Below are positions 1 to 64,000 of a DNA stretch of 64,000 nucleotides, piece by piece. The stretch comes from Candidatus Doudnabacteria bacterium RIFCSPHIGHO2_12_FULL_48_16 (lineage in GTDB: Bacteria > Patescibacteriota > Doudnabacteria > UBA920 > O2-02-FULL-48-8). Both the position numbers and the translations under genes were made by a program. The notes under the pieces are model-generated. The model was given only the letters and a program-made list of their open reading frames with translations. It made no database searches and was not told where the DNA came from. The stretch spans positions 10,399 to 74,398 of the forward strand of contig MFEY01000004.1 of assembly GCA_001780035.1 (NCBI GenBank), read 5' to 3'. How positions within the stretch are numbered: the first letter of the stretch is position 1; the number at the start of each line of letters is the position of its first letter.

Positions 1-121
1 CAAAGGCAGCAATAATCAAAACCAAGGTCGAGAGGCCAAAAAAAAGCGGAAAGCGGCTCGTGCCAAATAAAAGCAAAAACAGCAAAACCGCCAAAGTTAT
101 GGAAAAAATTCTAGTAAACAT
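1..121 (-). CDS. Partial CDS. N-terminus of a hydrophobic membrane protein; start at 121, continues off the window
   Basis: Reverse complement of 1-121 reads MFTRIFSITLAVLLFLLLFG... with no stop before the window edge. Confidence 0.3.
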   Translation of the reverse strand, partial: MFTRIFSITLAVLLFLLLFGTSRFPLFFGLSTLVLIIAAF

Positions 122-154
122 ACTTTATAACCATACCATTTTTCGGCCGAAAAA

Positions 155-961
155 TCAATCTTTTTTTAACCTCAAAAGCATGATTGCCGAAATGATCAGA
201 ACGCTGACGGCCGTAACCTGATCAACCCGAATGCCGTGTATCCAAAAACTATCGTTGCGAATCGCTTCCACCCCAAACCGGGCCAGCGAATATAACCCCA
301 AATAAGTCCAGCCTATTGCGCCGGGCCGGGTCCGGCCAATAAATTTTAACAGGATCAAAAAGATTATTATATCCGCAGCCGCCTCATACAAAAACGCCGG
401 GTGGACAAACTGGCCGTTAACCAGCATTTTCCAGGGCAAAGCGGTTGGAGTGCCAAAGGCTTCCTGGTTAAAAAAATTGCCGAACCGGCCCACGGCCTGG
501 GCCAGCGGCACCGACAGGGCGACCAGATCAAACAGTTGGTAAAAACTGTAGGCTTTTTTTCGGCTATAGATGACGGTAAAAATTAGTCCCGCGATCAGGC
601 CGCCGTAGATGGAGATGCCGCCGTGCCAAATTCTGTAAATTTCGGATAAATTCTGGCCGAAATAACTCCAATTAAACCCCACATAATAGATGCGGGCGCC
701 CAAAAAACCAACAATGACCGCCCAAAAAGTATAATCATCCACTGCCTGCTTACTGATGCCAAAACGCCAGGATAGGTGTCGGGCACAAAAATAGGCGCTG
801 GCAATTGCCAAGCCCATGGTCAAGCCATACAAGCGCAAATGAAAAAACCCAGCATCAATGACAGGGTTAATCACGAGATTGCCACTAAATGCTGGAATAA
901 AAACAAAATAAATTAGCAGAAGCGCTGCTAGTGTTGAAAGCGGCCAAATAAATTTTCTCAT
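155..961 (-). CDS. lgt: Prolipoprotein diacylglyceryl transferase
   Basis: GRFGNFFNQEAFG signature and multi-TM. The likely start is the internal Met MRKFIWPL at about 961, which avoids overlap with the next gene. Confidence 0.85.
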   Translation of the reverse strand: MRKFIWPLSTLAALLLIYFVFIPAFSGNLVINPVIDAGFFHLRLYGLTMGLAIASAYFCARHLSWRFGISKQAVDDYTFWAVIVGFLGARIYYVGFNWSYFGQNLSEIYRIWHGGISIYGGLIAGLIFTVIYSRKKAYSFYQLFDLVALSVPLAQAVGRFGNFFNQEAFGTPTALPWKMLVNGQFVHPAFLYEAAADIIIFLILLKFIGRTRPGAIGWTYLGLYSLARFGVEAIRNDSFWIHGIRVDQVTAVSVLIISAIMLLRLKKD

Positions 962-974
962 AGGTTCCTTCCAA

Positions 975-1553
975 TTAAAACAGGCTCGCCTGTTTGGCCG
1001 CCGGCTTTCGGGCGGCTGGTTCGACAAACTTGACCTGAATTTCCCGGGTTTCAAAATAATCTTTATAGATCAGCTTATTGTATTTAAGCACATAGTCGTA
1101 GATTTCTTTGGTGATCTTCACATCATCCAGACAATACTTTTTCAGCTCTTCCAGCTGGCCCAGCTTCCAAAACTTCAAAGCTTGCAGGCCATCGCCGGAC
1201 TTGCCGACGCCCAAAGTCATTTGCGCCAAATTGTCCAATTTAACACGGTGGCCGATTATTTTTTCCACTTCCTCCAGAATATCCAGATAAGGCAGTTCTG
1301 AAAGTTTAAAATTCAAATACGGCTGCAGCACCTGGAAGTCAAAATTCTTAATGTTAAATCCGATGATCTGGTCGGCCTCGGACAGCATTTCGCCTAATTT
1401 ATGCATCTGGTCTTCGGCAAAAGCCAAATATTTATTTTGCGGATAGGAATAAATCCCGCAGACGGAAACTTTCAGCAGATGGTTTTTGCCAAATCCCCCG
1501 ACATCTTCAAAGGACTTCTGTGTCTCCAGATCTAATACAATTTTATTGAGCAT
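975..1553 (-). CDS. DEDDy-type 3'-5' exonuclease domain protein
   Basis: Exo motifs LDLETQ (DxE), GFNIKNFDFQVL and YCLDDVKITKEIYDY (YxxxD). Confidence 0.6.
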   Translation of the reverse strand: MLNKIVLDLETQKSFEDVGGFGKNHLLKVSVCGIYSYPQNKYLAFAEDQMHKLGEMLSEADQIIGFNIKNFDFQVLQPYLNFKLSELPYLDILEEVEKIIGHRVKLDNLAQMTLGVGKSGDGLQALKFWKLGQLEELKKYCLDDVKITKEIYDYVLKYNKLIYKDYFETREIQVKFVEPAARKPAAKQASLF

Positions 1554-1684
1554 TTTGTTATCTGTTATCTAGTCTATGTTGTCTGCCTTACCAATTATAG
1601 CACAATCGATTTTAGATAAAATAAGCTCCGGTTTGGTAAAAAATATCTTTTCTGTTATAATATTGAGGCAATTTTTAAATTTTT

Positions 1685-3091
1685 ATGACACGCACACTCA
1701 TCAAAGACACTGCCAACAAGGTTGGCGAAATGGTTTTGATCAAAGGCTGGGTTAATATCCGCCGCGATCACGGCAAACTGATCTTTTTGGATATCCGCGA
1801 CCGATCCGGGCTCATTCAGGTGGTGATCAATCCAAAAGTTTCCGCTGAAGCCCATCAAGCCGCTTCGGAACTGCGCAACGAATTTGTCGTCGAACTGGAA
1901 GGCATGATCAATCCCCGCTCCGAAAAGCAAATCAACGCGCATTTAGAAACTGGCAAGATTGAAATGGAAGTTACCAGACTTGAGATTTTAAGCCACGCCA
2001 AAAATTTACCTTTCGAAATCAACGAAGACACACGCAAGGTCAACGAGGAAATGCGGATGAAGTTCCGCTACCTCGATTTGAAATCCGAACGCATGGCCAA
2101 GAACATGCGCCTGCGCTTCAAAGCGGCCGGATTAGTCCGCGAATACCTGACCAAAGAAGGATTTGTCGAAATCGAAACTCCAATGCTGACCAAATCCTCG
2201 CCCGAAGGCGCGAGAGACTTTTTGGTTCCCTCCCGCCTGCAACCAGGAAACTTTTACGCCTTGCCCCAAGCCCCCCAGCAATACAAGCAACTGCTCATGA
2301 TTGCGGGGATCGAAAGATATTTCCAAATGGCCCGCGCCATGCGGGATGAAGATTTGCGCGGCGACCGCCAATTGGAACACACCCAGATCGATTTGGAAAT
2401 GTCATTTGTCAAAGAACGCGATGTCTTGGATCTCGTGGAAGGCCTGATGATTCATGTGGCAGAATCGTGCGGCAAAAAGATTTGGAAGAAGCCTTTCCCG
2501 GTTTTTACCCACGAAGAAGCCGTAACGCAATTCGGCGCGGATAAATTCGATTTGCGTGGGCCTGACAAAGATCCTAATGTAATGGCCTTTGCCTGGGTCG
2601 TGGATTTCCCGCTTTTGGAATGGGATGAAGACGAGAAGCGCTACACCTTTGCTCATAATCCTTTTTCCGCGCCTAAAGCTGAACACGTCGAAAAGCTCAT
2701 GAAGGGCGAGGATTTGCCGAACTTGCGGGCCCAACAGTACGACTTGGTTTGCAATGGCTTTGAATTAGCGTCCGGCGGTGTCCGCATCTCGGACCCGACC
2801 GTCCAGCGCAAAGTCTTTGAAATCATGGGGCTCACGCCAGAACAAACCGAAGAGCGCTTTGGTCATTTGATCGCGGCTTACGAATACGGAGCGCCCCCGC
2901 ATGCCGGCATGGCTCCGGGATTTGACCGCCTCGTCATGTTGCTAGCGAATGAAGAAAACATTCGTGAAGTTATTGCCTTCCCAGTCAATTCCTCGGGCCG
3001 CACTTCAGTTATGGATGCACCGTCCCCGGCGACAGACAAACAATTGAAAGATCTTCATATCAAGGTTGATTTACCCAAAGACAAGAAATAA
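1685..3091 (+). CDS. aspS: Aspartate--tRNA ligase, short form lacking the GAD insertion; probably non-discriminating
   Basis: Class II motifs FYALPQAPQQYKQLLM and GMAPGFDRLVMLL. Length 468 aa. gatB is present in the window. Confidence 0.85.
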   Translation: MTRTLIKDTANKVGEMVLIKGWVNIRRDHGKLIFLDIRDRSGLIQVVINPKVSAEAHQAASELRNEFVVELEGMINPRSEKQINAHLETGKIEMEVTRLEILSHAKNLPFEINEDTRKVNEEMRMKFRYLDLKSERMAKNMRLRFKAAGLVREYLTKEGFVEIETPMLTKSSPEGARDFLVPSRLQPGNFYALPQAPQQYKQLLMIAGIERYFQMARAMRDEDLRGDRQLEHTQIDLEMSFVKERDVLDLVEGLMIHVAESCGKKIWKKPFPVFTHEEAVTQFGADKFDLRGPDKDPNVMAFAWVVDFPLLEWDEDEKRYTFAHNPFSAPKAEHVEKLMKGEDLPNLRAQQYDLVCNGFELASGGVRISDPTVQRKVFEIMGLTPEQTEERFGHLIAAYEYGAPPHAGMAPGFDRLVMLLANEENIREVIAFPVNSSGRTSVMDAPSPATDKQLKDLHIKVDLPKDKK

Positions 3092-3274
3092 ATGCGCCCT
3101 TATAGAATTGTCCAAGTATTCATAATTATTTTCACTGCTGTAATAGCACTGGTATTAGCAATAAATTATTTACTGGATGGATACGTAAAAGAAGGCGTGT
3201 TGGCCATAGTGGCTGAATTAATAATTCTGAGCATCTTTGTTTGGAACTATAAATACTACTTTCATCGAAATTAA
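3092..3274 (+). CDS. Small hydrophobic membrane protein (hypothetical)
   Basis: 60-aa ORF with two predicted TM helices, directly after aspS. Confidence 0.3.
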   Translation: MRPYRIVQVFIIIFTAVIALVLAINYLLDGYVKEGVLAIVAELIILSIFVWNYKYYFHRN

Positions 3275-3385
3275 AAAATAGCACCATTGCGAGAAGGCGA
3301 ATACTTAAGTGCTAATTTTGTCGCCGACGAAGCAATCTTATCAAAGATCGCCACGCGCCTGCGGCGCTCGCGATGGTTAAACCTT

Positions 3386-3850
3386 ATGATCTCCAAACCC
3401 CTAGAAAAATTACTGAAACAAAGCAAAGTTAAATATGAAATCGTAGAACATCGCAAAGTCTATACGGCTTTTGATTCGGCGGAAACCCAGGATCTGAAGC
3501 TTGGCGAAGTCGCCAAAGCGGTTTTATTGAAGGGAAAGAAAAATCTTTATCTCGCCGTGCTCCCGGCTGGCAATAACTGTGACTTCAAGGCCTTGGACAA
3601 ACTGGCTGGGGATAAATTATCCATGGCGAAAGAAAGCGATATCAAGAACAAACTAAAAACCAAGATCGGCTTGATCCCGCCATTTGGCTCATTGTTCAAA
3701 CTGCCGGTATTTCTGGATAAGAAACTCTTGAAGAACAAAAAAATCAATCTCCCGGCCGGATCCTACACAGAATCTGTGGTTATGACGATTAAGGATTATA
3801 TAAAACTGGAAAACCCGATCGCCGGTAACTTTAGTGTCAAGAAAGGCTAG
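3386..3850 (+). CDS. YbaK/ProX-type aminoacyl-tRNA deacylase domain protein
   Basis: VEHRKVYTAFDSAE, KAVLLKG, IGLIPPFG motifs. Probable start at internal Met MISKPL. Confidence 0.65.
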   Translation: MISKPLEKLLKQSKVKYEIVEHRKVYTAFDSAETQDLKLGEVAKAVLLKGKKNLYLAVLPAGNNCDFKALDKLAGDKLSMAKESDIKNKLKTKIGLIPPFGSLFKLPVFLDKKLLKNKKINLPAGSYTESVVMTIKDYIKLENPIAGNFSVKKG

Positions 3851-3857
3851 CCTCGCA

Positions 3858-3878
3858 ATCCTGAATTTAATTCAGGAT
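3858..3878. terminator. Palindromic hairpin ATCCTGAATTtaAATTCAGGAT downstream of the deacylase gene
   Basis: Perfect 10-bp inverted repeat. Confidence 0.45.
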
Positions 3879-3928
3879 CTCTCCTAAAATTCCGAATCAA
3901 GTCCAGAATTGCGTATTTTCAAAAGTAA

Positions 3929-4642
3929 ATGCAAATCAAAACCGCACAATTTGAAGGCCCGCTGGATCTGCTGCTGCAGTTGATTCAAGAGCAGCGTATG
4001 GATATTTCGACCGTTGCCTTGGCCGGCGTAACCGAGCAATTCCTCTCTTACGTTAAAAATTTACAGAATAAAAACCCAGTCAACCTGGCGGATTTCCTGA
4101 TCATTGCGGCCAAACTCCTGGTCATTAAATCCAAATCCCTGCTCCCCAACCTGGAATTGGGCATTGAGGACGAAGAGGCGGCCTTTGATCTGACCGCCCA
4201 GCTACTGACATACAAAAAATTCAAAGAAGTCGCCAAATTTCTGCGGCGATTGGATTTTAAACACAAACAGTCTTGGACCCGGGATGTGGATTTTCTCGAT
4301 AAAATCACATTTGTCCCCGATCCCGATGCCGACATTCAAGCATTGGCCAACAGCCTTAGGACCCTGGCGGCCGAACTCAAAGACATCGTGCGGCTGCCGC
4401 AACAGGTCATGAAAGAGATAGTTTCAATATCGGATAAAATCGCCCATATTCAAAAATTGATTTCGGAAAAGATTGAGACCTCCCTCTCCTCTCTCCTGAA
4501 AGAAGCCAGGACCAAAACCGAGGTAATCGTAACTTTCCTGGCGCTGCTCGAACTGACCAAGCAAAAAGTTTTAACAATCGAACAAAGCGAAGCCTTTGCG
4601 GACATTATGATCAAAAAACGCGAACCAAATGAATCGGCTTAA
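3929..4642 (+). CDS. scpA: Segregation and condensation protein A
   Basis: FEGPLDLLLQLI N-terminal signature. Overlaps scpB. Confidence 0.85.
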   Translation: MQIKTAQFEGPLDLLLQLIQEQRMDISTVALAGVTEQFLSYVKNLQNKNPVNLADFLIIAAKLLVIKSKSLLPNLELGIEDEEAAFDLTAQLLTYKKFKEVAKFLRRLDFKHKQSWTRDVDFLDKITFVPDPDADIQALANSLRTLAAELKDIVRLPQQVMKEIVSISDKIAHIQKLISEKIETSLSSLLKEARTKTEVIVTFLALLELTKQKVLTIEQSEAFADIMIKKREPNESA

Positions 4643-5189
4643 ATCCCAAATTTTATCAATTCTGTTCGTCGCCTCGAAGCCCGTTGGCCTAAAAGAGCTG
4701 GCCGACGCCTTGGAAACAGAGGAGGCCCAAATCAAACAGGCGGTGACGGAGATCGTGGCCGGCAATCAAAATTCCGGCATTATCTTGCTGGCCCACAACA
4801 ACAAATTGCAGCTATCTTCCAATCCCGACAACAGTTCGCAAGTCAAAAAATTCTTATCCCTCGAGCTGCGGGAAAAACTCACCGATGCCTCGCTTGAAAC
4901 CCTGGCGATCATTCTTTACAAACAGCCGGTGTCCAAAGCCGAGATAGAAAATATCCGCGGCGTCAATTCCCAATACTCCCTCCGGCATTTGCTGATTCGC
5001 GGCTTAATTGAAAAAATCCCTTCTCCTTCGGACAAGCGGATACAGCTTTACAAAACCACTCTGGAATTCATGCAGCATCTCGGGATAAAGGATATGAAAG
5101 AATTGCCGGATTTTGACGAGTTAACCAAAGGGATTGAGCTTTCGCCAAAAGTCGAAAGCTTTCAGGCATTAGAAAACAATGCTATCTAA
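4629..5189 (+). CDS. scpB: Segregation and condensation protein B
   Basis: Tandem winged-helix ScpB-like sequence (LETLAIILYKQPVSKAEIENIRGV), directly after scpA. Confidence 0.8.
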   Translation: MNRLKSQILSILFVASKPVGLKELADALETEEAQIKQAVTEIVAGNQNSGIILLAHNNKLQLSSNPDNSSQVKKFLSLELREKLTDASLETLAIILYKQPVSKAEIENIRGVNSQYSLRHLLIRGLIEKIPSPSDKRIQLYKTTLEFMQHLGIKDMKELPDFDELTKGIELSPKVESFQALENNAI

Positions 5190-5243
5190 AGATTTCCTGA
5201 CTCTTTTAGGCATTCTAGCTATGATTAGGCGGCATCAAATCAA

Positions 5244-5267
5244 CCCGGCCTCTCGCGAAAGGCGGGG
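5244..5267. terminator. Hairpin CCCGGCCTCTCGCGAAAGGCGGGG, a CGCGAG-loop terminator family
   Basis: Near-identical to the hairpin at 11678 and related to the one at 37846. Confidence 0.5.
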
Positions 5268-5283
5268 TTATCGTTGATAGTGA

Positions 5284-5466
5284 TTAGTAGCTAAAACGTT
5301 CTCTTAGGTTAAAAAGGCAGATCTTGGCCACTTGTTCGACTGCTGCGTCATGGTAAGTCTGCAGCAAATTCTTGACCCAGCGTTCAAATTCGCGAAACGC
5401 CTTTTTACTGTTTACTTGTTGGGCTTTATCTTTAATTTCATAGAGAAGCAGCAGTGGTGTAGACAT
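5284..5466 (-). CDS. Small helical hypothetical protein
   Basis: 60-aa ORF with a plausible amphipathic sequence; no homology recognised. Confidence 0.25.
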   Translation of the reverse strand: MSTPLLLLYEIKDKAQQVNSKKAFREFERWVKNLLQTYHDAAVEQVAKICLFNLRERFSY

Positions 5467-5540
5467 ATATTTTATTTATTTCTTAATGATGAGTCTTTTT
5501 CTAATCGATAGGGACGGCGTATTGTTACACTTGAATTTTA

Positions 5541-6545
5541 TCACTCTATTTTACCCGAAAGCAAGTCCTTGGCCAGGGCCCACATTCCCCAATCATTATG
5601 CTGTTTGGCCAGCCAATACCACCATTCCACTCCCCAAAGATAATTGTCATGAAACCCAGCGGCTTTCGCATATTCGATATTCTCGCGGAAGACCTTGGGA
5701 TTCATAAGAGCCATCTGAGTATTAAGGTCAATTTTGCTGACTGAGTCCGAAAGCCAAGGCTCGGCCTGCAACTCCACGCCGATCAGATTGCGCATGGGCG
5801 TAAAAGTTTGAACGACCCCGGCCTTGATTCGAAAAAATGCCGGCGGCAGAGGGTAGCGAAAATATCCGGTAAAATCATTGCGGACCACCCGATACATAGT
5901 TGTTCCAAACAAGTCCGCCCCGGTGGTTGCGGTTGGGAGCCAACGGCCAAACTCCCCGCTATCGGCCACCATAACGGGCCGGCTATCCAATGATTTCACC
6001 AAAGCTATTTCTTCTTTCAAAAAATCCCGGTTGGCTTTTGGGCACATTTCGCCAAATCCAAACAATGGTTCATTCTGAACTTGCCAAATTTTAACCGCTT
6101 CAAAAGATTTAAAATGATTAATGGCCGCAACGACCATTTCAAGCTCAGCATTCTGCTGCTCAAATTCCGATAAGTCCCTGGCCCACGAAGGGACGTGGCA
6201 CTCGGGCCAACGGGGTTGTTTTTTACCGACGACCAAAATGACTTCGGTATCATATTGTCGGGCTAAATTTAAAAAATCATCAATTTCGGCAAAATCATAG
6301 GTGCCTCGCTGGCGTTCGATCTGGTTCCAATAGGCACTAAGGCGAATTTTGTCCGGTTTTAAATCGGACAAGATATCCAAATACAGCTGCCGAGGATCGA
6401 ATCCCAGTTCCCTAGCCCGGGATTGAGAAAAATTCAGGCCCCAGCTAAACTCAGTAGCCGGTTGAAATTGATGATAGAAAAAAATCCCAGCCGCCAGGAA
6501 AACTAAAACGATAAAACCTGATAATTTTAAATACTTATGCTTCAT
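5541..6545 (-). CDS. Membrane-anchored glycoside hydrolase, clan GH-A (GH5-like) TIM barrel
   Basis: N-terminal TM, QVQNEP catalytic-acid-type motif, W/Y-rich barrel. Confidence 0.55.
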   Translation of the reverse strand: MKHKYLKLSGFIVLVFLAAGIFFYHQFQPATEFSWGLNFSQSRARELGFDPRQLYLDILSDLKPDKIRLSAYWNQIERQRGTYDFAEIDDFLNLARQYDTEVILVVGKKQPRWPECHVPSWARDLSEFEQQNAELEMVVAAINHFKSFEAVKIWQVQNEPLFGFGEMCPKANRDFLKEEIALVKSLDSRPVMVADSGEFGRWLPTATTGADLFGTTMYRVVRNDFTGYFRYPLPPAFFRIKAGVVQTFTPMRNLIGVELQAEPWLSDSVSKIDLNTQMALMNPKVFRENIEYAKAAGFHDNYLWGVEWWYWLAKQHNDWGMWALAKDLLSGKIE

Positions 6546-6651
6546 CCCGTTAGAAATAGTGATTAGTTAATAATTAGAATCTTTATACTGGAACCCGTTC
6601 AGTTCTATTTTGGTCATAAATCAAACTACGTAAAATTTCTAACGGGACTCA
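6546..6651 (-). repeat. Inverted-repeat element copy a (CCCGTTAGAAAT...ATTTCTAACGGG). It fills the gap between the transporter stop and the GH5 ATG
   Basis: The first 26 nt are identical to copy b at 52458. The arm abuts the ATG. Confidence 0.7.
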
Positions 6652-7542
6652 TAGACTAAGAAATACCAAGCCAGTTGTAATTAAAGCGATGGCAATAATT
6701 TTTTGCGCCAGAATACTGCCGGTAATATCTTCTTTCAAAATCTTGGGGTAAAATTCGGAAAACACGATACCCAACAGCAGCACGAACACAAATTGAACCC
6801 CCTGGAGAGCATTAACAATCACAACGCTGCCGAGCGCTATCGCGTAATTTTGAAGCAAACTGCCGGCGGCGCCGGCCATATGGGACGAATAAAACAAAAA
6901 TTTACTTTGTTTTGATGTCTGTCTCGGGGCGGCCATAATATCATGGCGGGTTTTCGGGCTGAGCAACAATAAGGCTGCCCCCAGCGCTAATCCCAACCGA
7001 GTCCAAATCAAACCGGAAATAAAATTAGTTTCATTATATATATATTTGGTCAGAATGAAGGAGACTGCAAATAAAAATGCGGCCAGGACCATATCGCGCC
7101 AGCCCAAGGCGTGCCAGCCGGTCTTGGTCTTTTTGAAATCAATCACAACGGCGCCAATCACAAGTAAAGCAAACGCCAATAGCTGGGTGTGGTTTAGGCT
7201 ATCCAGGCCGGTAAAGTAAGCCAAAATCAGAGTAAAAAACGGAACCAGCCCGCCCTCAATCGGCAAAATTCTCGAAATGCTGGCGCGCTGGATCGACAAA
7301 TAGAAAAAATATAATGCAAAGGTAAACGCGATACCGGCGAGCGCGGCAACCAGATAATTGGCCGGAGTCAAGGCGTGGATGCCGAAGGGCAATAATGCCA
7401 GAACGGCCAGACTGCTGATTCCCACATAAAAAGCATAAACCCCGGGGTTGCCGATTCTTTTGGTCAGCAAAAATTTATCAGCCACGCCATTAACGGCCAA
7501 TAAAATATAAGCGATAACGGCAATCAAAATCCAGGAGACCAT
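6649..7542 (-). CDS. DMT/EamA-like 10-TM transporter
   Basis: Duplicated 5-TM hydrophobic architecture. Confidence 0.5.
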   Translation of the reverse strand: MVSWILIAVIAYILLAVNGVADKFLLTKRIGNPGVYAFYVGISSLAVLALLPFGIHALTPANYLVAALAGIAFTFALYFFYLSIQRASISRILPIEGGLVPFFTLILAYFTGLDSLNHTQLLAFALLVIGAVVIDFKKTKTGWHALGWRDMVLAAFLFAVSFILTKYIYNETNFISGLIWTRLGLALGAALLLLSPKTRHDIMAAPRQTSKQSKFLFYSSHMAGAAGSLLQNYAIALGSVVIVNALQGVQFVFVLLLGIVFSEFYPKILKEDITGSILAQKIIAIALITTGLVFLSL

Positions 7543-8766
7543 TTAGTTAAATTTAATTTCCTTAAATATTTCGGCTGAGGGACGGATTTTGCGCTCTTGA
7601 GTCGCATAATTGACTTCAATCAAGCCGAAGCGCGGCCCAAATCCGTCATGCCATTCATAATTATCGGTCAGCGACCAGTGGAAATAGCCCCGCAGATCAA
7701 CTCCTTGATCCAGGGCTTTGGTCAGCCAAGACAGCGTCTCACTCAAAAATTTTGGCCGGCGGGTATCAGCCGCGTCCGCCAAGCCGTTTTCCGTAATGTA
7801 AATCGGTTTTTTATATGTTTTTAGATCCAAAAGCAAATGATAAATTCCTTCCGGGTGCAGAACCCAGCCCATATCGGAACGGCTCAGCTGATCATCCAGT
7901 TTCATTTGGCCGTAAGTGAAGTTGCGGTTCATTTCATCCATGCCGTGCCGCCAACTGAATTTACACCGGTTATAAAAATAATAATTGAGTCCGATAAAAT
8001 CCTGATACTGTTCGATTTTTTGCAGAAAATAGTGATTGCCGATCCGGTCGGCGATGTAGGCCGTGAGCCGGTCAAGCAAATTATTTTTTCCATAGGCTTC
8101 AAAATAGGCGAAATTTTTGGCAATGCCGATCGGCACCGGACCCAGCGCCTGCTTAATGGCTCTGTAGCCAGCTTTGTGCGCTTCGATTAAGTTGTCCACC
8201 ACCTTGCGGGTCAACAACAGATTTTTCTTAAACGGCGGATGATGGCCCCGCTTATAGGAAGCCATGGCGTAAACTTCCGGTTCATTGAGCGTGACCCAAA
8301 GATCGATTTCCTTGCCCAAATTCTGCGCCACGAACCAAGCATACCGGCCAAACGCCTCAATACCCTCTTTTGTCTCAAACCCCCCTTTATCCGCCAGCCA
8401 TTGGGGCAAAGTCCAATGCCACAGAGTGACCATGCGGGTCAGCCCCTGCTCCTTCATTGACTGCAAAACCTTTTTATAGTGTTCAATGGCCTTGCTGTCC
8501 CAGCGGCCTTCCTTCGGCTCAATCCTGGCCCATTCAATCGAAATTCGCATGGCATTGAGGCCAATGCTCCTGGCCAAGCCAAAATCTTCCGGATACCGGT
8601 TGTAATGATCGCAAGCGGCACCGGATTTGGGTAGTTTGCCCGCCTGCTCCCAATGCCACCAATCCGAATTGATGTTGTTGCCCTCAACCTGGTGCGCGCT
8701 GGCAGCGGCACCCATTAAAAAATCGTTTGGAAATTGAAATTTTGTTTCCTGACTTGGGGTTTCCAT
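7543..8766 (-). CDS. GH1 family beta-glucosidase/beta-galactosidase
   Basis: TLNEP acid/base and ITENG nucleophile motifs; HWSLTDNYEW. Confidence 0.85.
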   Translation of the reverse strand: METPSQETKFQFPNDFLMGAAASAHQVEGNNINSDWWHWEQAGKLPKSGAACDHYNRYPEDFGLARSIGLNAMRISIEWARIEPKEGRWDSKAIEHYKKVLQSMKEQGLTRMVTLWHWTLPQWLADKGGFETKEGIEAFGRYAWFVAQNLGKEIDLWVTLNEPEVYAMASYKRGHHPPFKKNLLLTRKVVDNLIEAHKAGYRAIKQALGPVPIGIAKNFAYFEAYGKNNLLDRLTAYIADRIGNHYFLQKIEQYQDFIGLNYYFYNRCKFSWRHGMDEMNRNFTYGQMKLDDQLSRSDMGWVLHPEGIYHLLLDLKTYKKPIYITENGLADAADTRRPKFLSETLSWLTKALDQGVDLRGYFHWSLTDNYEWHDGFGPRFGLIEVNYATQERKIRPSAEIFKEIKFN

Positions 8767-8852
8767 AGCTCTTTAATTATACCATTTTTACCGAAAAAAC
8801 CGAACCGTCGTGTCAATACAAAAAACCCGATCGTCAAATCGGATTTTTTGTC

Positions 8853-8927
8853 TGGTGACCTCACAGGGAATCGAACCCTGATTCTAGCGTTGAGAACGCT
8901 ATGTCCTAACCGTTAGACGATGAGGCC
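8853..8927 (-). tRNA. tRNA-Glu (anticodon CTC)
   Basis: Cloverleaf reconstructed by hand: acceptor GGCCTCA/TGAGGTC, T-loop GGTTCGATTCC, anticodon loop TTCTCAA, encoded CCA. Confidence 0.8.
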
Positions 8928-8955
8928 TTAATCTACAGCTAATTATACGATTTTA
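8907..8955. repeat. Direct repeat copy A (22 nt of the tRNA-Glu 5' end plus about 27 nt of flank)
   Basis: TAACCGTTAGACGATGAGGCCT is identical at 10668-10689; the flank is about 75% identical. Confidence 0.7.
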
Positions 8956-8981
8956 TACAATTTACATCAATAACCAAAAAA

Positions 8982-9003
8982 CCCTCCGGTGATTACGGGA
9001 GGG
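8982..9003. terminator. Hairpin CCCTCCGgtgattaCGGGAGGG flanking the island ORF
   Basis: Near-duplicate of the hairpin at 10452-10472. Confidence 0.5.
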
Positions 9004-9034
9004 TTTTGTTTTTCGGTCTGGATTAACAGAATTA

Positions 9035-10375
9035 TTAAATTCTATTTACAAGCACTTCGGGTAGCTGGAGTATTTTGTCTCCTTGGCTAAACCCGTTTCT
9101 TATTATCGCCGTGATTACACCATTCGGCAGACTTGATTTTTTAGTAGCAGATCTCCCCACGTGATAACGGGAATCAAAGCCAGTCTTCCCTAATGCAATA
9201 GGTATCACTTTTATGCCCGCTGATCCCAATAACGCATCCATCGGGGCTTTGATATCTTTAAACTGACTTAGCCAGGCATTAGCTTGGTCCAGAGGTCTTA
9301 AGCTTTCGGGATCGCCTGTGGCACTCATATACTTATACCCCTCGTTATTAACCAATTCATTATATAACAGGTCGAAGCCACCTAGATTATCCGTGATATA
9401 TCTTGACTGATCAAAATTTTTAAGTTTTTCACGCTCCCCGCTGGTAAGAACACAAAATTTAAACAACACATCTTTCACGCTCTGAGTGATTTTCTCCTGT
9501 TGCTCAACCGAACCTCCCGCACCTATCTCGCCTTTAACGAACTTTCCAACCACGCCTAAATTTTTTGCCGCATTTGCATACCGCTCCACTGGCTGCAACA
9601 TACCCTTAAAAGTATTTCTAATACCCAGGTCTTGTGGGCGTTCTGAGGAGGCTTTATCGATTTTCGAGTTGAACACAACCAGCTTGACAAAAAAATCTGT
9701 CTGACGCTGCTTCACCTGCTCTATATCTTCTTGATTTCTTGAATAGACATCCAGTACTAAAGCCTGATCCAGAGTCAATCTTTCATCTTCAGCAATTCCA
9801 GCTCGCCATGTTTGTTCTTCCGATGTGGCAGTCTGTAGGTCGCTCTGCATTTGACTGAGGGATTGTTCAAGATCAACCACTTCCTTCTTGTAGCCGGGGA
9901 TAAAAACTTCTTCCCATTTGGTAAGTGCCGCTTGAGCCTCGGCAAGTGCTGCTTTAGCACGTTCTACACCGTCTTTTTCGGACACCAATAGAGAACCAGG
10001 TTTTACCCGAGCTTCCGCTTGTCTTAACTCATCATGCGCTTGTTGTAGAAATTCTTTACGCTTTTCTACGCTTTCTAGGAAATCTCTACTCCCTCGACGG
10101 AGTTGCGATTTGGCATATTCCAGAGGAGTGCGGGCTTCAATCATCTTACGCACAATGGCGGTACGGGCTTCAAAAAAATTGATTGATTTGGATAAATTCG
10201 CCTGTCCTTCCGGTCGTTCCAGAAGAGCTGTTATCTTGCCCTTTAGTGCTTCGGGGGCTATCGCCGCTACTCCTGAAAAGTCTTGTTCTACTGTGTTATT
10301 ACCAGCAATTTCTGGCCTACGCATTCCTGTGCTTGGATCAATATCTTCTCCGAATCTCTGTTCTTCATCATCCAT
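9035..10375 (-). CDS. Hypothetical 446-aa coiled-coil-rich protein, cargo of the tRNA-Glu island
   Basis: No recognisable domain. Codon usage is rich in AGA/AGG/GGA/ATA, unlike neighbouring genes. Confidence 0.5.
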   Translation of the reverse strand: MDDEEQRFGEDIDPSTGMRRPEIAGNNTVEQDFSGVAAIAPEALKGKITALLERPEGQANLSKSINFFEARTAIVRKMIEARTPLEYAKSQLRRGSRDFLESVEKRKEFLQQAHDELRQAEARVKPGSLLVSEKDGVERAKAALAEAQAALTKWEEVFIPGYKKEVVDLEQSLSQMQSDLQTATSEEQTWRAGIAEDERLTLDQALVLDVYSRNQEDIEQVKQRQTDFFVKLVVFNSKIDKASSERPQDLGIRNTFKGMLQPVERYANAAKNLGVVGKFVKGEIGAGGSVEQQEKITQSVKDVLFKFCVLTSGEREKLKNFDQSRYITDNLGGFDLLYNELVNNEGYKYMSATGDPESLRPLDQANAWLSQFKDIKAPMDALLGSAGIKVIPIALGKTGFDSRYHVGRSATKKSSLPNGVITAIIRNGFSQGDKILQLPEVLVNRI

Positions 10376-10451
10376 AGCGATTTGATTAATTCATTATACT
10401 AACAAATATAGTATATTTAACTTAGTCCTTAAGTTCAAGTGATACAAAAAT

Positions 10452-10472
10452 CCTCCCGTGATCAACGGGAGG
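10452..10472. terminator. Hairpin CCTCCCGtgatcaaCGGGAGG
   Basis: Direct-repeat partner of the hairpin at 8982. Confidence 0.5.
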
Positions 10473-10499
10473 ATTTTTGGTTTGCGGCTTTTGATTAAC

Positions 10500-10667
10500 G
10501 GAAGAGTTTAACGACTTTGGCCATGAACTGGCCAGTGACGTTTTTGAACTTGACCCAACTGCCATCCCCCACACTGATGTCGGCTGCAGTTTTAGTTTCC
10601 CCGTCAATCTTAACTTTAGTGTTCACGTCTACAGTTACGGTCTGCGTCTGACCGGTAACGCTGTTGG
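10500..10667 (-). pseudogene. C-terminal fragment of a paralog of the secreted protein at 11709-12338
   Basis: Hand translation ...VNTKVKIDGETKTAADISVGDGSWVKFKNVTGQFMAKVVKLFR* aligns with ...ADTKVMINGESKTIADIQVGDSGWVKFKNEAGTLIAKFFNLFR*. No start codon; it runs into repeat B. Confidence 0.6.
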
Positions 10668-10716
10668 TAACCGTTAGACGATGAGGCCTGAAATTAGCTT
10701 AATTATATCGTTTTGT
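10668..10716. repeat. Direct repeat copy B of the tRNA-Glu 5' segment
   Basis: See copy A. Confidence 0.7.
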
Positions 10717-10754
10717 TCTGGTATAATCAATGCATGATTTGATATAATACATCA

Positions 10755-11663
10755 ATGAAACGATTTTTTTCCGGAATTTTTATTGCGCTCCTCTTAAGCG
10801 GCCTGGGGGTTTGGAGTTATGCCAAATTCCACGTAGTACCCTGCAGCGAACCGGTTAAATATTCTCTCGGCCGGTTTGATGGGCAGTTCGGAATTAATCA
10901 GGAACAATTCCTAGCCGATATTGAAGCGGCCTCCAACATCTGGGCCACCGCCGCAAGCGGCCAGTCTTTATTTGTCTACGATCCGGCCGGATCGCTCAAA
11001 ATCAATCTAGTCTATGACTCCCGGCAAGAAACCACCAACCGGCTGCGGAGCCTGGGAATAAGCATTGAAGACACCAAAGATTCATACGACAAACTAAAAC
11101 TAAGATATCAAACCTCAAAATCCGATTACGAGTTGGCCAAACAGGCTTATGAAAACGAATTAGCCAAATACCAGCAAGACCAGAATGACTATAACCAGCA
11201 GGTCAATTACTGGAATTCCCGCGGCGGCGCGCCCAAAGAAACCTACGACTCGCTGGCGAGCCAAAAAAAACAGCTCGACCAGCGCCGGGCCCAATTAACG
11301 GCCGACCAGGCCGAGCTTAATCAACTGGTCGCCAACCTCAATGCCATAATTGATGCGCTCAATCAACTGGGCAAAAAACTGAATTTGAATATCGCCGATT
11401 ATAACAATGTCGGCGCCTCCCAAGGATCAGAGTTTGAAGAAGGCCTTTATGTTGAAAGTTCGACCGGCAAATATATCGATATTTATGAATTCGACAATCA
11501 AACCCAGTTGGTGCGCCTTCTGGCTCACGAACTGGGCCACTCCCTGGGCCTGCTTCATGTCGATGACTCCGAGGCCATCATGTATCGCCTTAACTCTTCC
11601 ACCAACCAAATCGCGACCGGCGCCGACATCGCGGAACTCAAAGCCATCTGCAAGTTGCCATAG
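10755..11663 (+). CDS. Membrane-anchored metzincin (matrixin-like) zinc metalloprotease with a long coiled-coil segment
   Basis: HELGHSLGLLH (HExxHxxGxxH) plus Met-turn AIMY; N-terminal TM. Confidence 0.65.
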   Translation: MKRFFSGIFIALLLSGLGVWSYAKFHVVPCSEPVKYSLGRFDGQFGINQEQFLADIEAASNIWATAASGQSLFVYDPAGSLKINLVYDSRQETTNRLRSLGISIEDTKDSYDKLKLRYQTSKSDYELAKQAYENELAKYQQDQNDYNQQVNYWNSRGGAPKETYDSLASQKKQLDQRRAQLTADQAELNQLVANLNAIIDALNQLGKKLNLNIADYNNVGASQGSEFEEGLYVESSTGKYIDIYEFDNQTQLVRLLAHELGHSLGLLHVDDSEAIMYRLNSSTNQIATGADIAELKAICKLP

Positions 11664-11677
11664 CTTAGTATAACAAA

Positions 11678-11702
11678 CCCCCGCCTCTCGCGAGAGGCGG
11701 GG
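11678..11702. terminator. Bidirectional terminator CCCCGCCTCTCGCGAGAGGCGGGG between convergent genes
   Basis: Perfect hairpin. Confidence 0.6.
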
Positions 11703-11708
11703 TTAAAC

Positions 11709-12338
11709 TTAGCGGAAAAGATTGAAGAATTTGGCAATCAGAGTGCCCGCCTCGTTCTTAAATTTTACCCAACCGCTGTCCCCAACTTGGATATCGGCGA
11801 TGGTTTTACTCTCACCGTTGATCATGACCTTGGTGTCTGCGTTGGTGGTGACAGTCTGTGATACTCCGGTCAAACCATTGGTAATGGTTATGGAATTGTC
11901 GGTGACGGCCGTAACTTTGCCTGAGGCTCTGGTTACCGGCCGGCTAAGGTCACGGACCTGCGTGGCGGTCAAGACTGTACCGCTAATGCTGCCGGATACA
12001 ATTACCTTATCCCCGGCCTTAAGGTCAGCCCAACTTAAAACCGCTTCGTCGTTGCCCTTGATTTTGGTATCGCTATTGATGACGACGGTTACCTGGCCGT
12101 TACCCATAAGGTCAGACAAATGTTTGCCAGCTTTGGCGTTGAATACCAGACTTGAAGAAGTTGCCGAGTTAACGGTTCCCCAGAATTGGAATTTGTTAAG
12201 TCCCAATCGCAAACCGCCAGCTTGCTCCGCCTTGACCTTGATAAAACCATGGCTCTCGTTTTCATGAGCCGAGGCTATGCTGACGGTAGCGGTAAGCGCC
12301 AGCGCTGCGATCGTAAGAACTGCAAGTAGTTTTTTCAT
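11709..12338 (-). CDS. Secreted beta-rich repeat protein (hypothetical)
   Basis: Signal peptide MKKLLAVLTIAALALTA; repeated K/V/T beta-strand modules. Paralogous fragment at 10500. Confidence 0.5.
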   Translation of the reverse strand: MKKLLAVLTIAALALTATVSIASAHENESHGFIKVKAEQAGGLRLGLNKFQFWGTVNSATSSSLVFNAKAGKHLSDLMGNGQVTVVINSDTKIKGNDEAVLSWADLKAGDKVIVSGSISGTVLTATQVRDLSRPVTRASGKVTAVTDNSITITNGLTGVSQTVTTNADTKVMINGESKTIADIQVGDSGWVKFKNEAGTLIAKFFNLFR

Positions 12339-12468
12339 AAATTTCCTTTCTCCCTCCATTCATTGAATCGAAGCATTGCCAGTGAGGTTACAAACTTTAA
12401 GGGTAAAACAAACAAAAAAATAAGCCCTTTCGGCTCTAACTAATAAAGACGAAAAAAATAATTTTTTG

Positions 12469-13728
12469 TTACAGCCAACTTTCTGACTGGCGCACCAGCA
12501 GCTGTGGTGCCAGGTTGGGCTCTAGCATAATTTCTTTGACAATTTTTTCCATGCGCGCGGCTTGAGAACCTTTGACCAAGATAGTATCGCCGGGAAGCAA
12601 GGCTGATCGGACCGAGATTTTGGCGGAATCAGAAGTGGCGAACCATTGAGCGCGGCCGCTAAATTTTCGCGCCTGCAATCCCTCCCGGATAATTTTGGCT
12701 TCCTCCCCGACCAAATAAACCAGCCCAATGGCGCTTTCCACAATTTTGGCCGCGACATCAATATGGCCGCTGCGAGTTTGGGCTCCGAGCTCAGTCATTG
12801 AGCCCAAAACTGCAATTTTTCGCCCTAATGCCAGATTATTCAAAGTATCAAGAGCCGCAATTGTGGAAGCGGGGGCGGCATTATAAGTGTCGTCGATAAT
12901 TGCCGTCTGCCTGATACCGGCAATTAAGCGCTGCCGGCCTTGCGACGGCTCGTAGGATTTAAGCGCTTCCGAGGCTTCGACTAAATTTATATCAAACTGC
13001 AATCCGACGGCGACGGCGGCCAGAGCTGCATACACCGCGGGCTTGCCCAGCGAGTTCGGCAAAAAAAACGGAAGAACAGTTCCTTCATAGTGAACCTTAA
13101 AATTCGAACCCCAGGTTCCCTCTACTTGCATCAAGCGGAAATCAGAAGCTTTGATTTGGGCTTCTCGAGCAAACCCAAAGCTGACCACTTTTGCTTTGGT
13201 CTGAATCCGGCCTTCCTGCACCTTCGGGCTGTCAAAATTTAGAACGGCCGCGGCCTCGAGTGGAAGTTTTTTGATCAAACTCAGTTTTTCCCGGGCCAGC
13301 TCCGATTGATCGGTAAAAAACTGCAGGTGTGAAATTCCGATATCGGTAACCACGGCCACGTCGACCTTGCCCAAAATCTTCATCAAATACGCGATATTGC
13401 CGGGGCGATCCACGCCCAGCTCCAGAACCAAAACTTGCGGATAATCGGCGTGAGCCAATTTCGCAATGCTCTTGAGAAAAATCCAGGCCCAACGCAACAA
13501 GTTGCGCCCGCCGGTCTGTTCGCCGGCAATCGTCAACGGCAGTCCGATTTCGTTGTTGTAATTCCCCCGGCTTTGGCGCACCGAATATTTGGTCTGCAAG
13601 ACGCGCAAACAGGCTTCCTTGGTGGAAGTTTTGCCGACGCTGCCGGTGATCGCCACGATCTTCGGATGATACCGCCAGAGAAACAGTTTTGCCAGGATGG
13701 CCAGATTTTTTTCCAAAAGTGTGCGCAT
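12469..13728 (-). CDS. murF: UDP-MurNAc-tripeptide--D-Ala-D-Ala ligase
   Basis: ITGSVGKTSTKE P-loop, GNYNNEIGLP. Confidence 0.85.
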   Translation of the reverse strand: MRTLLEKNLAILAKLFLWRYHPKIVAITGSVGKTSTKEACLRVLQTKYSVRQSRGNYNNEIGLPLTIAGEQTGGRNLLRWAWIFLKSIAKLAHADYPQVLVLELGVDRPGNIAYLMKILGKVDVAVVTDIGISHLQFFTDQSELAREKLSLIKKLPLEAAAVLNFDSPKVQEGRIQTKAKVVSFGFAREAQIKASDFRLMQVEGTWGSNFKVHYEGTVLPFFLPNSLGKPAVYAALAAVAVGLQFDINLVEASEALKSYEPSQGRQRLIAGIRQTAIIDDTYNAAPASTIAALDTLNNLALGRKIAVLGSMTELGAQTRSGHIDVAAKIVESAIGLVYLVGEEAKIIREGLQARKFSGRAQWFATSDSAKISVRSALLPGDTILVKGSQAARMEKIVKEIMLEPNLAPQLLVRQSESWL

Positions 13729-13729
13729 A

Positions 13730-15484
13730 TTATTGCCGCGACGGCGGCACTTGAAAGTAATTTAGAATAAATTGAGCAATTTGACCAAAGGCCGGGGCCG
13801 CTGTCGATTCGGCGAATTTCACGTCTTTCGGGTTATCTATCCGCACCAGCATCAAAAATTGTGGATCGTCCACCGGCCCAAAGCCGACAAATGATCCAAT
13901 ATTGCGGTTGGGGTCATAACCGCTTCGATCCGTAAACGCCACCTGTGCTGTCCCGGTTTTGCCGGCAATGTAGTAACCCTTAACCGCCGCTCTTTTGCCA
14001 TGTCCGTTTTCCACTACGTCCACCAGCATTGCCGAAATTGTGGATGCGGTTTTGGCATCAATAACCTGATCGCCCGGGTCATGATCGGTTTTTATTTCAT
14101 CTCCATTGGGCTGGACGATTCTGTCGATAATGTATGGTCTGACCAGTTGACCGCCATTGGCAAAAGGAGAATAGGCCTGAATAATCTGAAGTGGGGTGAC
14201 GCTGATCCCCTGGCCAAACGAGGCCGTGGCAAAAAAAACATCACCTTTCTTATTTAAGTTGTCGAGATTACCGCCATGATTGGGCAGTTCAAAATTAACC
14301 GCCTGGCCAAAGCCCAATTTTTTAACGTATTCCCTGAACTTGTCATTTCCGATCTGCTGTTGGGCAAAAACCGCGCCGGTGTTAAGGGATTCATCCAAAA
14401 CCCGGATCATGCTCTGATCGCCCAAAAAATCAGCCGGGCTGGAATTTTTAATAATTTTATCATCCACCTGGATGGATCCGGTGTTGTTGTAAGTGGAATC
14501 GGGTGTAACCTTGCCCTCGTTGATTGCCGCGGCCAAGGTTACCGCCTTGAATATCGAGCCGGGCTCATAATCACCTGCGGCCACTTGATTGGCAAAAATC
14601 GACAAATCTTTGACCTTGCCGTAGTTATTGGCATCAAAACTCGGGTAATTGGCCAGAGCGAGCACCGCTCCGGTTTTAGGATTGATAACTGTGACCGAAC
14701 CGTTGTCAGCCCCGTGGTCTTTGACTGTCCGGGCCAAAACCTCTTCCGCCTTGTATTGAATGGCTGAATCCAGGGTCAGATAGATATCGTCGCCATTGCG
14801 GGCGGGAACAAAATTGCGCGAAGCGACCGTGATCAACCGGCCCCTGCTGTCAGTTTCGGCGCCCAAAGATCCCTTCCTCCCCGTCAGCTCATCGTTGTAA
14901 TTGCCTTCAATGCCGTATTGCCCAACCCGGTCATTGCCTTTGTAGCCCAAAAATCCGACGACCTGGCTGGCCAAATTTGATTCGGGATAAAATCGCGCTT
15001 CCTGGGCCTGAATATAAATGCCTTTGACTTTTAACGACTCAATTGCCTTGGCCTGTTCGTCGGTCATATCTTTGGTCAGTGGCACATAACTCCCATTGCC
15101 GGAAATCTTGGCCAGTAAATCTTTGGTTGACAGGCCCAGATGCCCCGCCAGCTTGTTGGCGGCCTGTTCTTTGTCGGTGATTTCCTTCGGAATGGCGTAG
15201 ACCATATTTTTGGAAATGGTCGTGGCCACCAACACCGTCGAGCCCGGCGAGCCCGCCAAATATATATCACCGCGCTTGGAATCGATCGTGGTCGAAAACC
15301 CGCGCTGATTGGCGGCCAGAGATTCATAATATTTATGGTTAACAACCTGCACCATAAACAAGCGGGCGCCGAGAATAAATATAAACAAGGCCAGGGCGAG
15401 CAATAATAAAAAAATTCTTAAGTTGTAAGAATTTTTGACCCCGGGTGGGTTAATGGCAATGTTATTTGAGCGCGAAGTTGGCAT
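13730..15484 (-). CDS. ftsI: Penicillin-binding protein transpeptidase (FtsI/PBP2-like)
   Basis: N-terminal TM, SxxK (GSIFKAV) and KTGTAQV motifs. Lies within the dcw cluster. Confidence 0.85.
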   Translation of the reverse strand: MPTSRSNNIAINPPGVKNSYNLRIFLLLLALALFIFILGARLFMVQVVNHKYYESLAANQRGFSTTIDSKRGDIYLAGSPGSTVLVATTISKNMVYAIPKEITDKEQAANKLAGHLGLSTKDLLAKISGNGSYVPLTKDMTDEQAKAIESLKVKGIYIQAQEARFYPESNLASQVVGFLGYKGNDRVGQYGIEGNYNDELTGRKGSLGAETDSRGRLITVASRNFVPARNGDDIYLTLDSAIQYKAEEVLARTVKDHGADNGSVTVINPKTGAVLALANYPSFDANNYGKVKDLSIFANQVAAGDYEPGSIFKAVTLAAAINEGKVTPDSTYNNTGSIQVDDKIIKNSSPADFLGDQSMIRVLDESLNTGAVFAQQQIGNDKFREYVKKLGFGQAVNFELPNHGGNLDNLNKKGDVFFATASFGQGISVTPLQIIQAYSPFANGGQLVRPYIIDRIVQPNGDEIKTDHDPGDQVIDAKTASTISAMLVDVVENGHGKRAAVKGYYIAGKTGTAQVAFTDRSGYDPNRNIGSFVGFGPVDDPQFLMLVRIDNPKDVKFAESTAAPAFGQIAQFILNYFQVPPSRQ

Positions 15485-15815
15485 CTTTGATATAGGTCAC
15501 ATTGGTTACTGGCACGAACCGGCCGGCCGCGGCCTGGCCCTGGATTTGATTGATTGACTGCAAATCCGATGACTGAATTTGCAGGGTTTGCTGTTCATAT
15601 TCCTCTGCCTCCAGCCGCGTTTCCACCCGTTTGATCTCATAGCCCTTGGTGCCCAACGAGCTGATAGTGAACAGATAGCCAAAACCCAAAAGCAGAGTGC
15701 CAGCCATTAAAATCAAATTCAATTTTTGAGCGGAGTTCCAGGTCCCGATCCGGGGTTTGGAAGCCGTTAATGGCAAAGATAAAGTTAAATCACGCATGTG
15801 CCGCCTAACATTCAC
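15462..15815 (-). CDS. ftsL: Cell division protein FtsL-like
   Basis: Single TM plus coiled-coil, positioned between rsmH and ftsI. Confidence 0.55.
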   Translation of the reverse strand: MNVRRHMRDLTLSLPLTASKPRIGTWNSAQKLNLILMAGTLLLGFGYLFTISSLGTKGYEIKRVETRLEAEEYEQQTLQIQSSDLQSINQIQGQAAAGRFVPVTNVTYIKDANFALK

Positions 15816-15899
15816 GTATCATGAATCACGTATCGCGAATCATGTTTTAGTTTGTTTTTGTTTTCATGTTACATGTTACGTGTTCCATGCTACATGATT

Positions 15900-16829
15900 T
15901 CAAATTTTCTGCGCCGCCCTGAGTTTGGCCGGTTTGCTGCGCGAGTTGGTTTTAATCTCTTCTTCGGACGCTGTTGCGGGCTTGCGGGTCAGAATCCTGA
16001 GAGTTGAAATTTTGTCGCAAACGCAGGTCGGAAATTCAGGCGGACAAACGCACTCGCGGGCCTGCTCGTTAAAAAATTCTTTAACAATCCGGTCTTCCAG
16101 AGACTGAAACGAAATGACTACCAGGCGGCCGGCTGGTTTTAAAAGCTTTAGGCATTTAGGCAAAACGGTTTTCAAATTTACCAGCTCCCGGTTGACTTCG
16201 ATTCGGAGCGCTTGAAAAATCCGTCGTTGAGAATCTGCGGCCTTGAATTGAATCGGCTTCGGCAAAGCCTGTTTGATAATTTCAGCCAATTGGCCGGTGC
16301 TTAGAATCGATCCTTTTTGCCGGTGAGCCACTATTTCCCGGGCAATTCTGCCGGCAAACTTCTCTTCCCCAAAGTCCTTAAAAATTTCTGCCAATTCGTG
16401 AACATGGTAATGGTTTACGACCTGTTCTGCCGTTACCTTACTCGAGGAATCGAACCGCATATCCAGCGGGCCTTCGCTTTGGAACGAAAACCCCCGCTTG
16501 GCTTGATCAACCTGGTCGGAGGAAAAACCCAGATCCAGGAGGATCCCGTCAAGTTCGGTTATGGAGTGCTCGGCGCAAATCGAATCCAAGTCCACATAAT
16601 TTCCCTTTACCAAAGTGGCTCTTTGGTTCAGGCTCTCTTGGACAAGCCTCTCTCGCAGCTTGTCCAAAGAAGTCTGATCCAAATCAATCCCCAAAACTTG
16701 GTTAACCGGGTTGGAATTTAAAATTGCGATCGTATGGCCGCCGCTCCCGACCGTGCCGTCGGCAAACCGGCCGCCGGAGGCCGCATTCAAATATTCAAGC
16801 GTTTCCTTCAGCAGGACGGGTACGTGCAT
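15900..16829 (-). CDS. rsmH: 16S rRNA m4C1402 methyltransferase
   Basis: MHVPVLLKETLEYL N-terminus and SAM-binding motifs. Confidence 0.85.
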   Translation of the reverse strand: MHVPVLLKETLEYLNAASGGRFADGTVGSGGHTIAILNSNPVNQVLGIDLDQTSLDKLRERLVQESLNQRATLVKGNYVDLDSICAEHSITELDGILLDLGFSSDQVDQAKRGFSFQSEGPLDMRFDSSSKVTAEQVVNHYHVHELAEIFKDFGEEKFAGRIAREIVAHRQKGSILSTGQLAEIIKQALPKPIQFKAADSQRRIFQALRIEVNRELVNLKTVLPKCLKLLKPAGRLVVISFQSLEDRIVKEFFNEQARECVCPPEFPTCVCDKISTLRILTRKPATASEEEIKTNSRSKPAKLRAAQKI

Positions 16830-16960
16830 ACTTTTTCTCTCTTAAGCAAGGCGCTGGTGCAAAATTAGCCTTCGCAGGCCGACCTTAGTCGGCCGAGAAC
16901 GCAGGCTGTCCCGACGTTAAGTCGGGAACAGCCGGTAATTTTGCACGAACGCCGAGCGAT

Positions 16961-17428
16961 TTACACTCCCAGTTCTCCCAATTTTTCAGCAATCGCCGTG
17001 CTTTCCCGTTCGGTATTCTTCTTGTAATCAAGCCACAACCGCTCATCCCAGATTTCAATGCGGTTATAAAGCCCGGCCACAACCACCCGCTTGGTCAGCG
17101 TTGCGAATTTCCGCAAATAATCCGGAATCATCATCCGACCCTGCTTGTCCAACTCTGCATCAAATGCCCCCGCCAGCATGAGCCGCGAAAAAGCGCGGGA
17201 ATTGGCCTGCGTCAAAGGCAACGCCGCTATCTTGGCCGCAATGACTTCCCATTCCTTGGTCGGATAGAGAAAAAGACTTTGATCCAAGCCGCGGGTCACG
17301 ACAGCCGATGCATTTAAAAGAGCACGAAACTTTGCCGGAATGGCGATTCGACCCTTGGCATCCATGCTAACTGTAAATTCCCCAATAAACATGACTTTCT
17401 TTGTTTCTTGAACAGTGATGTTCTCCAC
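16961..17428 (-). CDS. mraZ: Transcriptional regulator MraZ
   Basis: Duplicated SpoVT/AbrB-type motif DAKGRIAIPAKFR. GTG start. Confidence 0.85.
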   Translation of the reverse strand: MENITVQETKKVMFIGEFTVSMDAKGRIAIPAKFRALLNASAVVTRGLDQSLFLYPTKEWEVIAAKIAALPLTQANSRAFSRLMLAGAFDAELDKQGRMMIPDYLRKFATLTKRVVVAGLYNRIEIWDERLWLDYKKNTERESTAIAEKLGELGV

Positions 17429-17474
17429 TTTTCCCCACGATTATCCACAATTCACCATTTACAATTCATTATAT
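17424..17474 (-). promoter_or_regulatory. Putative mraZ promoter (-10 TATAAT) with three GTGGN direct repeats spaced 5 nt apart (MraZ-box-like operator)
   Basis: Minus strand reads TATAAT ...GTGGA taatc GTGGG gaaaa GTG(start)GAG. Confidence 0.45.
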
Positions 17475-17607
17475 TCCACTCTATGACACACGTCAAAGGT
17501 TCTGTAACAAATAAAAAAGGCCGTAAACCGGCCAAAATACGCTAAAAACCAACGAATCTGTCAAGTTTTAAGCCTACTTGTCCCCACCAAGCTTTTTTCC
17601 TAAAAAA

Positions 17608-17626
17608 CTGCCCCAAATCGGGGCAG
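17608..17626 (-). terminator. Rho-independent terminator CTGCCCCaaatcGGGGCAG followed by a T-run on the minus strand
   Basis: Hairpin plus TTTTTT. Confidence 0.55.
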
Positions 17627-17632
17627 TTTGTG

Positions 17633-17731
17633 TTATTCAGTCTCTTCGGTATTTGTTTCTTCCTTTACTTCCTTTTCATCCGTATCAGCGTCATCATCAG
17701 ATGGATTCGTTTTGTCATCATCCATGATCAT
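17633..17731 (-). CDS. Possible 32-aa highly acidic peptide MIMDDDKTNPSDDDADTDEKEVKEETNTEETE
   Basis: Small ORF immediately followed by the terminator; below the ORF-track cutoff. Confidence 0.25.
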   Translation of the reverse strand: MIMDDDKTNPSDDDADTDEKEVKEETNTEETE

Positions 17732-17780
17732 AAAATTGGATTAATAATTTCCAACAGTATACCCGATTGCCGCGGGTTGG

Positions 17781-18017
17781 TCAATTCTTTGTAAGTAAAA
17801 ACTTAATAATTGTGGATAAACTTTCCCAAATATTCTTAAGAATGGGCACCGAAGCCGGCAAAAGCACAATCAATACGATTATATAAATAAATTCACGCTT
17901 AATGACCTTAAAGATTCCTATGGCCAGACAGACTGCCAGGGCCAAGGATACGATTCCGTGCAAATTTTCCGGAAAATAACTTAAAAATTGATTGTAGATA
18001 GATACAATTTGATCCAT
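17781..18017 (-). CDS. Small 2-TM membrane protein (hypothetical)
   Basis: Two predicted TM helices. Confidence 0.35.
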   Translation of the reverse strand: MDQIVSIYNQFLSYFPENLHGIVSLALAVCLAIGIFKVIKREFIYIIVLIVLLPASVPILKNIWESLSTIIKFLLTKN

Positions 18018-18034
18018 GGGTCAAATATGGTTAA

Positions 18035-18598
18035 TTATTTTTTCTTAATTTTATCAACTGCCAAGACCGGATCGTTCTCGAGGATATTCTTAACAAACCG
18101 GTCATTCATGACCCGACGATAATCAAACTCTTGCGGGGTCAATACGGTAAAGCCAACCTCTTGCTCGGCCAGTTTCGAAGCCAGTTTCAAAAAGTTCTCG
18201 AGCCTGGATGCGCTGATTCTGCCGACGAACAATAGATCGGTTTCCACTCTCGGCTTACCTACAAATACCCCGGTTAAAGCCACCAGCTTGCAGTCCCCGA
18301 CCCGGCCAGCGGCCAGGGCCAATATATCCTTGGGCACATGTTTGGCTTTCCTTAAAAAACCAATCAGTTCCGGATAGAGGGCAAATCTCCTGTTCATCTG
18401 ATAATACCGGATCCGCTTTTTTTCAGACGTCACCAGGAAATTCATCTTGTCCAATTCCCTCAGGGTCGCGCGGAGCAATTTTTGGGGGCAGCGCGAAAGC
18501 AGCCGCAATTCGGTAAACGAAAAGGCACGCTTCGGATGCGCCAAAAGAAGATTAATCAATTGAGTTTTGGGTTTCGACGAGAGCAGTTGCGCAAGCAT
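18035..18598 (-). CDS. Winged-helix DNA-binding domain protein (hypothetical regulator)
   Basis: N-terminal wHTH-like segment. Probable ATG start at MLAQLL preceded by TGCTATAAT. Confidence 0.4.
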   Translation of the reverse strand: MLAQLLSSKPKTQLINLLLAHPKRAFSFTELRLLSRCPQKLLRATLRELDKMNFLVTSEKKRIRYYQMNRRFALYPELIGFLRKAKHVPKDILALAAGRVGDCKLVALTGVFVGKPRVETDLLFVGRISASRLENFLKLASKLAEQEVGFTVLTPQEFDYRRVMNDRFVKNILENDPVLAVDKIKKK

Positions 18599-18699
18599 GG
18601 CCTGATTATAGCACAATCAGCTTATTATTCAATAATTAGGCTTTTGGGCAAATTTGTAAAACGCATTTATATTCGCTAAAATGATAACTACGTTAATAT

Positions 18700-20610
18700 A
18701 TGGCGCGGCTAGAAACACAAATCAACCAAATATACCTAACAGACCCGGCGAACAAAAAGACTTCGCTGATTCTTTACGAAGAGCAAATCTCCCCATCCGC
18801 CCAGCTCTTCATCCTGGCCGAACTTTGGGACATCCGAAAAAAAACAGAAGAAACTGACTTAAAAAAAATTTCAGAAATTATCCTGGAATCGTTCCGGGCC
18901 AACAAGCGCCTAGCCGCCGAGGCGCTGTTTGAATCCTCGCTGGCCCAGATCAACCAAAACCTAGCCGATCTCGCCCACAGCGGCCGCAAGTCCTGGGTCG
19001 GCAAGTTCTCCGCCGTGCTTTGCCTCAAATCCGGTGATAATATTTTCGCGGCCAATGACGGCGCTTGCGCGTGTTTCTTGCATCGCAAAGGTGAACTGGT
19101 TGAAATCCTGCCCGCGGAAAAACGCGGCGACCACCCATTCAAAACATTTATCAACTTCACCCAGGGCCGCTTGGCTCCTTCCGACAACCTGATTATCAAT
19201 ACCTCCAATATTTTTGATTATGTCTCGATCGAACATTTTTCCGAGATATTGAACCGACAAACCCCGGAGCAGGCCTCTGTGGAAATCTCAAAAATTTTAC
19301 AGGATTCATTAAACGAATCCCAGGCCTTCTGCGCCTTTCTCCTCAGTTTCACCAAACCTCAAGCGGCCGGCGCCCCGGCTCAGCCCGAGACAAAGCCGGA
19401 ACCGATTTATGCTCCGTTACCCGAAGATTTGCCCCCGTCAGAGGCCAATGCCAGATTTGGCAAACTGTCTTTTTCCCGGCCCGCCTGGCTCGCAAAGCCA
19501 AAAATTCGGCTGGGCCGGATCGCCGCCTTGCAGAAACTGCAATGGTCATATTTCCAAAACCTGTCCCGCCCCGCTAAATTTTTCTTTATCAGTTTTTCAA
19601 TCTTTCTGATTCTTTTTTTGGCCAACCTGACCAACTACCTGGTCAATCGCCATTACAAAACGGTCCAGATGAGAATTGAAAACCAAATTACCCTGGTTAA
19701 TCAGGATCTGACGGAAGCTCAATCCGCAATTATTTACAAAAACAACGACGAGGCCTTAAACGCCATGAACCGGGCCCAGAAAGATTTTGAAACCTTGCTT
19801 GGCATGGACGAAGTCGCCGCCAAAAAACTCGAGCCCCGGCTGGAAAACGTCAAAACCCAGATCAACAAAATCAGCCGGATCGAAAACGCTCAGGTGATCG
19901 CAACGCTCAAACGCAATCCGGTATCACTCGGCAAAGCCCCGACCGCTTTTCTTTTGGCCGGCGAGGATTCCAATTCCCTGTCGCAGTATAGCGGCAGCGC
20001 GCTGAAAGAATATTTCCTGCTCAACAGCCTCAAAAACAATGTCACCGGAATTGCTTTCATGCCGGGCGTCGGAGTGGTTGTAAGCAGCGGCAATCTCGTA
20101 TCCAAAATCAACCAGGACATGCAGCAATTTGAAACGATTGTCAGCGTTGATCAGGGGCAATTATCGGCTATCCGGGCCGGTGCGGGCGGATTGTATGTGC
20201 TTGACCTGGCCGGCCGGCAAGTGCTTCGGTTGACGCTGAATAAAACCAAAATCCAATCAACAAAAGCTGCTTCGATCGAAAACGGCGATATCCGCGACAT
20301 TGGCGCGGATAAGGATTTATACATACTATCAGCCGACCGTTTAACAAAGATCTCCGGCGGGGCCAGCACCAATATCCCCTTGCCCAATCTCACCGACGGC
20401 ATTTCCAACGCCAATAAACTGTTTGTCGGCGCCAACCTTTACATTCTCGAAGCCAACAAAAAAAGAGTGGTCGTTATTAGCAAAACCGGATCACTCTTAA
20501 ATCAAATTTATTTCCCCAATGCCCGGGATTTGCGCGATCTGTATATTGACGAAGCGGCGAGAAGCATGTATTTGCTCGACGGCGACAAACTGGAAAAAAT
20601 CACTTTTTAG
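18700..20610 (+). CDS. Hypothetical 636-aa membrane protein
   Basis: Central TM (FFFISFSIFLILFL); no recognised domain. Confidence 0.45.
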   Translation: MARLETQINQIYLTDPANKKTSLILYEEQISPSAQLFILAELWDIRKKTEETDLKKISEIILESFRANKRLAAEALFESSLAQINQNLADLAHSGRKSWVGKFSAVLCLKSGDNIFAANDGACACFLHRKGELVEILPAEKRGDHPFKTFINFTQGRLAPSDNLIINTSNIFDYVSIEHFSEILNRQTPEQASVEISKILQDSLNESQAFCAFLLSFTKPQAAGAPAQPETKPEPIYAPLPEDLPPSEANARFGKLSFSRPAWLAKPKIRLGRIAALQKLQWSYFQNLSRPAKFFFISFSIFLILFLANLTNYLVNRHYKTVQMRIENQITLVNQDLTEAQSAIIYKNNDEALNAMNRAQKDFETLLGMDEVAAKKLEPRLENVKTQINKISRIENAQVIATLKRNPVSLGKAPTAFLLAGEDSNSLSQYSGSALKEYFLLNSLKNNVTGIAFMPGVGVVVSSGNLVSKINQDMQQFETIVSVDQGQLSAIRAGAGGLYVLDLAGRQVLRLTLNKTKIQSTKAASIENGDIRDIGADKDLYILSADRLTKISGGASTNIPLPNLTDGISNANKLFVGANLYILEANKKRVVVISKTGSLLNQIYFPNARDLRDLYIDEAARSMYLLDGDKLEKITF

Positions 20611-23530
20611 GTTCCGTAAGCTGCCCAATATTAAACGGGAAGTTGACTAGGTCCGGGTTAATCACCCGCAAGAGCAGATACGAACCGAATAATAAAACCA
20701 TTCCGATGACCGCACCCCAAATATATTCCTTGCCCTTGGTCGCTTGTTCGGCGTTGCCCGCTGAGGTCATGACATAATAGCCACCCAAAATGGTCATCAG
20801 CACGGCCAATAACGATGCAATCCCCAACGACCAGACATAAATTTGATTAATTAATTTCTGTAGAGTCTTGGAATCCACAGAGCTGCTCGCTGCCTGAGAC
20901 TGCGGCGGCGGCGCCAGGGCCAGGAACGGCGCATTAACACTCTGAAAACTGGTCCCGACCACGCTCGTGTAATTTCTGCTAGCCAGAGTTAAGGCTCCGT
21001 TCGGCGTTATCGCGCTAGTGATATTAAAGCTGCCCAAGGCCGCAGCTAATGCGGCTTTGATCGCAAAGAGTTTATTGAGCCAGTTAATGCCTGTGGTATC
21101 GGAAACGGAAATTGCCAATTCGGAATTGTAAACAAAACCGGTATCGGCTATCTCCGTTATCCAAGCATTGCCGTCCCAATCCCCGCTGGCCACAAAGAAT
21201 GAGCCTGTCCATGGGTTGTAATCCACGGTATTGCTGGCAAATCCCTCGGAAACGGGATTGATCCCCAGCGTAATCACCGGATACTCGTCTGAAGCCCTCC
21301 CGTCATCATAGACGGTTCGCCCCCAGGTCCCGGCCACGGCCTCGTCCCGGTCCCGTTCCATCCAGATGATCATGGCTGCGCCGCTCTTTGGCGAATACGC
21401 GATGTGAGCGCCGGAAAATCTATTGCGGCCGGGATAAGTTTTGGTCAATTGTACCGGTTCCCCGACCCTCTGCAGCGTCTGGGCGTTGATCCGGACCAGC
21501 ATAATCCGATCATCCTCATTTGCCGTATCGTTGCCCGACACGACAGCGGCAAAAGCAACCCAATATTCGTTGAGTTTGCTGTTGAAAGCAATGCCGGCTT
21601 GGCCCTGATACGGGTAGGAGTCAATGACCATGATCTGATCCGAGACAGTCCCTTGCTCACTCACTGTCTTTAAACCCAAGAACGCTCCGGATGGCTCGTA
21701 AAGCACCAGAAATTTTTTGCTGGCTGAATCATACGCCAGGCCGTTCAAAAAAGCGGCCCCTTGATTGATCGCAAAATCTGAACCCTGAACGGTGCCATCG
21801 GCTGAGACAAACCGGCCATATTGGCTGCGGCAGCGGTTGCCGCAGGGCCGGGTATCTTCCCAGACGACCAAAAACTTTTCGAAATCCGGACTATAAGCCA
21901 CTTTGGGCGTACCAGCCCCACCCGAGCTGTCAATCCGGAAAGCCGAGCCTTTGGGCGCCATGGTCTTGGGATCCGCCAGAAAACCGACAATCTGGCGATC
22001 GGCATCAGCCACAAATTTGCCGGCTGCAATCAGCACAGAATCAGTCTTCGCGCCGTAGGCCGCGCCGATTCCTCCCTGGCCATCGGCAGGAAAAACCACC
22101 GGCTTTGAGGGATCTGTCCCCGGCTCATGTCCCCGAGTTTGCGGCTTGTTCAGATCATTGGCGTTGCACATCAAAAGCATTGTGGGATCTTCGGGTAATG
22201 GGTCGCAAACGATGCCGTTCGGGATTTGTTCTTCCGTAACGGTGACGGACAAAGGTTTGCCGTTGGAAGTCAGGCCCGCAGAAAAAATCCGAACCGTGTA
22301 ATTGTCAGCCGGCAAGTCTGCCGGAATGACAATGGTCGTCCGCGTGCCATTGGCGCTAACCTGCCCGCCATAGGAATCAATCCGACCATCGCTGGCATAA
22401 AATTCCACGGTTGCCGACAAATTGCTACCCCTGATGACCAGAGATTGGCCAGCCGTGGCCCGCGACAAATTCAGCGAATCAATGTGGGGAGCTCTGGGAA
22501 TCGGCGATTCCGAACAATCAGCACCGCAAAGATCAACCCGCGGAGCGGCATCGGAGACAGTCGTTACGATCAGCTGGCCGCGGGCATCGCTGGCAGCGAT
22601 GACAAACTTGTCCCCGGCGTGAACCACGCTAAAGGAGGCGGCGTGGGCATTAACAACGATAACGCTGCGCTCACCCCACGGCCGAAGCATCATAAACTCA
22701 TCGGTGTCATTCCAAGCCTCGGTCGCCAGCCAAATCCGGCCGTTGACGCTCAGGAGCTGCGGAATACTTTCATTCATTCCCCGAACCGCAGACAGATCAA
22801 CGTCTTTGCCGGAAGGATCGATTCCATGCACCGGCCCGTATCCGCCGTAAGCAATATAGCCGTTCAAAACATCAGCGCCAAAATATGGTGTCTGAGGCGT
22901 ATAAACCTTATTAAGTCCGCTGCCTCTGTAAACACAAATCGCATCGTTGTCGTTGCTGCAGGCGTGAACCAACAAATCCCCGCCAAGGGCCATGGCCCCG
23001 CCGGGTCGGGTTTGATCTAAAATTCTATTGTCTTTCACAATTTGGGTCACCGCCTTATAAGAAGCCCAGTGCCCATCCTTGGCCACAAAGTTATTGCCCA
23101 AAACCAGTTGCGGGTTATCCGCCGTTTTTTTGGGAACCCACTCGCCGACCTTGACTTCATAACGGTAAAATCCCGGCTGGCCATCCTCAATTTCGCAAAC
23201 AAAGGTCAGGGTGTCCGGTTGAATCCACTGGCCGGCAATACAGCGGTGCGCTCGATTGGCAATGTCAGCCGGATCGCGGAAGTCCCAATTCTGGCCGGTC
23301 TGTAAATCGGTAACCCAACTCTCGCCCCAGTTGCCATAGGTGATAAAGCGCCCGTTGGGCGAAAGGTCCGGCCACCAGCCGTTGATGGTCTGAGGCGGCG
23401 ACCAGCTGCTCAGGTTCGGAGCCCGCTCGGGGCTGGCGGCCAGCAGCGGCGAATCCGTTTGAGGCAAACCCAAAGCCAGGACCAAAATGGCGGCCAAACC
23501 CAGATTGATAAATTTTTTAGCGGTAATCAT
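20600..23530 (-). CDS. Large secreted surface protein (976 aa) with C-terminal double-TM anchor; beta-propeller/Ig-like content suspected
   Basis: Signal peptide MITAKKFINLGLAAILVLALG; C-terminus GGYYVMTSAGNAE...IWGAVIGMVLLFGSYLLL. Last gene of the tight operon. Confidence 0.6.
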   Translation of the reverse strand: MITAKKFINLGLAAILVLALGLPQTDSPLLAASPERAPNLSSWSPPQTINGWWPDLSPNGRFITYGNWGESWVTDLQTGQNWDFRDPADIANRAHRCIAGQWIQPDTLTFVCEIEDGQPGFYRYEVKVGEWVPKKTADNPQLVLGNNFVAKDGHWASYKAVTQIVKDNRILDQTRPGGAMALGGDLLVHACSNDNDAICVYRGSGLNKVYTPQTPYFGADVLNGYIAYGGYGPVHGIDPSGKDVDLSAVRGMNESIPQLLSVNGRIWLATEAWNDTDEFMMLRPWGERSVIVVNAHAASFSVVHAGDKFVIAASDARGQLIVTTVSDAAPRVDLCGADCSESPIPRAPHIDSLNLSRATAGQSLVIRGSNLSATVEFYASDGRIDSYGGQVSANGTRTTIVIPADLPADNYTVRIFSAGLTSNGKPLSVTVTEEQIPNGIVCDPLPEDPTMLLMCNANDLNKPQTRGHEPGTDPSKPVVFPADGQGGIGAAYGAKTDSVLIAAGKFVADADRQIVGFLADPKTMAPKGSAFRIDSSGGAGTPKVAYSPDFEKFLVVWEDTRPCGNRCRSQYGRFVSADGTVQGSDFAINQGAAFLNGLAYDSASKKFLVLYEPSGAFLGLKTVSEQGTVSDQIMVIDSYPYQGQAGIAFNSKLNEYWVAFAAVVSGNDTANEDDRIMLVRINAQTLQRVGEPVQLTKTYPGRNRFSGAHIAYSPKSGAAMIIWMERDRDEAVAGTWGRTVYDDGRASDEYPVITLGINPVSEGFASNTVDYNPWTGSFFVASGDWDGNAWITEIADTGFVYNSELAISVSDTTGINWLNKLFAIKAALAAALGSFNITSAITPNGALTLASRNYTSVVGTSFQSVNAPFLALAPPPQSQAASSSVDSKTLQKLINQIYVWSLGIASLLAVLMTILGGYYVMTSAGNAEQATKGKEYIWGAVIGMVLLFGSYLLLRVINPDLVNFPFNIGQLTEPKK

Positions 23531-24092
23531 ATTTGCATGGTCCCAGATACTTATTCACTTCGCTGTTATAAATGGCAATGCAATAGAGCTGTCCGGTCAG
23601 GTTGTCGCGCATCGTGACCCACGGCAAATCGCCATTGACCGGTTCAACCAGGGCGCCGGCCACAGCGCCGGAGTTGGCGGCGACCGGGACGATGTTATAA
23701 ATCGGCGGTTCGCTCATAAATTCGATACCCGATGGAATTGCGGCCAAGATCTGACCAGAGTCGGCAAGGTGGCTCAACGAAAAAGCCAGTTCGTGATAAA
23801 AATTGCGCCCGATGACGGCCAGGTCGCGGTCGCCCACTCCGTGTTCGAGCAGCGCCAAGCTGGCATTGCCCGCCTGCCCATAAAATTCATTAATGGAGTC
23901 AAAAACCAAGATCAAATTATCAAAATAAGGCCCGTCCCCCATGGTCTGCTGCCAGGCCACGGACAATCGGCCGGTCATTTCGTCCTGCAGGGCAGCCAGT
24001 TCGGTTCGGTTGGTTGGTTGCAGCACGAAAAGGGCCGTCAGTAAGATAAATCCGGCCAGACCGTAGAATAATTTTTCGGCTGCTTGCGTCAT
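23517..24092 (-). CDS. Small N-terminally anchored membrane protein, paralog 3 of 3
   Basis: N-terminal TM; shares the NEFYGQAG-type motif with the two upstream genes. Confidence 0.5.
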   Translation of the reverse strand: MTQAAEKLFYGLAGFILLTALFVLQPTNRTELAALQDEMTGRLSVAWQQTMGDGPYFDNLILVFDSINEFYGQAGNASLALLEHGVGDRDLAVIGRNFYHELAFSLSHLADSGQILAAIPSGIEFMSEPPIYNIVPVAANSGAVAGALVEPVNGDLPWVTMRDNLTGQLYCIAIYNSEVNKYLGPCKYDYR

Positions 24093-24115
24093 CAGACTCA
24101 GTTTTGATTTAAATT

Positions 24116-24571
24116 TTAATATTCCATTTCTATGCTAATCCCCGCCACGCTCCCTTGCCCGATGGTTGCCGACAAATCCAACAGTGAGGCCATTTGGATA
24201 CTCGACTGGCTGTAAAATTCTGTCACGCCGGACACGACCTGGGCCAGATCGTTGTCCGATCCGCTCAGATCAAATAACGGCATGGCCGCGTCGGTCGCCT
24301 GCTTGTAGAAATCGTTCACTCCCTCGACCACGCCGATCATCGGCGCGAACACGGTCGAAAGTTGAACTTGGGTCTGTTTTAAATTTTCGGTGAAGTCGAA
24401 AATCGTCAGCGCCTCCTGCCAGTCAGCTTTCGTCGTTAAGCCAAACAGGGCTCCTTCCAAAACCAAGAGGCCGGTCATAGCCAACGCCAGATAATAAACC
24501 TGGTAATGTTTGGATTTGAAAATTTTTCGGATTGTATTGGACTTTGCTTTTGCTTTTGTTTTAGTTTTCAT
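24116..24571 (-). CDS. Small N-terminally anchored membrane protein, paralog 2 of 3
   Basis: Basic N-terminus plus TM; NDFYKQAT motif. Confidence 0.5.
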   Translation of the reverse strand: MKTKTKAKAKSNTIRKIFKSKHYQVYYLALAMTGLLVLEGALFGLTTKADWQEALTIFDFTENLKQTQVQLSTVFAPMIGVVEGVNDFYKQATDAAMPLFDLSGSDNDLAQVVSGVTEFYSQSSIQMASLLDLSATIGQGSVAGISIEMEY

Positions 24572-24572
24572 T

Positions 24573-25097
24573 TTAGTGATTGATATTGATTAAAAATTTC
24601 TCCGCTTGCCGCCAATCGACCTTGGGCGGCTGGTAAAATAAATGTTCTGGCTCTGGCGCAACCGGCGCCGCTCTTTCAATTGCGACTCCGGCAACCTGCC
24701 CACCGCTCGATACCGGGGCGGGTTGATTGGCCAAATAATAATCGAACGTCACCTGATCGGAGTAATAAAGAAAGTCCGAATACAGAAATGCTGTCTGCCG
24801 GCTTAAGTTTTCAAAATATTCAATGTGACCGGCCGGCATAACTGCGACCTCGCCAAATGCCTTATAGAATTCCTGAAAAAATTGGTGCGGCATCGCCCAT
24901 ACCACTTGAAAATCCCCGGCGGAATGCGCCACCTGTTGATGCAGATCAAACATGTTTAAAGCGGAAACGAAATTGTCTTGCTGCTTCGGGTTTAAATTCA
25001 TAAACAGAATTGCTCCGATCAGCAGAATGCCCAGCGCAATGAAAATCACCAGACCGGCCTCAAACCAATTTAAATTTTTATAATCGGTTGAGTGCAT
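24573..25097 (-). CDS. Small N-terminally anchored membrane protein, paralog 1 of 3
   Basis: N-terminal TM; QEFYKAFG motif. Confidence 0.5.
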   Translation of the reverse strand: MHSTDYKNLNWFEAGLVIFIALGILLIGAILFMNLNPKQQDNFVSALNMFDLHQQVAHSAGDFQVVWAMPHQFFQEFYKAFGEVAVMPAGHIEYFENLSRQTAFLYSDFLYYSDQVTFDYYLANQPAPVSSGGQVAGVAIERAAPVAPEPEHLFYQPPKVDWRQAEKFLININH

Positions 25098-25099
25098 GC

Positions 25100-25333
25100 T
25101 TATGGTAAAAAATTTAAATACCGCCCCAACTGAGTCAGGCGCGATTGCGACTCTAAGTGCTGTTTTTTCAGATACTCAAACAAGTCTTCGCGGGTGACCA
25201 GCCAGTCGCGGCCAATCTTGCGGGCTTTAAGCTTGCCTTTGCGCGCCAAGAGATTTAGATAATCAGCGCTATATGGAGAGTATTCGGCCGCGGCTTTTAA
25301 AGACAAGAGTTCTTTTGTGTCTGTTTTATTCAT
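25100..25333 (-). CDS. Excisionase-family (HTH_17-like) DNA-binding protein
   Basis: LLSLKAAAEYSPYSADYLNLLARKGKLKARKIGRDWLVTREDL matches the HTH_17 pattern. Start at MNKTD. Confidence 0.6.
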   Translation of the reverse strand: MNKTDTKELLSLKAAAEYSPYSADYLNLLARKGKLKARKIGRDWLVTREDLFEYLKKQHLESQSRLTQLGRYLNFLP

Positions 25334-25334
25334 T

Positions 25335-25483
25335 TTATTTTGGCAAATTCCCACGCCACCGAAATTTAAGTATTGTATAAAGACGGCGGGGTCCGCCAGA
25401 GGCGGGAAAATAATCCGCGCTGTATGGAGACAGCTCGGCCGCTTCTTTCAAACTTAAAAGATCCACCCCAACCCTTTGATTCA
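25335..25483 (-). pseudogene. Decayed tandem copy of the HTH gene 5' end
   Basis: Reads MNQRVGVDLLSLKEAAELSPYSADYFPAS...; LLSLKEAAELSPYSADY matches LLSLKAAAEYSPYSADY, then the sequence diverges. Confidence 0.5.
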
Positions 25484-25589
25484 TTTTTGTTTTTGTTTCC
25501 GCTGTTTTTGGGCTAAACCCAGAATTTTACCTGCCCGCCTATTTTGGGCTTGGTGACAGGGTCGGCTAACCCATACTATATCTGTAATA

Positions 25590-25598
25590 ATTATAGCA
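25590..25598 (-). promoter_or_regulatory. Extended -10 TGCTATAAT on the minus strand
   Basis: One of at least six copies of this motif in the window. Confidence 0.45.
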
Positions 25599-25599
25599 T

Positions 25600-25630
25600 A
25601 AAAACAGCCTCTTGTCCAGAGGCTGTTTTT
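25600..25630. terminator. Bidirectional terminator AAAAACAGCCTCTtgtccAGAGGCTGTTTTT downstream of rplL
   Basis: Perfect hairpin with A/T runs. Confidence 0.7.
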
Positions 25631-25706
25631 AAATTGATCTAATTAGTCTAATCGATCTGATTTCTAAACGACAACTTAGGTCAATTAAAAATTAGTAATT
25701 AGAAAT

Positions 25707-26078
25707 TTACTTCAGCGTTACCTTGGCGCCAGCTTCTTCCAGCTTCTTCTTTAATTCTTCCGCTTCGGCCTTGGCAATGTTTTCTTTGATTGCTTTAGGC
25801 GCTGCGTCGACCAAGTCCTTGGCTTCTTTCAGGCCCTTGCCGGTCGCTTCGCGCACAACCTTGATGACGTTGATCTTGTTGGCGCCGCTATCGGTAAGCT
25901 CAACTGTAAATTCGGTCTTCTCTTCTCCGACGCTCGGCGCAGCCGAGGTCGGAGCTCCGACTGCAAACGTCGGAGCGGCACTAACGCCGAACTTTTCTTC
26001 CAGGGTTTTCACCAATTCGGAAAGTTCCAGCGCGGTCAGCTTTTCAATCTCAGAAACGATGTTATCAAAATTTGCCAT
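25707..26078 (-). CDS. rplL: Ribosomal protein L7/L12
   Basis: [32 protein letters not shown]. Confidence 0.9.
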
Positions 26079-26125
26079 ATTATTTAAATTAATCAATTAA
26101 TTCTTTAATTGCTAAGAATCGACCT

Positions 26126-26647
26126 TTAGCCTTTCTTATCCTTAATTGCGTTAAGCACGTTCAACAGATTTCTGGTATTGCCGGAAAGCACGGTGACCAA
26201 TCCCCTGGCAGGTCCCTGCAGGACCGACAGCAGCTGAGCGATCAATTGCGGTTTGGTTGGCAGCGTTGCTAAACGCATCACGACATCAGAGCCGATCATT
26301 TCATTGTTAAAAATTCCGCCGCCTAAAATCAGCAGTGGCTGATCTTTGGTCATGCCCTTCAAAATTCGGGCCGGGGCGGTTTCTTCCTCGTTCGATACGG
26401 CCATGGCCACCGGACCATTGTATTTGAACTTGTCGGCGTTGATGCCGATTGCCGCCAGGGCTTTCTTAAGCAGAGTGACTTTCACAACCTGATACTTCAC
26501 ATTTTCTTTGCGCAAATTCTTGCGAACCTGATCCAACTGTTTGACGGAAAGGCCGCGGTATTCGGTAAACACCACGCCCTTGGCGCCCTTAAGATCTTCG
26601 GTCAGCGAAGCGAGTGCGGCTTCCTTTTCTTTTCTTGTTACTGCCAT
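26126..26647 (-). CDS. rplJ: Ribosomal protein L10
   Basis: L10 family sequence, upstream of rplL. Confidence 0.9.
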   Translation of the reverse strand: MAVTRKEKEAALASLTEDLKGAKGVVFTEYRGLSVKQLDQVRKNLRKENVKYQVVKVTLLKKALAAIGINADKFKYNGPVAMAVSNEEETAPARILKGMTKDQPLLILGGGIFNNEMIGSDVVMRLATLPTKPQLIAQLLSVLQGPARGLVTVLSGNTRNLLNVLNAIKDKKG

Positions 26648-26925
26648 ATAGATTTAGGATTAAGGATTTAAGATTAAAGTGTAGAACCTAAATCCTACAA
26701 CCTTAATCCGTATTAATAAAAAACCCGCTATCCAAAGACGGGGTTCATGTCATCCTGAACTTGTTTCAGGATCTCTTCCTACCCGGCGGATTAAGGCCTA
26801 GCGGCCAGCAGGGGTCTTTGGCTATTGAATTCCTCAATATTTTATACTGTTTTCCGGCATCCGTCAAGAGATAAAAAACCGAGCCGAGATGTCTCCTAAA
26901 GAGAGGGACATCTCGGCGCATACAT
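26648..26925 (-). promoter_or_regulatory. rplJ leader. Contains an upstream terminator hairpin (26893-26925), a candidate promoter (-35 TTGACG, -10 TAAAAT) and a leader attenuator hairpin CCCGTCtttggataGCGGG plus U-run
   Basis: Read on the minus strand. Confidence 0.45.
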
Positions 26926-27172
26926 CGGCTGAATCTGACGCTTAGGGGGCTGGCGAGTCCCCAAAACGAGCCCTTTCCAGCGTAGCCCGCGGAACGGTCA
27001 AGATCCAGTCGCGGTTGCACGTGCCATCGCCGCCTTTATACACTTCGTGCCCACCCTTAGCGGAGTAGATACGGACGGTGGCGTCGTTCTCGCCCTTCCA
27101 GGCCTTGATCCTGACGACGGTCTTGGCCGGCAATGTGCACGACTGGCCAACTGTGACCCATATCTTATATGA

Positions 27173-27198
27173 AAAACCCGCGCTGTTCAAACGCGGGT
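27173..27198. terminator. Hairpin AACCCGCGctgttcaaaCGCGGGTT downstream of mltG
   Basis: Perfect 8-bp stem with T-run. Confidence 0.55.
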
Positions 27199-27229
27199 TT
27201 TCTATTTACTACTTGCTGGTTACTATTTA

Positions 27230-28279
27230 CTATTTTAAATATTTCACCTTGTTGGCGTTATGCTCAGCCAAAGTTTTGGCAAAATAAGCCGTGCCCTCCG
27301 GCGCATTGAGAAAATAGAAATAATCCGACTCGGCCGGAAAAATCGCGGCCCGGATCGAACCAATCCCGGGGTTAGAAATGGGCGTCGGTGGCAAGCCTTT
27401 GACCTGATAAGTATTGTAAGGCGACTTAATTTTAGTGTCTGCAATGGTCACTGAACGGTCGGCTTTGCCCGTAATGTAATTAACTGTGGCATCGGATTCC
27501 AGGCCCATACCGATGCGGAGGCGGTTATAAAACACCGAGGCCACGAGTTCGCGTTCCTTCTGCATGAGGACCAGATCATTCTGGCTAATCACTTCCTTGT
27601 TGCGGCCGACTTCCTTCTCAATGATGGAAGCGACAATTAACTGATCCCCAGAGAGCGCTTGATTGCCCAACTTAACTTCGAAATTCCTAAGCATCTTCTC
27701 AATCAAATCCTGGGGCAAATCAGTTTTACCTATCTTATAAGTGTCCGGATACAAAAAACCTTGGTAATTGAACTTGAGCCCAAGTTGAGAAAACTTGGTA
27801 TTAAAATCGTCGCGGGTCAACGCATGCTGAAAATCCACTTCCGCAAAGACATTTTTCTGCGCCAGGTTGCGGGCAATTTGGTCATTGGTCCAGCCTTCAA
27901 TAATCGTCACGCTCCGATCCGACGGAATGACGCGGCCGTGCGTGATTACGTCCACGATTTCGGCAATGCTCATATTGCGATCCAGCTGATACTGACCGGC
28001 CTGAATTTTGGCCGCCGCATGATTGATGTAAGTGTAAGCCCAAAAGATCACTGGGCTGCCGATTAATTTTTGCGCGGTTAAGTCCCTACCGATCCTCTGG
28101 GCGGTCGCGCCCGGTTTGATCTCAAACGCCACCGGATAACTGTCCGAGCTTTGGGCATGATGGACCTTGGTTAAATAAATGGCGACCAAGACCAAAACAG
28201 CCGCCAAGCCCAAGCCGGCGGCCAGGCTGGCGATTTTGATTCGGCTTTTATTTGGCTTTTGGACGGAATAATCTTCCAT
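27230..28279 (-). CDS. mltG: Endolytic murein transglycosylase (YceG family)
   Basis: N-terminal TM, YceG-like core with YNTYQVKGLPPTPISNPG. Confidence 0.8.
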   Translation of the reverse strand: MEDYSVQKPNKSRIKIASLAAGLGLAAVLVLVAIYLTKVHHAQSSDSYPVAFEIKPGATAQRIGRDLTAQKLIGSPVIFWAYTYINHAAAKIQAGQYQLDRNMSIAEIVDVITHGRVIPSDRSVTIIEGWTNDQIARNLAQKNVFAEVDFQHALTRDDFNTKFSQLGLKFNYQGFLYPDTYKIGKTDLPQDLIEKMLRNFEVKLGNQALSGDQLIVASIIEKEVGRNKEVISQNDLVLMQKERELVASVFYNRLRIGMGLESDATVNYITGKADRSVTIADTKIKSPYNTYQVKGLPPTPISNPGIGSIRAAIFPAESDYFYFLNAPEGTAYFAKTLAEHNANKVKYLK

Positions 28280-28346
28280 ATGGCTATTATGGCAAATTAA
28301 AATCCCGGCTTCAACCGGGTTCTTGATTCTAGATTCTTGATTCTGT

Positions 28347-28826
28347 TTATTGGCGTAGACTGACGCGCTCCTCCCGGCTGCCGAACAGCTGCACCACCAC
28401 GGTCGTGCCGTTGGAGTTGACGGTCGCTAAGCCGACCTCGGAATAAAAAGGCGACAGGATATTGGCCCGATGCGAGCTTGAGGCCATGAGCGATGATTCG
28501 AGTTCCAAAGGATCAGTAAACCCTAGGGCTAAATTTTCCCCGGCATACGCGTAATCGTAGCCGAGGGCCTTGAACCAATGCCAGGGCTCAATGCCTTGCG
28601 GCGAAGTGTGCGCAAAATATTTATTGGCGGCCATATCCTGGGCCTTGGCCAGAGCAGCCAGATTCAGAGTCGGGTTAATTTCAAGAGCCGCCAAACCGCG
28701 GCTTTGGCGGTCGTGGTTGAGGGTATTCAAAATATCGCCAATGGCCAAAGTTTGGGGCGACAAACTCGAGCCGGAAAGCGCGAATAAACCCAAAATTAGC
28801 AAGCCTAAACGCAATTTAAAAGCCAT
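28347..28826 (-). CDS. Secreted CAP/SCP/PR1-like domain protein
   Basis: Signal peptide, HDRQSRGL, GENLA, SSSHRANIL motifs. Confidence 0.65.
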   Translation of the reverse strand: MAFKLRLGLLILGLFALSGSSLSPQTLAIGDILNTLNHDRQSRGLAALEINPTLNLAALAKAQDMAANKYFAHTSPQGIEPWHWFKALGYDYAYAGENLALGFTDPLELESSLMASSSHRANILSPFYSEVGLATVNSNGTTVVVQLFGSREERVSLRQ

Positions 28827-28837
28827 TTGTATTTTTA

Positions 28838-28934
28838 CCCCGTTAGAGATAACCAGTTTAGTATCTACACCGGGTGTTTATTTATCACTAAGTCATTGAT
28901 TAAATGCCGCTTTTGCAGATAATCTCTAACGGGG
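28838..28934 (-). repeat. Inverted-repeat element copy c (CCCCGTTAGAGAT...ATCTCTAACGGGG), 11 nt upstream of the CAP gene ATG
   Basis: Same arm family with a G variant; TGCTATAAT promoter about 60 nt upstream. Confidence 0.6.
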
Positions 28935-29139
28935 TGAATTTTTGTTTTGTTTTTGTTTCGACAGTTGTCTTTTGTGACAGAGAGATTCTCTGTAAACTTT
29001 CTACTTATATTATAGCATATATTACTCCGACGCGCAAGACCTTTCAAGAATCTTTCTTAAGTCTTGTAGTCGGAGCCCCGATTTCATTAAAAATATTAAT
29101 AGCAGACGTCGGGGTAGCAAATTTTTCGGCATCCGTCAA

Positions 29140-29159
29140 CCTGCCTGCCGGCAGGCAGG
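29140..29159. repeat. Perfect palindrome CCTGCCTGCCGGCAGGCAGG, copy 1
   Basis: Identical 20-mer at 29935 and 59653. Confidence 0.8.
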
Positions 29160-29228
29160 TTAAAAAAACAGCCGCTGGTGTGCGGCTGCTTGATTTTTGA
29201 TGAAAACTGGAAAGAACTATAAAAAGTT

Positions 29229-29927
29229 TTAGGATTTGATGTCTTTTTCAATCATATCCAAAACCTTGGATGCGTGCTCCTTACCACCGAGGCCAAATGC
29301 GAGTCCGCCGGCAATTGCCAGCATGGCAATAATGCCGGTAAACAACGTTTGGACGAACGGCTGAGCAACTCCGAGCTGGTCTAAGGTCGCAAGAACCGTA
29401 AAGACCATAACTGCCCATTGGGTAATTGAACCCAAAAGATCAGCGGAGTGAAGACCGGCAGCTTTGACGCTGTGGCGGACCAGGCGGGCCAAGAATTGAG
29501 CCACCATGGTGCCGATCAGCATAATACCAGCTGCGGCAATCACCATCGGAATATAAGCCAGCACGCTGTTTAAGAACGCGGAAATTTGGGTGAGGCCGAG
29601 TATGTCTGCCGCAGCCAAGAAGATAGCTACGAGCAGGAACCATTTAACCAGCCAGGCCACCGTGCCGGAGACACTCATTCTGACCCCAGTGCGGGCGGAC
29701 AATTCGTCCAGACCCAGCTTGTCGCCGACTTCATCGAGTTTGAGCGAGTTGAGAACTTGTTTGACAAGTTTGGCCACAAACACGGCCACAACCCAGCCCA
29801 CGATCAGGATGATAACTGCGACCAGGAATTCCGGCAGAAATCCGATCAGGCGACTATAAAGAGCCTGAAGTGACGTGGTCACTGCCGAAGAATAAGCGTT
29901 ACCATAATAAGTTGACATTGAATTCAC
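29229..29927 (-). CDS. Membrane protein with two conserved-TM-helix-type repeats (hypothetical)
   Basis: Multi-TM; internal repeat architecture. Flanked on both sides by the 20-nt palindrome. Confidence 0.5.
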   Translation of the reverse strand: MNSMSTYYGNAYSSAVTTSLQALYSRLIGFLPEFLVAVIILIVGWVVAVFVAKLVKQVLNSLKLDEVGDKLGLDELSARTGVRMSVSGTVAWLVKWFLLVAIFLAAADILGLTQISAFLNSVLAYIPMVIAAAGIMLIGTMVAQFLARLVRHSVKAAGLHSADLLGSITQWAVMVFTVLATLDQLGVAQPFVQTLFTGIIAMLAIAGGLAFGLGGKEHASKVLDMIEKDIKS

Positions 29928-29934
29928 CCCCTTC

Positions 29935-29954
29935 CCTGCCTGCCGGCAGGCAGG
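29935..29954. repeat. Perfect palindrome CCTGCCTGCCGGCAGGCAGG, copy 2; 8 nt upstream of the RBS GGGAAGGGGG of gene 29229-29927
   Basis: Identical to the other two copies. Confidence 0.8.
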
Positions 29955-30505
29955 CGCTTCCCTCAGCGCCTTATGCGACAGGATATCCGATCAAATGATC
30001 GAACTCGACCTAGTTAATTTTCCAATTCACCCCCCACACCAGAAAACAGTGCGATGGATGCCCCAGACTTCACCAGTCTAGAAAAATATCTTAAAACGAA
30101 AACATTTTTCACGACTTGTGGTGTGGGGGTTAACTTGGAATCAAAGTTAATTAGACGCGATCCGAATGGTCCGAATTTTCATCCGAATTACCCGAATAAC
30201 TGCTGTTTAAAACTCTTTTCGGCTTCAGATAAGCTGCTCTGAAATTTATTATTAAGCCAAGTTCCGCATTAGCCGCCCGGAGATATCTTTGCATGCATAC
30301 CTGGAAACAAATGCCGGTTATTTGATAAGACTCTTTGGGAAATATTATTCGTGGCATTCGGATGCATTCGTGGATTAGGATCGCGTTTATATCCAGGAAT
30401 CACGATAAGCAAGACAAAAAGACCAAGGCCCGAAATATCGGTTTTACTTGGCAAATCGACAATTGAGCTTGTCTTTTGTTTCCATCAAATTTTATCGTTA
30501 TATAT

Positions 30506-30514
30506 ATTATAGCA
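30506..30514 (-). promoter_or_regulatory. Extended -10 TGCTATAAT (minus strand) at the start of a roughly 550-nt leader
   Basis: Motif match. Confidence 0.4.
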
Positions 30515-30592
30515 CATTTTGGAATCGCCGTCAATGAGCCAATAAAAAACGGGTCAACGGTAAGCTTTGTCATGCTTTCCGTTGACCCCACG

Positions 30593-32092
30593 TCAGATGG
30601 CGAACAGGCGTTCGGCGATCCCGAAGTGGATGCCGACGTCGTCCCTCACCGTCAGCCGGTTACCCTGAGGATCTTCGCCGGTGCCGCACGGAATCGTGCG
30701 GACCTTACCATCGGCGAACATGCGGTAGAGCTTGTCGCGCAGCGCGTCAGCGACCTGGCCCCGGTTCTCTCCCGGCTTGACGGTCGCGTTGCCGATCAGA
30801 TACGCGACACGCGTGCCATCCGAGATGAAGGTCCCATCCTTGTAGCCCATCCCCGCCGGCAGCAGGGTCACGTTGTTCTTCTTGAGCCCCTTGAGATCAA
30901 GCATCATCGGCTCGCCCGGCTTGTGGCGCCAAGGGTAGCCTTTGTATTCCCCGCCCGGGCCGGGACCGGTGACGAGCGCGATAGTCATCGCGATCTGGTC
31001 ATCCCTCACATCCGGCTTGACCTCGTCGAGGTGCCCTTCGAACATCGCCATGATCAGCTGGCCGAAGTTGCGCACGAGGCGCAGCATGACCTGGAACTCC
31101 GGTTCGGGCGGCCGAATGTTGATCTCGCAGACGCGAATCGACGCCGGCTTGCCGAACTCGTTGAAGAACACCATGCATCCCGGATACAGGATGCAGGGCC
31201 GCAGGATGCCGCGGCGCCTCATCTCCTCGATCAACGGCCGGAAAACTTGCTTTACCGCCATCTCGAGCAGTTCCTGAGAATGCACGGGGTGCGGCCCCAG
31301 GCTCGCCATGCCACCGGTCACCGGATTGTTCCGGCTGATCTGACCGGCGAACCGGCCCTGGTAGTCCATGGCCGTGGGCAGGATCTGGAAGTTGCCGTGC
31401 ACGTCGACGAGGGCAGTGAAGCTGACCTCGATTCCCGCCATGTAGGACTCCATGAGCAGGGGCCAGGGAAGACCCGGCCCAAGCAACTTCCTGTAGGACT
31501 CGGCGTAATCTGCCATCAGCGTCTCGTAGACTTCGCGGATCTCCCACGGGCTGCCGATGAACCGCGCGCCTTTGCCCGCCGCCTGGAACGGATACTTCGC
31601 ATAGGCGCCGCCGTGCTGTTCCAGGTATCGCAGACACGCTCTGAGAAACGGCTGGTAATGCCTGGCTTCGATCGCAACCCAGTCGGGAGCCACCGGCACC
31701 CGCGCCGAAGCGCAGAGTTGTTTGCATGTTACCTTGTCGCCCTCGATGAATGAAGCCGCCGCGGTCAGGCCGGCGACCCGGTCCCCGAACCCCGCTTCGG
31801 TCATCCGATCCACGAAGCCGTCGATCTGCAGGGCTTCCGGCATCGGCACCACGTAGTCGATTTCGTCGTCTGACAGCGCGCGCAGCACACGCGCGGCGTA
31901 ATCCTGCACCGAGGAACCTCCCGGCACCTCGAGGAAATCAACTGGCCAGCCAGCCAGTTCGGCATAGGGCTTCATTGCGGGCATGCCACGAATCACCACT
32001 CCCTGGAACTCGCCTTTCTCGCCGCTACGGCTGACAGTCAGTGCCGAAAGAAACGTGCGGGCGTCAGAGCCTGCAAATCCGATTCGCTTCAT
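30593..32092 (-). CDS. ATP-grasp ligase of the PurD (phosphoribosylamine--glycine ligase) family, with a long N-terminal extension
   Basis: CEINIRPPEPEFQVMLRL aligns with PurD EFNCRFGDPETQPIMLRM; AAGKGARF aligns with AAGKGVIV. High GC. Confidence 0.6.
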   Translation of the reverse strand: MKRIGFAGSDARTFLSALTVSRSGEKGEFQGVVIRGMPAMKPYAELAGWPVDFLEVPGGSSVQDYAARVLRALSDDEIDYVVPMPEALQIDGFVDRMTEAGFGDRVAGLTAAASFIEGDKVTCKQLCASARVPVAPDWVAIEARHYQPFLRACLRYLEQHGGAYAKYPFQAAGKGARFIGSPWEIREVYETLMADYAESYRKLLGPGLPWPLLMESYMAGIEVSFTALVDVHGNFQILPTAMDYQGRFAGQISRNNPVTGGMASLGPHPVHSQELLEMAVKQVFRPLIEEMRRRGILRPCILYPGCMVFFNEFGKPASIRVCEINIRPPEPEFQVMLRLVRNFGQLIMAMFEGHLDEVKPDVRDDQIAMTIALVTGPGPGGEYKGYPWRHKPGEPMMLDLKGLKKNNVTLLPAGMGYKDGTFISDGTRVAYLIGNATVKPGENRGQVADALRDKLYRMFADGKVRTIPCGTGEDPQGNRLTVRDDVGIHFGIAERLFAI

Positions 32093-32136
32093 GGGTCCAC
32101 TCTCCTTCTAAAAATCCCCCTGCAACTTGATTTCAT

Positions 32137-32173
32137 AGCTTATCACTTTGTCCGCGCTTGGGCAAATAAAAAA
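32137..32173 (-). promoter_or_regulatory. Duplicated promoter-like module TAGCTTATCACTTTGTCCGCGCTTGGGCAAATAAAAA, copy 1, upstream of the purD-like gene
   Basis: Identical 37-mer at 33000-33036. The minus strand gives TTGCCC-N17-TAAGCT. Confidence 0.5.
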
Positions 32174-32228
32174 CGTCAACGGAAGCCTCCCAACTTCCGC
32201 TGACGTATCGTGAGAAAACAGGCCTCGT

Positions 32229-32963
32229 CTACCCCTTCGGGAAGATATGCCGGGCGCAGCGCTTGATCTGGTCGAGTAGCGCCGCTTCGTGGGGGAGAAC
32301 CAGATCGTCGTCGAACTTGATCTCCTGCACGCGGTTCTCCGAGAATGCCCGAAGGGTTCTGATCTGCACCTCGTGCTCGAACGGCAGGAGGCGCGCGGCC
32401 AGAGTCTCGGGATCATCGGTCTTGATCTCGATCGAGGATCGGGCGTAGTCGAGCACCGCGCCCTCGTCGAATTCCACCGTGACCCGCTGAGCCACGGCTT
32501 CGGTCCAGAAGTTGCGCTGCATCTCGCGCACGAATGCCAAGCGCGCGCAATGGGTCTGCCGGCCGTGCAGCTTGCCGAAGTCAGGCCGGCCGGGACGGAT
32601 CGGGCCGGCGTGCTGATTGACTGCCATGCCCGCAAACGCTTCGATGAGATTGGCTGGCGTCCTGGGGATCCAGCCATACTGGCCCCAAAAATCAGCGCCA
32701 CACCGCCGCGTGATCCGCAACAGTTCTTCGCCGTAGGCTTCGGGCGAGGAGAATTCCGACTTCTTGACCACGAAGATGTCCCTGCCCATCTCGAGCCCAT
32801 GCGCCTCGGCCTTCATGATCGCGCCGATCCCGTCCGTGCTCGCGATCACGCACGCCGGTTCAACGTAAGGCAGACGGCTATCCTTAGTTGCCTGCAGGAT
32901 CTGGTTCATGGTCGTGCCGCCGCCGGATACCGCGAGCGCCACCCGTAACTTATTTCCTCTCAC
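32229..32963 (-). CDS. Formyltransferase of the PurN/Fmt family (PurN-like)
   Basis: VALAVSGGGTT N-terminus, NQHAGPI (N-x-H-x-x-LP-type) and downstream H and D. Probable GTG start after AAGGGGGA. Confidence 0.55.
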   Translation of the reverse strand: MRGNKLRVALAVSGGGTTMNQILQATKDSRLPYVEPACVIASTDGIGAIMKAEAHGLEMGRDIFVVKKSEFSSPEAYGEELLRITRRCGADFWGQYGWIPRTPANLIEAFAGMAVNQHAGPIRPGRPDFGKLHGRQTHCARLAFVREMQRNFWTEAVAQRVTVEFDEGAVLDYARSSIEIKTDDPETLAARLLPFEHEVQIRTLRAFSENRVQEIKFDDDLVLPHEAALLDQIKRCARHIFPKG

Positions 32964-32999
32964 ACGTCCCCCTTTGAGAATAATAAAAAGGACTTCCAG

Positions 33000-33036
33000 A
33001 TAGCTTATCACTTTGTCCGCGCTTGGGCAAATAAAA
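33000..33036 (-). promoter_or_regulatory. Duplicated promoter-like module, copy 2, upstream of the purN-like gene
   Basis: See copy 1. Confidence 0.5.
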
Positions 33037-33098
33037 ACACCGCTTGATGAGGGCGGAGTTTTTAGGTTTGAATTCTGGTTTAACCCGTCTGACGGGTT

Positions 33099-33383
33099 TT
33101 AGAGAATCGCGTCTTTGGCAGCTTTGGCTACCCGGAACTTCACGACCGTCTTAGCGGCAATCTTGATCGATTCGCCGGTGGCGGGGTTGCGGCCCATGCG
33201 GGCATCGCGGTGCTTTTTGAGCAGCTTGCCCAAACCCGGGATGGTGAACTCACCATTGTTCTTAGCTTCGCTGTAAGCCAGATTGGCAATAGCTTCCAGC
33301 ATTTCGCCGACCTCTTTGCGGGTCTTGCCGGTCTTTTCGGCAAGCGCGTTGAGGGTTTCGGACTTGGTCATACCTTTGGCCAT
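33099..33383 (-). CDS. hup: DNA-binding protein HU/IHF family
   Basis: Typical HU sequence GEFTIPGLGKL...RNPATGESIKI. Confidence 0.85.
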   Translation of the reverse strand: MAKGMTKSETLNALAEKTGKTRKEVGEMLEAIANLAYSEAKNNGEFTIPGLGKLLKKHRDARMGRNPATGESIKIAAKTVVKFRVAKAAKDAIL

Positions 33384-33513
33384 AAGGATACCCTTTCTTA
33401 AATTTTACCCCTACACCACGGCTTGGCGTGAGGGCTTATTAACAATACGTAAACCAGTATAGCAAATCCCCAATGTTTCGGCTAGTCTTTGTCAAGATTC
33501 TCAGCAAGGGGGG

Positions 33514-35295
33514 CTATTTGCTAAACCCGCCGGCTTGAATCTGCCAGAGTTTTTGGTAAACGCCCTGGCGGGCCTTCAGAAGCTCCGCGTGCTTGCCTTC
33601 TTCCACGATTTGGCCTTTTTTGATGACCACGATCCGATCCATCTGCATGATCGTGCTTAAGCGGTGCGCGATTGAGATAGTGGTCTTGCCTTCGATCAAA
33701 TGCTTGAGCGCGTCCTGAATCAGCAATTCGGATTCCGAATCCAGGCTCGAGGTGGCTTCATCCAGAACCAGGATCGGCGCATCCTTAAGAATTGCCCGCG
33801 CGATCGCCACGCGCTGGCGTTCCCCGCCGGAAAGCTTCACACCACGCTCGCCAACAAAGGTATTGTAGCCGTCCGGGAAAGAAGTAATGAACTCGTGAGC
33901 GTGGGCGAGCCGGGCGGCTTCGTATATTTCTTCTTCGGACGCATTCGGCCGCGCGTAAGCGATGTTGTCATAGAGCGACCGATGAAACAGGATCGGATCC
34001 TGCGGCACGAGCGCGATCTGGTCGCGCAAGCTGTCCTGCGTAACTTTCGAAATATCCTGACCGTCGATCAGGATCGCGCCTTCCTGAATGTCGAAAAATC
34101 GCAGCAGCAATTTGACGATCGTGGTTTTGCCGCCGCCCGACGGGCCAATCAGGGCCACCCGCTCCCCCGGCGCAATCGTCAGATTGAAATCGCCAAAGAC
34201 TTTGCGCTTGCCGCTGTAATTGAAGCTGATGTGGTTGAAATTAATCTGGCCTTTGGCCACGCGTAGGGGCTGGGCCTGCGGCGCATCCTGAATTTCATGC
34301 GGCGCGGTCAGAATCTCGGTCATCTCTTCCGCATCGCCCAAGCGCGAATAGATATTTTTTATCTGCCGGCCCAGATCCCACAACCGCTGGAACATTTGGA
34401 TCATATAACCTTGCAACAGGGCAAAATCGCCCAAAGTCAAACCACCCTGTTTCCAGCTTTTGACCGCCAAAGTCAGAATGGTAAATTCCAAAATGGCAAA
34501 CAAAGCCCCTTGGATAGCCTCGTTGATCGAACCCAAATCCCAAGTCCACTTCCTGACCAGATATTGCTTCAGGGTCAGGCGGCTAAACGATTTCGATTCC
34601 CTGCTCAAGCCCCCGAACAATTTCACATTGATGTTGTTGGTCACCGTATCCGCCAGGCGGCCGCCGACTTCCGTATCCAGTTCCGCGCTGGTCACGTCAT
34701 ATTTCAATTTGTATAGAGCGAACCAAACCGTGAACGCCACAAACACCGCCGACCAGATCAAAACGACCAGGGCAAAAATCGGCTTCAGGAAATATAAAAC
34801 CGCGGCGATGATGATGATCTTGATTGCCGTTGGCATCAGGCTCCAGTAGATCTGGTCCGTGATGTCCTCGAAGGCCCGCTCGTATCGGCCGATTTTTTTG
34901 ACCAGGCTGCCGGCAAAGTTATTGCTGAAGAAATTGAATGAGTGCCGGTGCAGATAATTGAAACAGGTATTGAGCAGATCCCGCATGATGCTGGGCTGAA
35001 AAACGTTGTTGACGAATGTCGCCAACCGCCAAAACAGCCAGGCCACCGCGGCAGCGGCCAGGATCTTGGTCACCACCATCAGAATCGGCGCCACCGGAGC
35101 GTTAGCCGCCAACAGGTTGAACAATTGCTTATAAAAATACGGGCCAAAGGATTCGGCCGCCGTTGCCCCGAGCAGGCCGATGGTCAATAGCAAAATCAGC
35201 CCAGGATAGCGCCGGGCATGCTGCCAAAATATTCGAAATGTCTGTTTACTCTTGAAATCCATAAATATAAGCAAGCCAAATAAAGCCTGCTCCAC
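33514..35295 (-). CDS. ABC exporter, fused permease and ATPase (MsbA-like)
   Basis: 6-TM N-terminal half, Walker A GPSGGGKTT, LSGGERQRVAIARAIL. Confidence 0.85.
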   Translation of the reverse strand: MEQALFGLLIFMDFKSKQTFRIFWQHARRYPGLILLLTIGLLGATAAESFGPYFYKQLFNLLAANAPVAPILMVVTKILAAAAVAWLFWRLATFVNNVFQPSIMRDLLNTCFNYLHRHSFNFFSNNFAGSLVKKIGRYERAFEDITDQIYWSLMPTAIKIIIIAAVLYFLKPIFALVVLIWSAVFVAFTVWFALYKLKYDVTSAELDTEVGGRLADTVTNNINVKLFGGLSRESKSFSRLTLKQYLVRKWTWDLGSINEAIQGALFAILEFTILTLAVKSWKQGGLTLGDFALLQGYMIQMFQRLWDLGRQIKNIYSRLGDAEEMTEILTAPHEIQDAPQAQPLRVAKGQINFNHISFNYSGKRKVFGDFNLTIAPGERVALIGPSGGGKTTIVKLLLRFFDIQEGAILIDGQDISKVTQDSLRDQIALVPQDPILFHRSLYDNIAYARPNASEEEIYEAARLAHAHEFITSFPDGYNTFVGERGVKLSGGERQRVAIARAILKDAPILVLDEATSSLDSESELLIQDALKHLIEGKTTISIAHRLSTIMQMDRIVVIKKGQIVEEGKHAELLKARQGVYQKLWQIQAGGFSK

Positions 35296-35384
35296 TTAAT
35301 AAGACGTGTTTGCTTGCGCTTTGTTTCAAAATGGAACAATATTGAAACTTTTGCCGATTTTTGTTATAGTATCCAAGCAGTTTG

Positions 35385-35459
35385 GCCCAGATAGCTCAGC
35401 TGGTAGAGCAGCTCCATGGTAAGGAGCAGGTCAGCGGTTCAAATCCGCTTCTGGGCTCC
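35385..35459 (+). tRNA. tRNA-Thr (anticodon GGT)
   Basis: Hand-folded cloverleaf; anticodon loop ATGGTAA, T-loop GGTTCAAATCC, encoded CCA. Confidence 0.75.
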
Positions 35460-35503
35460 AGAAACGCCTGACGTTTCCAGAGAATTAATTCTAGCAATAA
35501 TAT

Positions 35504-35659
35504 ATGTCTCAGGACAGCCGAATCTCGATGGAGTGCACTATTTGCCACCATGTCAATTATGATTCCCGCAAGAACAAAAAATTGACCCCGAACCGCTTGG
35601 TAATCGAAAAATTCTGCAAGTGGTGCAAGAAACACACTCAACACAAAGAAACTAAGTGA
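35504..35659 (+). CDS. rpmG: Ribosomal protein L33
   Basis: Hand translation MSQDSRISMECTICHHVNYDSRKNKKLTPNRLVIEKFCKWCKKHTQHKETK shows the C-x-x-C...C-x-x-C zinc ribbon and a KKHTQHKE tail. Missed by the ORF track because it is under 60 aa. Confidence 0.7.
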   Translation: MSQDSRISMECTICHHVNYDSRKNKKLTPNRLVIEKFCKWCKKHTQHKETK

Positions 35660-35678
35660 TTAGTTTCTTTTCGGATAC

Positions 35679-35752
35679 GGGGGCGTGGTGAAGTGGTATC
35701 ACAAGGGTCTCCAAAACCTTTGTCGGGGGTTCGATTCCCTCCGCCCCTGCCA
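35679..35752 (+). tRNA. tRNA-Trp (anticodon CCA)
   Basis: Anticodon loop CTCCAAA, T-loop GGTTCGATTCC, encoded CCA. Confidence 0.75.
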
Positions 35753-36073
35753 ATAAAAATTCTATCGAGTTACCGAGAAGGCTTAGATAATATTCGAGAC
35801 CAAAAACACAGCTTATGCGACTCGTGTTTTTTGTTTGTACTATTTACGCAATCAGTCTGACGGCTTTTTCCTTGAAAGCCAGTCTTGATTTTAGACAACT
35901 GAGGATGTTGCATTTCTCGACGCTACTGCCATGTTGGAGCACGTACTTGGTGTAGTTTTTCAGTTCAACATCCTTGACCTGGATTTTGTCTTTATTGTTC
36001 GAGCTTCGCAGAAAATCATTAAAATGCTAAAATATTAGTAAATGATTAACTTTTGGAAATAGAATAATAAAAT

Positions 36074-37468
36074 ATGTGGCACTTCACGAAAATGCTACGT
36101 GCGTCGTCGTTTACCTTTGGCACATACACAGTTGATGCCGCTCGCTCAACAATCACCTTTACATACCGTGTGGAATTTCAAAGCGGGAGAATAAGGACGT
36201 ATACTGATCGTCTCTTTTTTGAAGGCGTATCACCAGAATTGTGGGAGAAGGTACCCAAAGCCGTGTTAGAGGCGACACTCCAGGCACTGCTCCTTATGAT
36301 CGGCATCAACTACTGGTGTGTCCTCCCGACTAACAATATTCGTATTGAAGGGTTTACGCTTACGCGTGAGCAGGCCCGCTTCTGGGACTCGCTCTATTTA
36401 AATGGACTTGGCGAATTTTTCTATTTCAATAAGATCGATTTCCATAATCTTATTTCTTTTCCGTACGACGATTCCGCTACCGTGCCTAGGGCCGCCCGAT
36501 TCGAACCACCCAAGCGAGCGCTTCTCTTGAACGGAGCGGGTAAAGATTCCATCCTTTCGGCCGAAATGTTGAAAGCGTCAGGTACGCCATTTGATTTTTT
36601 CGCTTTTGCCCCGACACCTGCGCACAAACGTATTGCTGCGCTCGTCGGTGCTAAAACTATAACTGTCAAGCGTCGTCGCGACTCACAACTCGGATGGATC
36701 ACTCTATTCCTTGGAATATCGAGTGCATACCCGTCGGTCTCCACGTTTACGTTCATAGCCACACTGCTCGCTGAACTTCTCGGCTACAACTCGATCATCT
36801 TTTCCAACGAACGCAGCGCTGATTTCGGCAATCTCACCTACCTCGGCTTGCCGGTGAATCATCAATGGTGCAAATCATCCGAGGCAGAAAAGTTGACCAA
36901 CGATTACATACAATCCTTTATAACACCCGACATTTCGATGCGCTCGCTCTTGCGGCAATATAGCGAACTGGAGATTGTGCGGCGTTTCGTGCGCTATCCG
37001 CAGTATCTCTACAACTTTACGAGTTGTAACACCTATTTTTGGCTTCCTCGTATCCAGCAACTCCTGTTACGCACAAATTACTGGTGCAATTCATGTCCGA
37101 AATGCGTATTCCTCTTTGCCTGCTTCTCGGCATTTCTGCCAAAAAAAGAAATGATTAATATCTTCGGTGCCGATCTCTATGCTAAAAAGCACCTCCTGCC
37201 TCTGTTCAGGCGCATCCTTGGCATTGAAGGATTTAAGCCGTTTGATTGTGTTGGTGAACCTGAAGAAATGATTCTCGCTATGCATTATGCGGCACAATGC
37301 AAGGAATATTCCGGTGAACCGGCGATGCGGCTTTTTGAAGAATATTTTCCGCCAGACTACAATTTTGATGAGCTCGCGCGGAGGGTCTTCGCCGATGACC
37401 ATGATGAGATAATGGAGACACGACCTGATCTGTACCCCGAAGTAGTGTCTCATTTGTCCCATTTGTAA
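36074..37468 (+). CDS. PP-loop ATP pyrophosphatase superfamily protein with a QueC-like core and unique N- and C-terminal extensions
   Basis: LLLNGAGKDS (SGGxDS-like) at about residue 155; SCNTY...CNSCPKC Zn motif resembling QueC SCY...CGKCDSC. Codon usage differs from neighbouring genes. Confidence 0.5.
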   Translation: MWHFTKMLRASSFTFGTYTVDAARSTITFTYRVEFQSGRIRTYTDRLFFEGVSPELWEKVPKAVLEATLQALLLMIGINYWCVLPTNNIRIEGFTLTREQARFWDSLYLNGLGEFFYFNKIDFHNLISFPYDDSATVPRAARFEPPKRALLLNGAGKDSILSAEMLKASGTPFDFFAFAPTPAHKRIAALVGAKTITVKRRRDSQLGWITLFLGISSAYPSVSTFTFIATLLAELLGYNSIIFSNERSADFGNLTYLGLPVNHQWCKSSEAEKLTNDYIQSFITPDISMRSLLRQYSELEIVRRFVRYPQYLYNFTSCNTYFWLPRIQQLLLRTNYWCNSCPKCVFLFACFSAFLPKKEMINIFGADLYAKKHLLPLFRRILGIEGFKPFDCVGEPEEMILAMHYAAQCKEYSGEPAMRLFEEYFPPDYNFDELARRVFADDHDEIMETRPDLYPEVVSHLSHL

Positions 37469-37873
37469 AATTCTCGCCTTAACCATGAGAGCCAAAAAAT
37501 CAAAATAAGACAGCGGTTTGTTACTGTCTCACAGCCAAATGCAACATATCCTAAACCCCGGTTTTAACGTTGCATTTGAACAGCCTGATGAAGTATCTAA
37601 TAATGCCTATTTTGGAACACGGCACGCGGGCTTAAGGCGTGTTCCAAATGTTCCAAAATCCATCTTGGAGTGCAAATCACCAATACTATAGACTGTCCCA
37701 AACTGTCCCATTTTGCTAAAACCAACGCCTACCGAGAGCCATTAATCAACAAGGGAAGGGTTATACCAAAACCTCTTTGAAAATGTTATCATGGGTAAGT
37801 AAGATCGACTTGTTCTGCCAAATGCTTTGAATAAAGTGTCTCCCCCCCGCCGTTCGCGAGCGGCGGGGTCTAA

Positions 37874-37901
37874 AACCGTTCGCGTAGGTCCGATTCCTAC
37901 A
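37874..37901 (+). repeat. tRNA 3'-half-like remnant GTAGGtccgattCCTACatcccccgCCA, a degenerate copy of the tRNA-Trp T-arm and acceptor end
   Basis: About 70% identical to the tRNA-Trp 3' 32 nt, with compensatory stem changes. Confidence 0.4.
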
Positions 37902-37907
37902 TCCCCC

Positions 37908-37932
37908 GCCAAAAAATCACCTGTTCAAGCAG
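37908..37932. terminator. Bidirectional terminator CACCTGttcaagCAGGTG with T-runs on both strands
   Basis: Hairpin plus TTTTTT. Confidence 0.6.
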
Positions 37933-37973
37933 GTGGTTTTTTGATTATAGCCGGCTCAGACGTATGGTTTTGG

Positions 37974-38696
37974 TCATTTGGCCACGGGCAGCGTGAAATA
38001 AAATGTTGTGCCTTTGTTTTCTTCGGACTTAAACCAGATCCGGCCGCCGGAGGCTTCGATAAAAATCTTGGAGATAAACAACCCGAGGCCCGTGCCGGTC
38101 GTTTCAAGAGTCAGCACATTGGTCCCCCGAAAAAAGCGGTTGAATATCTGGCTTTGCTGCTCTTTCGGAATCCCGACTCCGGTATCGGCAATCGAAACCA
38201 GGGCAAACTCCCCGTCCCGGCCGAGGTTAACCGCGATCCGGCCGCCGTCCGGGGTAAAGGCAATGGCATTGGAAATCAGGTTGTTGACCGCTTGCTTGAT
38301 CTTATTCGGTTCGGTGCGCACTAGCGGGAACGGTTCCTGCTCGATCGTAAAACTGACCTGAAGTTTTTTCTTTTTAATTTCTTTTTCTTTTTCCTTAACC
38401 ATGCTCTGGACAATGTCGGTTAAATCCGTCGCTTGCAGATAAAGCTTAGTTTGGCCCTGCTCAATCCGAGAAACTTCCAGCAAATCATTGACCAGGGCGA
38501 TCATGCGCTCGTTAGAGCTGTTAATCTTCTCGATAAAATCTTTTTGCTTTTTGTTGAGATTGCCAGTATCGGATTTTTGCAGTAATTCCAATAACCACTT
38601 AATTCCCGACAACGGCGTGCGCAACTGGTGGGAAGTTAAATTTACGAAATCCGATTGAACCTTGCTTAGCGAATTCTTTTTCTTTTTTTCGGCCAT
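37974..38696 (-). CDS. Soluble histidine kinase (HisKA plus HATPase_c)
   Basis: H-box LTSHQLRTPLSGI; N, G1 and G2 boxes. Confidence 0.8.
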   Translation of the reverse strand: MAEKKKKNSLSKVQSDFVNLTSHQLRTPLSGIKWLLELLQKSDTGNLNKKQKDFIEKINSSNERMIALVNDLLEVSRIEQGQTKLYLQATDLTDIVQSMVKEKEKEIKKKKLQVSFTIEQEPFPLVRTEPNKIKQAVNNLISNAIAFTPDGGRIAVNLGRDGEFALVSIADTGVGIPKEQQSQIFNRFFRGTNVLTLETTGTGLGLFISKIFIEASGGRIWFKSEENKGTTFYFTLPVAK

Positions 38697-38701
38697 AAAA
38701 A

Positions 38702-40474
38702 TTATTTAATTGCCGCCGGAGCCGCGACCACCGGGGCCGATTCAGGGCTTATCGGTAAGGCGCAAAAGAAGGTCGAGCCGCGGTCGACTTCCGAAAACAC
38801 CCCGACCGTGCCGCCATGAGCTTCCACGATGCCTTTGCAGATAACCAACCCCAGGCCTGTGCCTTTTTTTTCGGACGCCGCCGATTGCTCAAGCTGGGTG
38901 AACTTATTGAACAGTTTTGACAACTGGTCATCGGGAATTCCCAAACCGGTATCGGTTACGGCCAAAACCAGCTCGTCCGCACCAAAACTTGGATCTTTGA
39001 GTCCCGGCCAAACCAGGCCCTGGGAGGCGACCTTCTCCGACAATTTTTGGCCTTTTTTTAAAATGAATGCCGAGACCATGATTTTACCCTGCTTGGTAAA
39101 TTTGATCGAGTTGGAAATAAAATTGTTAAGAACCTGGCCGATTTTATTGTCATCCACGGATACGGGCCCGATCCCCTCCTCAATCCGGCTTTCGAGGGCC
39201 AGATGATTGTCCTGAGCCAGGGAGCTGAACGACTGGATGCGCATTTTGACCACGTCGCCGATATTGGTTGCGCGCCGCATGATCTGGAACTTGCCGGCTT
39301 CCAGTTTGGCCACATCGAGCAGATCATTGACCAAATCCAGCATCGAAGCGGAGTTGGAAACGATCAATTCAATAAAATCCTGATATTTTTTCTGCTCATT
39401 CTTTATCTTGTCCTCTTTGAGCAGGTTGGCAATCGAGCGGATGCCGGTCAACGGGCTGCGTAATTCATGGACCATCATGGAAGTGAAATCGTCCCGCATT
39501 TTTTCGATGGCTTTTTCCTTGGTGATATCATGAAATAAAACCACCGCGCCCAGAGCCTCGTTGGCCGAATCTTTCACCGGGCTGATCAGAATTCGCAAGA
39601 CTTTGTCGTTGATTTGAACCTGCTCCTCCACCAAGAGCTTGTCGTTGCGGATACTTTCTTCGATTTTGGTCCGCAGGTCCATTTTCGAAGCCAACTGATC
39701 CAAGACATCAAAAATCGTGGCCGAAGATTTGGCAATGCCGAGCATTAGCCGGGCCTGCGGGTTGATTACCAGCAGCCGATTTTTTGTATCCACCATCAAC
39801 ACTCCGTCGGCCATGGATTCGACCATGGAGTTTAGCTTGCCTTTTTCCTGGGTCAGAATGTTTTCGAGTTTCGACACCGCGGTGGAAGCCTGGTTCATAA
39901 TCGTATAAAGAATTGTCATTTCTTCTTCTTTATACAGACCGTCTTTGGTGGAAGAAATGTTGAGCAAGCCAACCGGCTGGTCGTTGATCACAACCGGGAT
40001 GTTGAAGAACGATTTGGCCGAGTTCTTGTTTGTCTCGTCGGTAATGGTGCCGGAAATGCTTTCATCGATCTCATCGAGTTTAATTTCATGGCCGGCGAGA
40101 GCTGATAGTGCCGCTACCATGCCATTTTTAACTTCCGTAATGAAATTTTTATTGACTGATTCTTCTAGAACGCAATGGAAAATGACCTTACCTTCTTCGC
40201 CCAGCAACAAATAACCGACGGTCGAGTAATCCAAAAGGTTGCGCAAGGAGCCGATGATAACATCCACAATTTTTTGCACATTTAACGAATAACCGATGCG
40301 GTCGCCCAGTTCCTTCAAAATGGAAACTTCATACATGCGCCGCTGCATTTCCGTTTCTTTTGTATGCAGGCTATTGCGCATCCGCTTATTCTCGATCCAA
40401 ATAAAAACAAGGACAATCGCCGTATAGATTGCCAGAAGTGAAAAGATTTGAGTATATTGAAGCCCAAACATCAA
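38702..40474 (-). CDS. Membrane-anchored sensor histidine kinase with GAF/PAS-like sensor domains
   Basis: N-terminal TM; H-box HELRSPLTGI; HATPase motifs. Confidence 0.8.
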   Translation of the reverse strand: MMFGLQYTQIFSLLAIYTAIVLVFIWIENKRMRNSLHTKETEMQRRMYEVSILKELGDRIGYSLNVQKIVDVIIGSLRNLLDYSTVGYLLLGEEGKVIFHCVLEESVNKNFITEVKNGMVAALSALAGHEIKLDEIDESISGTITDETNKNSAKSFFNIPVVINDQPVGLLNISSTKDGLYKEEEMTILYTIMNQASTAVSKLENILTQEKGKLNSMVESMADGVLMVDTKNRLLVINPQARLMLGIAKSSATIFDVLDQLASKMDLRTKIEESIRNDKLLVEEQVQINDKVLRILISPVKDSANEALGAVVLFHDITKEKAIEKMRDDFTSMMVHELRSPLTGIRSIANLLKEDKIKNEQKKYQDFIELIVSNSASMLDLVNDLLDVAKLEAGKFQIMRRATNIGDVVKMRIQSFSSLAQDNHLALESRIEEGIGPVSVDDNKIGQVLNNFISNSIKFTKQGKIMVSAFILKKGQKLSEKVASQGLVWPGLKDPSFGADELVLAVTDTGLGIPDDQLSKLFNKFTQLEQSAASEKKGTGLGLVICKGIVEAHGGTVGVFSEVDRGSTFFCALPISPESAPVVAAPAAIK

Positions 40475-40483
40475 AAGAATTGA

Positions 40484-40789
40484 TTAAGCTTTGGTGGCAG
40501 CAGCCAGTTGGGAAAAGCCGACTCCCAGCATTATCAGGCCCAGTAAACTTAAGCTATCCTGAGCCAGTGACAAACTGGGGCTGTTGGCAATTATGGAAAA
40601 ATTGATCAAGACCCGCTCCAGCACGGCCACGGCCACAAACAACATGCCCAAGCCCAAAAAACGGACGGCCCGCCCGATGATCCCGCCGTAAACCCTGGTC
40701 GTGACCCAGAGGTTATAAAACACACCGATGATTATGATGGCAATGAAGGCCTGGATGAACAAATTGGCCTGGGACGAAAAATCGTACAT
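40484..40789 (-). CDS. Small 3-TM membrane protein (hypothetical)
   Basis: Hydrophobic 101-aa ORF within the two-component operon. Confidence 0.35.
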   Translation of the reverse strand: MYDFSSQANLFIQAFIAIIIIGVFYNLWVTTRVYGGIIGRAVRFLGLGMLFVAVAVLERVLINFSIIANSPSLSLAQDSLSLLGLIMLGVGFSQLAAATKA

Positions 40790-40792
40790 ATT

Positions 40793-41062
40793 TTAAATAT
40801 TTAATTTTATTCCCGGGTATTTGGCAAACACGGGATTGAGAATATTTTTGACAATCTGTCCGGACAAGGCGATATATTCGTTGATCAGATTTTGCAAAAT
40901 TTGCTGCGGATCCCCGTCCAGGCTTTCCACTTTGCCGGAACTGTCAAAATTCAAGCCGGTCACATTTTTCGCCTTGATCAAAACGATCGACGGCCCCAAA
41001 ATCAGCGTCTGCTTGGCAATAATGTCGTTGATAAGATTTTTGTAATCTTCGGGTTCAGCCAT
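40793..41062 (-). CDS. Hypothetical 89-aa protein
   Basis: ORF within the operon; no domain recognised. Confidence 0.35.
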   Translation of the reverse strand: MAEPEDYKNLINDIIAKQTLILGPSIVLIKAKNVTGLNFDSSGKVESLDGDPQQILQNLINEYIALSGQIVKNILNPVFAKYPGIKLNI

Positions 41063-41093
41063 TTGATTTGAGTTTCTACAGACGGGGGTTTAA

Positions 41094-41519
41094 TTAAGCT
41101 TGCGGCGGCACCGTTGGCGTCGCGAGTGTCCCAAATTGTTTGCGTTCAAGCACGGTTTTAATCTTGCTGACCAGTTCTTCCAGGCGGTAATTGGCCTTGA
41201 CCAGATAGTCCATGGCGCCAAGCGATAATGCGTCCGAAACTTTGTCATAGTCGGAAAGGTTAGTCAAAATTACGACCGGGATATCTTTGCTAGCCGGACT
41301 GTCTTTGATTTGCTTGAGAGCCCCGATGCCATCTAGGCGCGGCATAACCAAATCCAAAAGAATCAAATCTGGTTTTTCTGAAGCCGCTTTTTCGACCCCC
41401 TCGACTCCGTCTTTGGCGCCGACTACTTCAAAGCCCTCTTGTTTAAGTTCCTCGGACAGAGCGGTTAGAAGAATTTCCTCGTCTTCAACGACCAAAATCC
41501 TAGTTTTTTTGTCTTCCAT
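41094..41519 (-). CDS. Stand-alone response regulator receiver domain (CheY-like)
   Basis: VVEDEE, LILLDLVMP (phospho-acceptor Asp), conserved K. Confidence 0.8.
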   Translation of the reverse strand: MEDKKTRILVVEDEEILLTALSEELKQEGFEVVGAKDGVEGVEKAASEKPDLILLDLVMPRLDGIGALKQIKDSPASKDIPVVILTNLSDYDKVSDALSLGAMDYLVKANYRLEELVSKIKTVLERKQFGTLATPTVPPQA

Positions 41520-41568
41520 GCTATTTTTGTTAATAATTTGTTTCTTTGAGCTAATTTAAAGCTTTAAT

Positions 41569-41577
41569 ATTATAGCA
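41569..41577 (-). promoter_or_regulatory. Extended -10 TGCTATAAT for the two-component operon
   Basis: Motif match about 50 nt upstream of the start. Confidence 0.45.
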
Positions 41578-41645
41578 TAAACATCTGTCAAAAGTAAAAT
41601 AATATTCCCGTAAAGAAAAAATACCTCTTTTCGAGGTATTTTTTC

Positions 41646-41732
41646 TGGTGGGCAGGATAGGATTCGAACCTATGAAGGCGCAAGGCCAGCTGATTTACAG
41701 TCAGCCGCGTTTGACCACTTCGCTACCTGCCC
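41646..41732 (-). tRNA. tRNA-Tyr (anticodon GTA), long variable arm
   Basis: Hand-folded: acceptor GGGCAGG, anticodon loop CTGTAAA, T-loop GGTTCGAATCC, CCA. Confidence 0.75.
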
Positions 41733-41775
41733 CTTCGGGGTCCCCAAAAAATGTTTTAGCATTTTTGGGGTTTTC

Positions 41776-41851
41776 TGGAGCCGGCTGTCGGATTTGAACC
41801 GACGACCTGCTGTTTACAAAACAGCTGCTCTGCCAACTGAGCTAAGCCGGC
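41776..41851 (-). tRNA. tRNA-Thr (anticodon TGT)
   Basis: Acceptor GCCGGCT, anticodon loop TTTGTAA, T-loop GGTTCAAATCC, CCA. Confidence 0.75.
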
Positions 41852-41873
41852 ATGTCCGACAAGCTATTTTAGC

Positions 41874-42725
41874 CTATATTTTTAATTTCATCAATTTCTC
41901 CCGGGCGAATTTGTTGGTCGGTTCAACCGCCAAAATTTGCTCCAGAACTTCTTCGGCGCGGACTTGGTTTCCAATTTTTATGTAAGCATCAGCCAGCAGC
42001 GTCAAATAATTGGTATTCAGTTTATCGAGCGTGATCGCCTGACTGAGCGCCTTAATGGCCCGGACGGTTTCGTCCAGGGCTAGGAAACAGAGCGCCAAAT
42101 TAATCCAGCGAGTCGGGATTTTACTGTTAATGGCCAGGGCTTTTTCGTAGCACTGCACGGCCTTGGGAAATTCTCCCAGAGAATAATAAGACAATCCCAG
42201 ATTGCTAAAATAAATATCGCGGGCGGGATCAAGCTTGATCAGATACTCATAAGTCTGGGCTGCTTCCGTAAAGTTTTTAACCTGAAGATAATGCCGACCA
42301 AGGGATTCGTAAGCCTGTTTGTCGGTGGGATTTTTTTTGATCGCTTCTAGGTAAGTCTCTTCCGGATTCAAGCGCTCCCCGGTTTTCACAGTCAACTCCT
42401 GGGCCTCCGGCAGCCAGAGCGGCTCTTGTTCGGACGAGCGGATCCGGATCCGGAAGACGCTCTTGACTTTCTGATACTGAGTTTGAATGGTTTTGGCAGT
42501 AGCGGGTTTTAAATCCTTAGCCTCCAGGACAAAATGCCACAGGCTCTGGCCCATAACCTTCAGCTTGGACCTAAAATAAGTCCGGAGCCGGGTCGGTTGC
42601 TCGACCGCGCTGGTTAATCGAACTTTAACTAGCGGGCGTTGAAGGACCTGGGAAAACCGAAACAAAAACAAACCCATGATTGTGAGCAGTGAGACAATGA
42701 AAACAATGGCGGCAAAAATTACCAT
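41874..42725 (-). CDS. TPR-repeat protein with N-terminal membrane anchor
   Basis: Multiple 34-aa TPR-like repeats. Confidence 0.6.
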   Translation of the reverse strand: MVIFAAIVFIVSLLTIMGLFLFRFSQVLQRPLVKVRLTSAVEQPTRLRTYFRSKLKVMGQSLWHFVLEAKDLKPATAKTIQTQYQKVKSVFRIRIRSSEQEPLWLPEAQELTVKTGERLNPEETYLEAIKKNPTDKQAYESLGRHYLQVKNFTEAAQTYEYLIKLDPARDIYFSNLGLSYYSLGEFPKAVQCYEKALAINSKIPTRWINLALCFLALDETVRAIKALSQAITLDKLNTNYLTLLADAYIKIGNQVRAEEVLEQILAVEPTNKFAREKLMKLKI

Positions 42726-42733
42726 AGGTATTG

Positions 42734-43318
42734 TTAGACACCCAAAACAAATCTGACAAACCGGCGCACTTGGATATTTTCGCCGAGCTTACCGACTTTT
42801 TCGGCGACCAGATCTTTAACTTTTTTGTCTGGCTCACGCACGTATGGCTGATCCAGCAGGCAAACCTGTTCGTAATATTTTTCCAGCTTGCCGGCCATAA
42901 TTTGCTCCTGCATATTCGCCGGCTTGTCCTTGATTTGTTCCGCGTAAATCTGCTTTTCATTATCAATCGCGTTGGCTGGCACTTCTTCGCGCGAAACATA
43001 CAGTGGCGAAGCTGCCGCAATATGGAGGGCAATTTCATTGCCCAATTCTTTAAATTCCTGATTGCGGGCCACGAAGTCCGTTTCGCAGTTAAGCTCCAGC
43101 AGCACCCCGACCTTATCGCCGGCGTGGATATACGAGGTTATAATTCCTTCTTTCGCCGAGCGTTCAGCTTTTTTGGCCAGGGACGCGTGGCCTTTCTTAC
43201 GCAAATAAACCACGGCGTCCTGAAAACTGGCTGATTCCTGGAGGGCTTTTTTGGCGTCCATCATTCCGGCGCCGGTCTGGTCCCGCAATTTTTTGATTTC
43301 ATCTGGTGTAATATTCAT
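42734..43318 (-). CDS. tsf: Elongation factor Ts
   Basis: N-terminal UBA-like IKKLRDQTGAGMMDAKKAL. Confidence 0.9.
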   Translation of the reverse strand: MNITPDEIKKLRDQTGAGMMDAKKALQESASFQDAVVYLRKKGHASLAKKAERSAKEGIITSYIHAGDKVGVLLELNCETDFVARNQEFKELGNEIALHIAAASPLYVSREEVPANAIDNEKQIYAEQIKDKPANMQEQIMAGKLEKYYEQVCLLDQPYVREPDKKVKDLVAEKVGKLGENIQVRRFVRFVLGV

Positions 43319-43365
43319 ACGTTTATTTTTTTAATCTTATAGCTATCAACTTTCAATTATTGTGG

Positions 43366-44097
43366 CTATTTCGCGACCGCTGCGGCTTCGGTCTGCGTGA
43401 TCATGTTCTGAGACAGCTGAACCCGACCTTCATTGATCGCCTCAGCCATAATGTGCGCCATAAAGCTGATAACCTTAATTGCATCATCGTTGGACGGGAT
43501 CATGTAATCGATTTTGGTCGGGTCGGAATTGGTATCCACGATTCCGATCACTTTGACTTTGCTCTGGCGCGATTCTTCCACCGGAATATGGTCATATTTG
43601 GCGTCAAGAACGAAAATTGCGTCCGGCAGCTTTTTCATGTCTTTGATCCCGGAAAAAAATGTTTTCATTTTTTCCACTTCTCGGGCAATCATCAGCTGTT
43701 CTTTCTTTGTGTATTTTTTGATCTCGCCGTCTGCGATCATTTTTTCATATCGGTCCATTTTTTTGATCGTTCGCTGGATCGTCCGGAAGTTGGTAAATGT
43801 CCCGCCTAGCCAGCGTGTGACCACGTAGGGCATGCCGCAGGATTCGGCGGCTTTGCGAACGTCTTCTTTGGCTTGCCGCTTGGTACCCACGAATAAGATT
43901 GTTCCACCGGCACTGGCTGTGACCTTGGCAAAATTCAAAGCTTCCAACAATTTTTGCTTGGTTTTTTCCAAATCAAAAATATGGATGCTGTTGCGGGTGG
44001 TAAAGATAAAGGGAGCCATTTTGGGATTCCACAACGATTTCTTGTGTCCAAAATGCACGCCCGCCTTTAACATCTCCATCAAGGTGATGTTGCGCAT
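43366..44097 (-). CDS. rpsB: Ribosomal protein S2
   Basis: LKAGVHFGHKKSLWNPKM. Confidence 0.9.
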   Translation of the reverse strand: MRNITLMEMLKAGVHFGHKKSLWNPKMAPFIFTTRNSIHIFDLEKTKQKLLEALNFAKVTASAGGTILFVGTKRQAKEDVRKAAESCGMPYVVTRWLGGTFTNFRTIQRTIKKMDRYEKMIADGEIKKYTKKEQLMIAREVEKMKTFFSGIKDMKKLPDAIFVLDAKYDHIPVEESRQSKVKVIGIVDTNSDPTKIDYMIPSNDDAIKVISFMAHIMAEAINEGRVQLSQNMITQTEAAAVAK

Positions 44098-44099
44098 AA

Positions 44100-44890
44100 A
44101 CTATAAGTTCCTTTCTTCGGCTACTTTCGTCATCTGATTGTCGGATTTCCACGGTTCATTGTCTTGATCCGTAAAAACAGGCCCGAAACCATCAGCCACC
44201 GCCTTAGCGGGGTCCCGCCTACTATTTAGACCAATAGCAGTGGCGGGAAAAGTATGAATGATTAATAGCCAAACGAGTTTAACATAAAACCGTCCGGAAA
44301 GCAAGACAGGCAAGAAAAAAGAGGCGCCAAACGGGGAGCCTCGAACGCTAAGGGGGGTGACCAGGCTCGCAGAATCGCTACGAACCAAGGCGGAGTCGGT
44401 GGCAGCGCCCGGTGAGTCAAAACGCGTTGACCCAGTCACTCCCCCTCGTTTCCGTTGTTTCCGGCCCTGAATGTGTTCGTGTAAGTTTTGTCTTCACCTG
44501 TTATGAAGCCTTACAAGAACAGTCAGCCAGTCAGTGTGTCACATCACCGCCGGTTTTTTGACCTTCCGCAACGGAAATTTAATTCCCTCTTTATAATTCG
44601 GGTAAGCCGGACCAAAGTTAGCTAGGCGCTCCCAAAGCGCCCCGGCCCACTCCGGTCCGGCTCCTCACTTGCCGATCCTTCCCCTCCAATGGTGCGTCAA
44701 AACAGCATCAAGCTCTCCGGCTGCAAAAAATTGCCGGGGCATCAGATAACTGCTCTGAAACAGCTGTGTCGAAGCTGAGAACCCTAACAGCTGTTTTTTC
44801 CTCGCCGAGGACCGAACAAGATCGTAAGTAAGCACACCCTAACAATTTTTGGCCGGACTGTCAATCCCGCTTGACCGGATCGGGTTTTTG
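44100..44890. other. Roughly 0.8 kb GC-rich noncoding region with many stable nested hairpins; candidate structured RNA of unknown class
   Basis: No credible ORF in any frame. GC visibly above the local background. Plus-strand intrinsic terminator at 44758-44810. Confidence 0.35.
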
Positions 44891-44914
44891 TGCTAGAATT
44901 TTTGAGCTATGAAT

Positions 44915-45020
44915 CCCATTAGAAATTCGAATGCATTCAAACTACTGCATAAGAATTATAACCAGCGGGGAATAATACAAGCTAAGCCAATTTACTAACT
45001 AATCAAAATTTCTAAACGGG
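44915..45020 (+). repeat. Inverted-repeat element copy d (CCCATTAGAAAT...AAATTTCTAAACGGG) forming the rpmE 5' UTR and abutting the ATG
   Basis: -10 TGCTAGAAT at 44891. Shares the TAACTAATCA subterminal segment with copies a and b. Confidence 0.6.
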
Positions 45021-45269
45021 ATGAAAAAAGACTTACACCCCCAATATTTTACCAACGCGAAGATTGTTTGCGCCTGCGGCAATACCTTTGTTACCGGCTC
45101 TACCAAGCAAGAGCTGCATGTTGAAATTTGCGCCAACTGCCATCCGTTCTACACCGGCAAACAAAACCTGATCGACGCTGCGGGGACGATTGATAAATTC
45201 AAGAAAAAAGCGGCCAAGAGCACGGAACTGAAAGCCAAGAAAATTTCTAAAAAACTCCAAGCCGCTTAA
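45021..45269 (+). CDS. rpmE: Ribosomal protein L31
   Basis: MKKDLHPQY...CxCG...CxxCHPFYTG. Confidence 0.9.
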
Positions 45270-45409
45270 TATACAAAAAATACGCCAAAAGAGCTATACT
45301 TCAGCTAGGCGTATTTTTTGTTAATTTTCAATTAACAAGCATCAATGATCAAATAATAATCAATAAATCAATTGTCAATTAAATACTTGAAAATTGATAA
45401 TTAACCCAT

Positions 45410-46465
45410 ATGGAAATCAACTACCTACCGCTTAAAAAAGAATCCGAAGAGATCCTGGAGAAGCTCTCCAATACTACGGATTCGCAAGAACTCGCGAAAC
45501 TCGGCCGGCGCCAAGCCGAGCTTTTGCCATTGGTCAATAAAATCGACCGGATCGAAAAGATTAAAATCGAAATCGCCGAACATGAAAAGCTCGTGGCCGA
45601 AAAATCAGAGCTGGCTGAGATGGCTCTCGCTGAACTCCCGGCCCTGCAATCCGAACTGGATGAGCTGTTGGAATATTTACGGATCGCCATGCTGCCGAGG
45701 GATCCGTATGACGACAAAAATATTGTTATGGAAATCCGGGCCGGGGCCGGGGGTGACGAAGCGGGATTGTTTGCCAGCGAGCTGTTCCGCATGTATTCCA
45801 AATATGCCGAAAGGCTCAAATACAAAACCGTCATCGTGGCCGCCAGCCGCACCTCCATCGGCGGCTACAAAGAAGTGATTTTTGAAATTCTGGGCCAAGG
45901 CGCTTATTCCAAATTTAAATATGAATCCGGAGTCCACCGGGTCCAGCGGGTGCCGGAAACCGAAAAAGCCGGCCGCGTTCACACGTCGACAATCACAGTG
46001 GCGGTCATGCCGGTGATTGAGGAAGTCGACTTCAAAATTGATCCCAAAGATATAAAAATGGAGGCCACGACGGCTTCCGGGCATGGCGGGCAATCGGTCA
46101 ACACCACTTATTCCGCCGTCCGCATGACCCATTTGCCGACCGGAATTATGGTCGTCATGCAGGATGAGCGCAGCCAAGCCCAAAACCGGGAAAAAGCCAT
46201 GATGGTTTTGCGCGCACGTGTCATGGCTCTGGAAGAAGAGCGCAAACGCAAGGAGCTGAGCGACAAACGCAAATCCCAGATCGGCACCGGCGACCGGTCA
46301 GAAAAAATCCGAACTTACAACTTTCCCCAGGACCGCATCACCGACCATCGGATCAACCAAAACTGGAGCCAGATCCAAACTATTCTCGATGGCGGCATGG
46401 GTCCAATCACCGAAGCCATGATTGCGGAGGATCAGCGCCGGCAACTCGAAAATCTGAACAAATGA
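45410..46465 (+). CDS. prfA: Peptide chain release factor 1
   Basis: GGQ motif [11 protein letters not shown]; PET tripeptide in the PxT position. Confidence 0.85.
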
Positions 46466-47352
46466 CCATTCGACAAGCATTAAACTCCGCCACTAGGATC
46501 CTTAAACGCAAAAGCACTTCCCCATCTTTGGATGCCGAGGTGCTTTTGGCATACGTGCTTAAAAAACCCAAAACAGACATTTTTGTCCGTATGGACAATT
46601 TTGTCTACAAGCGAGATCGACAAAAATTTTTAGCACTAATCAAGAAACGTTCGCAAGGCTGGCCGGTCGCTTATTTAACCCATGAAAAAGAATTTTTCGG
46701 CTTGAAATTCTACGTCGATAAAAACGTGCTGATCCCCCGCCCGGAAACCGAAGGGCTGGTTGATCTGGTTCTCGAAAAATTAAAAATTGTAAATTATAAA
46801 TTAAAAATCTTGGACATTGGGACTGGCTCGGGATGCATTATTGTTAGTTTAGCCAAGTCTTTGCGCAATGCTGAACTTGTTTCAGCATCCCAACCAAGAG
46901 ATCCTGAAATAAATTCAGAATTTCGATACTTTGCTTCTGACATCTCCTCTGCCGCTCTTAAAATTGCTCGCAAAAATGCCCGCCGGCACAAGGTTAAAGT
47001 TAACTTTAAAAAATCAAATCTTTTATCCGCATGGAAAAATCAACGATTTGACGTCATCGTCGCCAATCTTCCCTATCTGGCCAAAGAAACTGACCCCAGC
47101 ACCAAATTTGAACCTAAAAAAGCTCTAATCGCAAAAAACCACGGATTGGGCTTAATTGCAAAACTGCTCCAACAAATCTCAACGCTCAGCGCTCCTCCCT
47201 CAGCGCTCTTTCTAGAAATTGGCCACGACCAGGGGGCCAAAATAAAAAAATTGGCAGCCAAATGGCTGCCAAGCTTTGATACAAAAATATTCAGAGATAT
47301 GTCGGGAAAAAATCGCTATGCGATCCTGAACGCCCCAGACCTTATTCTTTAG
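46462..47352 (+). CDS. prmC: Release factor glutamine methyltransferase (HemK)
   Basis: GTGSGCI SAM motif and NLPY (NPPY-type) motif. 4-nt overlap with prfA. Confidence 0.8.
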
Positions 47353-48055
47353 ACTTTTTTTCTTCTTTCTTTTCCGGCTTATTGTCTGGCTTCTCCGCTC
47401 CCTCAACAACTGCCTCGGCGGCCACTTCCGGTTTGACAACGCCCTCCACCTTGGTCACGTCTTCGGTCACCACTTCATCCAAAGCTTTCATTTCTTCTTC
47501 TGAACGAGGAGGCGCAACGTTGACGATCAATTCGTCAGGATTACCCAAAACAACAACCCGGCTGCCGACTTTCAAATCAGACAAGCGGACCATGTCTTCA
47601 AAGCCGCCCAGTATCGAAATATCAACTTCAATTGCGTGGGGCAAATCAGCCGGCAGACATTCGACTTCGACTTCCGTTAAGTTCTTAACGAGTGTGCCAC
47701 CCAAAGTTTTAACCGCCGCGGATTCGCCCACAAGATGGATCGGAACCTTAACTTTGAGCTTTTGGCTCATGTCCACGGCATAAAAATCCACGTGAATGGG
47801 CTGATCATACAAATAATGCCGCTGGACCTCCTGAATCAGGACCGGTTGGGGCTTGCCGTCCACAATCAAACTAACAATAGTGCTCTCGCCGGCGCTCTTA
47901 AACGCCTTGGCAAATTCCTTTTCGTTGAGTTCAATCTGCTGAGTATCGACTTTATGGCCATACAAAACCGCCGGCAGCTTGCCTGCGGCGCGGAGTTTGG
48001 CGACCTGTCGTCCGGTCACGGTTCGTTTGGTAGCTTGAATGGCTATCTGTTCCAT
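47342..48055 (-). CDS. rplY: Ribosomal protein L25 (Ctc form)
   Basis: MEQIAIQATKRTVTGRQVAKLRAAGKLPAVLYG. Start at the internal Met. Confidence 0.8.
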   Translation of the reverse strand: MEQIAIQATKRTVTGRQVAKLRAAGKLPAVLYGHKVDTQQIELNEKEFAKAFKSAGESTIVSLIVDGKPQPVLIQEVQRHYLYDQPIHVDFYAVDMSQKLKVKVPIHLVGESAAVKTLGGTLVKNLTEVEVECLPADLPHAIEVDISILGGFEDMVRLSDLKVGSRVVVLGNPDELIVNVAPPRSEEEMKALDEVVTEDVTKVEGVVKPEVAAEAVVEGAEKPDNKPEKKEEKKSKE

Positions 48056-48121
48056 AAGTAAAATATCTGCCTCAGGATAACACTTTTTGAAGAATTGGTC
48101 AAACCTGTATAAATAAAGCAT

Positions 48122-48160
48122 CCGTCGGCCGAAGAGGATCTTCTCCCTTCAGCCGACGGA
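48122..48160. terminator. Hairpin CCGTCGGC...GCCGACGG downstream of thrC
   Basis: 8-bp stem. Confidence 0.45.
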
Positions 48161-48191
48161 TTAGAATCCAATACTCGACGCCGCGGACTGC

Positions 48192-49361
48192 CTAGCCCAG
48201 AACGTCGATGTATTTATACATGCCGCCGGTGTTGAAGACGACCACCGTGTCGTCCTGTTTGATCGAACCGGCTTCACGGAGCACGTGCACCGCGTGCATC
48301 GCCGCACCACCCTCAGGTGCCGCATTGATGCCTTCAAAGCGACCGAGGTCGCGCATGCCCTGAACCATGTCCGTGTCCGCGACGGCGACCGCTGCGCCCT
48401 GGCTCTCACGCACGGCGCGCAGAACCAGAAAATCGCCAATGGCCCGAGGCACCCGCAAGCCGTCCGCGATTGTGGTCGCGTTCTCCCACGGCCGGGCCTT
48501 CTCCGTACCTTCATCGAATGCACGCACGATCGGCGCGCAGTTGGCGGCCTGAACCGTGACCATATGCGGCCGCTTGACTGGATCGATCCACCCCATGGCG
48601 CTCATTTCCTCGAACGCCTTCCACATGCCAACCATGCCGGTTCCGCCACCGGTCGGGTAGATGATCCAATCGGGCAAGCGCCAACCGAACTGTTCGGCGA
48701 GTTCGTAGCCCATGATCTTCTTGCCCTCGATGCGATACGGCTCCTTGAGCGTAGAGACGTCATACCAGCCGAGCGGTCCGCCCGTTTCGGCGGCAATCCG
48801 ACCGGCGTCAGTAATGAGTCCATCCACGAGTGTGACCTTGGCGCCGTACAACTCGCATTCGCGGATGAACGGCGTCTTCACGTCGCGCGGCATAAACACC
48901 TGAGCCTCAAGTCCCGCCTTGGCCGCATACGCTGCCATGGCACAGCCGGCGTTGCCGGCCGTGGGGATGGACAGGACCTGGGCGCCGAGATACATGGCCC
49001 GTGTCACAGCCGCGGACAGCCCGCGCGCCTTGAACGAATTGGTCGGGTTCAGTGATTCATCCTTGACGAAAAGTTTCGTGAGACCGAGCTCGCGCCCCAG
49101 CCGTTCGGCGTGAACCAGCGGTGTCCAACCCTCGCCGAGCGACACCGGCGCCTCACCAGGCAGCAGTGGCATCACTTCGCTATACCGCCACATCGATCGC
49201 TCGTCCATGATCATGGCGCTGCGACCCTTTTTGCAGGCGGCATCGAGGTTGTAGCGCACCAGCAACGGCATCCCGCACTCGCAGAGATGGTGCGGTTGTC
49301 GAGGATCGAATGGACCGGCGCCACAAGGCACTGAACATTCCAAATAAAATGACAGTCGCAT
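48192..49361 (-). CDS. thrC: Threonine synthase with N-terminal Zn-ribbon (high-GC gene)
   Basis: FVKDESLNPTNSFKARG PLP-lysine signature; CSVPCG...CECG ribbon. Confidence 0.75.
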   Translation of the reverse strand: MRLSFYLECSVPCGAGPFDPRQPHHLCECGMPLLVRYNLDAACKKGRSAMIMDERSMWRYSEVMPLLPGEAPVSLGEGWTPLVHAERLGRELGLTKLFVKDESLNPTNSFKARGLSAAVTRAMYLGAQVLSIPTAGNAGCAMAAYAAKAGLEAQVFMPRDVKTPFIRECELYGAKVTLVDGLITDAGRIAAETGGPLGWYDVSTLKEPYRIEGKKIMGYELAEQFGWRLPDWIIYPTGGGTGMVGMWKAFEEMSAMGWIDPVKRPHMVTVQAANCAPIVRAFDEGTEKARPWENATTIADGLRVPRAIGDFLVLRAVRESQGAAVAVADTDMVQGMRDLGRFEGINAAPEGGAAMHAVHVLREAGSIKQDDTVVVFNTGGMYKYIDVLG

Positions 49362-49501
49362 GTCAGTCTCCTCACAAAACGGTTTTGCCCGGAAATGAGC
49401 AGAACCAAAGATCCTCTTTCGAATTGATAGAGTATCTTATCAATCGAGAGCAAAGAAGTCAAACAAAAAAATCCCGCCAACAGCAAAATTAAATTTAAAA
49501 A

Positions 49502-49858
49502 TTATTTCAGGATGGATCTAAAATCCCCGTCGAATTCTCTCAAGAACTCATGAGTCGCCAGGACTTCATCGGAGGAAATCGGCTGGCTGTTTTTGAACTT
49601 GCTGGTATCTTGCGATGTCAGATCAGTCACCATGCCGATGGAGAAAATCTCCGGCCCGTCAATGGCAATCGAAAATACCACCGAACTTTTACATTTGTCG
49701 CAGTCGGTATGGACCAAGATGCTGCGGCCCATCATCGGCTTGTCGTCAGCCGCGTCAATGATTTTGGTCTGCGACGCTTCGTATTTATGCCCGCAGACAG
49801 GACAGCGCAGAATATGCGCCAGCCATTGCAAAATTCGATTTAAATCAAACTTTTTCAT
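49502..49858 (-). CDS. Zn-ribbon protein (hypothetical)
   Basis: CPVCGH...CDKCK. Confidence 0.4.
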   Translation of the reverse strand: MKKFDLNRILQWLAHILRCPVCGHKYEASQTKIIDAADDKPMMGRSILVHTDCDKCKSSVVFSIAIDGPEIFSIGMVTDLTSQDTSKFKNSQPISSDEVLATHEFLREFDGDFRSILK

Positions 49859-49924
49859 TCGTAATTGTTACTCGATACCCCAAAATCTGTATGCCTTAAG
49901 TTTATTACACTTTTTGACCCCCCG

Positions 49925-51352
49925 TCAATCAGCTGACGTTTCCGGAAGCAACCGAGGGCGGCAATCGTAAATGCCGATATAATTGTCGGTTTCGTTGGAA
50001 GTGCTGGGGAACAATTTAAGTGGCTGGCAGAACTCGACAAACACCGCGCGCGAAAAATATCCTTCAAATCCCGTTTGGTTAATTCCATACTCCGGATAGT
50101 CGCTGATTCTGGCCAGCAAGTAAATCCCCTCCGTAGCGGCCTGCCGACTGACAGTTTCCAAATCCAGGGTGCCAGCGGAAAAAACCTGGGCATTGGTATC
50201 GATATAATTGCCAAAAAGTTTTTTGCCCGATAGCAAAGCGACGGCCGGCGCCAGCTCATGCGAACCATAAATTTGGCTGTGAGCGGTTTGCGCCTGCAGA
50301 AAACTTCCGATTTCTTGAACGTTCAAAAACCGGCCGCTAAGCAATACCGTGGTTTGATATTGATAAAAGCCAAACAGCAAATTAACCACCAAAGCCAGCA
50401 GCGCCACTAGTGCCAGCGGTCTGACTTCCGGGCTTTGGACCGCTCTAGCGGCAAAGCCGACGGAGAGCAGGACCAAATAAGGGAATAAAAATGACAAATA
50501 CAGATAATAGAGATCCCGAAAAAACAGAAAAAAAATAACCGAGAAAGCCAGCGGCCAGAAATATTCCCGCCCGGATTTATAAAACACGCCAGCCAGGCCG
50601 GCCAGCCAGAATGCCCATTCGTGGCTTAAGAAGAACCGCCAGACCGCCCACGAGTTGAGGCCGGACGTGCGATGCAATTGATGTAAGATAATCGAATCAA
50701 TCAGGCCCCGGGGTGACATAAGCAAAAACGGCAGCATCACAATTGTCCCGCTCGCCGCCAGCCCCCAGATAAAATGCCAGGAAAATTTTTTGGCCAAAAT
50801 CAAATACAGCAGCCAACCGAGCAATGCCGGCAGCGCATAAAGCTTGGTCAGCGCGGCCAAAGACCAAAAAACCCCGGACCAAAACGGATGTCGGGCCTGG
50901 TATAAAAAATCCCCGAGCAATGCGAACAGAACAACCAATTGCACTCCGGTGGAAAAATCCGAAGTGGCCAGAACGGTAAACGAAAATAAATAAAGGACCG
51001 GCGCCAAGAAAGCTAGGTGGTTCGTCGGCTTAAGCAAGCGCCAGAGCAAAACGGCGTTGATAATCTGCAAAATTACCGGTATTGTCTGATACCATAGCCA
51101 GTGGGTGCCAAAAATTGTCCGAACCAGGCTTAAAAACAGCACGAAGAACGGCGGATCAGCCAAAAAGAAATCCCGATAAGGCCAATGGCCATGCAAAAAC
51201 TGATCCACCATATACAAATACGCGTTGCCGTCGCCAAACCGCCAGGCCAGGTTTGAAAGTTTGTAAATTAAAAAAGCCAAGCAGGCTGAAATCACAATCA
51301 GGTTCTGTCTGGTAAATATATATTTAAATATGTATTTTAATCTATCCGGCAT
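49925..51352 (-). CDS. Multi-pass membrane protein, GT-C-fold glycosyltransferase-like (ArnT/PMT-like)
   Basis: About 11 TM helices with an aromatic-rich large loop. Confidence 0.4.
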   Translation of the reverse strand: MPDRLKYIFKYIFTRQNLIVISACLAFLIYKLSNLAWRFGDGNAYLYMVDQFLHGHWPYRDFFLADPPFFVLFLSLVRTIFGTHWLWYQTIPVILQIINAVLLWRLLKPTNHLAFLAPVLYLFSFTVLATSDFSTGVQLVVLFALLGDFLYQARHPFWSGVFWSLAALTKLYALPALLGWLLYLILAKKFSWHFIWGLAASGTIVMLPFLLMSPRGLIDSIILHQLHRTSGLNSWAVWRFFLSHEWAFWLAGLAGVFYKSGREYFWPLAFSVIFFLFFRDLYYLYLSFLFPYLVLLSVGFAARAVQSPEVRPLALVALLALVVNLLFGFYQYQTTVLLSGRFLNVQEIGSFLQAQTAHSQIYGSHELAPAVALLSGKKLFGNYIDTNAQVFSAGTLDLETVSRQAATEGIYLLARISDYPEYGINQTGFEGYFSRAVFVEFCQPLKLFPSTSNETDNYIGIYDCRPRLLPETSAD

Positions 51353-51356
51353 TGTT

Positions 51357-52457
51357 TCAGTCAAACCTGACCGCCCGTTGCCGCGCAATCACGCTTTGCA
51401 CCAGGCCCAAAGCGAGCATAGTGGTAATGAGCGAGCTGCCGCCATAACTGAGCAGCGGCAATGGAATGCCGGTCACTGGCATCAAACCGACATTCATCCC
51501 AATGTTGATTAAAAACTGGATCAAGAGCATAAAAAATATCCCCAGGGTCAGATACATCCCAAAGTTATCGCGGGCCAGCTTGCAGGCTTTAATGATTCGG
51601 GCAAACATGACGCCAAACATCGTTAAAATAAACAAGCTGCCGACCAGGCCCAATTCTTCAGCCGTGGAAGCAAAAATGAAGTCAGTTTGCCGCTCCGGCA
51701 AAAACTTAAGCTGGGATTGCAGGCCGCGGCCGACTCCCCGGCCGGTCATGGAGCCTGACCCGACCGCGATGATTGATTGAATGACATTGTAGCCCCGGCC
51801 GCGGGGATCGGCTTGCGGGTCCAAAAACGTATAGATCCGGTTTTTCTGGTAATCATGCAGCACAAAAAACCAGCCGAACACGCCCAAGACCACGGCGATC
51901 AAAGCCAATATGGCCAGATGTTTTTTGTTCATTCTGGAAAACAGCAACATGCAAAGCCAGGTCAAAAATAGGACCAATGAGGTCCCCAAGTCCGGCTCAA
52001 TTAAAATCAGGCCGGCCGGGACAGCGACGTATACGGCGGAGAGCAGGACATACCAGAGACTCTTAATCTTTTCGCCTGATTGATCCAGGAATTTGGCCAT
52101 AATGATGACCATAAACAGCTTGGCAAATTCCGCCGGCTGCAAACGGAAAATCCAGAGGTCAATCCAGCGAGTCGAGCCCTGAATGTTTCGGCCGAATAGC
52201 CAGACCGCGATCAGCAGCAAAACCGTAATTATATACAAAACTCCCGTGGTTTTTTTTAGCTTGCGATAATCAAAAAACGCCACGGCAAACAAAGCCACAA
52301 AACCCAGGACGGCGTAAACCGACTGGCGACCGAGCAAATTGGTTGGGCTATTGAGTGTTGTGGAATAAATCATCAACAAACCCAAAACGAGCAGCAGAGA
52401 ACTGCTGCTGAAAATATAAAGATCAAAGTATTTGAATCCCGAGAGCCAATTTCTCAT
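51357..52457 (-). CDS. ftsW: SEDS family peptidoglycan polymerase FtsW/RodA
   Basis: 10 TM; SIIAVGSGSMTGRGVGRG and FIFASTAEELG motifs. Confidence 0.85.
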   Translation of the reverse strand: MRNWLSGFKYFDLYIFSSSSLLLVLGLLMIYSTTLNSPTNLLGRQSVYAVLGFVALFAVAFFDYRKLKKTTGVLYIITVLLLIAVWLFGRNIQGSTRWIDLWIFRLQPAEFAKLFMVIIMAKFLDQSGEKIKSLWYVLLSAVYVAVPAGLILIEPDLGTSLVLFLTWLCMLLFSRMNKKHLAILALIAVVLGVFGWFFVLHDYQKNRIYTFLDPQADPRGRGYNVIQSIIAVGSGSMTGRGVGRGLQSQLKFLPERQTDFIFASTAEELGLVGSLFILTMFGVMFARIIKACKLARDNFGMYLTLGIFFMLLIQFLINIGMNVGLMPVTGIPLPLLSYGGSSLITTMLALGLVQSVIARQRAVRFD

Positions 52458-52524
52458 CCCGTTAGAAATAGTGATTAGTTAATTTATATTATTTTTACAA
52501 TCAACGCAGAATTTCTAACGGGAC
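52458..52524 (-). repeat. Inverted-repeat element copy b; fills the gap between the stop of gene 52525-53343 and the ftsW ATG
   Basis: TGA-GTCCCGTTAGAAAT...TAACTAATCACTATTTCTAACGGG-ATG. Confidence 0.7.
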
Positions 52525-53343
52525 TCATTGCTGGTCAAAAGGCGATATGCCCGCATCGGTTGATAAAATATTACGGTCAAAAATATTTATTTCCGGGACA
52601 ATCTCAGCCCGCACTGCGCCGGTAACCGGGCTGGCCCAAACATACTGGAAGGTCCGCGTTTCGCCGGACCGGACCTGATTTAGATAAGTGAAATTCACTC
52701 CCACCACTTCATTTTTGGCATTATAAAGCGCCACTGGCAGATTGATTTGATTGATGGTAAACGCGCTCAGGTTCCGGATTCCCGCTGAAACCAAGGTCGC
52801 ATCATTGCCGGTTTTAAAACTGACGCGCTCCAATTCAACGGTCAGACTCAGTGCCGGCTTGCGCAAGAACTCCGTGGCCTCCAAAGTTACCTGTATGGTC
52901 TCCGGTTTCTGTTGGGAGGTGAAACGAGAAAACACGACCAGTTTTTCCGAAGCCGGGAGAATAAAAACTGCACCGGCAATCCGGTTGATCAAAGTGCCCC
53001 CCAAGGTTTTGAATTCCACGGTGTAACGCTGGGCGGGAGTGCCCCATTCCAAATTGACGTTTTTGATCCTAATATATCCGGAGTAAGCGTTCTGGCCGAG
53101 GCTGAAAATTTTCTGATCCATAACCGAGAGCGGCACGGTGACGGCTTCGGTGTAAATCACCTGTGGCGGATGATAACTGCTCACGATTGCCCGCGTCAAC
53201 AAAAATTTGGCCGTATAAAACATCGGAATGATAGCAACAATCGTGATGATCAGGGCATACCACCATCCCCGGCCGGTTTCGGTCAAAAGATCGCCGGCAA
53301 TCAACCCCCATTCTTGCAACCGTTCATTTTTATTTAAAGCCAT
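52525..53343 (-). CDS. N-terminally anchored hypothetical protein (beta-rich periplasmic domain)
   Basis: Single TM, no recognised domain. Confidence 0.45.
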   Translation of the reverse strand: MALNKNERLQEWGLIAGDLLTETGRGWWYALIITIVAIIPMFYTAKFLLTRAIVSSYHPPQVIYTEAVTVPLSVMDQKIFSLGQNAYSGYIRIKNVNLEWGTPAQRYTVEFKTLGGTLINRIAGAVFILPASEKLVVFSRFTSQQKPETIQVTLEATEFLRKPALSLTVELERVSFKTGNDATLVSAGIRNLSAFTINQINLPVALYNAKNEVVGVNFTYLNQVRSGETRTFQYVWASPVTGAVRAEIVPEINIFDRNILSTDAGISPFDQQ

Positions 53344-53471
53344 TGTGTTTCTCAGGTTTAAAAAGGCAAATAAATTATACCACTTCTTGTACCAAAATCA
53401 AAACAATCTAGGTCACTTTTCATGCAACTCCTTTCATACAACTCTACAACTCCTTGCCTCTTTCCTACCCA

Positions 53472-53509
53472 CATAGTACACTTTAAGCGATCGTGTAATC
53501 CGTACTATG
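53472..53509 (+). repeat. 38-bp direct repeat 1 (CATAGTAC-N22-GTACTATG), ending on the ATG of gene 53507
   Basis: Partner at 54073-54110 is about 80% identical; each copy has 8-bp palindromic ends. Confidence 0.65.
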
Positions 53510-54061
53510 AAACCAAAAAACGAATTATCATATAAAATCTTAAAAATACTTAGCGTAGGAGCCCTGATTACGGCAGTCTCGATACTCTCCCCGACCCTAC
53601 CTTATGTCTTGCTGCGTGCATATTTGAGGCGGAAACTCAGGACTAAGTATACTCCTTATCAAATTAATAATAGCTTGGCCTATTTGAAGCGTAAAAAATT
53701 TATTGCTTTTAAGTTCAAAGAACGCAAACTTAAAATTATGATTAGTAAACTTGGTCGGCGGCATTTTGCTAAACAAAGCATGAATGAAATCGAGATCAAA
53801 CCCACAACATGGGATAGACGATGGCGATTGTTGACTTTTGATATTCCGGAAAATCACAAAGGCGCTAGACAAACATTTCGCCGTAAACTAAAGGATCTGG
53901 GATTTTTTCACTTTCAACGTAGCGTCTTTATTTTCCCTTACGCCTGTGAGCTTGAGCTCGGAGAACTGGCGAATATTTTGGATATCAGGGAATATGTGCA
54001 TATACTAATTTGTGACCGGTTCCCAGGCGACCAACCCTTAGTCAAAAAATTCAAACTATAA
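53507..54061 (+). CDS. PaaX-family-like transcriptional regulator (winged helix plus C-terminal domain)
   Basis: WDRRWRLLTFDIPENHKGARQTFRRKLKDLGFFHFQRSVFIFPY resembles the PaaX C-terminal pattern. Confidence 0.4.
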   Translation: MKPKNELSYKILKILSVGALITAVSILSPTLPYVLLRAYLRRKLRTKYTPYQINNSLAYLKRKKFIAFKFKERKLKIMISKLGRRHFAKQSMNEIEIKPTTWDRRWRLLTFDIPENHKGARQTFRRKLKDLGFFHFQRSVFIFPYACELELGELANILDIREYVHILICDRFPGDQPLVKKFKL

Positions 54062-54072
54062 CAATTCCGGAC

Positions 54073-54110
54073 CATAGTACATTTTAAGCGATCGCGCATT
54101 TTGTACTATT
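54073..54110 (+). repeat. 38-bp direct repeat 2
   Basis: See repeat 1. Confidence 0.65.
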
Positions 54111-54159
54111 GAATATTATTAAACATTAAACGAATAAAGATAAAAAAATAAAAGAAAAA

Positions 54160-54195
54160 CGGGTCTCGCGTGCACTTGCGTGCACGCGAGACCCC
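54160..54195 (-). terminator. Terminator GGGTCTCGCGTGCActtgcgTGCACGCGAGACCC plus T-run, downstream of the asparaginase operon
   Basis: 14-bp perfect stem. Confidence 0.65.
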
Positions 54196-54215
54196 GGAAT
54201 CGTGTTTGACCACTG

Positions 54216-54563
54216 TCACGACTGGACCGGTCGGTCGGACTGAGGAGCGATGGCGGCAATGGTAGCGCGGGTATATGCGATACCTCTGCGGTGCATCTCC
54301 GCCAAAACCCGATTTGCGTTCATCGGGTTCTCGATCACGTTGTAGCCAACGGCGGCTGTGACCGAACACTCGCCATTGGGCTTGTCGATGACCACGGCCG
54401 ACATGACCTTGAAATCGACAGCCTGACAAATTGTGCTCAAGCTGCCCAGAAACTGCTGCGTCGCGTGGTTGATCAGCTCTGTGGCCATCGCTTCGCGCTT
54501 TGCCTGATCCTTTTCAGCGCGAATCCGATCGAGGCTTGCCGACGGGCTATTCCACATTATCAC
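54216..54563 (-). CDS. Small protein, possibly GlcG/DUF336-like
   Basis: High-GC ORF overlapping the asparaginase gene by 17 nt; weak resemblance only. Confidence 0.3.
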   Translation of the reverse strand: MIMWNSPSASLDRIRAEKDQAKREAMATELINHATQQFLGSLSTICQAVDFKVMSAVVIDKPNGECSVTAAVGYNVIENPMNANRVLAEMHRRGIAYTRATIAAIAPQSDRPVQS

Positions 54564-55689
54564 TCCTCCTCCTCCTCGCTGTCGGCTTCGGGTTGAACCA
54601 CATCGTTACATCCTCATCGATTCCCGGAAGCAGTTCGCCCACAATGTTGGTTGAGATGAACTCCTGAATTCGCGCCGGATCGTTGGGGTACATCGCGATA
54701 GCCTGGCGGAATTTGAAATCCGCCATGTCTGGGGTCAGACTCTCGAGACTCAAAGCCCCAGCGTCCTTGGCCTTCTTGCCCAGTTCGTAACGGTCAAGAA
54801 TGACTCGGCCATCTTCAAACGGAGACAAAATTCCCACGTGGATGCCCGCTTCCGTTGCGGCCTTGATGGCATCGATCCAAGAGTACTCCTCGCCGGATTC
54901 ATCATCCCGCCAGTTCTTGTCAGGGATGTTGCCGGCGCCCTTGGCCTCGAGAATCACACCCTTGAGCCGGCGTTTGGTCACCATGTCCATCAAAACCCAC
55001 GGCGGTGTGTCGGCTGAAACCTTAAAGGTCGCGACCCAACGCTCGAAGTTCACGTCGAGACGTAATCCCTGAACAGCCAGGACGCGATCCTTGCGCTGCA
55101 GCCCTTCCTCGAGCCGGATGTGTGGCCATGAATGCGCCACGGGATGACGGCCAGGGGTATGAAACGCATTCGGATCGGACTCTGCGCGCTTGCGCACGCG
55201 ACTGCCGTCCAAAACGTCTCCGATACAGACGCTGTAGACGCCCACCACGCCATGGTTATGGAATGCCTTGGCGACTCGCAACGTATTGCCGATCTGCATG
55301 GCGACGTCTGAGCCAATTTCGCTCTTGCTCATCTGTGCACCGATCACGAAGACCGGTTTCTGCAACGAGAGCTTGAAAATCATGCTCAAGGCGCCACAGG
55401 TTTCAGCGAGACTGTCCGTGCCGTGAAGAACGACGAACGCGTCGTGGTCGTCGTAGCTCTTACGAATCTCTCCAGCCATGGCCACGCGCTCGATGTGCTG
55501 GATGTTCGTTGAATCCTGGCGACTCACGAAGTCAGCCAAGGTCAACTCAACGTCCAGTGGGATGTTGATTCCTCTCAGCAACTCCTCGGCCGACTGCGCC
55601 GGCCGCAGAGGTTCACCGATCATCCCCAAAGTGCCACCGGTGTTTAGAACGTAAACCTTCATCTCGTCACTCCTACTATTTTTGCACAC
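54547..55689 (-). CDS. L-asparaginase family protein (high-GC gene)
   Basis: VLNTGGTLGM (TGGTIA-type) and HGTDSLAETCGAL (HGTDT-type) motifs. Confidence 0.7.
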   Translation of the reverse strand: MCKNSRSDEMKVYVLNTGGTLGMIGEPLRPAQSAEELLRGINIPLDVELTLADFVSRQDSTNIQHIERVAMAGEIRKSYDDHDAFVVLHGTDSLAETCGALSMIFKLSLQKPVFVIGAQMSKSEIGSDVAMQIGNTLRVAKAFHNHGVVGVYSVCIGDVLDGSRVRKRAESDPNAFHTPGRHPVAHSWPHIRLEEGLQRKDRVLAVQGLRLDVNFERWVATFKVSADTPPWVLMDMVTKRRLKGVILEAKGAGNIPDKNWRDDESGEEYSWIDAIKAATEAGIHVGILSPFEDGRVILDRYELGKKAKDAGALSLESLTPDMADFKFRQAIAMYPNDPARIQEFISTNIVGELLPGIDEDVTMWFNPKPTARRRRSDNVE

Positions 55690-55821
55690 CTGTTAAGGGT
55701 GGCTGCCTGGAACCTCCAAACGCATATAGCGCCTGGCACAGGACCTGTGAATATAGCGTTTTTAAAGCGTTTTGTCAATAGTTTTGCATTGTTTCTGATT
55801 TTTGCCATAATACCACTACTT

Positions 55822-58800
55822 ATGAGCAAGTTCACGCATTTACATGTCCACAGCCATTATTCCTTGCTTGATGGCTTGTCCAAAATCGACGAGCTGGTTT
55901 CCGCCGCCAAAAAATTAAACATGGAGGCGCTGGCACTGACCGACCATGGTGTGATGTATGGCACGATTCCTTTTTACAATGCGTGTCTGGAAGCCGGGAT
56001 CAAACCAATCATTGGTGTGGAAGCCTATATCGCCCCGCGCAGTCTCACGGATAAATCCGGCAAGATTGACTCTGACTACTATCACCTGACGCTTCTGGCG
56101 GCTAATGACGCGGGCTACAAAAATTTACTTAAACTTACGACCATCGCACATCTCGAAGGATTTTATTACAAACCGCGCATCGATCTAGAAACGCTCAAAA
56201 AACATTCGGAAGGACTGATTTGTCTGTCCGGTTGTCAGCGAGGTGAATTGTCCCGCGCTTTGGTTAATCATACTGATGTGGAAGTCAGGCAAGTTTTGCA
56301 AAAATATCTTGACATCTTCGGTCCAGAAAATTTTTATGTCGAGATCCAGCGCAACAGCCGGGAACCGAATCCCGGCGAGGAAACTTTAACTCAAAAGCTA
56401 ATCACCTTAGCCAAAAAAGAAAGCCTCAAACTTGTGGCCACTGCGGATTGCCATTACATCAACTCCGATGATGCCGAAGCTCAAGACGTCATGGTTTGTA
56501 TCGGCACAGGCCGCACAGTTAATGACCAGGATCGGCTCGATATGCGCTCGCACGATTTGTCACTCAAAAGCGCCGGCCGCATGCTGGAATTATTCGCGGA
56601 TGTGCCAGAGGCGGTAGCGAACACCATGGAAGTGGCGGACAAGTGTAATTTAAAAATTCTGATTAACCAGCGCTACTTCCCCAATGTCGACGTCCCAGCA
56701 GGACAAACTACGGCCGAATATTTACGCGCAGTCACCCAGCAACGCGGCTTGGCGCTATATGGCAAAAATGGCCAGATCCCCGAAGAAATTCAAAAACGGA
56801 TTGATTATGAGCTCAATATTATTATCAAAAAGGGCTTTGATACTTATTTCCTCATGGTCGCGGATGTCGTCGAGGGCGCGCACCAACACGGCGCGGTCAC
56901 GAATACCAGGGGCTCGGCGGCTGGCTCCATCGTCGCTCGGATCCTGGGGATCACCAGTGTCGATCCAATTTATTATCAATTGCCGTTTGAGCGATTTCTC
57001 ACCGAACACCGACCGACCCCGCCGGATATTGATTTGGATATCGCGGATACGCATCGGGAAGAAACCATTGCCTACATTACCGCCAAATATGGGCACGATA
57101 AAGTTGCCCAAATCATTACCTTTGGAACCATGATGGCACGCGCCGCGATCCGGGATGTGGGTCGCGCGCTTGGTATAGCCTATGGTAAATGCGACCAAAT
57201 TGCGAAAATGATCCCCATCGGCAAACAAGGCTTCCACATGACTCTGGACAAGGCGCTCGATCTCAATCCAGATCTCAAAGCCGCGTATGAGCGCGACCCG
57301 GAAACCAAACAAATCCTCGACATTGCCAGAAAACTCGAGGGGTGCGCTCGCCACGCTTCCGTGCATGCCGCGGGCGTGGTGATCACACCGAAAGCGCTGA
57401 CTGAATACATGCCCCTACAGCACGAACCAGACGGTGAAAAAATCATCACGCAATACGACATGTATGCCCTCGACATCAACACGAGCGGGCCCAAAGCCCT
57501 CGGCGTGGTCAAACTCGACTTACTGGGTATCCGCAACCTGTCCATCCTTGAATCCGCCGTCAAAATTGCCGAAAAACGACATGACGTTAAAATCGACATT
57601 TACAATCTCCCTCAACCGGATGCCAAAACTTTTAAATTACTCGCCGACGGCCATACTTTCGGCGTCTTCCAAATGGGCTCCTCAGGCATGACACGGTATC
57701 TCATGGATCTGCGGCCAAAAAGCATTTTCGACATCATGGCCATGATCGCCCTATACCGCCCGGGTCCAATGGGCATTATTCCGGAATACATCTCGCGCCA
57801 GCACAGCCGCAAAAAAATCGAATACTTTGACCCGCGCATGAAGGATTACCTCGAGCGCAGTCTCGGATTATTAGTTTACCAAGAAGACGTCTTGCTCACC
57901 GCTATCCACATCGCCGGCTACTCCTGGGAAGAAGCGGACAAACTGCGCAAAGCCATGGGCAAGAAAATCCCGGCGGAAATGGCCAAACAAAAAGAAAAAT
58001 TCACCAAAGGCTCTGTGGCCAATGGCATGTCGGCACAAAAATCGGAAGAACTATTTGCTCTGATTGAACCATTCGCGGCCTATGGTTTTGGTAAGGCACA
58101 TGCCGCCTCTTATGGAATCGTGAGTTACCAGACCGCGTATATGAAAGCGAACTACACCGTGGAGTTTATGGCCGCGCTTATGACCGCGGAATCCGGAGAT
58201 ATGCCAACCATTACCGAAGCCGTGGATGAATGCCGCAAATTAAGCATCAAGGTATTGCCTCCCGATGTCAATGAAAGTTTGGCCAACTTTACCGTGATTG
58301 ATCAGCAAAACATCCGTTTTGGTCTAAACGCGATTAAAAATTTAGGATCAGATGTGATTGATCTGATTATTGAGCAACGAAAAACCGGCGGCCAATTTCT
58401 CTCTCTGGAAGATTTTATCAAACGAATGCAAACTCGCAATTTTAACAAAAAATCGTGGGAAGCCCTGGTCAAATCCGGCGCTATGGATATTTTAGGCGAA
58501 CGCAACCAGCTTTTGGCCAACACCGAAACAATCTTAGACTTTGCCCGCGGCCAGAACAAACAAACCAACCAGGCGAGTTTGTTCGGCAGCGGCATGATTG
58601 AGCCAGCCAAATTAAAACTTCGGCCAGCTAAACCCGCCACCAAAAAAGAAAAACTGGGCTGGGAAAAAGAATTGCTGGGCATGTATATCAGCGCCCATCC
58701 TTTGGACGAGCATTCCGAACTGCTTAAAAGAACCGCAATGCCGATCCGGCAAATGATTGAAAACAACACCCAGCAGGCCGCGGTCGGCGGCATCATCAGC

Positions 58801-59229
58801 CGGGTGCAAAAAATTCTGACCAAAAAAGGCGACCCGATGGCTTTTATCGACGTGGAAGATTTATCCGGGACCATTGAAGTGATCATATTTCCCAACCTCT
58901 ATGCTCAAATAAAAAACTTGATCAATGAATCCACGCTGGTCCTGGTCAAAGGCAAACTGTCGGACAAGGACGGCGAACCCAAATTCCTGGCGGATGAGAT
59001 TAAGCCGCTGGGACAACAGTCATTGCCGGTGCAGCCGACCGCTGTCAGCGTTAAAATTCCCGCCGCCGCCACCGACGAGCTGTTTGAGCAGCTCAAGGAA
59101 GCCTTTGAATCCTCCCCGGGCGATTTGGCGGTCAATTTGATCATCAATGAACAAAAAGTGAAAACGCCATTTCGGATTGCGCTCAATGCCGAATTAAAAA
59201 CCAAAATCCGGGAAATTCTGGGCTCCTAG
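55822..59229 (+). CDS. dnaE: DNA polymerase III alpha subunit
   Basis: PHP domain HLHVHSHYSLLDG; start at internal Met MSKFTHL; 1135 aa. Confidence 0.9.
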   Translation: MSKFTHLHVHSHYSLLDGLSKIDELVSAAKKLNMEALALTDHGVMYGTIPFYNACLEAGIKPIIGVEAYIAPRSLTDKSGKIDSDYYHLTLLAANDAGYKNLLKLTTIAHLEGFYYKPRIDLETLKKHSEGLICLSGCQRGELSRALVNHTDVEVRQVLQKYLDIFGPENFYVEIQRNSREPNPGEETLTQKLITLAKKESLKLVATADCHYINSDDAEAQDVMVCIGTGRTVNDQDRLDMRSHDLSLKSAGRMLELFADVPEAVANTMEVADKCNLKILINQRYFPNVDVPAGQTTAEYLRAVTQQRGLALYGKNGQIPEEIQKRIDYELNIIIKKGFDTYFLMVADVVEGAHQHGAVTNTRGSAAGSIVARILGITSVDPIYYQLPFERFLTEHRPTPPDIDLDIADTHREETIAYITAKYGHDKVAQIITFGTMMARAAIRDVGRALGIAYGKCDQIAKMIPIGKQGFHMTLDKALDLNPDLKAAYERDPETKQILDIARKLEGCARHASVHAAGVVITPKALTEYMPLQHEPDGEKIITQYDMYALDINTSGPKALGVVKLDLLGIRNLSILESAVKIAEKRHDVKIDIYNLPQPDAKTFKLLADGHTFGVFQMGSSGMTRYLMDLRPKSIFDIMAMIALYRPGPMGIIPEYISRQHSRKKIEYFDPRMKDYLERSLGLLVYQEDVLLTAIHIAGYSWEEADKLRKAMGKKIPAEMAKQKEKFTKGSVANGMSAQKSEELFALIEPFAAYGFGKAHAASYGIVSYQTAYMKANYTVEFMAALMTAESGDMPTITEAVDECRKLSIKVLPPDVNESLANFTVIDQQNIRFGLNAIKNLGSDVIDLIIEQRKTGGQFLSLEDFIKRMQTRNFNKKSWEALVKSGAMDILGERNQLLANTETILDFARGQNKQTNQASLFGSGMIEPAKLKLRPAKPATKKEKLGWEKELLGMYISAHPLDEHSELLKRTAMPIRQMIENNTQQAAVGGIISRVQKILTKKGDPMAFIDVEDLSGTIEVIIFPNLYAQIKNLINESTLVLVKGKLSDKDGEPKFLADEIKPLGQQSLPVQPTAVSVKIPAAATDELFEQLKEAFESSPGDLAVNLIINEQKVKTPFRIALNAELKTKIREILGS

Positions 59230-59265
59230 TTGCACAAAAAATACCGAATGGCTATAATAAAAGCA

Positions 59266-59470
59266 GAGGTTTTTGAGAGCGAGGAAGTGGCTACCAACCA
59301 TTGAGTTCTCACGCTGAACACTTGCGTTAAAGAGTAAATTAAGAGCGTAGAGCGTGCAGCGCCGAGCGTGTAGTTTCTACACCCTCAACCCTGTCCCCTA
59401 TACCCTAACTTTGGGTGGAACCATCCGTGAGGATCCCAAGCAGAATTATCTGTTTGGGTATTTTTATTTC
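59266..59470 (+). promoter_or_regulatory. Candidate T-box riboswitch leader for thrS
   Basis: -10 TATAAT at 59253. Specifier-like loop CUACCAA (ACC plus A), GCUGA motif, GGGTGGAACC T-box-like sequence, terminator CCCAAGCAG...CTGTTTGGG plus U-run. Confidence 0.45.
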
Positions 59471-59500
59471 TTAAATCTTTAATCTCCAATCTTAAATCTT

Positions 59501-61270
59501 ATGAAAGAACACAATCAGTTAGACAACCTTCGCCATTCCGCTGCCCATCTTTTGGCTGCGGCTGTCATGAAAATGTGGCCGAACACCAAGCGTGCGATCG
59601 GTCCCTCGATCGAAGATGGTTTTTACTTTGACTTTGAATTCGACCAGGCCGACCTGCCTGCCGGCAGGCAGGTCTCGGAAAAAGATTTTCCGAAGATCGA
59701 AAAGACCATGAAACAGATAGTCAAAACCTGGGACGGTTTTGAACGCCATGAATTATCCGCCGACGATGCCAAAAAAGAATATCCAGGCAATCCTTACAAA
59801 CACGAGCTTGTAGATGAATTCAGTGGCAAGGGCGAAAAGCTCACTTTCTACAAATCCGGCGATTACTGGGATCTCTGCCGCGGCGGCCACGTGGACAATC
59901 CAAAAAAAGAATTACAGCACTTCAAATTGCTCTCCATCGCCGGCGCTTATTGGCGCGGTTCGGAAAAGAATAAAATGCTAACCCGCATCTACGCGACAGC
60001 TTTTCCAACTAAAGAAGAACTGGATCAGCATTTGTTCATGCTGGAAGAAGCCAAAAAAAGAGACCACAAAAAACTCGGCAAAGAATTAGACCTCTTTGTG
60101 TTCTCGGAATTGGTTGGCCCGGGCTTGCCGCTTTATACCCCCAAAGGCACAGAGACGCTTTATGAAATCAAAAACTTTTCCCGCGCGCTCAGAAAAGACA
60201 TGGGCTATCTGGAAGTCCAAACCCCACAAATCAATAAAGGACAATTGTTTAAAATTTCCGGGCATTACGACAAATTCCACGATGGTATGTTCCGAGTTGT
60301 TTCTCACTATTCGGAAGAAGAATATTTCATGAAACCCATGAATTGTCCGCAGCATACGCAAATCTATGCTTCTCGTCCGCGTAGCTATAAAGATCTTCCC
60401 ATAAAACTGGCTGACTTGGCTATGTTATACCGTGACGAAAAACCCGGACAGCTTTCGGGTCTAACCAGGTTACGCTCTTTTTCTCAGGACGATGCCCATT
60501 GTTTTTGCCGCGAAGACCAAATCGAACAAGAGTTTGATCTCCTGCTGCAAGCTATAGAAAAAGCCATGAAAACTTATGGTCTGAACTACTACATCAGATT
60601 CTCCTTGCGCGACGAAAATAACAAAGACGCTTATTTGGGCAGTGATGAGGTCTGGCAGAAATCCCAGAAACTTCTGGAAGAGCTACTGCAAAAAAGAAAA
60701 CTTGATTATAAAAAAGCCGAAGGCGAGGCTGCCTTCTACGGTCCCAAGATGGACTTAATCGTCAAAGACTCACTGGGTCGCGAATGGCAATTATCAACCA
60801 TTCAGCTGGATTTTAATATGCCGGAGCGGTTTGGACTGGAATATACTGACGTACACGGCCAAAAAGCCATTCCAATAATGATTCACAGCGCCTTGGTAGG
60901 TTCCCCTGAAAGATTCTTTGGCGTCGCTATCGAACACTTCGCTGGCGCCTTCCCGGTCTGGCTCGCCCCGGTCCAGGTCAAAATATTGCCCATCACGGAC
61001 AAGCAGAATGAGTATGCTCATGAGCTTGCTACTGAGCTTGCTACTGAGCAGATCCGAGTCGAACTCGATGACCGCTCCGAGTCCGTCGGCAAAAAAATCC
61101 GCGGGGCGGAAATGGAAAAAGTGCCTTACATGCTGATTGTGGGTGAAAAAGAAGTGGAAGCCAAATCCGTGGCGGTCCGAGCACGCAATCAGAAAGACTT
61201 GGGCGTCATGAAACTCAATCAATTTATCGACAAAATCCGTGAGGAAATCAAAACCCGAAGGCTATCTTAA
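59501..61270 (+). CDS. thrS: Threonine--tRNA ligase
   Basis: HSAAHLLAAA, class II core, anticodon-binding domain. Contains the in-frame palindrome (DLPAGRQV). Confidence 0.9.
   Translation: MKEHNQLDNLRHSAAHLLAAAVMKMWPNTKRAIGPSIEDGFYFDFEFDQADLPAGRQVSEKDFPKIEKTMKQIVKTWDGFERHELSADDAKKEYPGNPYKHELVDEFSGKGEKLTFYKSGDYWDLCRGGHVDNPKKELQHFKLLSIAGAYWRGSEKNKMLTRIYATAFPTKEELDQHLFMLEEAKKRDHKKLGKELDLFVFSELVGPGLPLYTPKGTETLYEIKNFSRALRKDMGYLEVQTPQINKGQLFKISGHYDKFHDGMFRVVSHYSEEEYFMKPMNCPQHTQIYASRPRSYKDLPIKLADLAMLYRDEKPGQLSGLTRLRSFSQDDAHCFCREDQIEQEFDLLLQAIEKAMKTYGLNYYIRFSLRDENNKDAYLGSDEVWQKSQKLLEELLQKRKLDYKKAEGEAAFYGPKMDLIVKDSLGREWQLSTIQLDFNMPERFGLEYTDVHGQKAIPIMIHSALVGSPERFFGVAIEHFAGAFPVWLAPVQVKILPITDKQNEYAHELATELATEQIRVELDDRSESVGKKIRGAEMEKVPYMLIVGEKEVEAKSVAVRARNQKDLGVMKLNQFIDKIREEIKTRRLS
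59653..59672. repeat. Perfect palindrome CCTGCCTGCCGGCAGGCAGG, copy 3, inside thrS
   Basis: Extends to the 24-nt GACCTGCCTGCCGGCAGGCAGGTC, encoding DLPAGRQV. Confidence 0.8.
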
Positions 61271-61379
61271 GGCGGAAAAACGCGAGCTCAAAAAACGCCC
61301 GCGCATGAAAGTCCACGGCGCGTCTTTAAAGCGACCTTCAAAATTCGCCGGTTTAAAACTTGCCAAAAAGAAAAAATAA

Positions 61380-61508
61380 CTGTCTTTGCGAGGAGGCGCT
61401 TTATCGCCTTGCTTTATCTTAGGCGCCGACGAAGCAATCTCATTCTTGAACAGAGATTGCTTCGCTCGCGCGATAGTTAATACTCATTGGCGCTCGCTCG
61501 CAAAGACA
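61380..61508 (+). other. Nested hairpin structure between thrS and miaA
   Basis: Outer IR CTGTCTTTGCGAG / CTCGCAAAGACA; inner perfect hairpin GAAGCAATCTC...GAGATTGCTTC. Confidence 0.4.
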
Positions 61509-61516
61509 ATCTGCTT

Positions 61517-62413
61517 ATGCTTAAATCCAATAAACTCATAGTCATTCTTGGCCCTACTTCCTCCGGTAAATCATCCCTCGCCATCAAACTCGCCCGAAAG
61601 TTCAAGGGCGAGATTATTTCCGCTGACTCGCGACAAGTTTATAAAGGCATGGACCTGGGGACGGGTAAGGTCACCAAAAAAGAACAACAACTAATCCCCC
61701 ATCATTTGCTCAACGTTGCCTCGCCCAAAAAACAATTTACCGTGGCGGAATTTAAACCGCTCGCCCAAAAAGCGATTCAAAAAATCCAAGCCAAAAAGAA
61801 ATTGCCGTTTTTGGTCGGCGGCACGCCGTTTTACATTTACGCCACGATTGACGACCTTCAAATCCCGGGGGTTGCGCCAAATTTCAAATTACGCAATCAA
61901 TTACGTAATAAAACCACGACCCAGCTTTTCGCTATGCTGAAAAAACTGGATCCAAGAAGAGCCAAAAACATTGACCCGCACAACCCTCGGCGCTTAATCC
62001 GAGCGATTGAAATCATCAAATCCACCGGTAAACCTGTACCCGCTCTCTCATCCCGCAGAGCTCACCCTGAGGCGCTCATTCTTGGGATCAAAAAAGACTT
62101 GGCTAAGCTTTATAAACTTATCGACGCGCGATTGGAACTACGGCTCAAAGCGGGCCTAATCGGCGAAGTAAAAAAACTCCGCAAGCTAGGAGTTTCGTGG
62201 AAGCGCTTGCAAGAGTTTGGTTTGGAATATCACTTTGTTTCGCTTTATCTGCAAAATAAACTGACTTATGACGAAATGATGCTCCAACTCAAAAACGGGA
62301 TTCATAAATTCGCCAAACGCCAAATGACCTGGTTCAAAACCGACTCGCGAATCAAGTGGATTAAAAATCAAAAACAAGCCGAACGGCTCATTAAGAAATA
62401 CTCGCAATCCTGA
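61517..62413 (+). CDS. miaA: tRNA dimethylallyltransferase
   Basis: GPTSSGKS P-loop, ISADSRQVYKGMDLGTGK. Confidence 0.85.
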   Translation: MLKSNKLIVILGPTSSGKSSLAIKLARKFKGEIISADSRQVYKGMDLGTGKVTKKEQQLIPHHLLNVASPKKQFTVAEFKPLAQKAIQKIQAKKKLPFLVGGTPFYIYATIDDLQIPGVAPNFKLRNQLRNKTTTQLFAMLKKLDPRRAKNIDPHNPRRLIRAIEIIKSTGKPVPALSSRRAHPEALILGIKKDLAKLYKLIDARLELRLKAGLIGEVKKLRKLGVSWKRLQEFGLEYHFVSLYLQNKLTYDEMMLQLKNGIHKFAKRQMTWFKTDSRIKWIKNQKQAERLIKKYSQS

Positions 62414-62490
62414 CGCAGGTCAGGATCTCTGATTTAAGACTGAGACCCTGAATCCCGCCAAAGGGACGGGCAGGCAAGTTCAGGGTTGCG

Positions 62491-63966
62491 TTAACTCTGT
62501 AATTCTTTTTTCAGAATTTCGTTGATCACTTGCGGGTTGCCTTTGCCTTTCAGTTCTTTCATGGTCTGGCCGACCAGAAAACCGAACGCCTTTTCGCCTT
62601 TGGTTTTGGCGTCCTCGACACCCTTGGGGTTTTCCGCAATCACTTTTCGGACCACGTCCAAAATCAAGCCTTCATCCGAGACTTGAGCCAGACCCAGCTC
62701 ATCCAAAATATTGGACGGGTCTTCACCTGTTGCAAACATTTTGGCGAAGACATCTTTGGCGGCGAGGTTGGAAACCTTGCCCTGACGGATCAATTTGATC
62801 AACTCGGCAAAATTTTCTGGGGTCACTTTCGAATCTTGCGGCAGCATTTTGCACTCGTTGAGCGCGGCCAAAAAATTGCCCAAAATCCAGTTGGCAGCGG
62901 CAAATCCGTATTTGCCATCATCGGCCTGCTTTTCAACCTGCAGCCACTCATCTAATTCTGATATCACGTGCTCAAAATAATTAGCGAGTTCTTTGTAAGC
63001 CACCAACGTGTATGCGTCCTTATCAGACAACGAATAATCACTCATAAACCGCTCCTTGCGGGCCTTTGGCAGTTCCGGCAAGTCGCGGCGCAACTCCTCC
63101 AGATAGGCCTTGGTAAACTGCATGATGGGCAAATCCGGCTCCGGGAAATAGCGGTAGTCCTGGGATTCTTCTTTCGACCGTTGCGAAACCGTAATCGCCT
63201 TGTCATCGACCCAGCCGCGGGTTTCCCGCGCCGGCGTTTGGCCCTGGTCCAAAAGTTCAGCCTGCCGTTTGATCTCATATTCAATGGCATTGGCCACGGC
63301 TTTAAAAGAATTCATATTTTTGACTTCCACTTTGTAGGGCGGAAACCCGCTCTCGCCAATTTTGCGCAAGCTGACGTTGGCATCACAGCGCAAATGGCCC
63401 TTCTCCATATCGGCATCGGAGACGCCCAGGTAGCGCATGATGTTTTGCAGTTCCTGCAAATAAACCTTGGCTTCTTCGGCCGACCGGATATCCGGCTCCG
63501 AAACGATTTCCAACAGCGGCGTGCCAGCGCGGTTGTAATCCACCAAACTGTAGTCGGCCCCGGCGGGGTGCATTAATTTACCGGCATCTTCTTCCAGATG
63601 CGCGCGGGTGATTCCAATCGTTCGGGTGTCCCCATTGGTCATTGTAATTGTCATTTGTCCGCGGCCATTGATCGGCATATCGAATTGCGAAATCTGATAG
63701 CCCTTCGGTAAATCGGGATAAAAATAATTCTTGCGGTCAAATTTGGAATACTCGGCAATTTCGCAATTCAAAGCCAACCCGACCTTCAGGGATTTTTCAA
63801 CCGCTTCGCGGTTGATGACCGGCAAAGTCCCCGGTTGGCCGGTGCAGAGCTCACAGATATGAACATTCGGCTCGGCCGCTTCAGCGTTCGGGGAGCCGCA
63901 AAACATCTTAGATTTAGTTTTTAGTTGAACATGGACTTCAAGTCCGATGACTGGTTCGTATTTCAT
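62491..63966 (-). CDS. gatB: Asp-tRNA(Asn)/Glu-tRNA(Gln) amidotransferase subunit B
   Basis: MKYEPVIGLEVHVQL N-terminus, C-terminal YqeY-like tail. Confidence 0.9.
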   Translation of the reverse strand: MKYEPVIGLEVHVQLKTKSKMFCGSPNAEAAEPNVHICELCTGQPGTLPVINREAVEKSLKVGLALNCEIAEYSKFDRKNYFYPDLPKGYQISQFDMPINGRGQMTITMTNGDTRTIGITRAHLEEDAGKLMHPAGADYSLVDYNRAGTPLLEIVSEPDIRSAEEAKVYLQELQNIMRYLGVSDADMEKGHLRCDANVSLRKIGESGFPPYKVEVKNMNSFKAVANAIEYEIKRQAELLDQGQTPARETRGWVDDKAITVSQRSKEESQDYRYFPEPDLPIMQFTKAYLEELRRDLPELPKARKERFMSDYSLSDKDAYTLVAYKELANYFEHVISELDEWLQVEKQADDGKYGFAAANWILGNFLAALNECKMLPQDSKVTPENFAELIKLIRQGKVSNLAAKDVFAKMFATGEDPSNILDELGLAQVSDEGLILDVVRKVIAENPKGVEDAKTKGEKAFGFLVGQTMKELKGKGNPQVINEILKKELQS

Positions 63967-64000
63967 TTTATTGAGAGTTTGGATTGGTCACTGGCGGCTC

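Follow-up and report, generated by a model that had tools for sequence, protein, structure and literature searches.

Displacement of one enzyme by another is a known trait of the purine pathway: PurT occurs in place of PurN, PurP/PurO in place of PurH, and PurE exists in class I and class II versions. The steps relevant for this work are the second, catalysed by PurD (glycinamide ribonucleotide (GAR) synthetase, EC 6.3.4.13; TIGR00877; E. coli 1GSO, human GARS 2QK4), and the third, catalysed by PurN (folate-dependent GAR transformylase, EC 2.1.2.2; TIGR00639). On the regulatory side, sigma-70-type bacterial promoters with an extended -10 element form the TGnTATAAT class. On purine genes in Doudnabacteria, literature searches gave only the general statement that most of nucleotide synthesis is missing from soil CPR.

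Here we describe a purD-like gene (gene A) and a purN-like gene (gene B) located next to each other in a 64-kb stretch of Doudnabacteria DNA, the whole of which is called the window below; related sequences are designated L001, L005, etc. It is rather probable that the two genes constitute a purN-purD pair in which gene A is either a xenologous replacement of purD or the survivor after loss of canonical purD, that they form two identically driven units and that the event was an old one.

The locus and its composition

The pair is formed by two intact ORFs on the minus strand, gene A (30593-32092, 499 aa) and gene B (32229-32966, 245 aa, GTG start). Their GC content is 0.631 and 0.630 and their GC3 is 0.808 and 0.805, against means of 0.493 (sd 0.037) and 0.577 (sd 0.068) for the other 52 ORFs of at least 100 aa, which makes both genes compositional outliers (z ~3.4-3.7). 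All ten GC-richest 1.5-kb segments of the window fall at this locus, and the spacers around the two genes are AT-rich. A preliminary description of this DNA had put the genes at ~60-65% GC over a background of ~45%; the measured values are 63% and, as the average of the other 52 ORFs, 49%. The elevation itself was borne out for both GC (0.63 vs 0.49) and GC3 (0.81 vs 0.58), and the many spurious overlapping ORFs mentioned there are seen as long overlapping ORFs on other frames. High expression is not an obvious cause of the high GC3, since nearby ribosomal protein genes have GC3 of only ~0.58-0.60.

In agreement with the earlier remark on the lack of purine neighbours, no other pur gene was found by tblastn in the window, nor in the 10 kb beyond each of its ends (84 kb in total). 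There was also no Rfam match to a riboswitch or another RNA in or around the gene pair (whole window at the gathering threshold; positions 29900-30620 at E <=1), and the UTRs of both genes are too short for a riboswitch.

Gene A, a divergent PurD

Gene A (30593-32092, minus strand) codes for a GAR synthetase-like ATP-grasp ligase and belongs to a group of ~500-aa proteins called family A here. TIGR00877 matches its residues 68-436 with 133.4 bits and does not reach the equivalog cutoff of 288. Among the Pfam profiles only GARS_A passes, GARS_N and GARS_C being sub-threshold, and just a part of the A domain is detected in this way. PurD matches in PDB go down to 1e-21 with 20-22% identity to the solved PurDs, and no family other than PurD was matched in sequence searches. 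The AlphaFold (AF2) model (pLDDT 88.7, pTM 0.89) has only GAR synthetases among its top 15 PDB matches (E 1e-27 to 6e-36; target TM 0.80-0.87 over ~495 columns, full length), with biotin carboxylases trailing them by at least 7 orders of magnitude in E-value. Judging by this model, the full-length N-B-A-C domain fold of PurD is present in gene A. The N-terminal extension of ~170 aa ascribed to the protein earlier is not there: the alignment of gene A with canonical PurD starts at residue 1, and its model superposes over the full length. Its ~75 extra residues are insertions dispersed along the chain, both internal and C-terminal.

The ATP-grasp motifs are kept in gene A: B-loop GKG (AAGKG), TGGM(G), E-x-N-x-R (E-x-N being the Mg site) and R-x-D-I-G. 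No variation is seen across 30 family A members in residues G173, K174, G175, T259, G260, G261, E323, N325, and R327, and the motif residues of the family align to those of 1GSO and 7LVO. In human GARS, Arg13, Glu14, Asp217, Arg292, Asp295, Glu297, and Arg385 were proposed to bind glycine, phosphoribosylamine (PRA) or phosphate (PMC2978367). By sequence alignment only, the gene A counterparts of R13, D217, R292, D295, E297, and R385 are R12, D243, R327, E330, E332, and R428, all of them invariant or near-invariant in family A; by the same alignment, D295 is substituted by Glu (E330) and E14 by Thr13, and an equivalent of Lys219 is absent. Canonical PurD signatures are altered as well: GGREHA reads AG(S/T)DxRT, QDHKR reads MDY(Q/P)xR, and GNxGTA is lost. 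We regard gene A as a divergent but complete PurD, which presumably converts phosphoribosylamine, glycine and ATP to GAR.

Family A includes hundreds of sequences from Desulfobacterales and Desulfobaccales, bacteria of the sulfate-reducer type, plus those of a few CPR genomes. Its members are named “hypothetical protein” by NCBI, and the family scores below the NCBI PurD model. To our knowledge, no member of the family has been characterised. A family A gene is located 2-3 kb from purE in 4 Desulfobacterales loci and 1-3 kb from purH in 5 Desulfobaccales loci. Together, these nine Desulfobacterota loci, the purN neighbour in the window and the slot shared with the canonical purD of L005 (see below) associate gene A with purine genes. 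Solitary relatives of gene A, with no pur neighbour, are found in four CPR-type contexts: L001, L019, L018, and a Moranbacteria genome.

The closest non-CPR relatives of gene A are just 51-55% identical to it, and GC3 of some Desulfobacterota family A genes is as high as 0.86. Its family is otherwise mostly Desulfobacterota. Gene A is phylogenetically foreign to CPR, as had been suspected. In a neighbour-joining tree, the CPR clade is sister to the Desulfobacterota clade and not nested inside it, so the direction of a putative transfer is not proven. A search of viral contigs gave no homologue of family A, and no att-like repeat was found flanking gene A in L001.

Gene B, a CPR-type PurN

Gene B (32229-32966, minus strand) matches PF00551 and TIGR00639, the latter with 40.9 bits, which does not reach the equivalog cutoff of 150. 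The catalytic residues N116, Q117, H118, and D166 (Asn-x-His plus Asp) are invariant in 29 members of its family and align to those of the PurN structures 4DS3 and 3P9X. The GTG start is backed by the N-terminus RGNKLR, conserved in L005 and L034.

A metagenome scan with the gene B protein as a single query gave no relatives; they were found with the family alignment as the query. At least two other pur genes are present in 35 of the 40 metagenomic CPR loci which had at least 2.5 kb on both sides of a gene B relative. The usual order is purL-purQ-purF-[B]-purD-purE-purM-purC, the slot of the gene B family being typically between purF and canonical purD. Gene B is therefore the ordinary CPR form of PurN, which can be expected to convert GAR and 10-formyl-THF to FGAR.

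The preliminary description correctly recognised homologues of purine steps 2 and 3 in the pair. Its view that both genes are foreign fails for gene B, whose family supplies the PurN in the pur operons of CPR, and its premise that CPR usually lack the pathway is contradicted by the many CPR carrying B-type purN within complete operons.

Putative promoters, UTRs and terminators

An exact 38-nt repeat (39% GC) is located at 32135-32172 and 33000-33037, one copy before each gene. The window has no longer exact repeat, and the number of copies expected in shuffles is zero. It had been described as an identical AT-rich 37-mer, which is right except for the length. The TTGCCC-N17-TAAGCT arrangement reported for it was found on the coding strand, as TTGCCC-N17-TGA-TAAGCT. 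In copy 1 (before gene A, minus strand), the putative -35 element TTGCCC (32165-32160) is followed by a 17-nt spacer and by TGA plus TAAGCT (32142-32137). In copy 2 (before gene B, minus strand), the -35 and -10 elements occupy 33030-33025 and 33007-33002. This copy comes directly after the terminator (33040-33056, minus strand) of the conserved upstream neighbour, a gene coding for an HU-type DNA-binding protein (33099-33383, minus strand; PF00216). The candidate promoter has 7/12 matches to the E. coli consensus plus the TGn extension (3/6 matches in the -10 element TAAGCT), which is below the threshold of the consensus scan, so it was not called.

The element TTGCC(C/T)-N17-TGnTAAGCT also follows the HU terminator in three relatives (L005, L019, and L034), in the same position as copy 2. 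The junction between copy 1 and the A-type 5'UTR is homologous to the junction in L019. Position and conservation in four related genomes suggest that the 38-bp element is a native promoter, resident downstream of the HU gene. Each gene does have its own copy of one promoter-like module, as noted before, but the idea of a promoter fitted to imported ORFs has to be dropped, as only the extra copy is new.

The 5'UTRs were read directly: that of gene A spans 32093-32134 (minus strand) and has the ribosome-binding site AAGGAGAG, that of gene B spans 32967-32999 (minus strand) and has the G-rich ribosome-binding site AAAGGGGGA. The former is homologous to the UTR before gene A in L019 and also in L001, where gene A is at a different locus; the 3' part of the latter resembles the purN UTR of L005 and L034. 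The intrinsic terminator of gene B (32173-32206, minus strand; 15-bp stem then TTTTTT; -23.8 kcal/mol, z -6.05) has a U-tract that runs into promoter copy 1 and doubles as its upstream T-tract. The intrinsic terminator of gene A (30544-30588, minus strand; hairpin with inverted repeat I14 and a U-tract; -24.9 kcal/mol, z -5.1) is directly followed by a strong putative promoter, TTGACG-N17-TATAAT with TG (30506-30534, minus strand), which is conserved in L019 and marks the downstream boundary of the gene pair. With a putative promoter, a ribosome-binding site and a strong terminator for each gene, the pair appears to be organised as two monocistronic units.

Relatives of the locus and its age

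The ABC-HU synteny was found again in L005, L019, and L034. In L005, which has the same ABC-CSD-HU synteny as the window, the HU gene is followed by the promoter, purN (80% identical to gene B) and canonical purD, which begins 13 nt after purN. This canonical PurD is 40% identical to a CPR operon PurD and only 26% to gene A; a search with its fragment gave only distant, mostly partial PurDs, the best one with 54% identity. Since the L005 contig ends inside purD, canonical purD and gene A may be present together in some relatives. In L034, purN is a pseudogene and there is no purD; in L019, purN is absent from the locus and gene A is kept. At the HU locus, purN is common to the window, L005 and L034, and gene A is common to the window and L019.

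Identity of gene A among the window, L001 and L019 is 78%. The flanking proteins, those of the ABC transporter, HU and channel genes among them, are 58%-84% identical to relatives; AspRS stands apart with 95%. The match at four-fold synonymous sites is 0.43-0.58 vs 0.31-0.36 expected, that is, these sites are largely randomised, which points to long purifying selection; the synonymous sites of genes A and B are modestly more similar than those in the flanks. Among CPR contigs, gene A orthologues have GC values between 0.52 and 0.63. As the orthologues are as diverged as the flanks and their synonymous sites are largely randomised, the elevated GC is not a mark of fresh import. From the features of a recent island, the pair has the atypical composition; absence from close relatives or a divergence much lower than that of the flanks was not found. 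With orthologues 78-80% identical, much like the flanks, the recent horizontal acquisition proposed earlier has to be abandoned: the acquisition is old relative to the divergence of the sister species.

Contigs L012 and L013 start 72 nt upstream of gene A, and some short-read assemblies break at the repeat. Contig L014 spans the end of gene B into gene A. It was considered as a purN-less variant of the same strain and rejected as such: the spacing is 136 nt and its first ORF is the C-terminal end of purN.

Origin of the gene pair

Gene A is located in the exact slot of canonical purD of a relative, which points to a foreign replacement (xenologous displacement) or to a survivor after canonical purD loss. 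We propose that the divergent PurD encoded by gene A would fill the canonical purD position of the syntenic L005. The promoter would be a resident of the site downstream of HU, one of its copies having arisen by a lineage-specific duplication. The identical 38-bp core promoters (T-tract, TTGCCC, 17 nt, TGnTAAGCT) could then provide equal transcriptional input to both genes without co-transcription. The remaining purine pathway may be encoded elsewhere in the genome.

A different possibility is that family A of CPR, alone or together with PurN, operates outside de novo purine synthesis, the rest of the pathway being missing. It might couple a different amine to glycine or some other small acid, serve a short shunt on spontaneously formed phosphoribosylamine, or work in reverse on scavenged GAR/FGAR. 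Several features agree with such a stand-alone chemistry and are at the same time counterpoints to a purD replacement: gene A is solitary yet well conserved in L001, L019, L018, and the Moranbacteria genome; no other pur gene is present within 84 kb, while in most CPR the pathway is encoded by a single operon; several canonical PurD signatures are changed or missing; both proteins are far below the NCBIfam equivalog cutoffs; and purN is eroded in relatives (a pseudogene in L034, absent from L019, which retains gene A). However, most of the residues proposed to contact glycine and PRA/phosphate appear, by sequence alignment, to be retained in gene A, family A genes lie near purE or purH in two orders of Desulfobacterota, no other partner genes are conserved around gene A, and the gene sits at the canonical purD slot of L005 beside an intact PurN of the pur-operon family. 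We consider a stand-alone chemistry unlikely, and a salvage or non-purine role of the pair does not seem to be favoured by the evidence. It is quite doubtful, too, that family A was kept under purifying selection by a few CPR lineages (Doudnabacteria, Moranbacteria) as a stand-alone gene in an otherwise missing pathway, with a non-classical role and, here, a retained PurN. Were this so, the pair could process spontaneously formed phosphoribosylamine in a two-step shunt, or run in reverse on host-derived GAR/FGAR to give glycine, ribose-5-phosphate, a formyl unit and ATP. The stages of erosion at the same locus (purN and purD in L005, a purN pseudogene and no purD in L034, no purN in L019) and the absence of the usual operon partners would also suit a decaying relic, a final vestige of the pur operon of a CPR ancestor with no physiological role left. 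This is very unlikely in view of the intact ORFs with their catalytic residues kept, the 78-80% protein identity despite near-saturated synonymous sites, and the expression signals that each gene keeps (putative promoter, ribosome-binding site, strong terminator), the promoter being even duplicated.

The composition of the genes, both GC and GC3 outliers (z ~3.5) among AT-rich spacers, could suggest that a two-gene cassette was acquired recently from a high-GC donor and that a host promoter was then added to each ORF, and the gene A family is otherwise mostly found in Desulfobacterota with GC3 reaching 0.86. This scenario is largely refuted and highly improbable. The two genes have separate origins, gene B being of the CPR type and gene A of a type shared with Desulfobacterota. 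The sister-species orthologues are diverged as much as the flanking genes, the nearest non-CPR relatives of gene A are only 51-55% identical, purN is also present at the HU locus of L005 and L034 and gene A at that of L019, and GC of gene A orthologues varies from 0.52 to 0.63 among CPR contigs. The breaks of some short-read assemblies at the repeat and the starts of L012 and L013 could hint at an assembly or binning chimera joined at the 38-mer, but the arrangement of the locus, with both junctions spanned, was recovered in contigs of several independent assemblies and sources (JGI, ENA, NCBI, and Logan), L014 runs from the end of gene B into gene A, and related CPR contigs carry gene A or B with the same flanks. 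A chimera is extremely improbable.

The locus is probably a case of gene replacement in a tiny-genome (CPR) bacterium and not a new kind of system. If gene A is a replacement of purD, the locus provides a position-resolved example of a core-pathway enzyme swapped for a distant foreign homologue in a reduced genome, with sister genomes capturing the alternatives: canonical purD, a purN pseudogene, purN loss and a relocated new gene. Since family A scores below the NCBI PurD model and is named “hypothetical protein,” pathway-completeness surveys may wrongly score purine step 2 as missing in the groups which have it. The elevated GC of a gene in a CPR genome need not equal recent transfer. Duplication of the 38-bp promoter together with fusion to the terminator U-tract would be a compact way to split an operon into two monocistronic units under identical promoters, and the direct repeats created by the duplicated 38-mer could serve to delete or re-insert purN. 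Deletion between them would leave the HU terminator, a single 38-mer, the UTR of gene A and gene A itself, which is the order seen in L019.

Comparison with known systems

Over its full length, gene A has the same four-domain ATP-grasp architecture as PurD, and it retains the ATP/Mg motifs and, judging by sequence alignment, most of the residues proposed for glycine and phosphate binding. It adjoins purN, and its family occurs near purE or purH in Desulfobacterota. It differs from PurD by ~75 extra residues, by 20-22% identity to solved PurDs, by a score under half of the equivalog cutoff and by the changed GGREHA, GNxGTA, and QDHKR signatures. Gene B resembles PurN in its Formyl_trans_N domain, Asn-x-His...Asp residues and the SGGG(T/S) phosphate loop, but it exceeds PurN in length by ~30 residues, has an insertion behind the NxH motif, shares <30% identity with solved PurNs and falls well short of the equivalog cutoff. 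In contrast to the PurN genes of CPR operons, it is detached from the operon here.

The 38-nt module is similar to extended -10 promoters: TG lies one base upstream of the -10 element, 17 nt separate the latter from a TTGnnn -35 element, and a T/A tract is located upstream. Its -10 element, TAAGCT, has just 3/6 consensus matches, and its promoter function is suggested by position and conservation in four related genomes. As in the known displacements within the purine pathway, a different or foreign form of the enzyme appears to have taken over one step, here with the chromosomal position unchanged; unlike them, gene A codes for a distant homologue of the same family with a presumed PurD activity and not for an unrelated enzyme.

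Layout of the locus

On the minus strand of the window, the ABC transporter gene (33514-35295) is followed by the HU gene (33099-33383) with its own terminator, a promoter-like 38-nt module, gene B (32229-32966), a strong terminator (32173-32206, -23.8 kcal/mol, z -6.05), a second copy of the module, gene A (30593-32092) and another strong terminator (hairpin 30551-30588, -24.9 kcal/mol, z -5.1). Next come a strong unrelated promoter, TTGACG-N17-TGcTATAAT (30534-30506), conserved in the related contig L019, and a gene-free spacer of 665 nt 3' of gene A (29928-30592), which precedes the mechanosensitive-channel gene. No other pur genes are located within 84 kb (the 64-kb window and 10 kb past each end). 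A chimeric assembly was excluded, as both junctions are spanned by contigs of several independent assemblies; the same flanks in related contigs also count against it. The window derives from a Candidatus Doudnabacteria (CPR) genome: the gene A protein is 100% identical to one in a Candidatus Doudnabacteria bacterium RIFCSPHIGHO2_01_FULL genome, and further window genes match GCA_001777705.1 (contig MFEU01000011.1).

The spacer is about 380 nt longer than that of L019. It includes a tiny ORF beginning METK (conserved in L019) and two pairs of long imperfect CCGAAT-rich inverted repeats (approximately 30152-30199 versus 30345-30389, and 30020-30044 versus 30116-30140). Rfam gave no match over the spacer; it may represent a structured RNA or a small element that was inserted. 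A perfect palindrome of 20-24 nt, CCTGCCTGCCGGCAGGCAGG, flanks the channel gene on both sides (29138-29161 and 29935-29954) and has a third copy near 59.65 kb (59651-59674); these are probably shared bidirectional terminator hairpins.

Gene A codes for a divergent PurD

The 499-aa product of gene A was initially credited with an N-terminal extension of roughly 170 aa. There is no such extension: MAFFT aligns the protein with canonical CPR PurDs from residue 1, and the approximately 75 extra residues are insertions. Pfam recognises just a partial GARS_A domain (residues 211-332), which explains the earlier impression. TIGR00877 covers residues 68-436 and scores 133 bits (cutoff 288). For an AlphaFold2 model based on 30 family members (pLDDT 88.7, pTM 0.89), the best structural matches are 15 solved GAR synthetases, aligned across about 495 columns (E 6e-36 to 1e-27, target TM 0.80-0.87), and the next are biotin carboxylases (E about 1e-20). 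The (A/G)GKG B-loop, TGGM, E-x-N-x-R..E-P-E..Q, D-G-(T/S)-R-V and R-x-D-(I/V)-G motifs are kept, while GSGGREHA is changed to AG(S/T)DxRT, GNxGTA to RG(T/M)P(A/S)M and QDHKR to MDY(Q/P)xR. A structural study of human GARS implicated seven residues in the binding of glycine, PRA or phosphate (PMC2978367). According to the sequence alignment, Arg13, Asp217, Arg292, Glu297 and Arg385 are conserved in family A, the subfamily of about 500 aa to which gene A belongs, as R12, D243, R327, E332 and R428; Asp295 corresponds to Glu (E330) and Glu14 to Thr. Gene A therefore codes for a complete but divergent PurD of an apparently uncharacterised subfamily, whose members are named "hypothetical protein" at NCBI and PurD at JGI.

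A search with the gene A protein returned 872 significant matches. Among the matches listed, a few have 61-78% identity and all others, about 500 aa long, 51-55%; where the latter carry names, Desulfobacterales MAGs and the Olavius Delta-1 symbiont predominate. Contigs of CPR or CPR-like origin carry the closer relatives: L001, L019, L018 and L015/L020, of which L015/L020 belongs to Candidatus Moranbacteria RIFCSPLOWO2_12_FULL_48_12. A neighbour-joining tree with canonical PurD as root unites these closer relatives in one clade, the sister group of the Desulfobacterota clade. Gene A is foreign to the usual CPR operon, and the tree leaves the direction and source of the transfer unproven.

Family A genes are found 2-3 kb from purE in Desulfobacterales (L002, L021, L022, L025) and 1-3 kb from purH in Desulfobaccales (L028-L030, L032, L033). 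Two different pur neighbours in two orders argue for a purine role of the family. Three observations leave some probability to two rival readings, a non-canonical stand-alone role for gene A and a decaying relic: in several CPR contexts gene A stands by itself, relatives have lost purN or carry a broken copy, and several canonical PurD motifs are altered.

Gene B codes for an ordinary CPR PurN

The gene B product (245 aa, GTG start) matches Formyl_trans_N and TIGR00639, the latter with 41 bits (cutoff 150). The catalytic Asn-x-His and Asp are retained, N116, H118 and D166 being invariant in 29 relatives. All relatives of 40-50% identity whose source name or context could be read belong to CPR. 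Full pur operons of Falkowbacteria and of an 899-kb CPR genome contain the relative between purF and a canonical purD. With the family alignment as query, JGI metagenomes yielded 80 loci, 40 of them with at least 2.5 kb on each side. At least two other pur genes accompany gene B relatives at 35 of these 40 loci, typically in the order purL-purQ-purF-[B]-purD-purE-purM-purC; one locus has purD only, one purM only and three lack pur genes. Gene B is an ordinary CPR purN, and the assumption that CPR lack the purine pathway does not apply to lineages owning this family, since it mostly resides inside pur operons. A family A gene was found at none of the 80 loci.

The 38-nt module and its history

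The preliminary description mentioned an identical 37-mer before each gene. The exact repeat does precede both genes (32135-32172 and 33000-33037), its length being 38 nt; among exact repeats of the 64 kb it is the longest, and no copies are expected by chance. On the coding strand it reads TTTTTATTTGCCC-AAGCGCGGACAAAGTGA-TAAGCT-AT, that is TTGCCC, a 17-nt spacer ending with TGA (extended -10 TGn) and TAAGCT. The -10 hexamer is 35 nt from the start codon of gene B and 44 nt from that of gene A, and a G-rich ribosome-binding site precedes each start codon. The U-tract of the gene B terminator doubles as the T-tract upstream of the -35 element of gene A. Of the 12 E. coli consensus positions the module matches only 7, and a generic promoter scan gave no call. 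The case for a promoter is made by its position and by its conservation in relatives.

The ABC-(CSD)-HU neighbourhood recurs in four related contigs. In L005, HU and its terminator are followed by TTGTCA-N17-TGCTAAGCT, a purN 80% identical to gene B and, 13 nt further, a canonical purD (40% identical to a CPR operon PurD and 26% to gene A) inside which the contig ends. In L034 the same promoter, TTGCCT-N17-TGTTAAGCT, is intact before a purN pseudogene (6051-6723) with about 20 codons gone, a broken frame and an in-frame stop; unrelated genes follow, first a Cys-rich 150-aa ORF in place of purD. L019 lacks purN at this locus and has HU, the terminator, TTGCCT-N17-TGATAAGCT, an A-type UTR, gene A (78%), its terminator, the same strong TTGACG..TATAAT promoter and the channel gene. 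L001 is syntenic with the window over 1.6-17.4 kb and carries gene A (78%) at another place, between a GH1 gene and tRNA-Glu, adjoining a 30%-GC PIN gene and keeping the A-type UTR.

This comparison identifies the 38-nt module as a probable resident promoter downstream of HU in this clade, and places gene A in the slot of the canonical purD of L005. It also shows that the upstream copy in the window keeps the ancestral junction from HU terminator to promoter and the downstream copy the junction to the gene A UTR seen in L019. A single unit, made up of the purN UTR, purN, its terminator and one 38-mer, separates the window from L019; this could reflect an insertion with promoter duplication in the window or a deletion in L019 by recombination between the copies. 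The two window copies are identical, and the versions of L019 and L005 depart from them at many positions of the spacer, which argues for recent duplication or gene conversion.

A second duplicated intergenic module (6542-6571 and 6634-6652 versus 52454-52483 and 52510-52528) precedes a GH42-like gene and ftsW. It is ordered as stop codon, CCCGTTAGAAAT, loop, ATTTCTAACGGG and ATG, and a hairpin bridges the gene end and the next start codon. In this genome, short regulatory or intergenic modules seem to be re-used repeatedly.

The 5' 22 nt of tRNA-Glu(ctc) (8853-8927) recur 1.74 kb away (10668-10689), bracketing a 446-aa gene (9035-10375). In L001 the same tRNA-Glu neighbourhood (8001-10814) holds gene A and the PIN-domain gene, and the site looks like an insertion hotspot. 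A search for att-like repeats around gene A in L001 found none.

Composition and age of the genes

The raised GC content reported for both genes was borne out. GC is 0.631 in gene A and 0.630 in gene B, and GC3 0.808 and 0.805, compared with means of 0.493 (sd 0.037) and 0.577 (sd 0.068) for 52 other window ORFs of at least 100 aa; the spacers have 41-49% GC. Gene A orthologues range over 0.52-0.63 GC among CPR contigs and 0.39-0.66 among Desulfobacterota. GC3 of gene A is near 0.8 in the window and L001 alike; the high GC3 of the pair has persisted and is not a mark of fresh import.

Horizontal acquisition was initially proposed; a recent import disagrees with divergence too. Identity is 77-78% for gene A across the window, L001 and L019 and 80% between gene B and the L005 copy, in the range of the flanking proteins (ABC transporter 71-76%, channel protein 78%, HU 82-84%, GH1 67%, PBP 58%, MraW 63%). 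Four-fold degenerate sites match at 0.43-0.58 in A and B (0.31-0.36 expected from composition) and at 0.34-0.46 in flanking genes (0.27-0.33 expected); the values of A and B lie somewhat above those of the flanks but far from recent transfer. Taken together, these values indicate that both genes are older than the divergence of these species and have since been subject to purifying selection.

The HU and ABC transporter genes (33099-35295) likewise have raised GC3, 0.70 compared with 0.46-0.70 in their L005 and L019 orthologues, forming a GC gradient toward the pair. Two other raised-GC regions, 48192-49361 and 54216-55689 (both minus strand), account for a PLP-dependent (PALP) enzyme gene (GC 0.62, GC3 0.74) and an asparaginase-like gene with the small ORF after it (GC 0.56-0.58, GC3 0.70). 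Accessory metabolic genes of this genome may in general have raised GC. AspRS (window 1685-3091, L001 1290-2702) is 95% identical while neighbouring syntenic genes have 58-67%, suggesting recent recombination of the gene or very strong constraint.

Proposed function

PurD encoded by gene A would use phosphoribosylamine, glycine and ATP to form GAR, and PurN encoded by gene B would formylate it to FGAR, the rest of the purine pathway presumably being present in the organism. Transcription of each gene would start at its own copy of one promoter and end at its own terminator, so we propose that both consecutive enzymes receive the same transcriptional input. Overall, the locus is real, neatly organised and made of known kinds of parts: a CPR PurN, a divergent PurD-subfamily member at the position of a relative's canonical purD, and a duplicated native promoter.

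Follow-up and report, generated by a model that had tools for sequence, protein, structure and literature searches.

Gene content of the locus

The window analysed here, a 64,000-nt stretch of contig MFEY01000004.1 from Candidatus Doudnabacteria bacterium RIFCSPHIGHO2_12_FULL_48_16, contains a block formed by tRNA-Thr(GGU), rpmG and tRNA-Trp(CCA), all on the forward strand. The native tRNA-Thr(GGU) (35385-35460), called by ARAGORN and Rfam, is identical at 74/76 positions to the tRNA-Thr genes of loci L010 and L011. The next gene, rpmG (35504-35659), codes for a ribosomal protein L33 of 51 aa that shows 73-92% identity to L33 in related contigs; the Pfam family Ribosomal_L33 is recorded for the same gene in L136. 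Downstream of tRNA-Trp(CCA) (35679-35752), which was also called by both programs, lies the 464-aa ORF described in the initial annotation (36074-37468, forward strand), assigned below to murL. That annotation expected secE-nusG to follow tRNA-Trp; other genes follow it in all seven related contigs examined. The neighbours of the murL locus are rpmG, tRNAs, an ABC transporter and two-component-system genes. Its native right neighbour, used as the anchor for comparison with relatives, encodes a histidine kinase of 240 aa (37974-38696, reverse strand) that shows 100% identity to one from Candidatus Doudnabacteria bacterium RIFCSPLOWO2_02_FULL.

Two stretches flanking murL, the left part (35753-36073) and the noncoding right part (37469-37844) of an inserted segment, showed no similarity to the loci retrieved from other species. 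The left part contains terminator-like hairpins (35789-35844 and 35862-35880) and promoter-like sites for murL (36005-36033 and 36046-36073). On the right, the DNA up to position 37883 has no ORF longer than 57 aa and no Rfam match at E ≤ 1, and is predicted to fold more stably than its shuffled versions (z = −4.0), in agreement with its first description as noncoding and rich in hairpins. Neither ARAGORN nor Rfam (E ≤ 1) detected a tmRNA, RNase P RNA or group I intron in it, and 37469-37870 showed no residual similarity to a decayed GIY-YIG gene. It is bounded by a GC-rich palindrome, CCCCGCCGTT-CGCG-AGCGGCGGGG, with GTCTCC ahead (37845-37868). The additional CGCGAG-loop hairpin noticed earlier proved to belong to a family with three copies in the window, one of them this palindrome, versus 0.04 expected by chance.

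A live tRNA-Trp and the 3' half of another allele

The live tRNA-Trp is a divergent allele bearing the stretch GGGGGCGTGGTGAAGTGGTATCAC..., and is identical to the allele of L133 and L134 at only 61/74 positions, while the neighbouring tRNA-Thr(GGU) agrees at 74/76 with that of L010 and L011. Compared with the clade's usual allele, it shows compensatory changes in the D, anticodon and T stems. A pseudo-tRNA-Trp (37865-37911, forward strand), consisting of the partly decayed 3' half of the usual allele from the anticodon loop to CCA, starts at the palindrome, which occupies the old tRNA-Trp break. The two copies form the largest direct repeat in 35300-38100 (repeat D1, 35710-35757 versus 37869-37916), which is 48 nt long, ungapped and 73% identical, with a longest exact run of 7 nt.

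The initial annotation had recognised a tRNA-Trp-like copy downstream, which is real and tRNA-Trp-specific, but had placed it at 37874-37901; the string GTAGGTCCGATTCCTACATCCCCCGCCA is located at 37884-37911. The local alignment score of the remnant was 20 with the window's own tRNA-Trp (z = 10) and 29-32 with the relatives' tRNA-Trp allele (z = 18-19), compared with a maximum of 14 in 500 shuffles and no more than 12 with the other four tRNAs of the window. Likewise, the remnant is identical at 40/48 positions to the tRNA-Trp of L012 and at 40/49 to that of L133, but only at 35/48 to that of the window. The stem changes previously read as compensatory did not evolve in place, the remnant's T stem, GTAGG/CCTAC, being that of the tRNA-Trp allele in related genomes. 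It is followed by a bidirectional intrinsic terminator (A6-hairpin-T6; 37910-37943, inverted repeat I11), the original one, which tRNA-Trp and the histidine-kinase gene shared; the arrangement is the same in relatives, with CCA-A5-hairpin-T6 directly 3' of their live tRNA-Trp. Group I introns occur at position 35/36 of Patescibacteria tRNAs (PMC13011429); at the tRNA-Trp break there is no 5' exon, and no intron model matches.

Comparison with relatives and origin of the insertion

The window and seven related contigs represent five arrangements, with the tRNA block inverted in L010, L133 and L134. Loci L012, L013 and L014 are empty sites, where the end of the histidine-kinase gene is followed by the terminator, tRNA-Trp, rpmG and tRNA-Thr, and murL is absent. 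Within the species we found no empty site, all of the 24 contigs carrying the insertion. Locus L011 has hicA/hicB-like genes at the same site, and in L133 a small GIY-YIG gene lies between the live tRNA-Trp and a pseudo-tRNA-Trp that is broken at the same point as that of the window, with a member of the same palindrome family at the break. Spacer homology did not define the left junction of the insertion, which cannot be placed because the spacers differ in every relative. These comparisons support the earlier proposal that the gene sits in an insertion adjoining tRNA-Trp, which ends on the far side with a displaced copy of the tRNA's 3' part.

We consider it likely that the gene is murL and that it lies in an insertion of about 2.1 kb that replaced tRNA-Trp, leaving the old 3' half behind. 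The segment holding murL (about 35679-37868) has rpmG on one side and the former site of tRNA-Trp on the other, and it includes a complete tRNA-Trp of a different allele that now serves in place of the old one. The old tRNA-Trp was broken in its anticodon loop and lost its 5' half; its 3' half and terminator survive as a decaying pseudogene beside the histidine-kinase gene. As to mechanism, we conjecture an event of break and repair, or recombination, rather than integrase-mediated integration, the tRNA-Trp locus being a recurrent target.

An integrase might nevertheless have been involved if the segment were the remains of a classical islet in the tRNA-Trp 3' half, which supplied a replacement 3' half, pushed the native one to attR and later lost the integrase and most of its cargo except murL. 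As in tRNA-associated genomic islets, the inserted DNA adjoins a tRNA gene, the site is unoccupied in some relatives, and its cargo varies between genomes, L011 for instance having hicAB; moreover, the same-orientation direct repeat at the distal boundary covers exactly the tRNA part usually duplicated by integrases, and the allele of the displaced copy is the one usual in the clade. However, we consider this origin unlikely. No integrase or recombinase domain was found within 10 kb of the locus, the low identity and short exact run of the repeat leave no exact att core, and viral contigs contained no related sequence. The cargo is a single housekeeping gene, native and with ordinary codon use (see below). 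Furthermore, the native 5' half was not retained: the 5' half of the live tRNA also differs from the clade allele at 7/25 positions, and the live anticodon-stem strands pair mutually, whereas the live 5' strand pairs poorly with the 3' strand of the remnant. Therefore, the whole tRNA-Trp gene was replaced, and not its 3' part alone.

Replacement of the whole allele would be explained by homing of the type of phage T4 SegB, which co-converts flanking DNA and favours cleavage-resistant alleles; such free-standing GIY-YIG homing endonucleases act in tRNA gene regions (PMC2330249). By analogy, and considering the small GIY-YIG gene between the broken and the live tRNA-Trp of L133, the tRNA-Trp of this Doudnabacteria clade might be the target of a homing-like system, in which a GIY-YIG-type nuclease breaks the anticodon loop, repair installs a resistant allele together with adjoining DNA, the palindrome seals or marks the break, and, in this species, murL as an essential cell-wall gene is carried along. 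This scenario is quite doubtful: the window contains neither a nuclease gene nor a recognisable relic of one, and only analogy connects it to SegB-type homing. If it were true, murL would be a core gene moved through tRNA-allele replacement and not by an integrase.

Alternatively, the likeness of this stretch to a tRNA could be due to chance, or it could be a functional 3' element resembling a tRNA, for example a minihelix with a role in stabilising or processing the transcript of murL or of the kinase gene. Taken alone, 37862-37912 can indeed form an acceptor-like stem of 7 bp (GGCGGGG/CCCCGCC) that closes on an intact T arm with a perfect 5-bp stem and a T-loop-like loop of 7 nt. Chance is excluded by the z values above, no shuffle having reached the score of the remnant, and a functional element is very improbable, since the GC palindrome competes with this fold and is the more stable of the two in context, damage affects the anticodon-loop part (the gapped alignment lacks two anticodon bases, and no CCA anticodon is left), ARAGORN and Rfam call no tRNA, and the element was not found in the loci of other species compared. 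Under the preferred reading, replacement of tRNA-Trp by the murL segment, the locus clearly illustrates, on a small scale, the reshuffling of reduced CPR genomes next to a tRNA gene present in single copy, and the set of loci shows whole-allele tRNA replacement as well as two independent pseudo-tRNA-Trp relics.

The 464-aa protein belongs to the MurL family

The deduced product of the ORF matched the NCBIfam MurL model NF041275 over nearly its full length (E = 6.4e-73; residues 11-435 aligned with model positions 8-422, 415/447 positions). Its score of 245.7 bits is below the equivalog cut-off of 700 bits; nevertheless, this cut-off marks a narrow clade and not a function, because the model is named for Xanthomonadales, and scores of only 243-401 bits are likewise seen for non-CPR members of the family, MurL-MurD fusions among them. 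The Pfam domains PF26299 and PF26298 (MurL_N and MurL_epimerase_C) are recorded for P0001, a protein identical to that of the window. This assignment comes from precomputed annotations, as our local Pfam copy did not include the MurL models; with that copy the protein had zero matches of any family. One UniRef member of its 90%-identity cluster also carries the name MurL.

The searches yielded 1,923 homologues, of which the best 120 are CPR proteins 71-86% identical to that of the window. The family comprises 2,271 clusters at 50% identity, with MurL-MurD fusions in 19 of the best 150. In an alignment of 60 diverse homologues (A1; 29-74% identity), all the family-invariant residues were present in the window protein, comprising the GKD of the PP-loop, E246, H263-Q264, K267, S317, N319, K343, C392 and E398, and so was the conserved Cys cluster. 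Judged by its sequence, the 464-aa protein is thus a MurL, a predicted peptidoglycan-precursor epimerase with a housekeeping role and a QueC-like fold.

Compared with Xanthomonas MurL, the window protein matches the MurL profile along its length, has the same two-domain Pfam architecture and keeps the invariant residues. It differs from known MurL in being only 35-41% identical to the non-CPR members and in having a species-specific C-terminal tail of about 20 aa. Because of this identity and of a score, 246 bits, that is far under the cut-off, its exact substrate can only be predicted.

Predicted fold and relationship to QueC

According to the structural model, MurL belongs firmly with the QueC-like adenylating enzymes of the PP-loop type and has a probable Zn site. 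QueC was the best structural match, and the model shows both a PP-loop fold and a C-terminal Cys4 site; Cap9, nitrile synthetase, argininosuccinate synthetase, LarE and TilS were also matched, and Foldseek retrieved QueC, QatC and TtuA. The PP-loop-like ATP-binding motif NGAGKDS (aa 153-159; 36530-36550, forward strand) corresponds to the family consensus GGGKDS, with G156, K157 and D158 invariant among the 60 homologues, and the MurL family profile aligns this stretch with the SGGKDS PP-loop motif of TtuA. The Cys cluster (37022-37105, forward strand), S317-C318-N319 ... W337-C338-x2-C341-x-K343-C344, spans the motifs SCNTY (aa 317-321) and WCNSCPKC (aa 337-344), and its residues are invariant or occur in at least 90% of the family. 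By analogy with QueC, it probably forms a structural Zn site. Both motifs were correctly read at the outset. So were the lengths of the regions flanking the PP-loop core, about 148 aa at the N-terminal side and 110 aa at the C-terminal side, although these are conserved MurL domains and not extensions.

MurL shares the PP-loop fold and the QueC-like Cys pattern with QueC (PDB 3bl5), Cap9 (9nto) and QatC (9y02), but differs from them in its low identity (16-17%), without profile-level sequence membership, and in possessing an added N-terminal beta/alpha domain of about 148 aa and a helical C-terminal domain of about 90 aa. Its presumed substrate, UDP-muramyl dipeptide, would also separate it from QueC, which acts on a deazapurine. 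The initial annotation suggested a lone or novel-context QueC/QatC/Cap9/DpdC-type protein, but it is exceedingly improbable that this is a stand-alone QueC-family 7-deazaguanine enzyme or a QatC/Cap9/DpdC-type antiphage effector brought by a mobile element: besides the best structural matches, the PP-loop and Cys cluster and the position of the gene in an insertion beside a tRNA, which fit such an origin, we obtained 0 PADLOC families at E ≤ 10 and MurL alone, with no QueC family, from NCBIfam at E ≤ 10, an identity to QueC of 16% over the core, a full-length MurL architecture that includes MurL_N, family members fused to MurD ligases, and no que (QueD and QueE included), qat (QatA/B/D), CBASS (CD-NTase), TGT or Dpd partner genes nearby. 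MurL is 64-86% conserved over hundreds of CPR genomes in unrelated contexts, a pattern that suits a core enzyme and not a defence gene. This removes a false lead, since the supposed lone QueC-like protein of an island is a core peptidoglycan enzyme by sequence rather than a new defence or DNA-modification system.

Published reviews report no recognisable domain in MurL. Its placement among the QueC-like PP-loop proteins would explain the AMP-forming chemistry and names candidate residues for mutation.

Proposed chemistry and partner ligase

MurL catalyses the one-way L-to-D epimerisation of the terminal Glu; the Xanthomonas enzyme requires ATP and Mg, yields AMP and has been proposed to act through an adenylate intermediate (PMC5808125, PMC8788868). 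The predicted PP-loop fold of the window protein fits this requirement. Its central domain would act as a QueC-like PP-loop ATP pyrophosphatase, binding ATP at the GAGKDS loop and adenylating the alpha-carboxylate of the terminal L-Glu; adenylation would acidify the C-alpha proton and make inversion possible, and the four-Cys cluster would probably hold the structural Zn.

The window also codes for RsmH, FtsI, MurF, FtsW and MltG; therefore, the organism makes peptidoglycan and possesses the rest of this machinery too. In the window murL is not adjacent to murD2, whereas XOO_1319 and XOO_1320 lie side by side; the numbering in PMC8788868 fits this. The lack of partner genes near murL would follow from the expected partner being a MurD-type ligase encoded elsewhere in CPR genomes, and the required L-Glu-adding MurD2-type ligase would thus lie elsewhere in this genome; in other lineages, MurL and the MurD-type ligase are fused. 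HMM and tblastn searches found no MurD or MurD2 in the window, in the 10 kb past each of its ends or in any retrieved locus; the only ligases that came up were MurF and MurE-like. Across Parcubacteria and Doudnabacteria, MurL occurs very widely and is conserved to an unusual degree. If these genomes do have a MurD2-type ligase, the 'alternative' MurD2/MurL pathway would be the way in which they normally obtain D-Glu; we found no paper stating this for CPR bacteria.

murL is a native gene

In Doudnabacteria and Parcubacteria, murL is a native and highly conserved housekeeping gene, monocistronic and with neighbours that vary by lineage. Its codon usage had been described as unlike that of its neighbours, but its composition is ordinary (GC 0.477; GC3 0.523 versus a window median of 0.58; RSCU distance 6.0 versus a median of 6.5). 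Among the outcomes that the initial annotation had named as speaking against it, profile searches did assign a housekeeping PP-loop enzyme; synteny is not conserved, and such a remnant is not confined to this genome, L133 having a sister pseudo-tRNA-Trp.

Horizontal transfer from Paceibacteria was first suspected because the named close homologues were from Azambacteria, Nomurabacteria and Kaiserbacteria. It was dropped, as the window MurL groups in the tree with those of L003, L006 and L007, and L003, whose MurL is 84% identical to that of the window, has a Doudnabacteria-like neighbouring RluB. We also rejected a phage origin, viral contigs containing neither a close relative of MurL nor a copy of the window's tRNA-Trp allele. 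Nor are tRNA duplications a general flank of murL: seven other murL loci lie less than 1 kb from a tRNA, and a partial tRNA repeat was present in 0/7. Separately, tRNA-Asn, without repeats, recurs near murL loci.

An insertion beside tRNA-Trp

Using the histidine kinase gene (240 aa; 37974-38696, minus strand) as an anchor, we gathered related contigs and mapped tRNAs and neighbouring genes on them. In the window, tRNA-Thr(GGU) (35385-35460), rpmG (L33, 51 aa; 35504-35659) and tRNA-Trp(CCA) (35679-35752; the only tRNA-Trp gene there), all on the plus strand, precede the 464-aa murL ORF (36074-37468, plus strand, from ORF calling), which is convergent with the kinase; both tRNAs were identified by ARAGORN and Rfam. 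In the related contigs L012, L013 and L014, a terminator lies less than about 50 nt past the kinase stop codon, followed by convergent tRNA-Trp, rpmG and tRNA-Thr, and murL is absent at the tRNA-Trp site. Every one of the 24 same-species contigs has murL at the site. The insertion beside tRNA-Trp is real, and the initial observation holds in the main.

Five arrangements of the region occur among the window and seven related contigs. L011 otherwise shares the gene frame of L012-L014 and holds, between tRNA-Trp and the kinase (6734-8568), a HicA toxin, a HicB/UPF0150-like antitoxin and a coiled-coil ORF of 444 aa whose match to SLT (transglycosylase) is weak and falls below threshold. Taking window 35385-35752 as the reference orientation, the tRNA-Thr/rpmG/tRNA-Trp block is inverted with respect to the kinase in L010 (6894-7389), L133 (11978-12794) and L134 (8781-9145).

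A remnant of the usual tRNA-Trp allele

In the noncoding stretch of ~415 nt directly 3' of murL, ORFs do not exceed 57 aa and Rfam gave nothing at E≤1; the 375 nt between murL and a palindrome (see below) have no counterpart outside the window's species in the compared loci. The top direct repeat of the region joins 35710-35757 to 37869-37916 (48 nt ungapped, 73%), the left copy comprising the 3' 43 nt of tRNA-Trp and 5 nt of downstream flank. When aligned with this downstream region, the window tRNA-Trp scored 20, as against a maximum of 14 in 500 shuffles of the region; the window's other four tRNAs scored 8-12 and the tRNA-Trp of relatives 29-32 (z ~18-19). The tRNA-like string reported in the initial annotation exists, although it starts ten bases further right, at 37884-37911, and the proposed insertion with a displaced tRNA end is borne out by the repeat, the shuffle scores and the empty sites in L012-L014.

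The remnant has in common with the relatives the T stem (GTAGG/CCTAC) and the anticodon-stem 3' strand, and the bidirectional terminator that follows it (37910-37943; CCA, A-run, hairpin and T-run) matches that of their live tRNA-Trp. From these shared features, we conclude that the remnant is what is left of the usual tRNA-Trp allele of the clade, namely its 3' half, which keeps the original terminator and shows slight decay: two anticodon bases are gone in the gapped alignment and the acceptor strand carries three substitutions. The stem changes previously read as compensatory were seen, but they reflect two differing alleles. On its own, 37862-37912 can fold into a tRNA-minihelix-like structure, with a 7-bp acceptor-like stem (GGCGGGG/CCCCGCC) over an intact T arm; in context, the adjacent palindrome competes for the GGCGGGG strand.

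Proposed replacement of the tRNA-Trp gene

The window tRNA-Thr(GGU) is identical to those of L010 and L011 at 74 of 76 positions, and its tRNA-Trp matches those of L010-L013, L133 and L134 at just 54-61 of 74, with differences in the D, anticodon and T stems that are all compensated. The tRNA-Trp 5' halves of L010, L011, L012, L133 and L134 are identical or one base apart. Judged by these comparisons, the live tRNA-Trp is a different allele throughout.

We favour a model in which the whole tRNA-Trp gene would have been replaced by a DNA segment bearing another tRNA-Trp allele and murL, its loss presumably being tolerated only if the incoming DNA brought a working copy. Replacement is preferred over integrase-mediated integration at tRNA-Trp, a less probable rival, because no integrase gene was found, with no recombinase within 10 kb of murL, and because there is no exact core, the longest exact repeat run being 7 nt. 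Additionally, the anticodon-stem strands of the live tRNA-Trp pair with each other, whereas the 5' strand pairs imperfectly with the 3' strand of the remnant, which argues against the classical hybrid attL of the integrase model.

Recurrent breakage of the tRNA-Trp locus

Judged by its kinase (81% identity), L133 is the closest relative, and it contains a pseudo-tRNA-Trp between rpmG and the live tRNA-Trp. This copy has 36 nt identical to the 5' half of the live gene, ending in the CTCCAA of the anticodon loop, then the palindrome CCCCGCCTCTCGCGAGAGGCGGGG and then CGATTCCTACA; an 81-aa GIY-YIG gene follows immediately, before the intact tRNA-Trp (all within 12382-12794). The succession of 5' half, palindrome and T-arm fragment constitutes a tandem partial tRNA duplication around a putative homing nuclease. 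In the window, GTCTCC and another palindrome of this family, CCCCGCCGTTCGCGAGCGGCGGGG, stand before the remnant. The T stem is followed by CCTACA in each of the two relics, versus CCTACC in the usual live allele.

This GC-rich, intergenic palindrome family (consensus CCCCGCC-KYTCGCGARM-GGCGGGG) has three copies in the window (5246-5265, 11681-11700 and 37847-37866), where 0.04 are expected, and one in L133 (12420-12439); in both, one copy lies exactly at the pseudo-tRNA-Trp break. It may act as a terminator or represent a small mobile palindrome.

The tRNA-Trp locus is recurrently broken, a hot-spot behaviour of modest side interest. Free-standing GIY-YIG nucleases act in tRNA gene regions and co-convert flanking markers, as does T4 SegB (PMC2330249), and the GIY-YIG gene of L133 lies beside a broken tRNA-Trp. 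This makes a break-and-repair origin plausible; as neither a nuclease gene nor a recognisable relic was found in the window, we offer it as a hypothesis.

The inserted gene encodes a predicted MurL epimerase

The sole NCBIfam match of the 464-aa protein was NF041275, UDP-N-acetyl-alpha-D-muramoyl-L-alanyl-L-glutamate epimerase (E 6.4e-73; residues 11-435, nearly the full model), at 246 bits, short of the equivalog cut-off of 700 bits. Our local Pfam copy gave no match, and PF26299 (MurL_N) and PF26298 (MurL_epimerase_C) are recorded on an identical protein in a public collection. A member of its 90%-identity cluster bears the same epimerase name in UniRef and comes from Candidatus Doudnabacteria bacterium RIFCSPLOWO2_02_FULL, the source also of a protein 100% identical to the window kinase. 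Profile and database matches therefore identify the protein as MurL.

A word-index search returned 1,923 homologues, the best 120 of which are ~440 aa long and 71-86% identical, with named sources in Azambacteria, Staskawiczbacteria, Kaiserbacteria, Nomurabacteria and Parcubacteria. In the 50%-identity library, where the family forms 2,271 clusters, all homologues of this type fall into one full-length cluster, beyond which the nearest relatives are 35-41% identical. Among the 150 best cluster representatives, 19 are proteins of 795-914 aa (including P0144, P0155 and P0158), and the three inspected all join an N-terminal MurL to a C-terminal MurD ligase, which places the family at the D-Glu step of peptidoglycan synthesis without recourse to annotation. 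Such fusions are found in lineages other than the CPR clade. Besides MurL, the window encodes RsmH, FtsI, MurF, FtsW and MltG; no MurD or MurD2 gene was found in it, in the 10 kb past each end or in any fetched locus. The pathway assignment of the window MurL rests on homology and the family-level fusions. We found no report of MurL in CPR bacteria in the literature, and its spread through them, like its fold, is of modest side interest.

MurL has a predicted QueC-like fold

MurL acts on the ligase product in one direction only, yielding the D-Glu form, with use of ATP and Mg, release of AMP and a proposed adenylated intermediate, and both reviews describe it as lacking a recognisable domain (PMC5808125, PMC8788868). 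There is no solved MurL structure in the PDB, and no paper linking MurL to PP-loop enzymes was found. An AlphaFold2 model built from an alignment of 60 diverse homologues (mean pLDDT 93.1, pTM 0.92; weak only at the first few and last ~25 residues) had QueC, QatC and TtuA as top Foldseek matches, upholding the earlier guess of a QueC-like PP-loop protein, and the family profile matched PDB sequences at the TtuA SGGKDS loop. The model thus predicts that MurL is a QueC-like PP-loop enzyme. The window protein has a tail of ~20 aa (aa 441-464, pLDDT ~58-60) absent from the ~440-aa homologues.

The loop motif NGAGKDS occupies aa 153-159, and SCNTY and WCNSCPKC aa 317-321 and 337-344. Invariant residues in the alignment are G156-K157-D158, E246, H263-Q264, K267, S317, N319, K343, C392 and E398; C318, C338, C341 and C344, kept in at least 90% of the 60 sequences, probably form a Cys4 metal site. 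The PP-loop core, common to QueC and MurL, is flanked on its N-terminal side by a domain of ~148 aa specific to the MurL family and on its C-terminal side by a helical domain; the extensions noted initially therefore exist, but are MurL domains found across the whole family. QueC-type enzymes adenylate a carboxylate, and the fold provides a structural rationale for a reaction that yields AMP; adenylation of the terminal Glu alpha-carboxylate would make the C-alpha proton more acidic.

A defence or deazaguanine protein is made very unlikely by PADLOC (no match to the window MurL at E≤10), by NCBIfam (no match to QueC-family models) and by the neighbourhood. Within 10 kb, murL has as neighbours rpmG, tRNAs, an ABC transporter, HU, two histidine kinases, a response regulator, EF-Ts and S2, and no Qat, CBASS, Dpd or que genes. 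Given the MurL match and the lack of PADLOC hits and partner genes, the antiphage or DNA-modification role speculated upon earlier is not supported; the protein is a housekeeping enzyme that had been annotated before, and the locus in which it lies is small and rearranged.

Origin of murL

The codon usage of murL, initially described as atypical, is unremarkable: its GC3 is 0.52 (window median 0.58) and its RSCU distance is under the window median. murL is probably not foreign. The window gene forms one clade with its closest relatives, in L003, L006, L007 and L008 (81-86% identical), and RluB, adjoining murL in L003, has named relatives in Doudnabacteria only. murL is monocistronic and has different neighbours in each of these four loci. 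A tRNA lies within 1 kb of murL in 7 of 56 loci, none of the seven with a partial tRNA repeat. murL is native and conserved, its position drifting, and the pseudo-tRNA signature at it is restricted to the window's species.

In 11 of 56 loci (L085, L086, L101, L102, L112, L116, L119, L122, L125, L129 and L130), murL has a tRNA-Asn(GUU) no more than 5 kb away, to one side or the other, a proximity that may represent an older conserved neighbourhood in Paceibacteria. Group I introns have been reported in Patescibacteria tRNA-Asn genes (2026, PMC13011429).

Elsewhere in the window, the GARS-like ATP-grasp, formyltransferase and threonine synthase genes (30593-33011, 48192-49361) have a GC of 0.62-0.63 and a GC3 of 0.74-0.81, far above the GC of ~0.48 in the rest of the window. 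The first two occupy the same place after HU in L133, so any transfer of them would be old.

Follow-up and report, generated by a model that had tools for sequence, protein, structure and literature searches.

The region between rpsB and rpmE in this Candidatus Doudnabacteria (CPR) contig is probably a mosaic of an rpsB leader (~0.2 kb), an insert (~0.55 kb) and the rpmE promoter, and not a single RNA; we put the probability of this reading at about 0.62. The region lies in the window, by which we mean the whole 64-kb stretch of DNA that was analysed. The PrfA encoded beside it has 100% identity to a protein named Candidatus Doudnabacteria. In the gene map, which is directly observed from ORFs and Pfam contexts, the true intergenic span is 44098-45020, a spacer from which the operons rpsB-tsf and rpmE-prfA-prmC diverge. 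The spacer holds two or three functionally distinct parts, if not more. The initial annotation had portrayed one entity packed with nested hairpins; this picture gave way to separate parts, with three promoter-like sites and one terminator hairpin per strand. The main features are:

43366-44097, minus strand: rpsB
44098-44269, minus strand: rpsB 5'UTR leader, ~172 nt (alignment, covariation and fold)
44276-44304, minus strand: predicted rpsB promoter, -35 TTGCTT (44304-44299), 17-nt spacer, extended -10 TGtTAAACT (44284-44276) (extended -10 scan)
44312-44862, minus strand: non-coding unit X, bounded by a promoter-like site and an intrinsic terminator
44871-44899, plus strand: predicted rpmE promoter, TTGACC, 17-nt spacer, TGcTAGAAT (promoter scan; conserved in L167, L169, L170 and L175)
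45021-45269, plus strand: rpmE

Coding signal, composition and known RNAs

The region had been described as free of open reading frames, and indeed no coding signal was observed in any of the six frames across 44140-45000: codon log-odds trained on the contig's own genes peaked at ~4 bits per 40 codons, versus 5-29 in rpsB, rpmE and prfA. The 112-aa ORF at 44101-44439 overlaps the rpsB promoter and leader. The GC content had been called clearly above background, which is weakly true: the flagged span (0.517) and the core at 44312-44829 (0.541) are GC-richer than the contig mean of 0.488 (sd 0.051), but by ~1 SD, and ~13% of equal-sized windows are equally GC-rich.

The statement that no known RNA is present was borne out: a scan of the whole window against Rfam gave no match at the gathering threshold, and three sub-windows searched at E<=10 gave none that is meaningful. 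The initial annotation had asked for such a check. ARAGORN found no tRNA or tmRNA in the flagged region. The proposal of an unclassified structured RNA holds for the rpsB-proximal ~170 nt, a conserved and covarying 5'UTR, and not for the remainder of the 0.8 kb.

Structured leader upstream of rpsB

The rpsB promoter has a predicted start near 44269, and its pattern (CTTGC...N17...TG-N-TAAaCT/TAGAAT) is kept in all aligned Doudnabacteria relatives, with homologous rpsB promoters called in L167, L169, L170, L176 and L177. The 5'UTR that follows was observed to be conserved in 9 Doudnabacteria loci, and promoter plus 5'UTR are alignable across L001, L081, L167, L169, L170, L175, L176 and L177. 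The modelled architecture is a long irregular stem: P1, a kink-turn-like internal loop, a C-stem that leads into P2, then P2b and P3, the last bearing a conserved loop, AUCAAGACAAUGAA. The outer helix ends ~8 nt upstream of the Shine-Dalgarno-like AAAGGAA at 44114-44108 and ~24 nt upstream of the rpsB ATG at 44097. One part of the leader is particular to this species:

44196-44248, minus strand: GC-rich double hairpin (CCCGCC...GGCGGG; CCCCGC...GCGGUGG) inserted in the leader (fold and alignments)

Alignments and BLAST agree that this double hairpin is absent from L001, L081, L167, L169, L170, L175, L176 and L177.

Covariation is likewise a direct observation. Alignment A4 has 6 sequences with 95% of cells paired, and compensatory changes occur in 10 of 21 pairs; the covariation score was reached by 0 of 500 shuffles, and slid controls fall to 29-60% paired. 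The structure tested was a manual one, since the automatic RNAalifold structure missed the outer helix. The leader fold has z = -4.4.

Covariance models R1 and R2 match exclusively directly upstream of rpsB, with a single match in the 64-kb window. Elsewhere they match L002, L014 (labelled Patescibacteria), L025, L082, L085, L080 (Pelotomaculum) and L043. The matches in other Patescibacteria-like loci and in two loci labelled Clostridia, also upstream of rpsB, are weaker. Under R1, the two Clostridia matches and the five CPR-like ones at the greatest distance score weakly (18-42 bits), and part of this set went into building R2.

Kink-turn-like core of the leader

Between two covarying helices, the core strands of the leader read C-U-G-A and R-A-U-G-A-C. 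They are placed as follows:

44122-44136, minus strand: 3' (bulged) core strand (14-sequence alignment)
44190-44254, minus strand: 5' core strand (alignments and covariation)

The bulged strand consists of C-A of the C-stem (44136-44135), the bulge G-A-U (44134-44132), G-A (44131-44130) and C (44129), and is closed by the P1 3' strand GAAAGUA at 44128-44122. The 5' strand comprises P1 UACUUU (44254-44249) and a C at 44195, interrupted by the species-specific double-hairpin insert, and continues with U (44194), G-A (44193-44192) and the C-stem U-G (44191-44190).

This core looks like a kink-turn. In alignment A9, the G and A of the tandem pair are invariant on both strands in 14 of 14 sequences, and by inspection L080 and L043 have the same GA pattern. 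A 3-nt bulge lies 5' of the GA; it is R-A-U, or R-A-C in two sequences, and its middle A is invariant in the 14 sequences. All 10 flanking pairs show compensatory changes (3/3 in the C-helix and 7/7 in the NC-helix, P1). In A9, which was extracted by hand and thus inflates the contrast with slid controls, 96.9% of cells are paired. From these sequence patterns we infer a kink-turn geometry.

S2 is a late-assembling ribosomal protein. In E. coli, autoregulation by S2 via the rpsB 5'UTR is established (PMC10931766; PMC3616713), and an S2-interacting rpsB leader has been described (Rfam t44 RF00127 / rpsB RF01815; Aseev et al. 2008; Fu et al. 2013, PMC3616713). By analogy, the Doudnabacteria leader is probably S2 autoregulatory: excess S2 would bind the leader and repress rpsB-tsf translation. 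S2 is not, to our knowledge, known to bind or recognise kink-turns, and another kink-turn-binding protein could be the ligand instead.

A non-coding unit between the two promoters

Upstream of the rpsB promoter lies unit X, whose predicted minus-strand transcript starts near 44829 and ends at 44315 (~515 nt, from pattern matches). Its parts are:

44836-44862, minus strand: promoter-like site, -35 TTGACA (44862-44857), 17-nt spacer, extended -10 TGtTAGGGT (44844-44836) (extended -10 scan)
44758-44803, plus strand only: terminator-like hairpin, AAACAGCUGU-(19 nt)-ACAGCUGUUU, then a U-tract (U6 / UUUUCC) (inverted repeat 44758-44767 / 44787-44796 and fold)
44605-44662, either strand: 58-nt near-perfect hairpin, AGCCGGACC...GGUCCGGCU (inverted repeat and fold)
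44449-44577, minus strand: domain closed by a perfect 9-bp helix, UUUCCGUUG / CAACGGAAA (inverted repeat and global fold)
44352-44445, minus strand: predicted four-way junction, cloverleaf-like, closed by GGGGGGaGUGAC / GUCACcCCCCC (fold)
44315-44341, minus strand: intrinsic terminator, GAGGCuCC-CCGUUU-GGcGCCUC then UUUUUU, 5+2 bp stem (sequence and fold)

The -35 box of the promoter-like site is perfect and its -10, TAGGGT, has 3 of 6 consensus bases; a generic promoter scanner made no call there. The intrinsic terminator sits just upstream of the rpsB promoter, as does an analogous terminator in L169, and would at least shield that promoter from read-through. The stem AGCCGGACC/GGUCCGGCU, which had been given as an example of the hairpins, is present at 44605-44662 and encloses GGCGCU/AGCGCC. 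The intrinsic terminator that had been claimed on the plus strand is there as a 10-bp perfect inverted repeat followed by a T-tract, but the terminator scan made no call on it, because its 19-nt loop is atypical. This hairpin may stop a possible plus-strand sRNA from near 44604, or may insulate the rpmE promoter.

Structure in X exceeds chance moderately, and only modestly goes beyond coding controls: the minus strand of 44312-44829 has z = -4.5, versus -0.6 to -3.2 for five coding controls of equal length. The left half is strand-asymmetric (z -4.4 minus, -0.6 plus). The minus strand of 44308-44450 folds at -59.7 kcal/mol (z = -3.0), and a sliding-window scan at the four-way junction gave z -3.4 on the minus versus +0.2 on the plus strand. 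As a tRNA, the junction was matched by neither ARAGORN nor the Rfam tRNA model. X was also considered as an rpsB riboswitch, which we reject because the conserved rpsB promoter is downstream of X and because X is missing from relatives. Pairing between X and the species-specific insert of the leader (inverted repeats I5 and I10) had no significant duplex energy, with 6% of shuffles as good.

Neither coding potential nor homologs were observed in X. Pfam searches of 10 frame segments of the region gave nothing credible (a sub-threshold Peptidase_C26 at E=0.011 only), and 13 stop-free six-frame segments (>=30 aa, concatenated) had no match at E<=1 among 5.8 billion proteins. DNA similarity was found to neither the spacers of seven syntenic relatives nor any other locus compared, there was no match in phage and plasmid collections, and the 64-kb window contains no second copy. 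Exact-pattern scans of IMG/VR gave three 17-mer matches that extended to 18-19 nt or not at all, and zero for a second pattern; we judge the 17-mer matches to be chance. Other copies of X occur only in near-identical strains (identical RpsB or L31), with 0 SNPs in X, and the next relative in the comparison, at 86% PrfA identity, already lacks it; for the single PrfA of 93% identity (P0002), no contig is on record. The contig itself recurs in the ENA assemblies ERZ27254767, ERZ28563825, ERZ4903125 and ERZ28563660.

The initial annotation had tied its structured RNA to the lack of an Rfam match and to conservation in relatives. The central 0.55 kb has no Rfam match but is conserved in none of 7 relatives that keep the flanking genes, so that half of this test goes against it; this makes it an orphan non-coding unit and not a conserved RNA family. 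Two readings remain for it, an ncRNA peculiar to this species or the residue of variable cargo. X is most likely a lineage-specific non-coding transcript, its transcription being predicted from the promoter-like site and terminator, and the alternative, a relic of previous cargo, is almost as probable. On present evidence X has no demonstrable function.

A variable slot in relatives

The slot between the rpsB and rpmE promoters carries different cargo, or none, in seven relatives:

L175: slot empty
L176: geranylgeranyl-reductase (GGR) gene
L177: 155-aa ORF
L170: 74-aa ORF
L169: HTH protein and Amidase_2
L167: deaminase, plus a non-coding unit of 390 nt that has a promoter and a terminator of its own
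another contig: sigma-like genes

The slot is thus hypervariable by direct observation. In L167, the non-coding unit ends at a minus-strand terminator, which is separated from the rpsB promoter by a convergent deaminase gene. The L167 unit folds with z = -5 and is unrelated to X. Minus-strand promoters beside the rpmE promoter, at a position equivalent to that of the X promoter-like site, are found in L167, L169, L176 and L177.

Alternative explanations

The initial annotation had allowed for a decayed gene. X could be the decayed and functionless remnant of a former cargo gene or foreign DNA, in which case the hairpins, promoter and terminator would be relics; we regard this reading as somewhat unlikely. 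Relatives offer a setting for it: the slots of L169, L170, L176 and L177 hold protein-coding genes beside a minus-strand promoter-like site that abuts the rpmE promoter, and that of L175 is empty. The lack of conservation of X in any relative also fits, as would a foreign origin, given that X is slightly GC-richer than the contig. However, no six-frame protein homolog was found at E<=1 among the 5.8 billion proteins, tblastx against the relatives' cargo returned nothing, and there is no residual codon signal; a specific search for a pseudogene derived from what the neighbours carry (deaminase, amidase, HTH protein, small ORFs) was negative by both tblastn and tblastx. The promoter-like site and terminator are intact, the left half folds strand-specifically (z -4.4 vs -0.6), and in compact CPR genomes a 0.5-kb pseudogene eroded past recognition would be expected to have been deleted. 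X might also comprise two small divergent RNA genes, read from back-to-back weak promoters near 44577-44597 and each ending in its own terminator, which we consider highly unlikely. This layout would consist of a minus-strand RNA of ~260 nt (~44570 to 44315) and a plus-strand RNA of ~200 nt (~44604 to 44803), the latter exposing a C-rich CCUUCCCCUCC stretch. Terminator-like hairpins do stand on opposite strands at the two ends of X, a perfect TATAAT (44592-44597, plus) and a TTAAAT (44582-44577, minus) are present, and the strand preference of the fold switches near 44600, the left favouring minus and the right slightly plus; the plus-strand hairpin inside X and the plus-strand preference of its right third also fit such a two-transcript layout. 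Yet both candidate promoters are without a credible -35 box or TG extension, unlike the three strong promoter-like sites of the spacer, and there is no conservation.

That the region encodes a single large and new structured ncRNA (~0.5-0.8 kb) with a conserved function, in the manner of OLE, GOLLD or ROOL, is unlikely enough that we give it little weight. Such RNA classes are defined by conservation and covariation, neither of which is present for X, and no homolog occurs in relatives even at 81-86% PrfA identity with conserved flanks; what the idea can draw on is the predicted ~515-nt minus-strand unit with its multi-stem junctions (z = -4.5), the lack of any matching Rfam family, and the analogous 390-nt non-coding unit of L167, in the same slot with promoter and terminator (z = -5). 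The rpsB-proximal 0.2 kb is moreover separately explained as promoter and leader. The initial annotation had also entertained a divergent known RNA, and a hidden, highly divergent RNase P RNA, tmRNA, SRP RNA or 6S RNA is now effectively refuted, being unsupported by covariance-model or ARAGORN searches. Bacterial RNase P RNA has a long-range P4 helix with conserved GGAAAGUCCGG / ACAGAAxCCGGCUUA strands, and the minus-strand GACAGUCCGGCC (44861-44850) and GGUCCGGCUUAC (44612-44601) resemble its two P4 strands, as GGGGGAGUGACUGGGUCAAC resembles a tmRNA 5' end. However, the first P4-like string is the -35 box of the X promoter-like site, upstream of the predicted start, and the second is half of the local 58-nt hairpin. 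The RNaseP_bact_a/b models gave no match at the gathering threshold or at E<=10, ARAGORN found no tmRNA, which would show a tRNA-like acceptor and T-arm along with a tag reading frame, and Rfam no tmRNA-clan match, and SRP RNA (helix 8 motif) and 6S RNA (central bubble) had no Rfam match at E<=10. With relaxed filters and windows of 300-1300 nt, none of the four families appeared at E<=10 either, and ARAGORN gave nothing. The sequence is also missing from close relatives, where a universal RNA gene would be present.

Implications

What was suspected to be a 0.8-kb mystery RNA can now be read as a CPR intergenic region with its regulatory elements mapped. The lasting result is a candidate S2 leader that covaries strongly, has a kink-turn-like core and is missed by the existing Rfam S2-leader models; beyond Doudnabacteria, its range appears to take in other Patescibacteria-like genomes and some Clostridia. 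We lean towards regarding the kink-turn-type rpsB leader as a previously undescribed class of ribosomal leader, which Patescibacteria would have in common with some Clostridia. Its binding by S2 or by a bacterial L7Ae-like protein, if true, would add a mode of RNA-protein recognition to ribosomal autoregulation and give access to gene regulation in the uncultivated CPR.

The orphan insert X illustrates variability even between core ribosomal operons in small genomes. X and the 390-nt unit of L167 could be fast-evolving structured ncRNA genes, non-coding "accessory genes" that serve as exchangeable cargo in a CPR hotspot, but we think this quite unlikely; the kink-turn-type leader class is more probably right than this reading of the cargo.

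Comparison with known systems

X shares several traits with the orphan RNAs that emerge from GC-IGR screens (PMC6429828, PMC11109978): a long non-coding stretch, GC somewhat above that of the genome, stable stems and a terminator. Those candidates differ in that they were accepted only with multiple covarying representatives, of which X has none. The slot around X is comparable to variable integration hotspots, which are small islets between conserved operons, in that one position holds unrelated cargo in each relative. It differs from them in that no integrase, tRNA or attachment repeats are seen here, and its cargo is 0.2-2.7 kb and non-coding in two genomes.

The leader has much in common with the t44/rpsB leader. 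Both are 5'UTRs of rpsB-tsf that directly follow an extended -10 promoter, both form a long irregular stem, closed by a helix that stops a short way upstream of the Shine-Dalgarno sequence, and both presumably exert autogenous control over S2 and EF-Ts. Distant members of the new leader also have in common with t44/rpsB a 5' context of the ACACAC type and a GGAGG that immediately follows the closing helix. As in the t44/rpsB family, the leader at 44098-44269 lies between a conserved promoter and the rpsB ATG. However, the t44 (RF00127) and rpsB (RF01815) models gave no match at E<=10 in the window or in L080, while the enterobacterial locus L011, as positive control, scored 53.7 bits with t44 and 23.7 bits with rpsB. 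In t44-type leaders, a GGU internal loop pairs with a downstream UAACC-type sequence as a pseudoknot (PMC3616713). This defining loop and its UAACC partner are not evident here: a by-eye check of alignments A4 and A8 found no conserved GGU/ACC pair, and the invariant GGGCCUG loop is without an obvious conserved partner. The core of the new leader is instead a GA/GA kink-turn-like loop, and its asymmetry is the reverse of the one in the t44 internal loop.

Archaeal L7Ae and yeast L30e use autoregulatory kink-turns. With these and with the L10(L12)4 leader, the new leader shares tandem G-A, a 3-nt bulge, flanking helices and a place in the 5'UTR of a ribosomal protein operon. The kink-turn of the L10 leader is its protein recognition element (PMC3616713). 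The new leader differs from these kink-turn leaders in that the downstream gene is rpsB, and the Rfam L10_leader model has no match to the window. Between Kt-42 and box C/D, its core comes closer to the box C/D arrangement (RAUGA / CUGA).

Genomic context and content of the flagged region

The flagged region (44100-44890) lies within the 923-nt spacer (44098-45020) of two divergent operons, as the gene map makes clear; the ORF map and Pfam labels are concordant (labels taken from identical contigs).

Genes flanking the spacer, from the ORF map
42734-43318, minus: tsf
43366-44097, minus: rpsB
45021-45269, plus: rpmE (82 codons)
45410-46465, plus: prfA
46462-47352, plus: prmC

PrfA is 100% identical to an NCBI protein named Candidatus Doudnabacteria bacterium, and its next-best matches are likewise named Candidatus Doudnabacteria or "Patescibacteria group."

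The initial annotation, which described an ORF-free, GC-rich region packed with hairpins, is largely accurate. Codon log-odds, with 27 contig genes as the training set, reached at most ~4 bits per 40 codons in six frames across 44140-45000, compared to 5-29 for rpsB, prfA, and even rpmE. Pfam gave one sub-threshold match in the region and nothing else, and none of 5.8 billion proteins matched, at E≤1, a concatenate of the 13 stop-free six-frame segments of ≥30 aa. The hairpins are also real. Folding of minus-strand 44312-44829 gives z = -4.5, whereas five length-matched coding controls range from -0.6 to -3.2; the energy exceeds shuffles, yet is not extreme. Calling the GC content clearly above background was an overstatement, as the contig averages 0.488 (sd 0.051), against 0.517 for the span and 0.541 for its core, and ~13% of same-size windows are equally GC-rich.

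The absence of a known RNA family also held up. An Rfam scan at gathering threshold returned only five tRNAs, all elsewhere in the window; Rfam at E≤10 on three sub-windows gave no meaningful match, and ARAGORN detected neither tRNA nor tmRNA within the flagged region. The suggestion of one unclassified structured RNA fits the ~170-nt conserved rpsB leader; it does not fit the other 0.55 kb, an orphan non-coding insert in a variable slot. The analysis does not establish a new class of large RNA.

Comparative loci

When genome and metagenome collections were scanned with RpsB, just two close relatives emerged: L001, at 82% identity, and L081, at 84%. Look-ups of the exact protein recovered the window's species in several samples, whose spacers differ by 0-3 SNPs. 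Six further syntenic loci (L167, L169, L170, L175, L176, and L177) came from PrfA homologs that are 80-86% identical. In the relatives, DNA similarity to the window spans rpsB and then 44098 to ~44310, minus a gap at 44196-44253; in all of them, it returns only at ~44870-44915 and within rpmE. Neither blastn (word size 7) nor tblastx matched 44312-44870 in any relative.

The L001 contig (DASPNG010000086.1; protein P0104) is labeled "Candidatus Binatia bacterium," though its RpsB and PrfA share 82% and 73% identity with the window's Doudnabacteria genome and the identical leader type is present. This contig is probably mis-binned or mislabeled.

A conserved rpsB leader with a kink-turn-like core

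The rpsB promoter is conserved in the alignments: a CTTGC-type -35 and an extended -10 that reads TG-N-TAAACT or TAGAAT, separated by 17 nt. The conserved 5'UTR that follows starts with UAUUAAUCAU.

Features of the leader
44098-44304, minus: rpsB promoter and leader (alignments of relatives)
44254-44249 plus 44195, with 44128-44122, minus: helix P1 (sequence reading)
44196-44248, minus: GC-rich double hairpin, an insert in the 5' strand of P1 in the window's species only
C44195-U-G-A44192 and G44134-A-U-G-A-C44129, minus: strands of the kink-turn-like motif (sequence reading)

Because RNAalifold did not recover the outer helix of the leader, we tested a hand-written structure (P1, P2, P2b, and P3). 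Across six sequences, 95% of cells are paired and double compensatory changes occur at 10 of the 21 pairs. The score was not matched by any of 500 column shuffles, and pairing falls to 29-60% when the partners are slid. A model built on this alignment (R1) matched directly upstream of rpsB at five more distant loci, including L014 (labeled Patescibacteria). A second model (R2), built with some of these matches, added two Clostridia-labeled loci, L080 (Pelotomaculum) and L043. Within ~1.14 Mb of fetched DNA, the whole window included, all model matches lie immediately upstream of rpsB.

Members share a 5' strand, [P1]-N-G-A-[helix], and a 3' strand, [helix]-R-A-U-G-A-N-[P1'], which together give tandem GA/GA plus a 3-nt bulge, with a helix on either side. 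Judged from sequence, the leader core carries the kink-turn signature, and we take it to resemble the box C/D pattern (RUGA...CUGA). In a hand-extracted core alignment (n=14), the middle bulge A never varies, nor do the four G/A positions; compensatory changes occur in 10/10 flanking pairs, and 96.9% of cells are paired.

L080 (3884-4009; Pelotomaculum sp.) and L043 (3885-4009; Eubacteriales) each have a GA/GA kink-turn-like stem upstream of rpsB, preceded by a promoter with the extended -10 TGTGgTAAAAT; Rfam gave no family match at these leader sites. The motif may therefore be common across both Firmicutes and CPR.

Over 6.1 kb, the near-identical strain L162/L166 differs from the window at four positions, three of them in hairpin P3 (44149, 44150, and 44162): two turn a U-G pair into U-A, and the remaining one falls within the conserved loop.

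A hypervariable slot between the two promoters

The slot between the rpsB and rpmE promoters is hypervariable among relatives, which argues that its occupant in the window, the non-coding unit X (44312-44862, minus), is cargo rather than core.

Slot contents in relatives
L175: empty, promoters 8 nt apart
L176: split geranylgeranyl-reductase gene
L177: 155-aa ORF
L170: 74-aa ORF
L169: 96-aa HTH protein and Amidase_2 gene, with a terminator directly before the rpsB promoter
L167: cytidine-deaminase gene and a 390-nt non-coding stretch
JGI contig: several genes, one sigma-like

The L167 stretch (3150-3582, minus) has its own promoter (TTGACT-17-TATATT) and terminator, folds with z = -5, and has a GC content of 0.535 vs 0.464 for the locus. 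Its fold includes a long stem interrupted by a symmetric internal loop (CUGGAAGG/CUGGAAGG). The stretch is unrelated to X and had no match in Rfam or ARAGORN.

The rpmE and minus-strand cargo promoters overlap in L169 (2440-2481), L176 (3438-3479), and L177 (3624-3665), with -35 boxes at a constant 15-nt offset; in the window and L167, they are back to back and non-overlapping.

Features of X
44862-44836, minus: promoter-like site (extended -10 scan; perfect TTGACA, 17-nt spacer, TGtTAGGGT)
44758-44803, plus: terminator-like hairpin in the right third
44662-44605: 58-nt hairpin, the example cited in the initial annotation
44577-44449, minus: domain closed by a perfect 9-bp helix (inverted repeat/fold)
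44445-44352, minus: four-way junction (fold)
44341-44315, minus: terminator, directly before the rpsB promoter

The promoter-like site lies back to back with the rpmE -35 box, 8 nt apart, and ~515 nt separate it from the X terminator. Its -10 element, TGTTAGGGT (minus strand, 44836-44844), recurs without a -35 box 55 nt downstream at 44781-44789, within the 44758-44803 hairpin.

We lean towards X being a predicted species-specific non-coding transcript, based on its intact-looking transcription signals, its strand-specific folding, and the analogous non-coding unit in a second species. On the minus strand, the left half reaches z = -4.4, a far stronger fold than on the plus strand (-0.6). In the right third, the strand preference is ambiguous, and together with the plus-strand terminator-like hairpin, this makes it possible that X is instead two divergent small RNAs. 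Nearly as likely as a species-specific transcript is a decayed or foreign remnant. X has no homologs in relatives, phage or plasmid collections, or a protein search, and is invariant only across near-identical strains. Only one role can be read straight from the anatomy: the X terminator would keep upstream transcription from reaching the rpsB promoter and leader.

The rpmE promoter and a MITE-like AT-rich element

In L167, L169, L170, and L175, the rpmE ATG lies ~9 nt past the -10 box, making rpmE near-leaderless. In the window and L171, a ~105-nt AT-rich element, absent from those four loci, is inserted between the -10 box and ATG; at rpmE, it falls outside the flagged coordinates.

The rpmE promoter and element copies
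44871-44899, plus: rpmE promoter, upstream of rpmE
44913-45020, plus: copy ending exactly at the rpmE start codon
~6546-6650, minus: copy ending at the start codon of a 334-aa gene (5541-6545)
~52458-52527, minus: copy ending at the start codon of an FtsW/RodA-like gene (51357-52457)
L171 1-104: copy ending exactly at a start codon

Its terminal inverted repeats are TCCCGTTAGAAAT / ATTTCT(A)AACGGGA, and ATGA(A/G) lies on both flanks. Copies of this MITE-like element are 70-110 nt and AT-rich, and every one ends exactly at a start codon; what looks like a target-site duplication regenerates the ATG.

Proposed role of the leader and relation to S2 leaders

In E. coli, rpsB-tsf is repressed by excess S2 via the 5'UTR (PMC10931766; PMC3616713). 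By analogy, S2 repression would be the most economical reading of the Doudnabacteria leader, with the K-turn-bearing stem, close to the Shine-Dalgarno-like site, as the putative protein site. Instead of S2, a K-turn-binding protein could equally serve as ligand, or the kink could just organize the tertiary fold of the leader. For both CPR and Firmicutes, the leader is a useful candidate regulatory RNA.

The Rfam t44 and rpsB models score on the enterobacterial control L011 and give no score on the window or L080. The hallmark of the t44/rpsB family is a GGU-loop pseudoknot (PMC3616713), which is not evident in the Doudnabacteria-type leader on inspection of the alignments. However, distant leader members have an ACACAC 5' context in common with the S2-leader family, along with a GGAGG past the closing helix, which makes a remote evolutionary link possible. 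Altogether, we regard the leader as a candidate for a new ribosomal leader that would work like the S2 leader but stands outside the t44/rpsB family.
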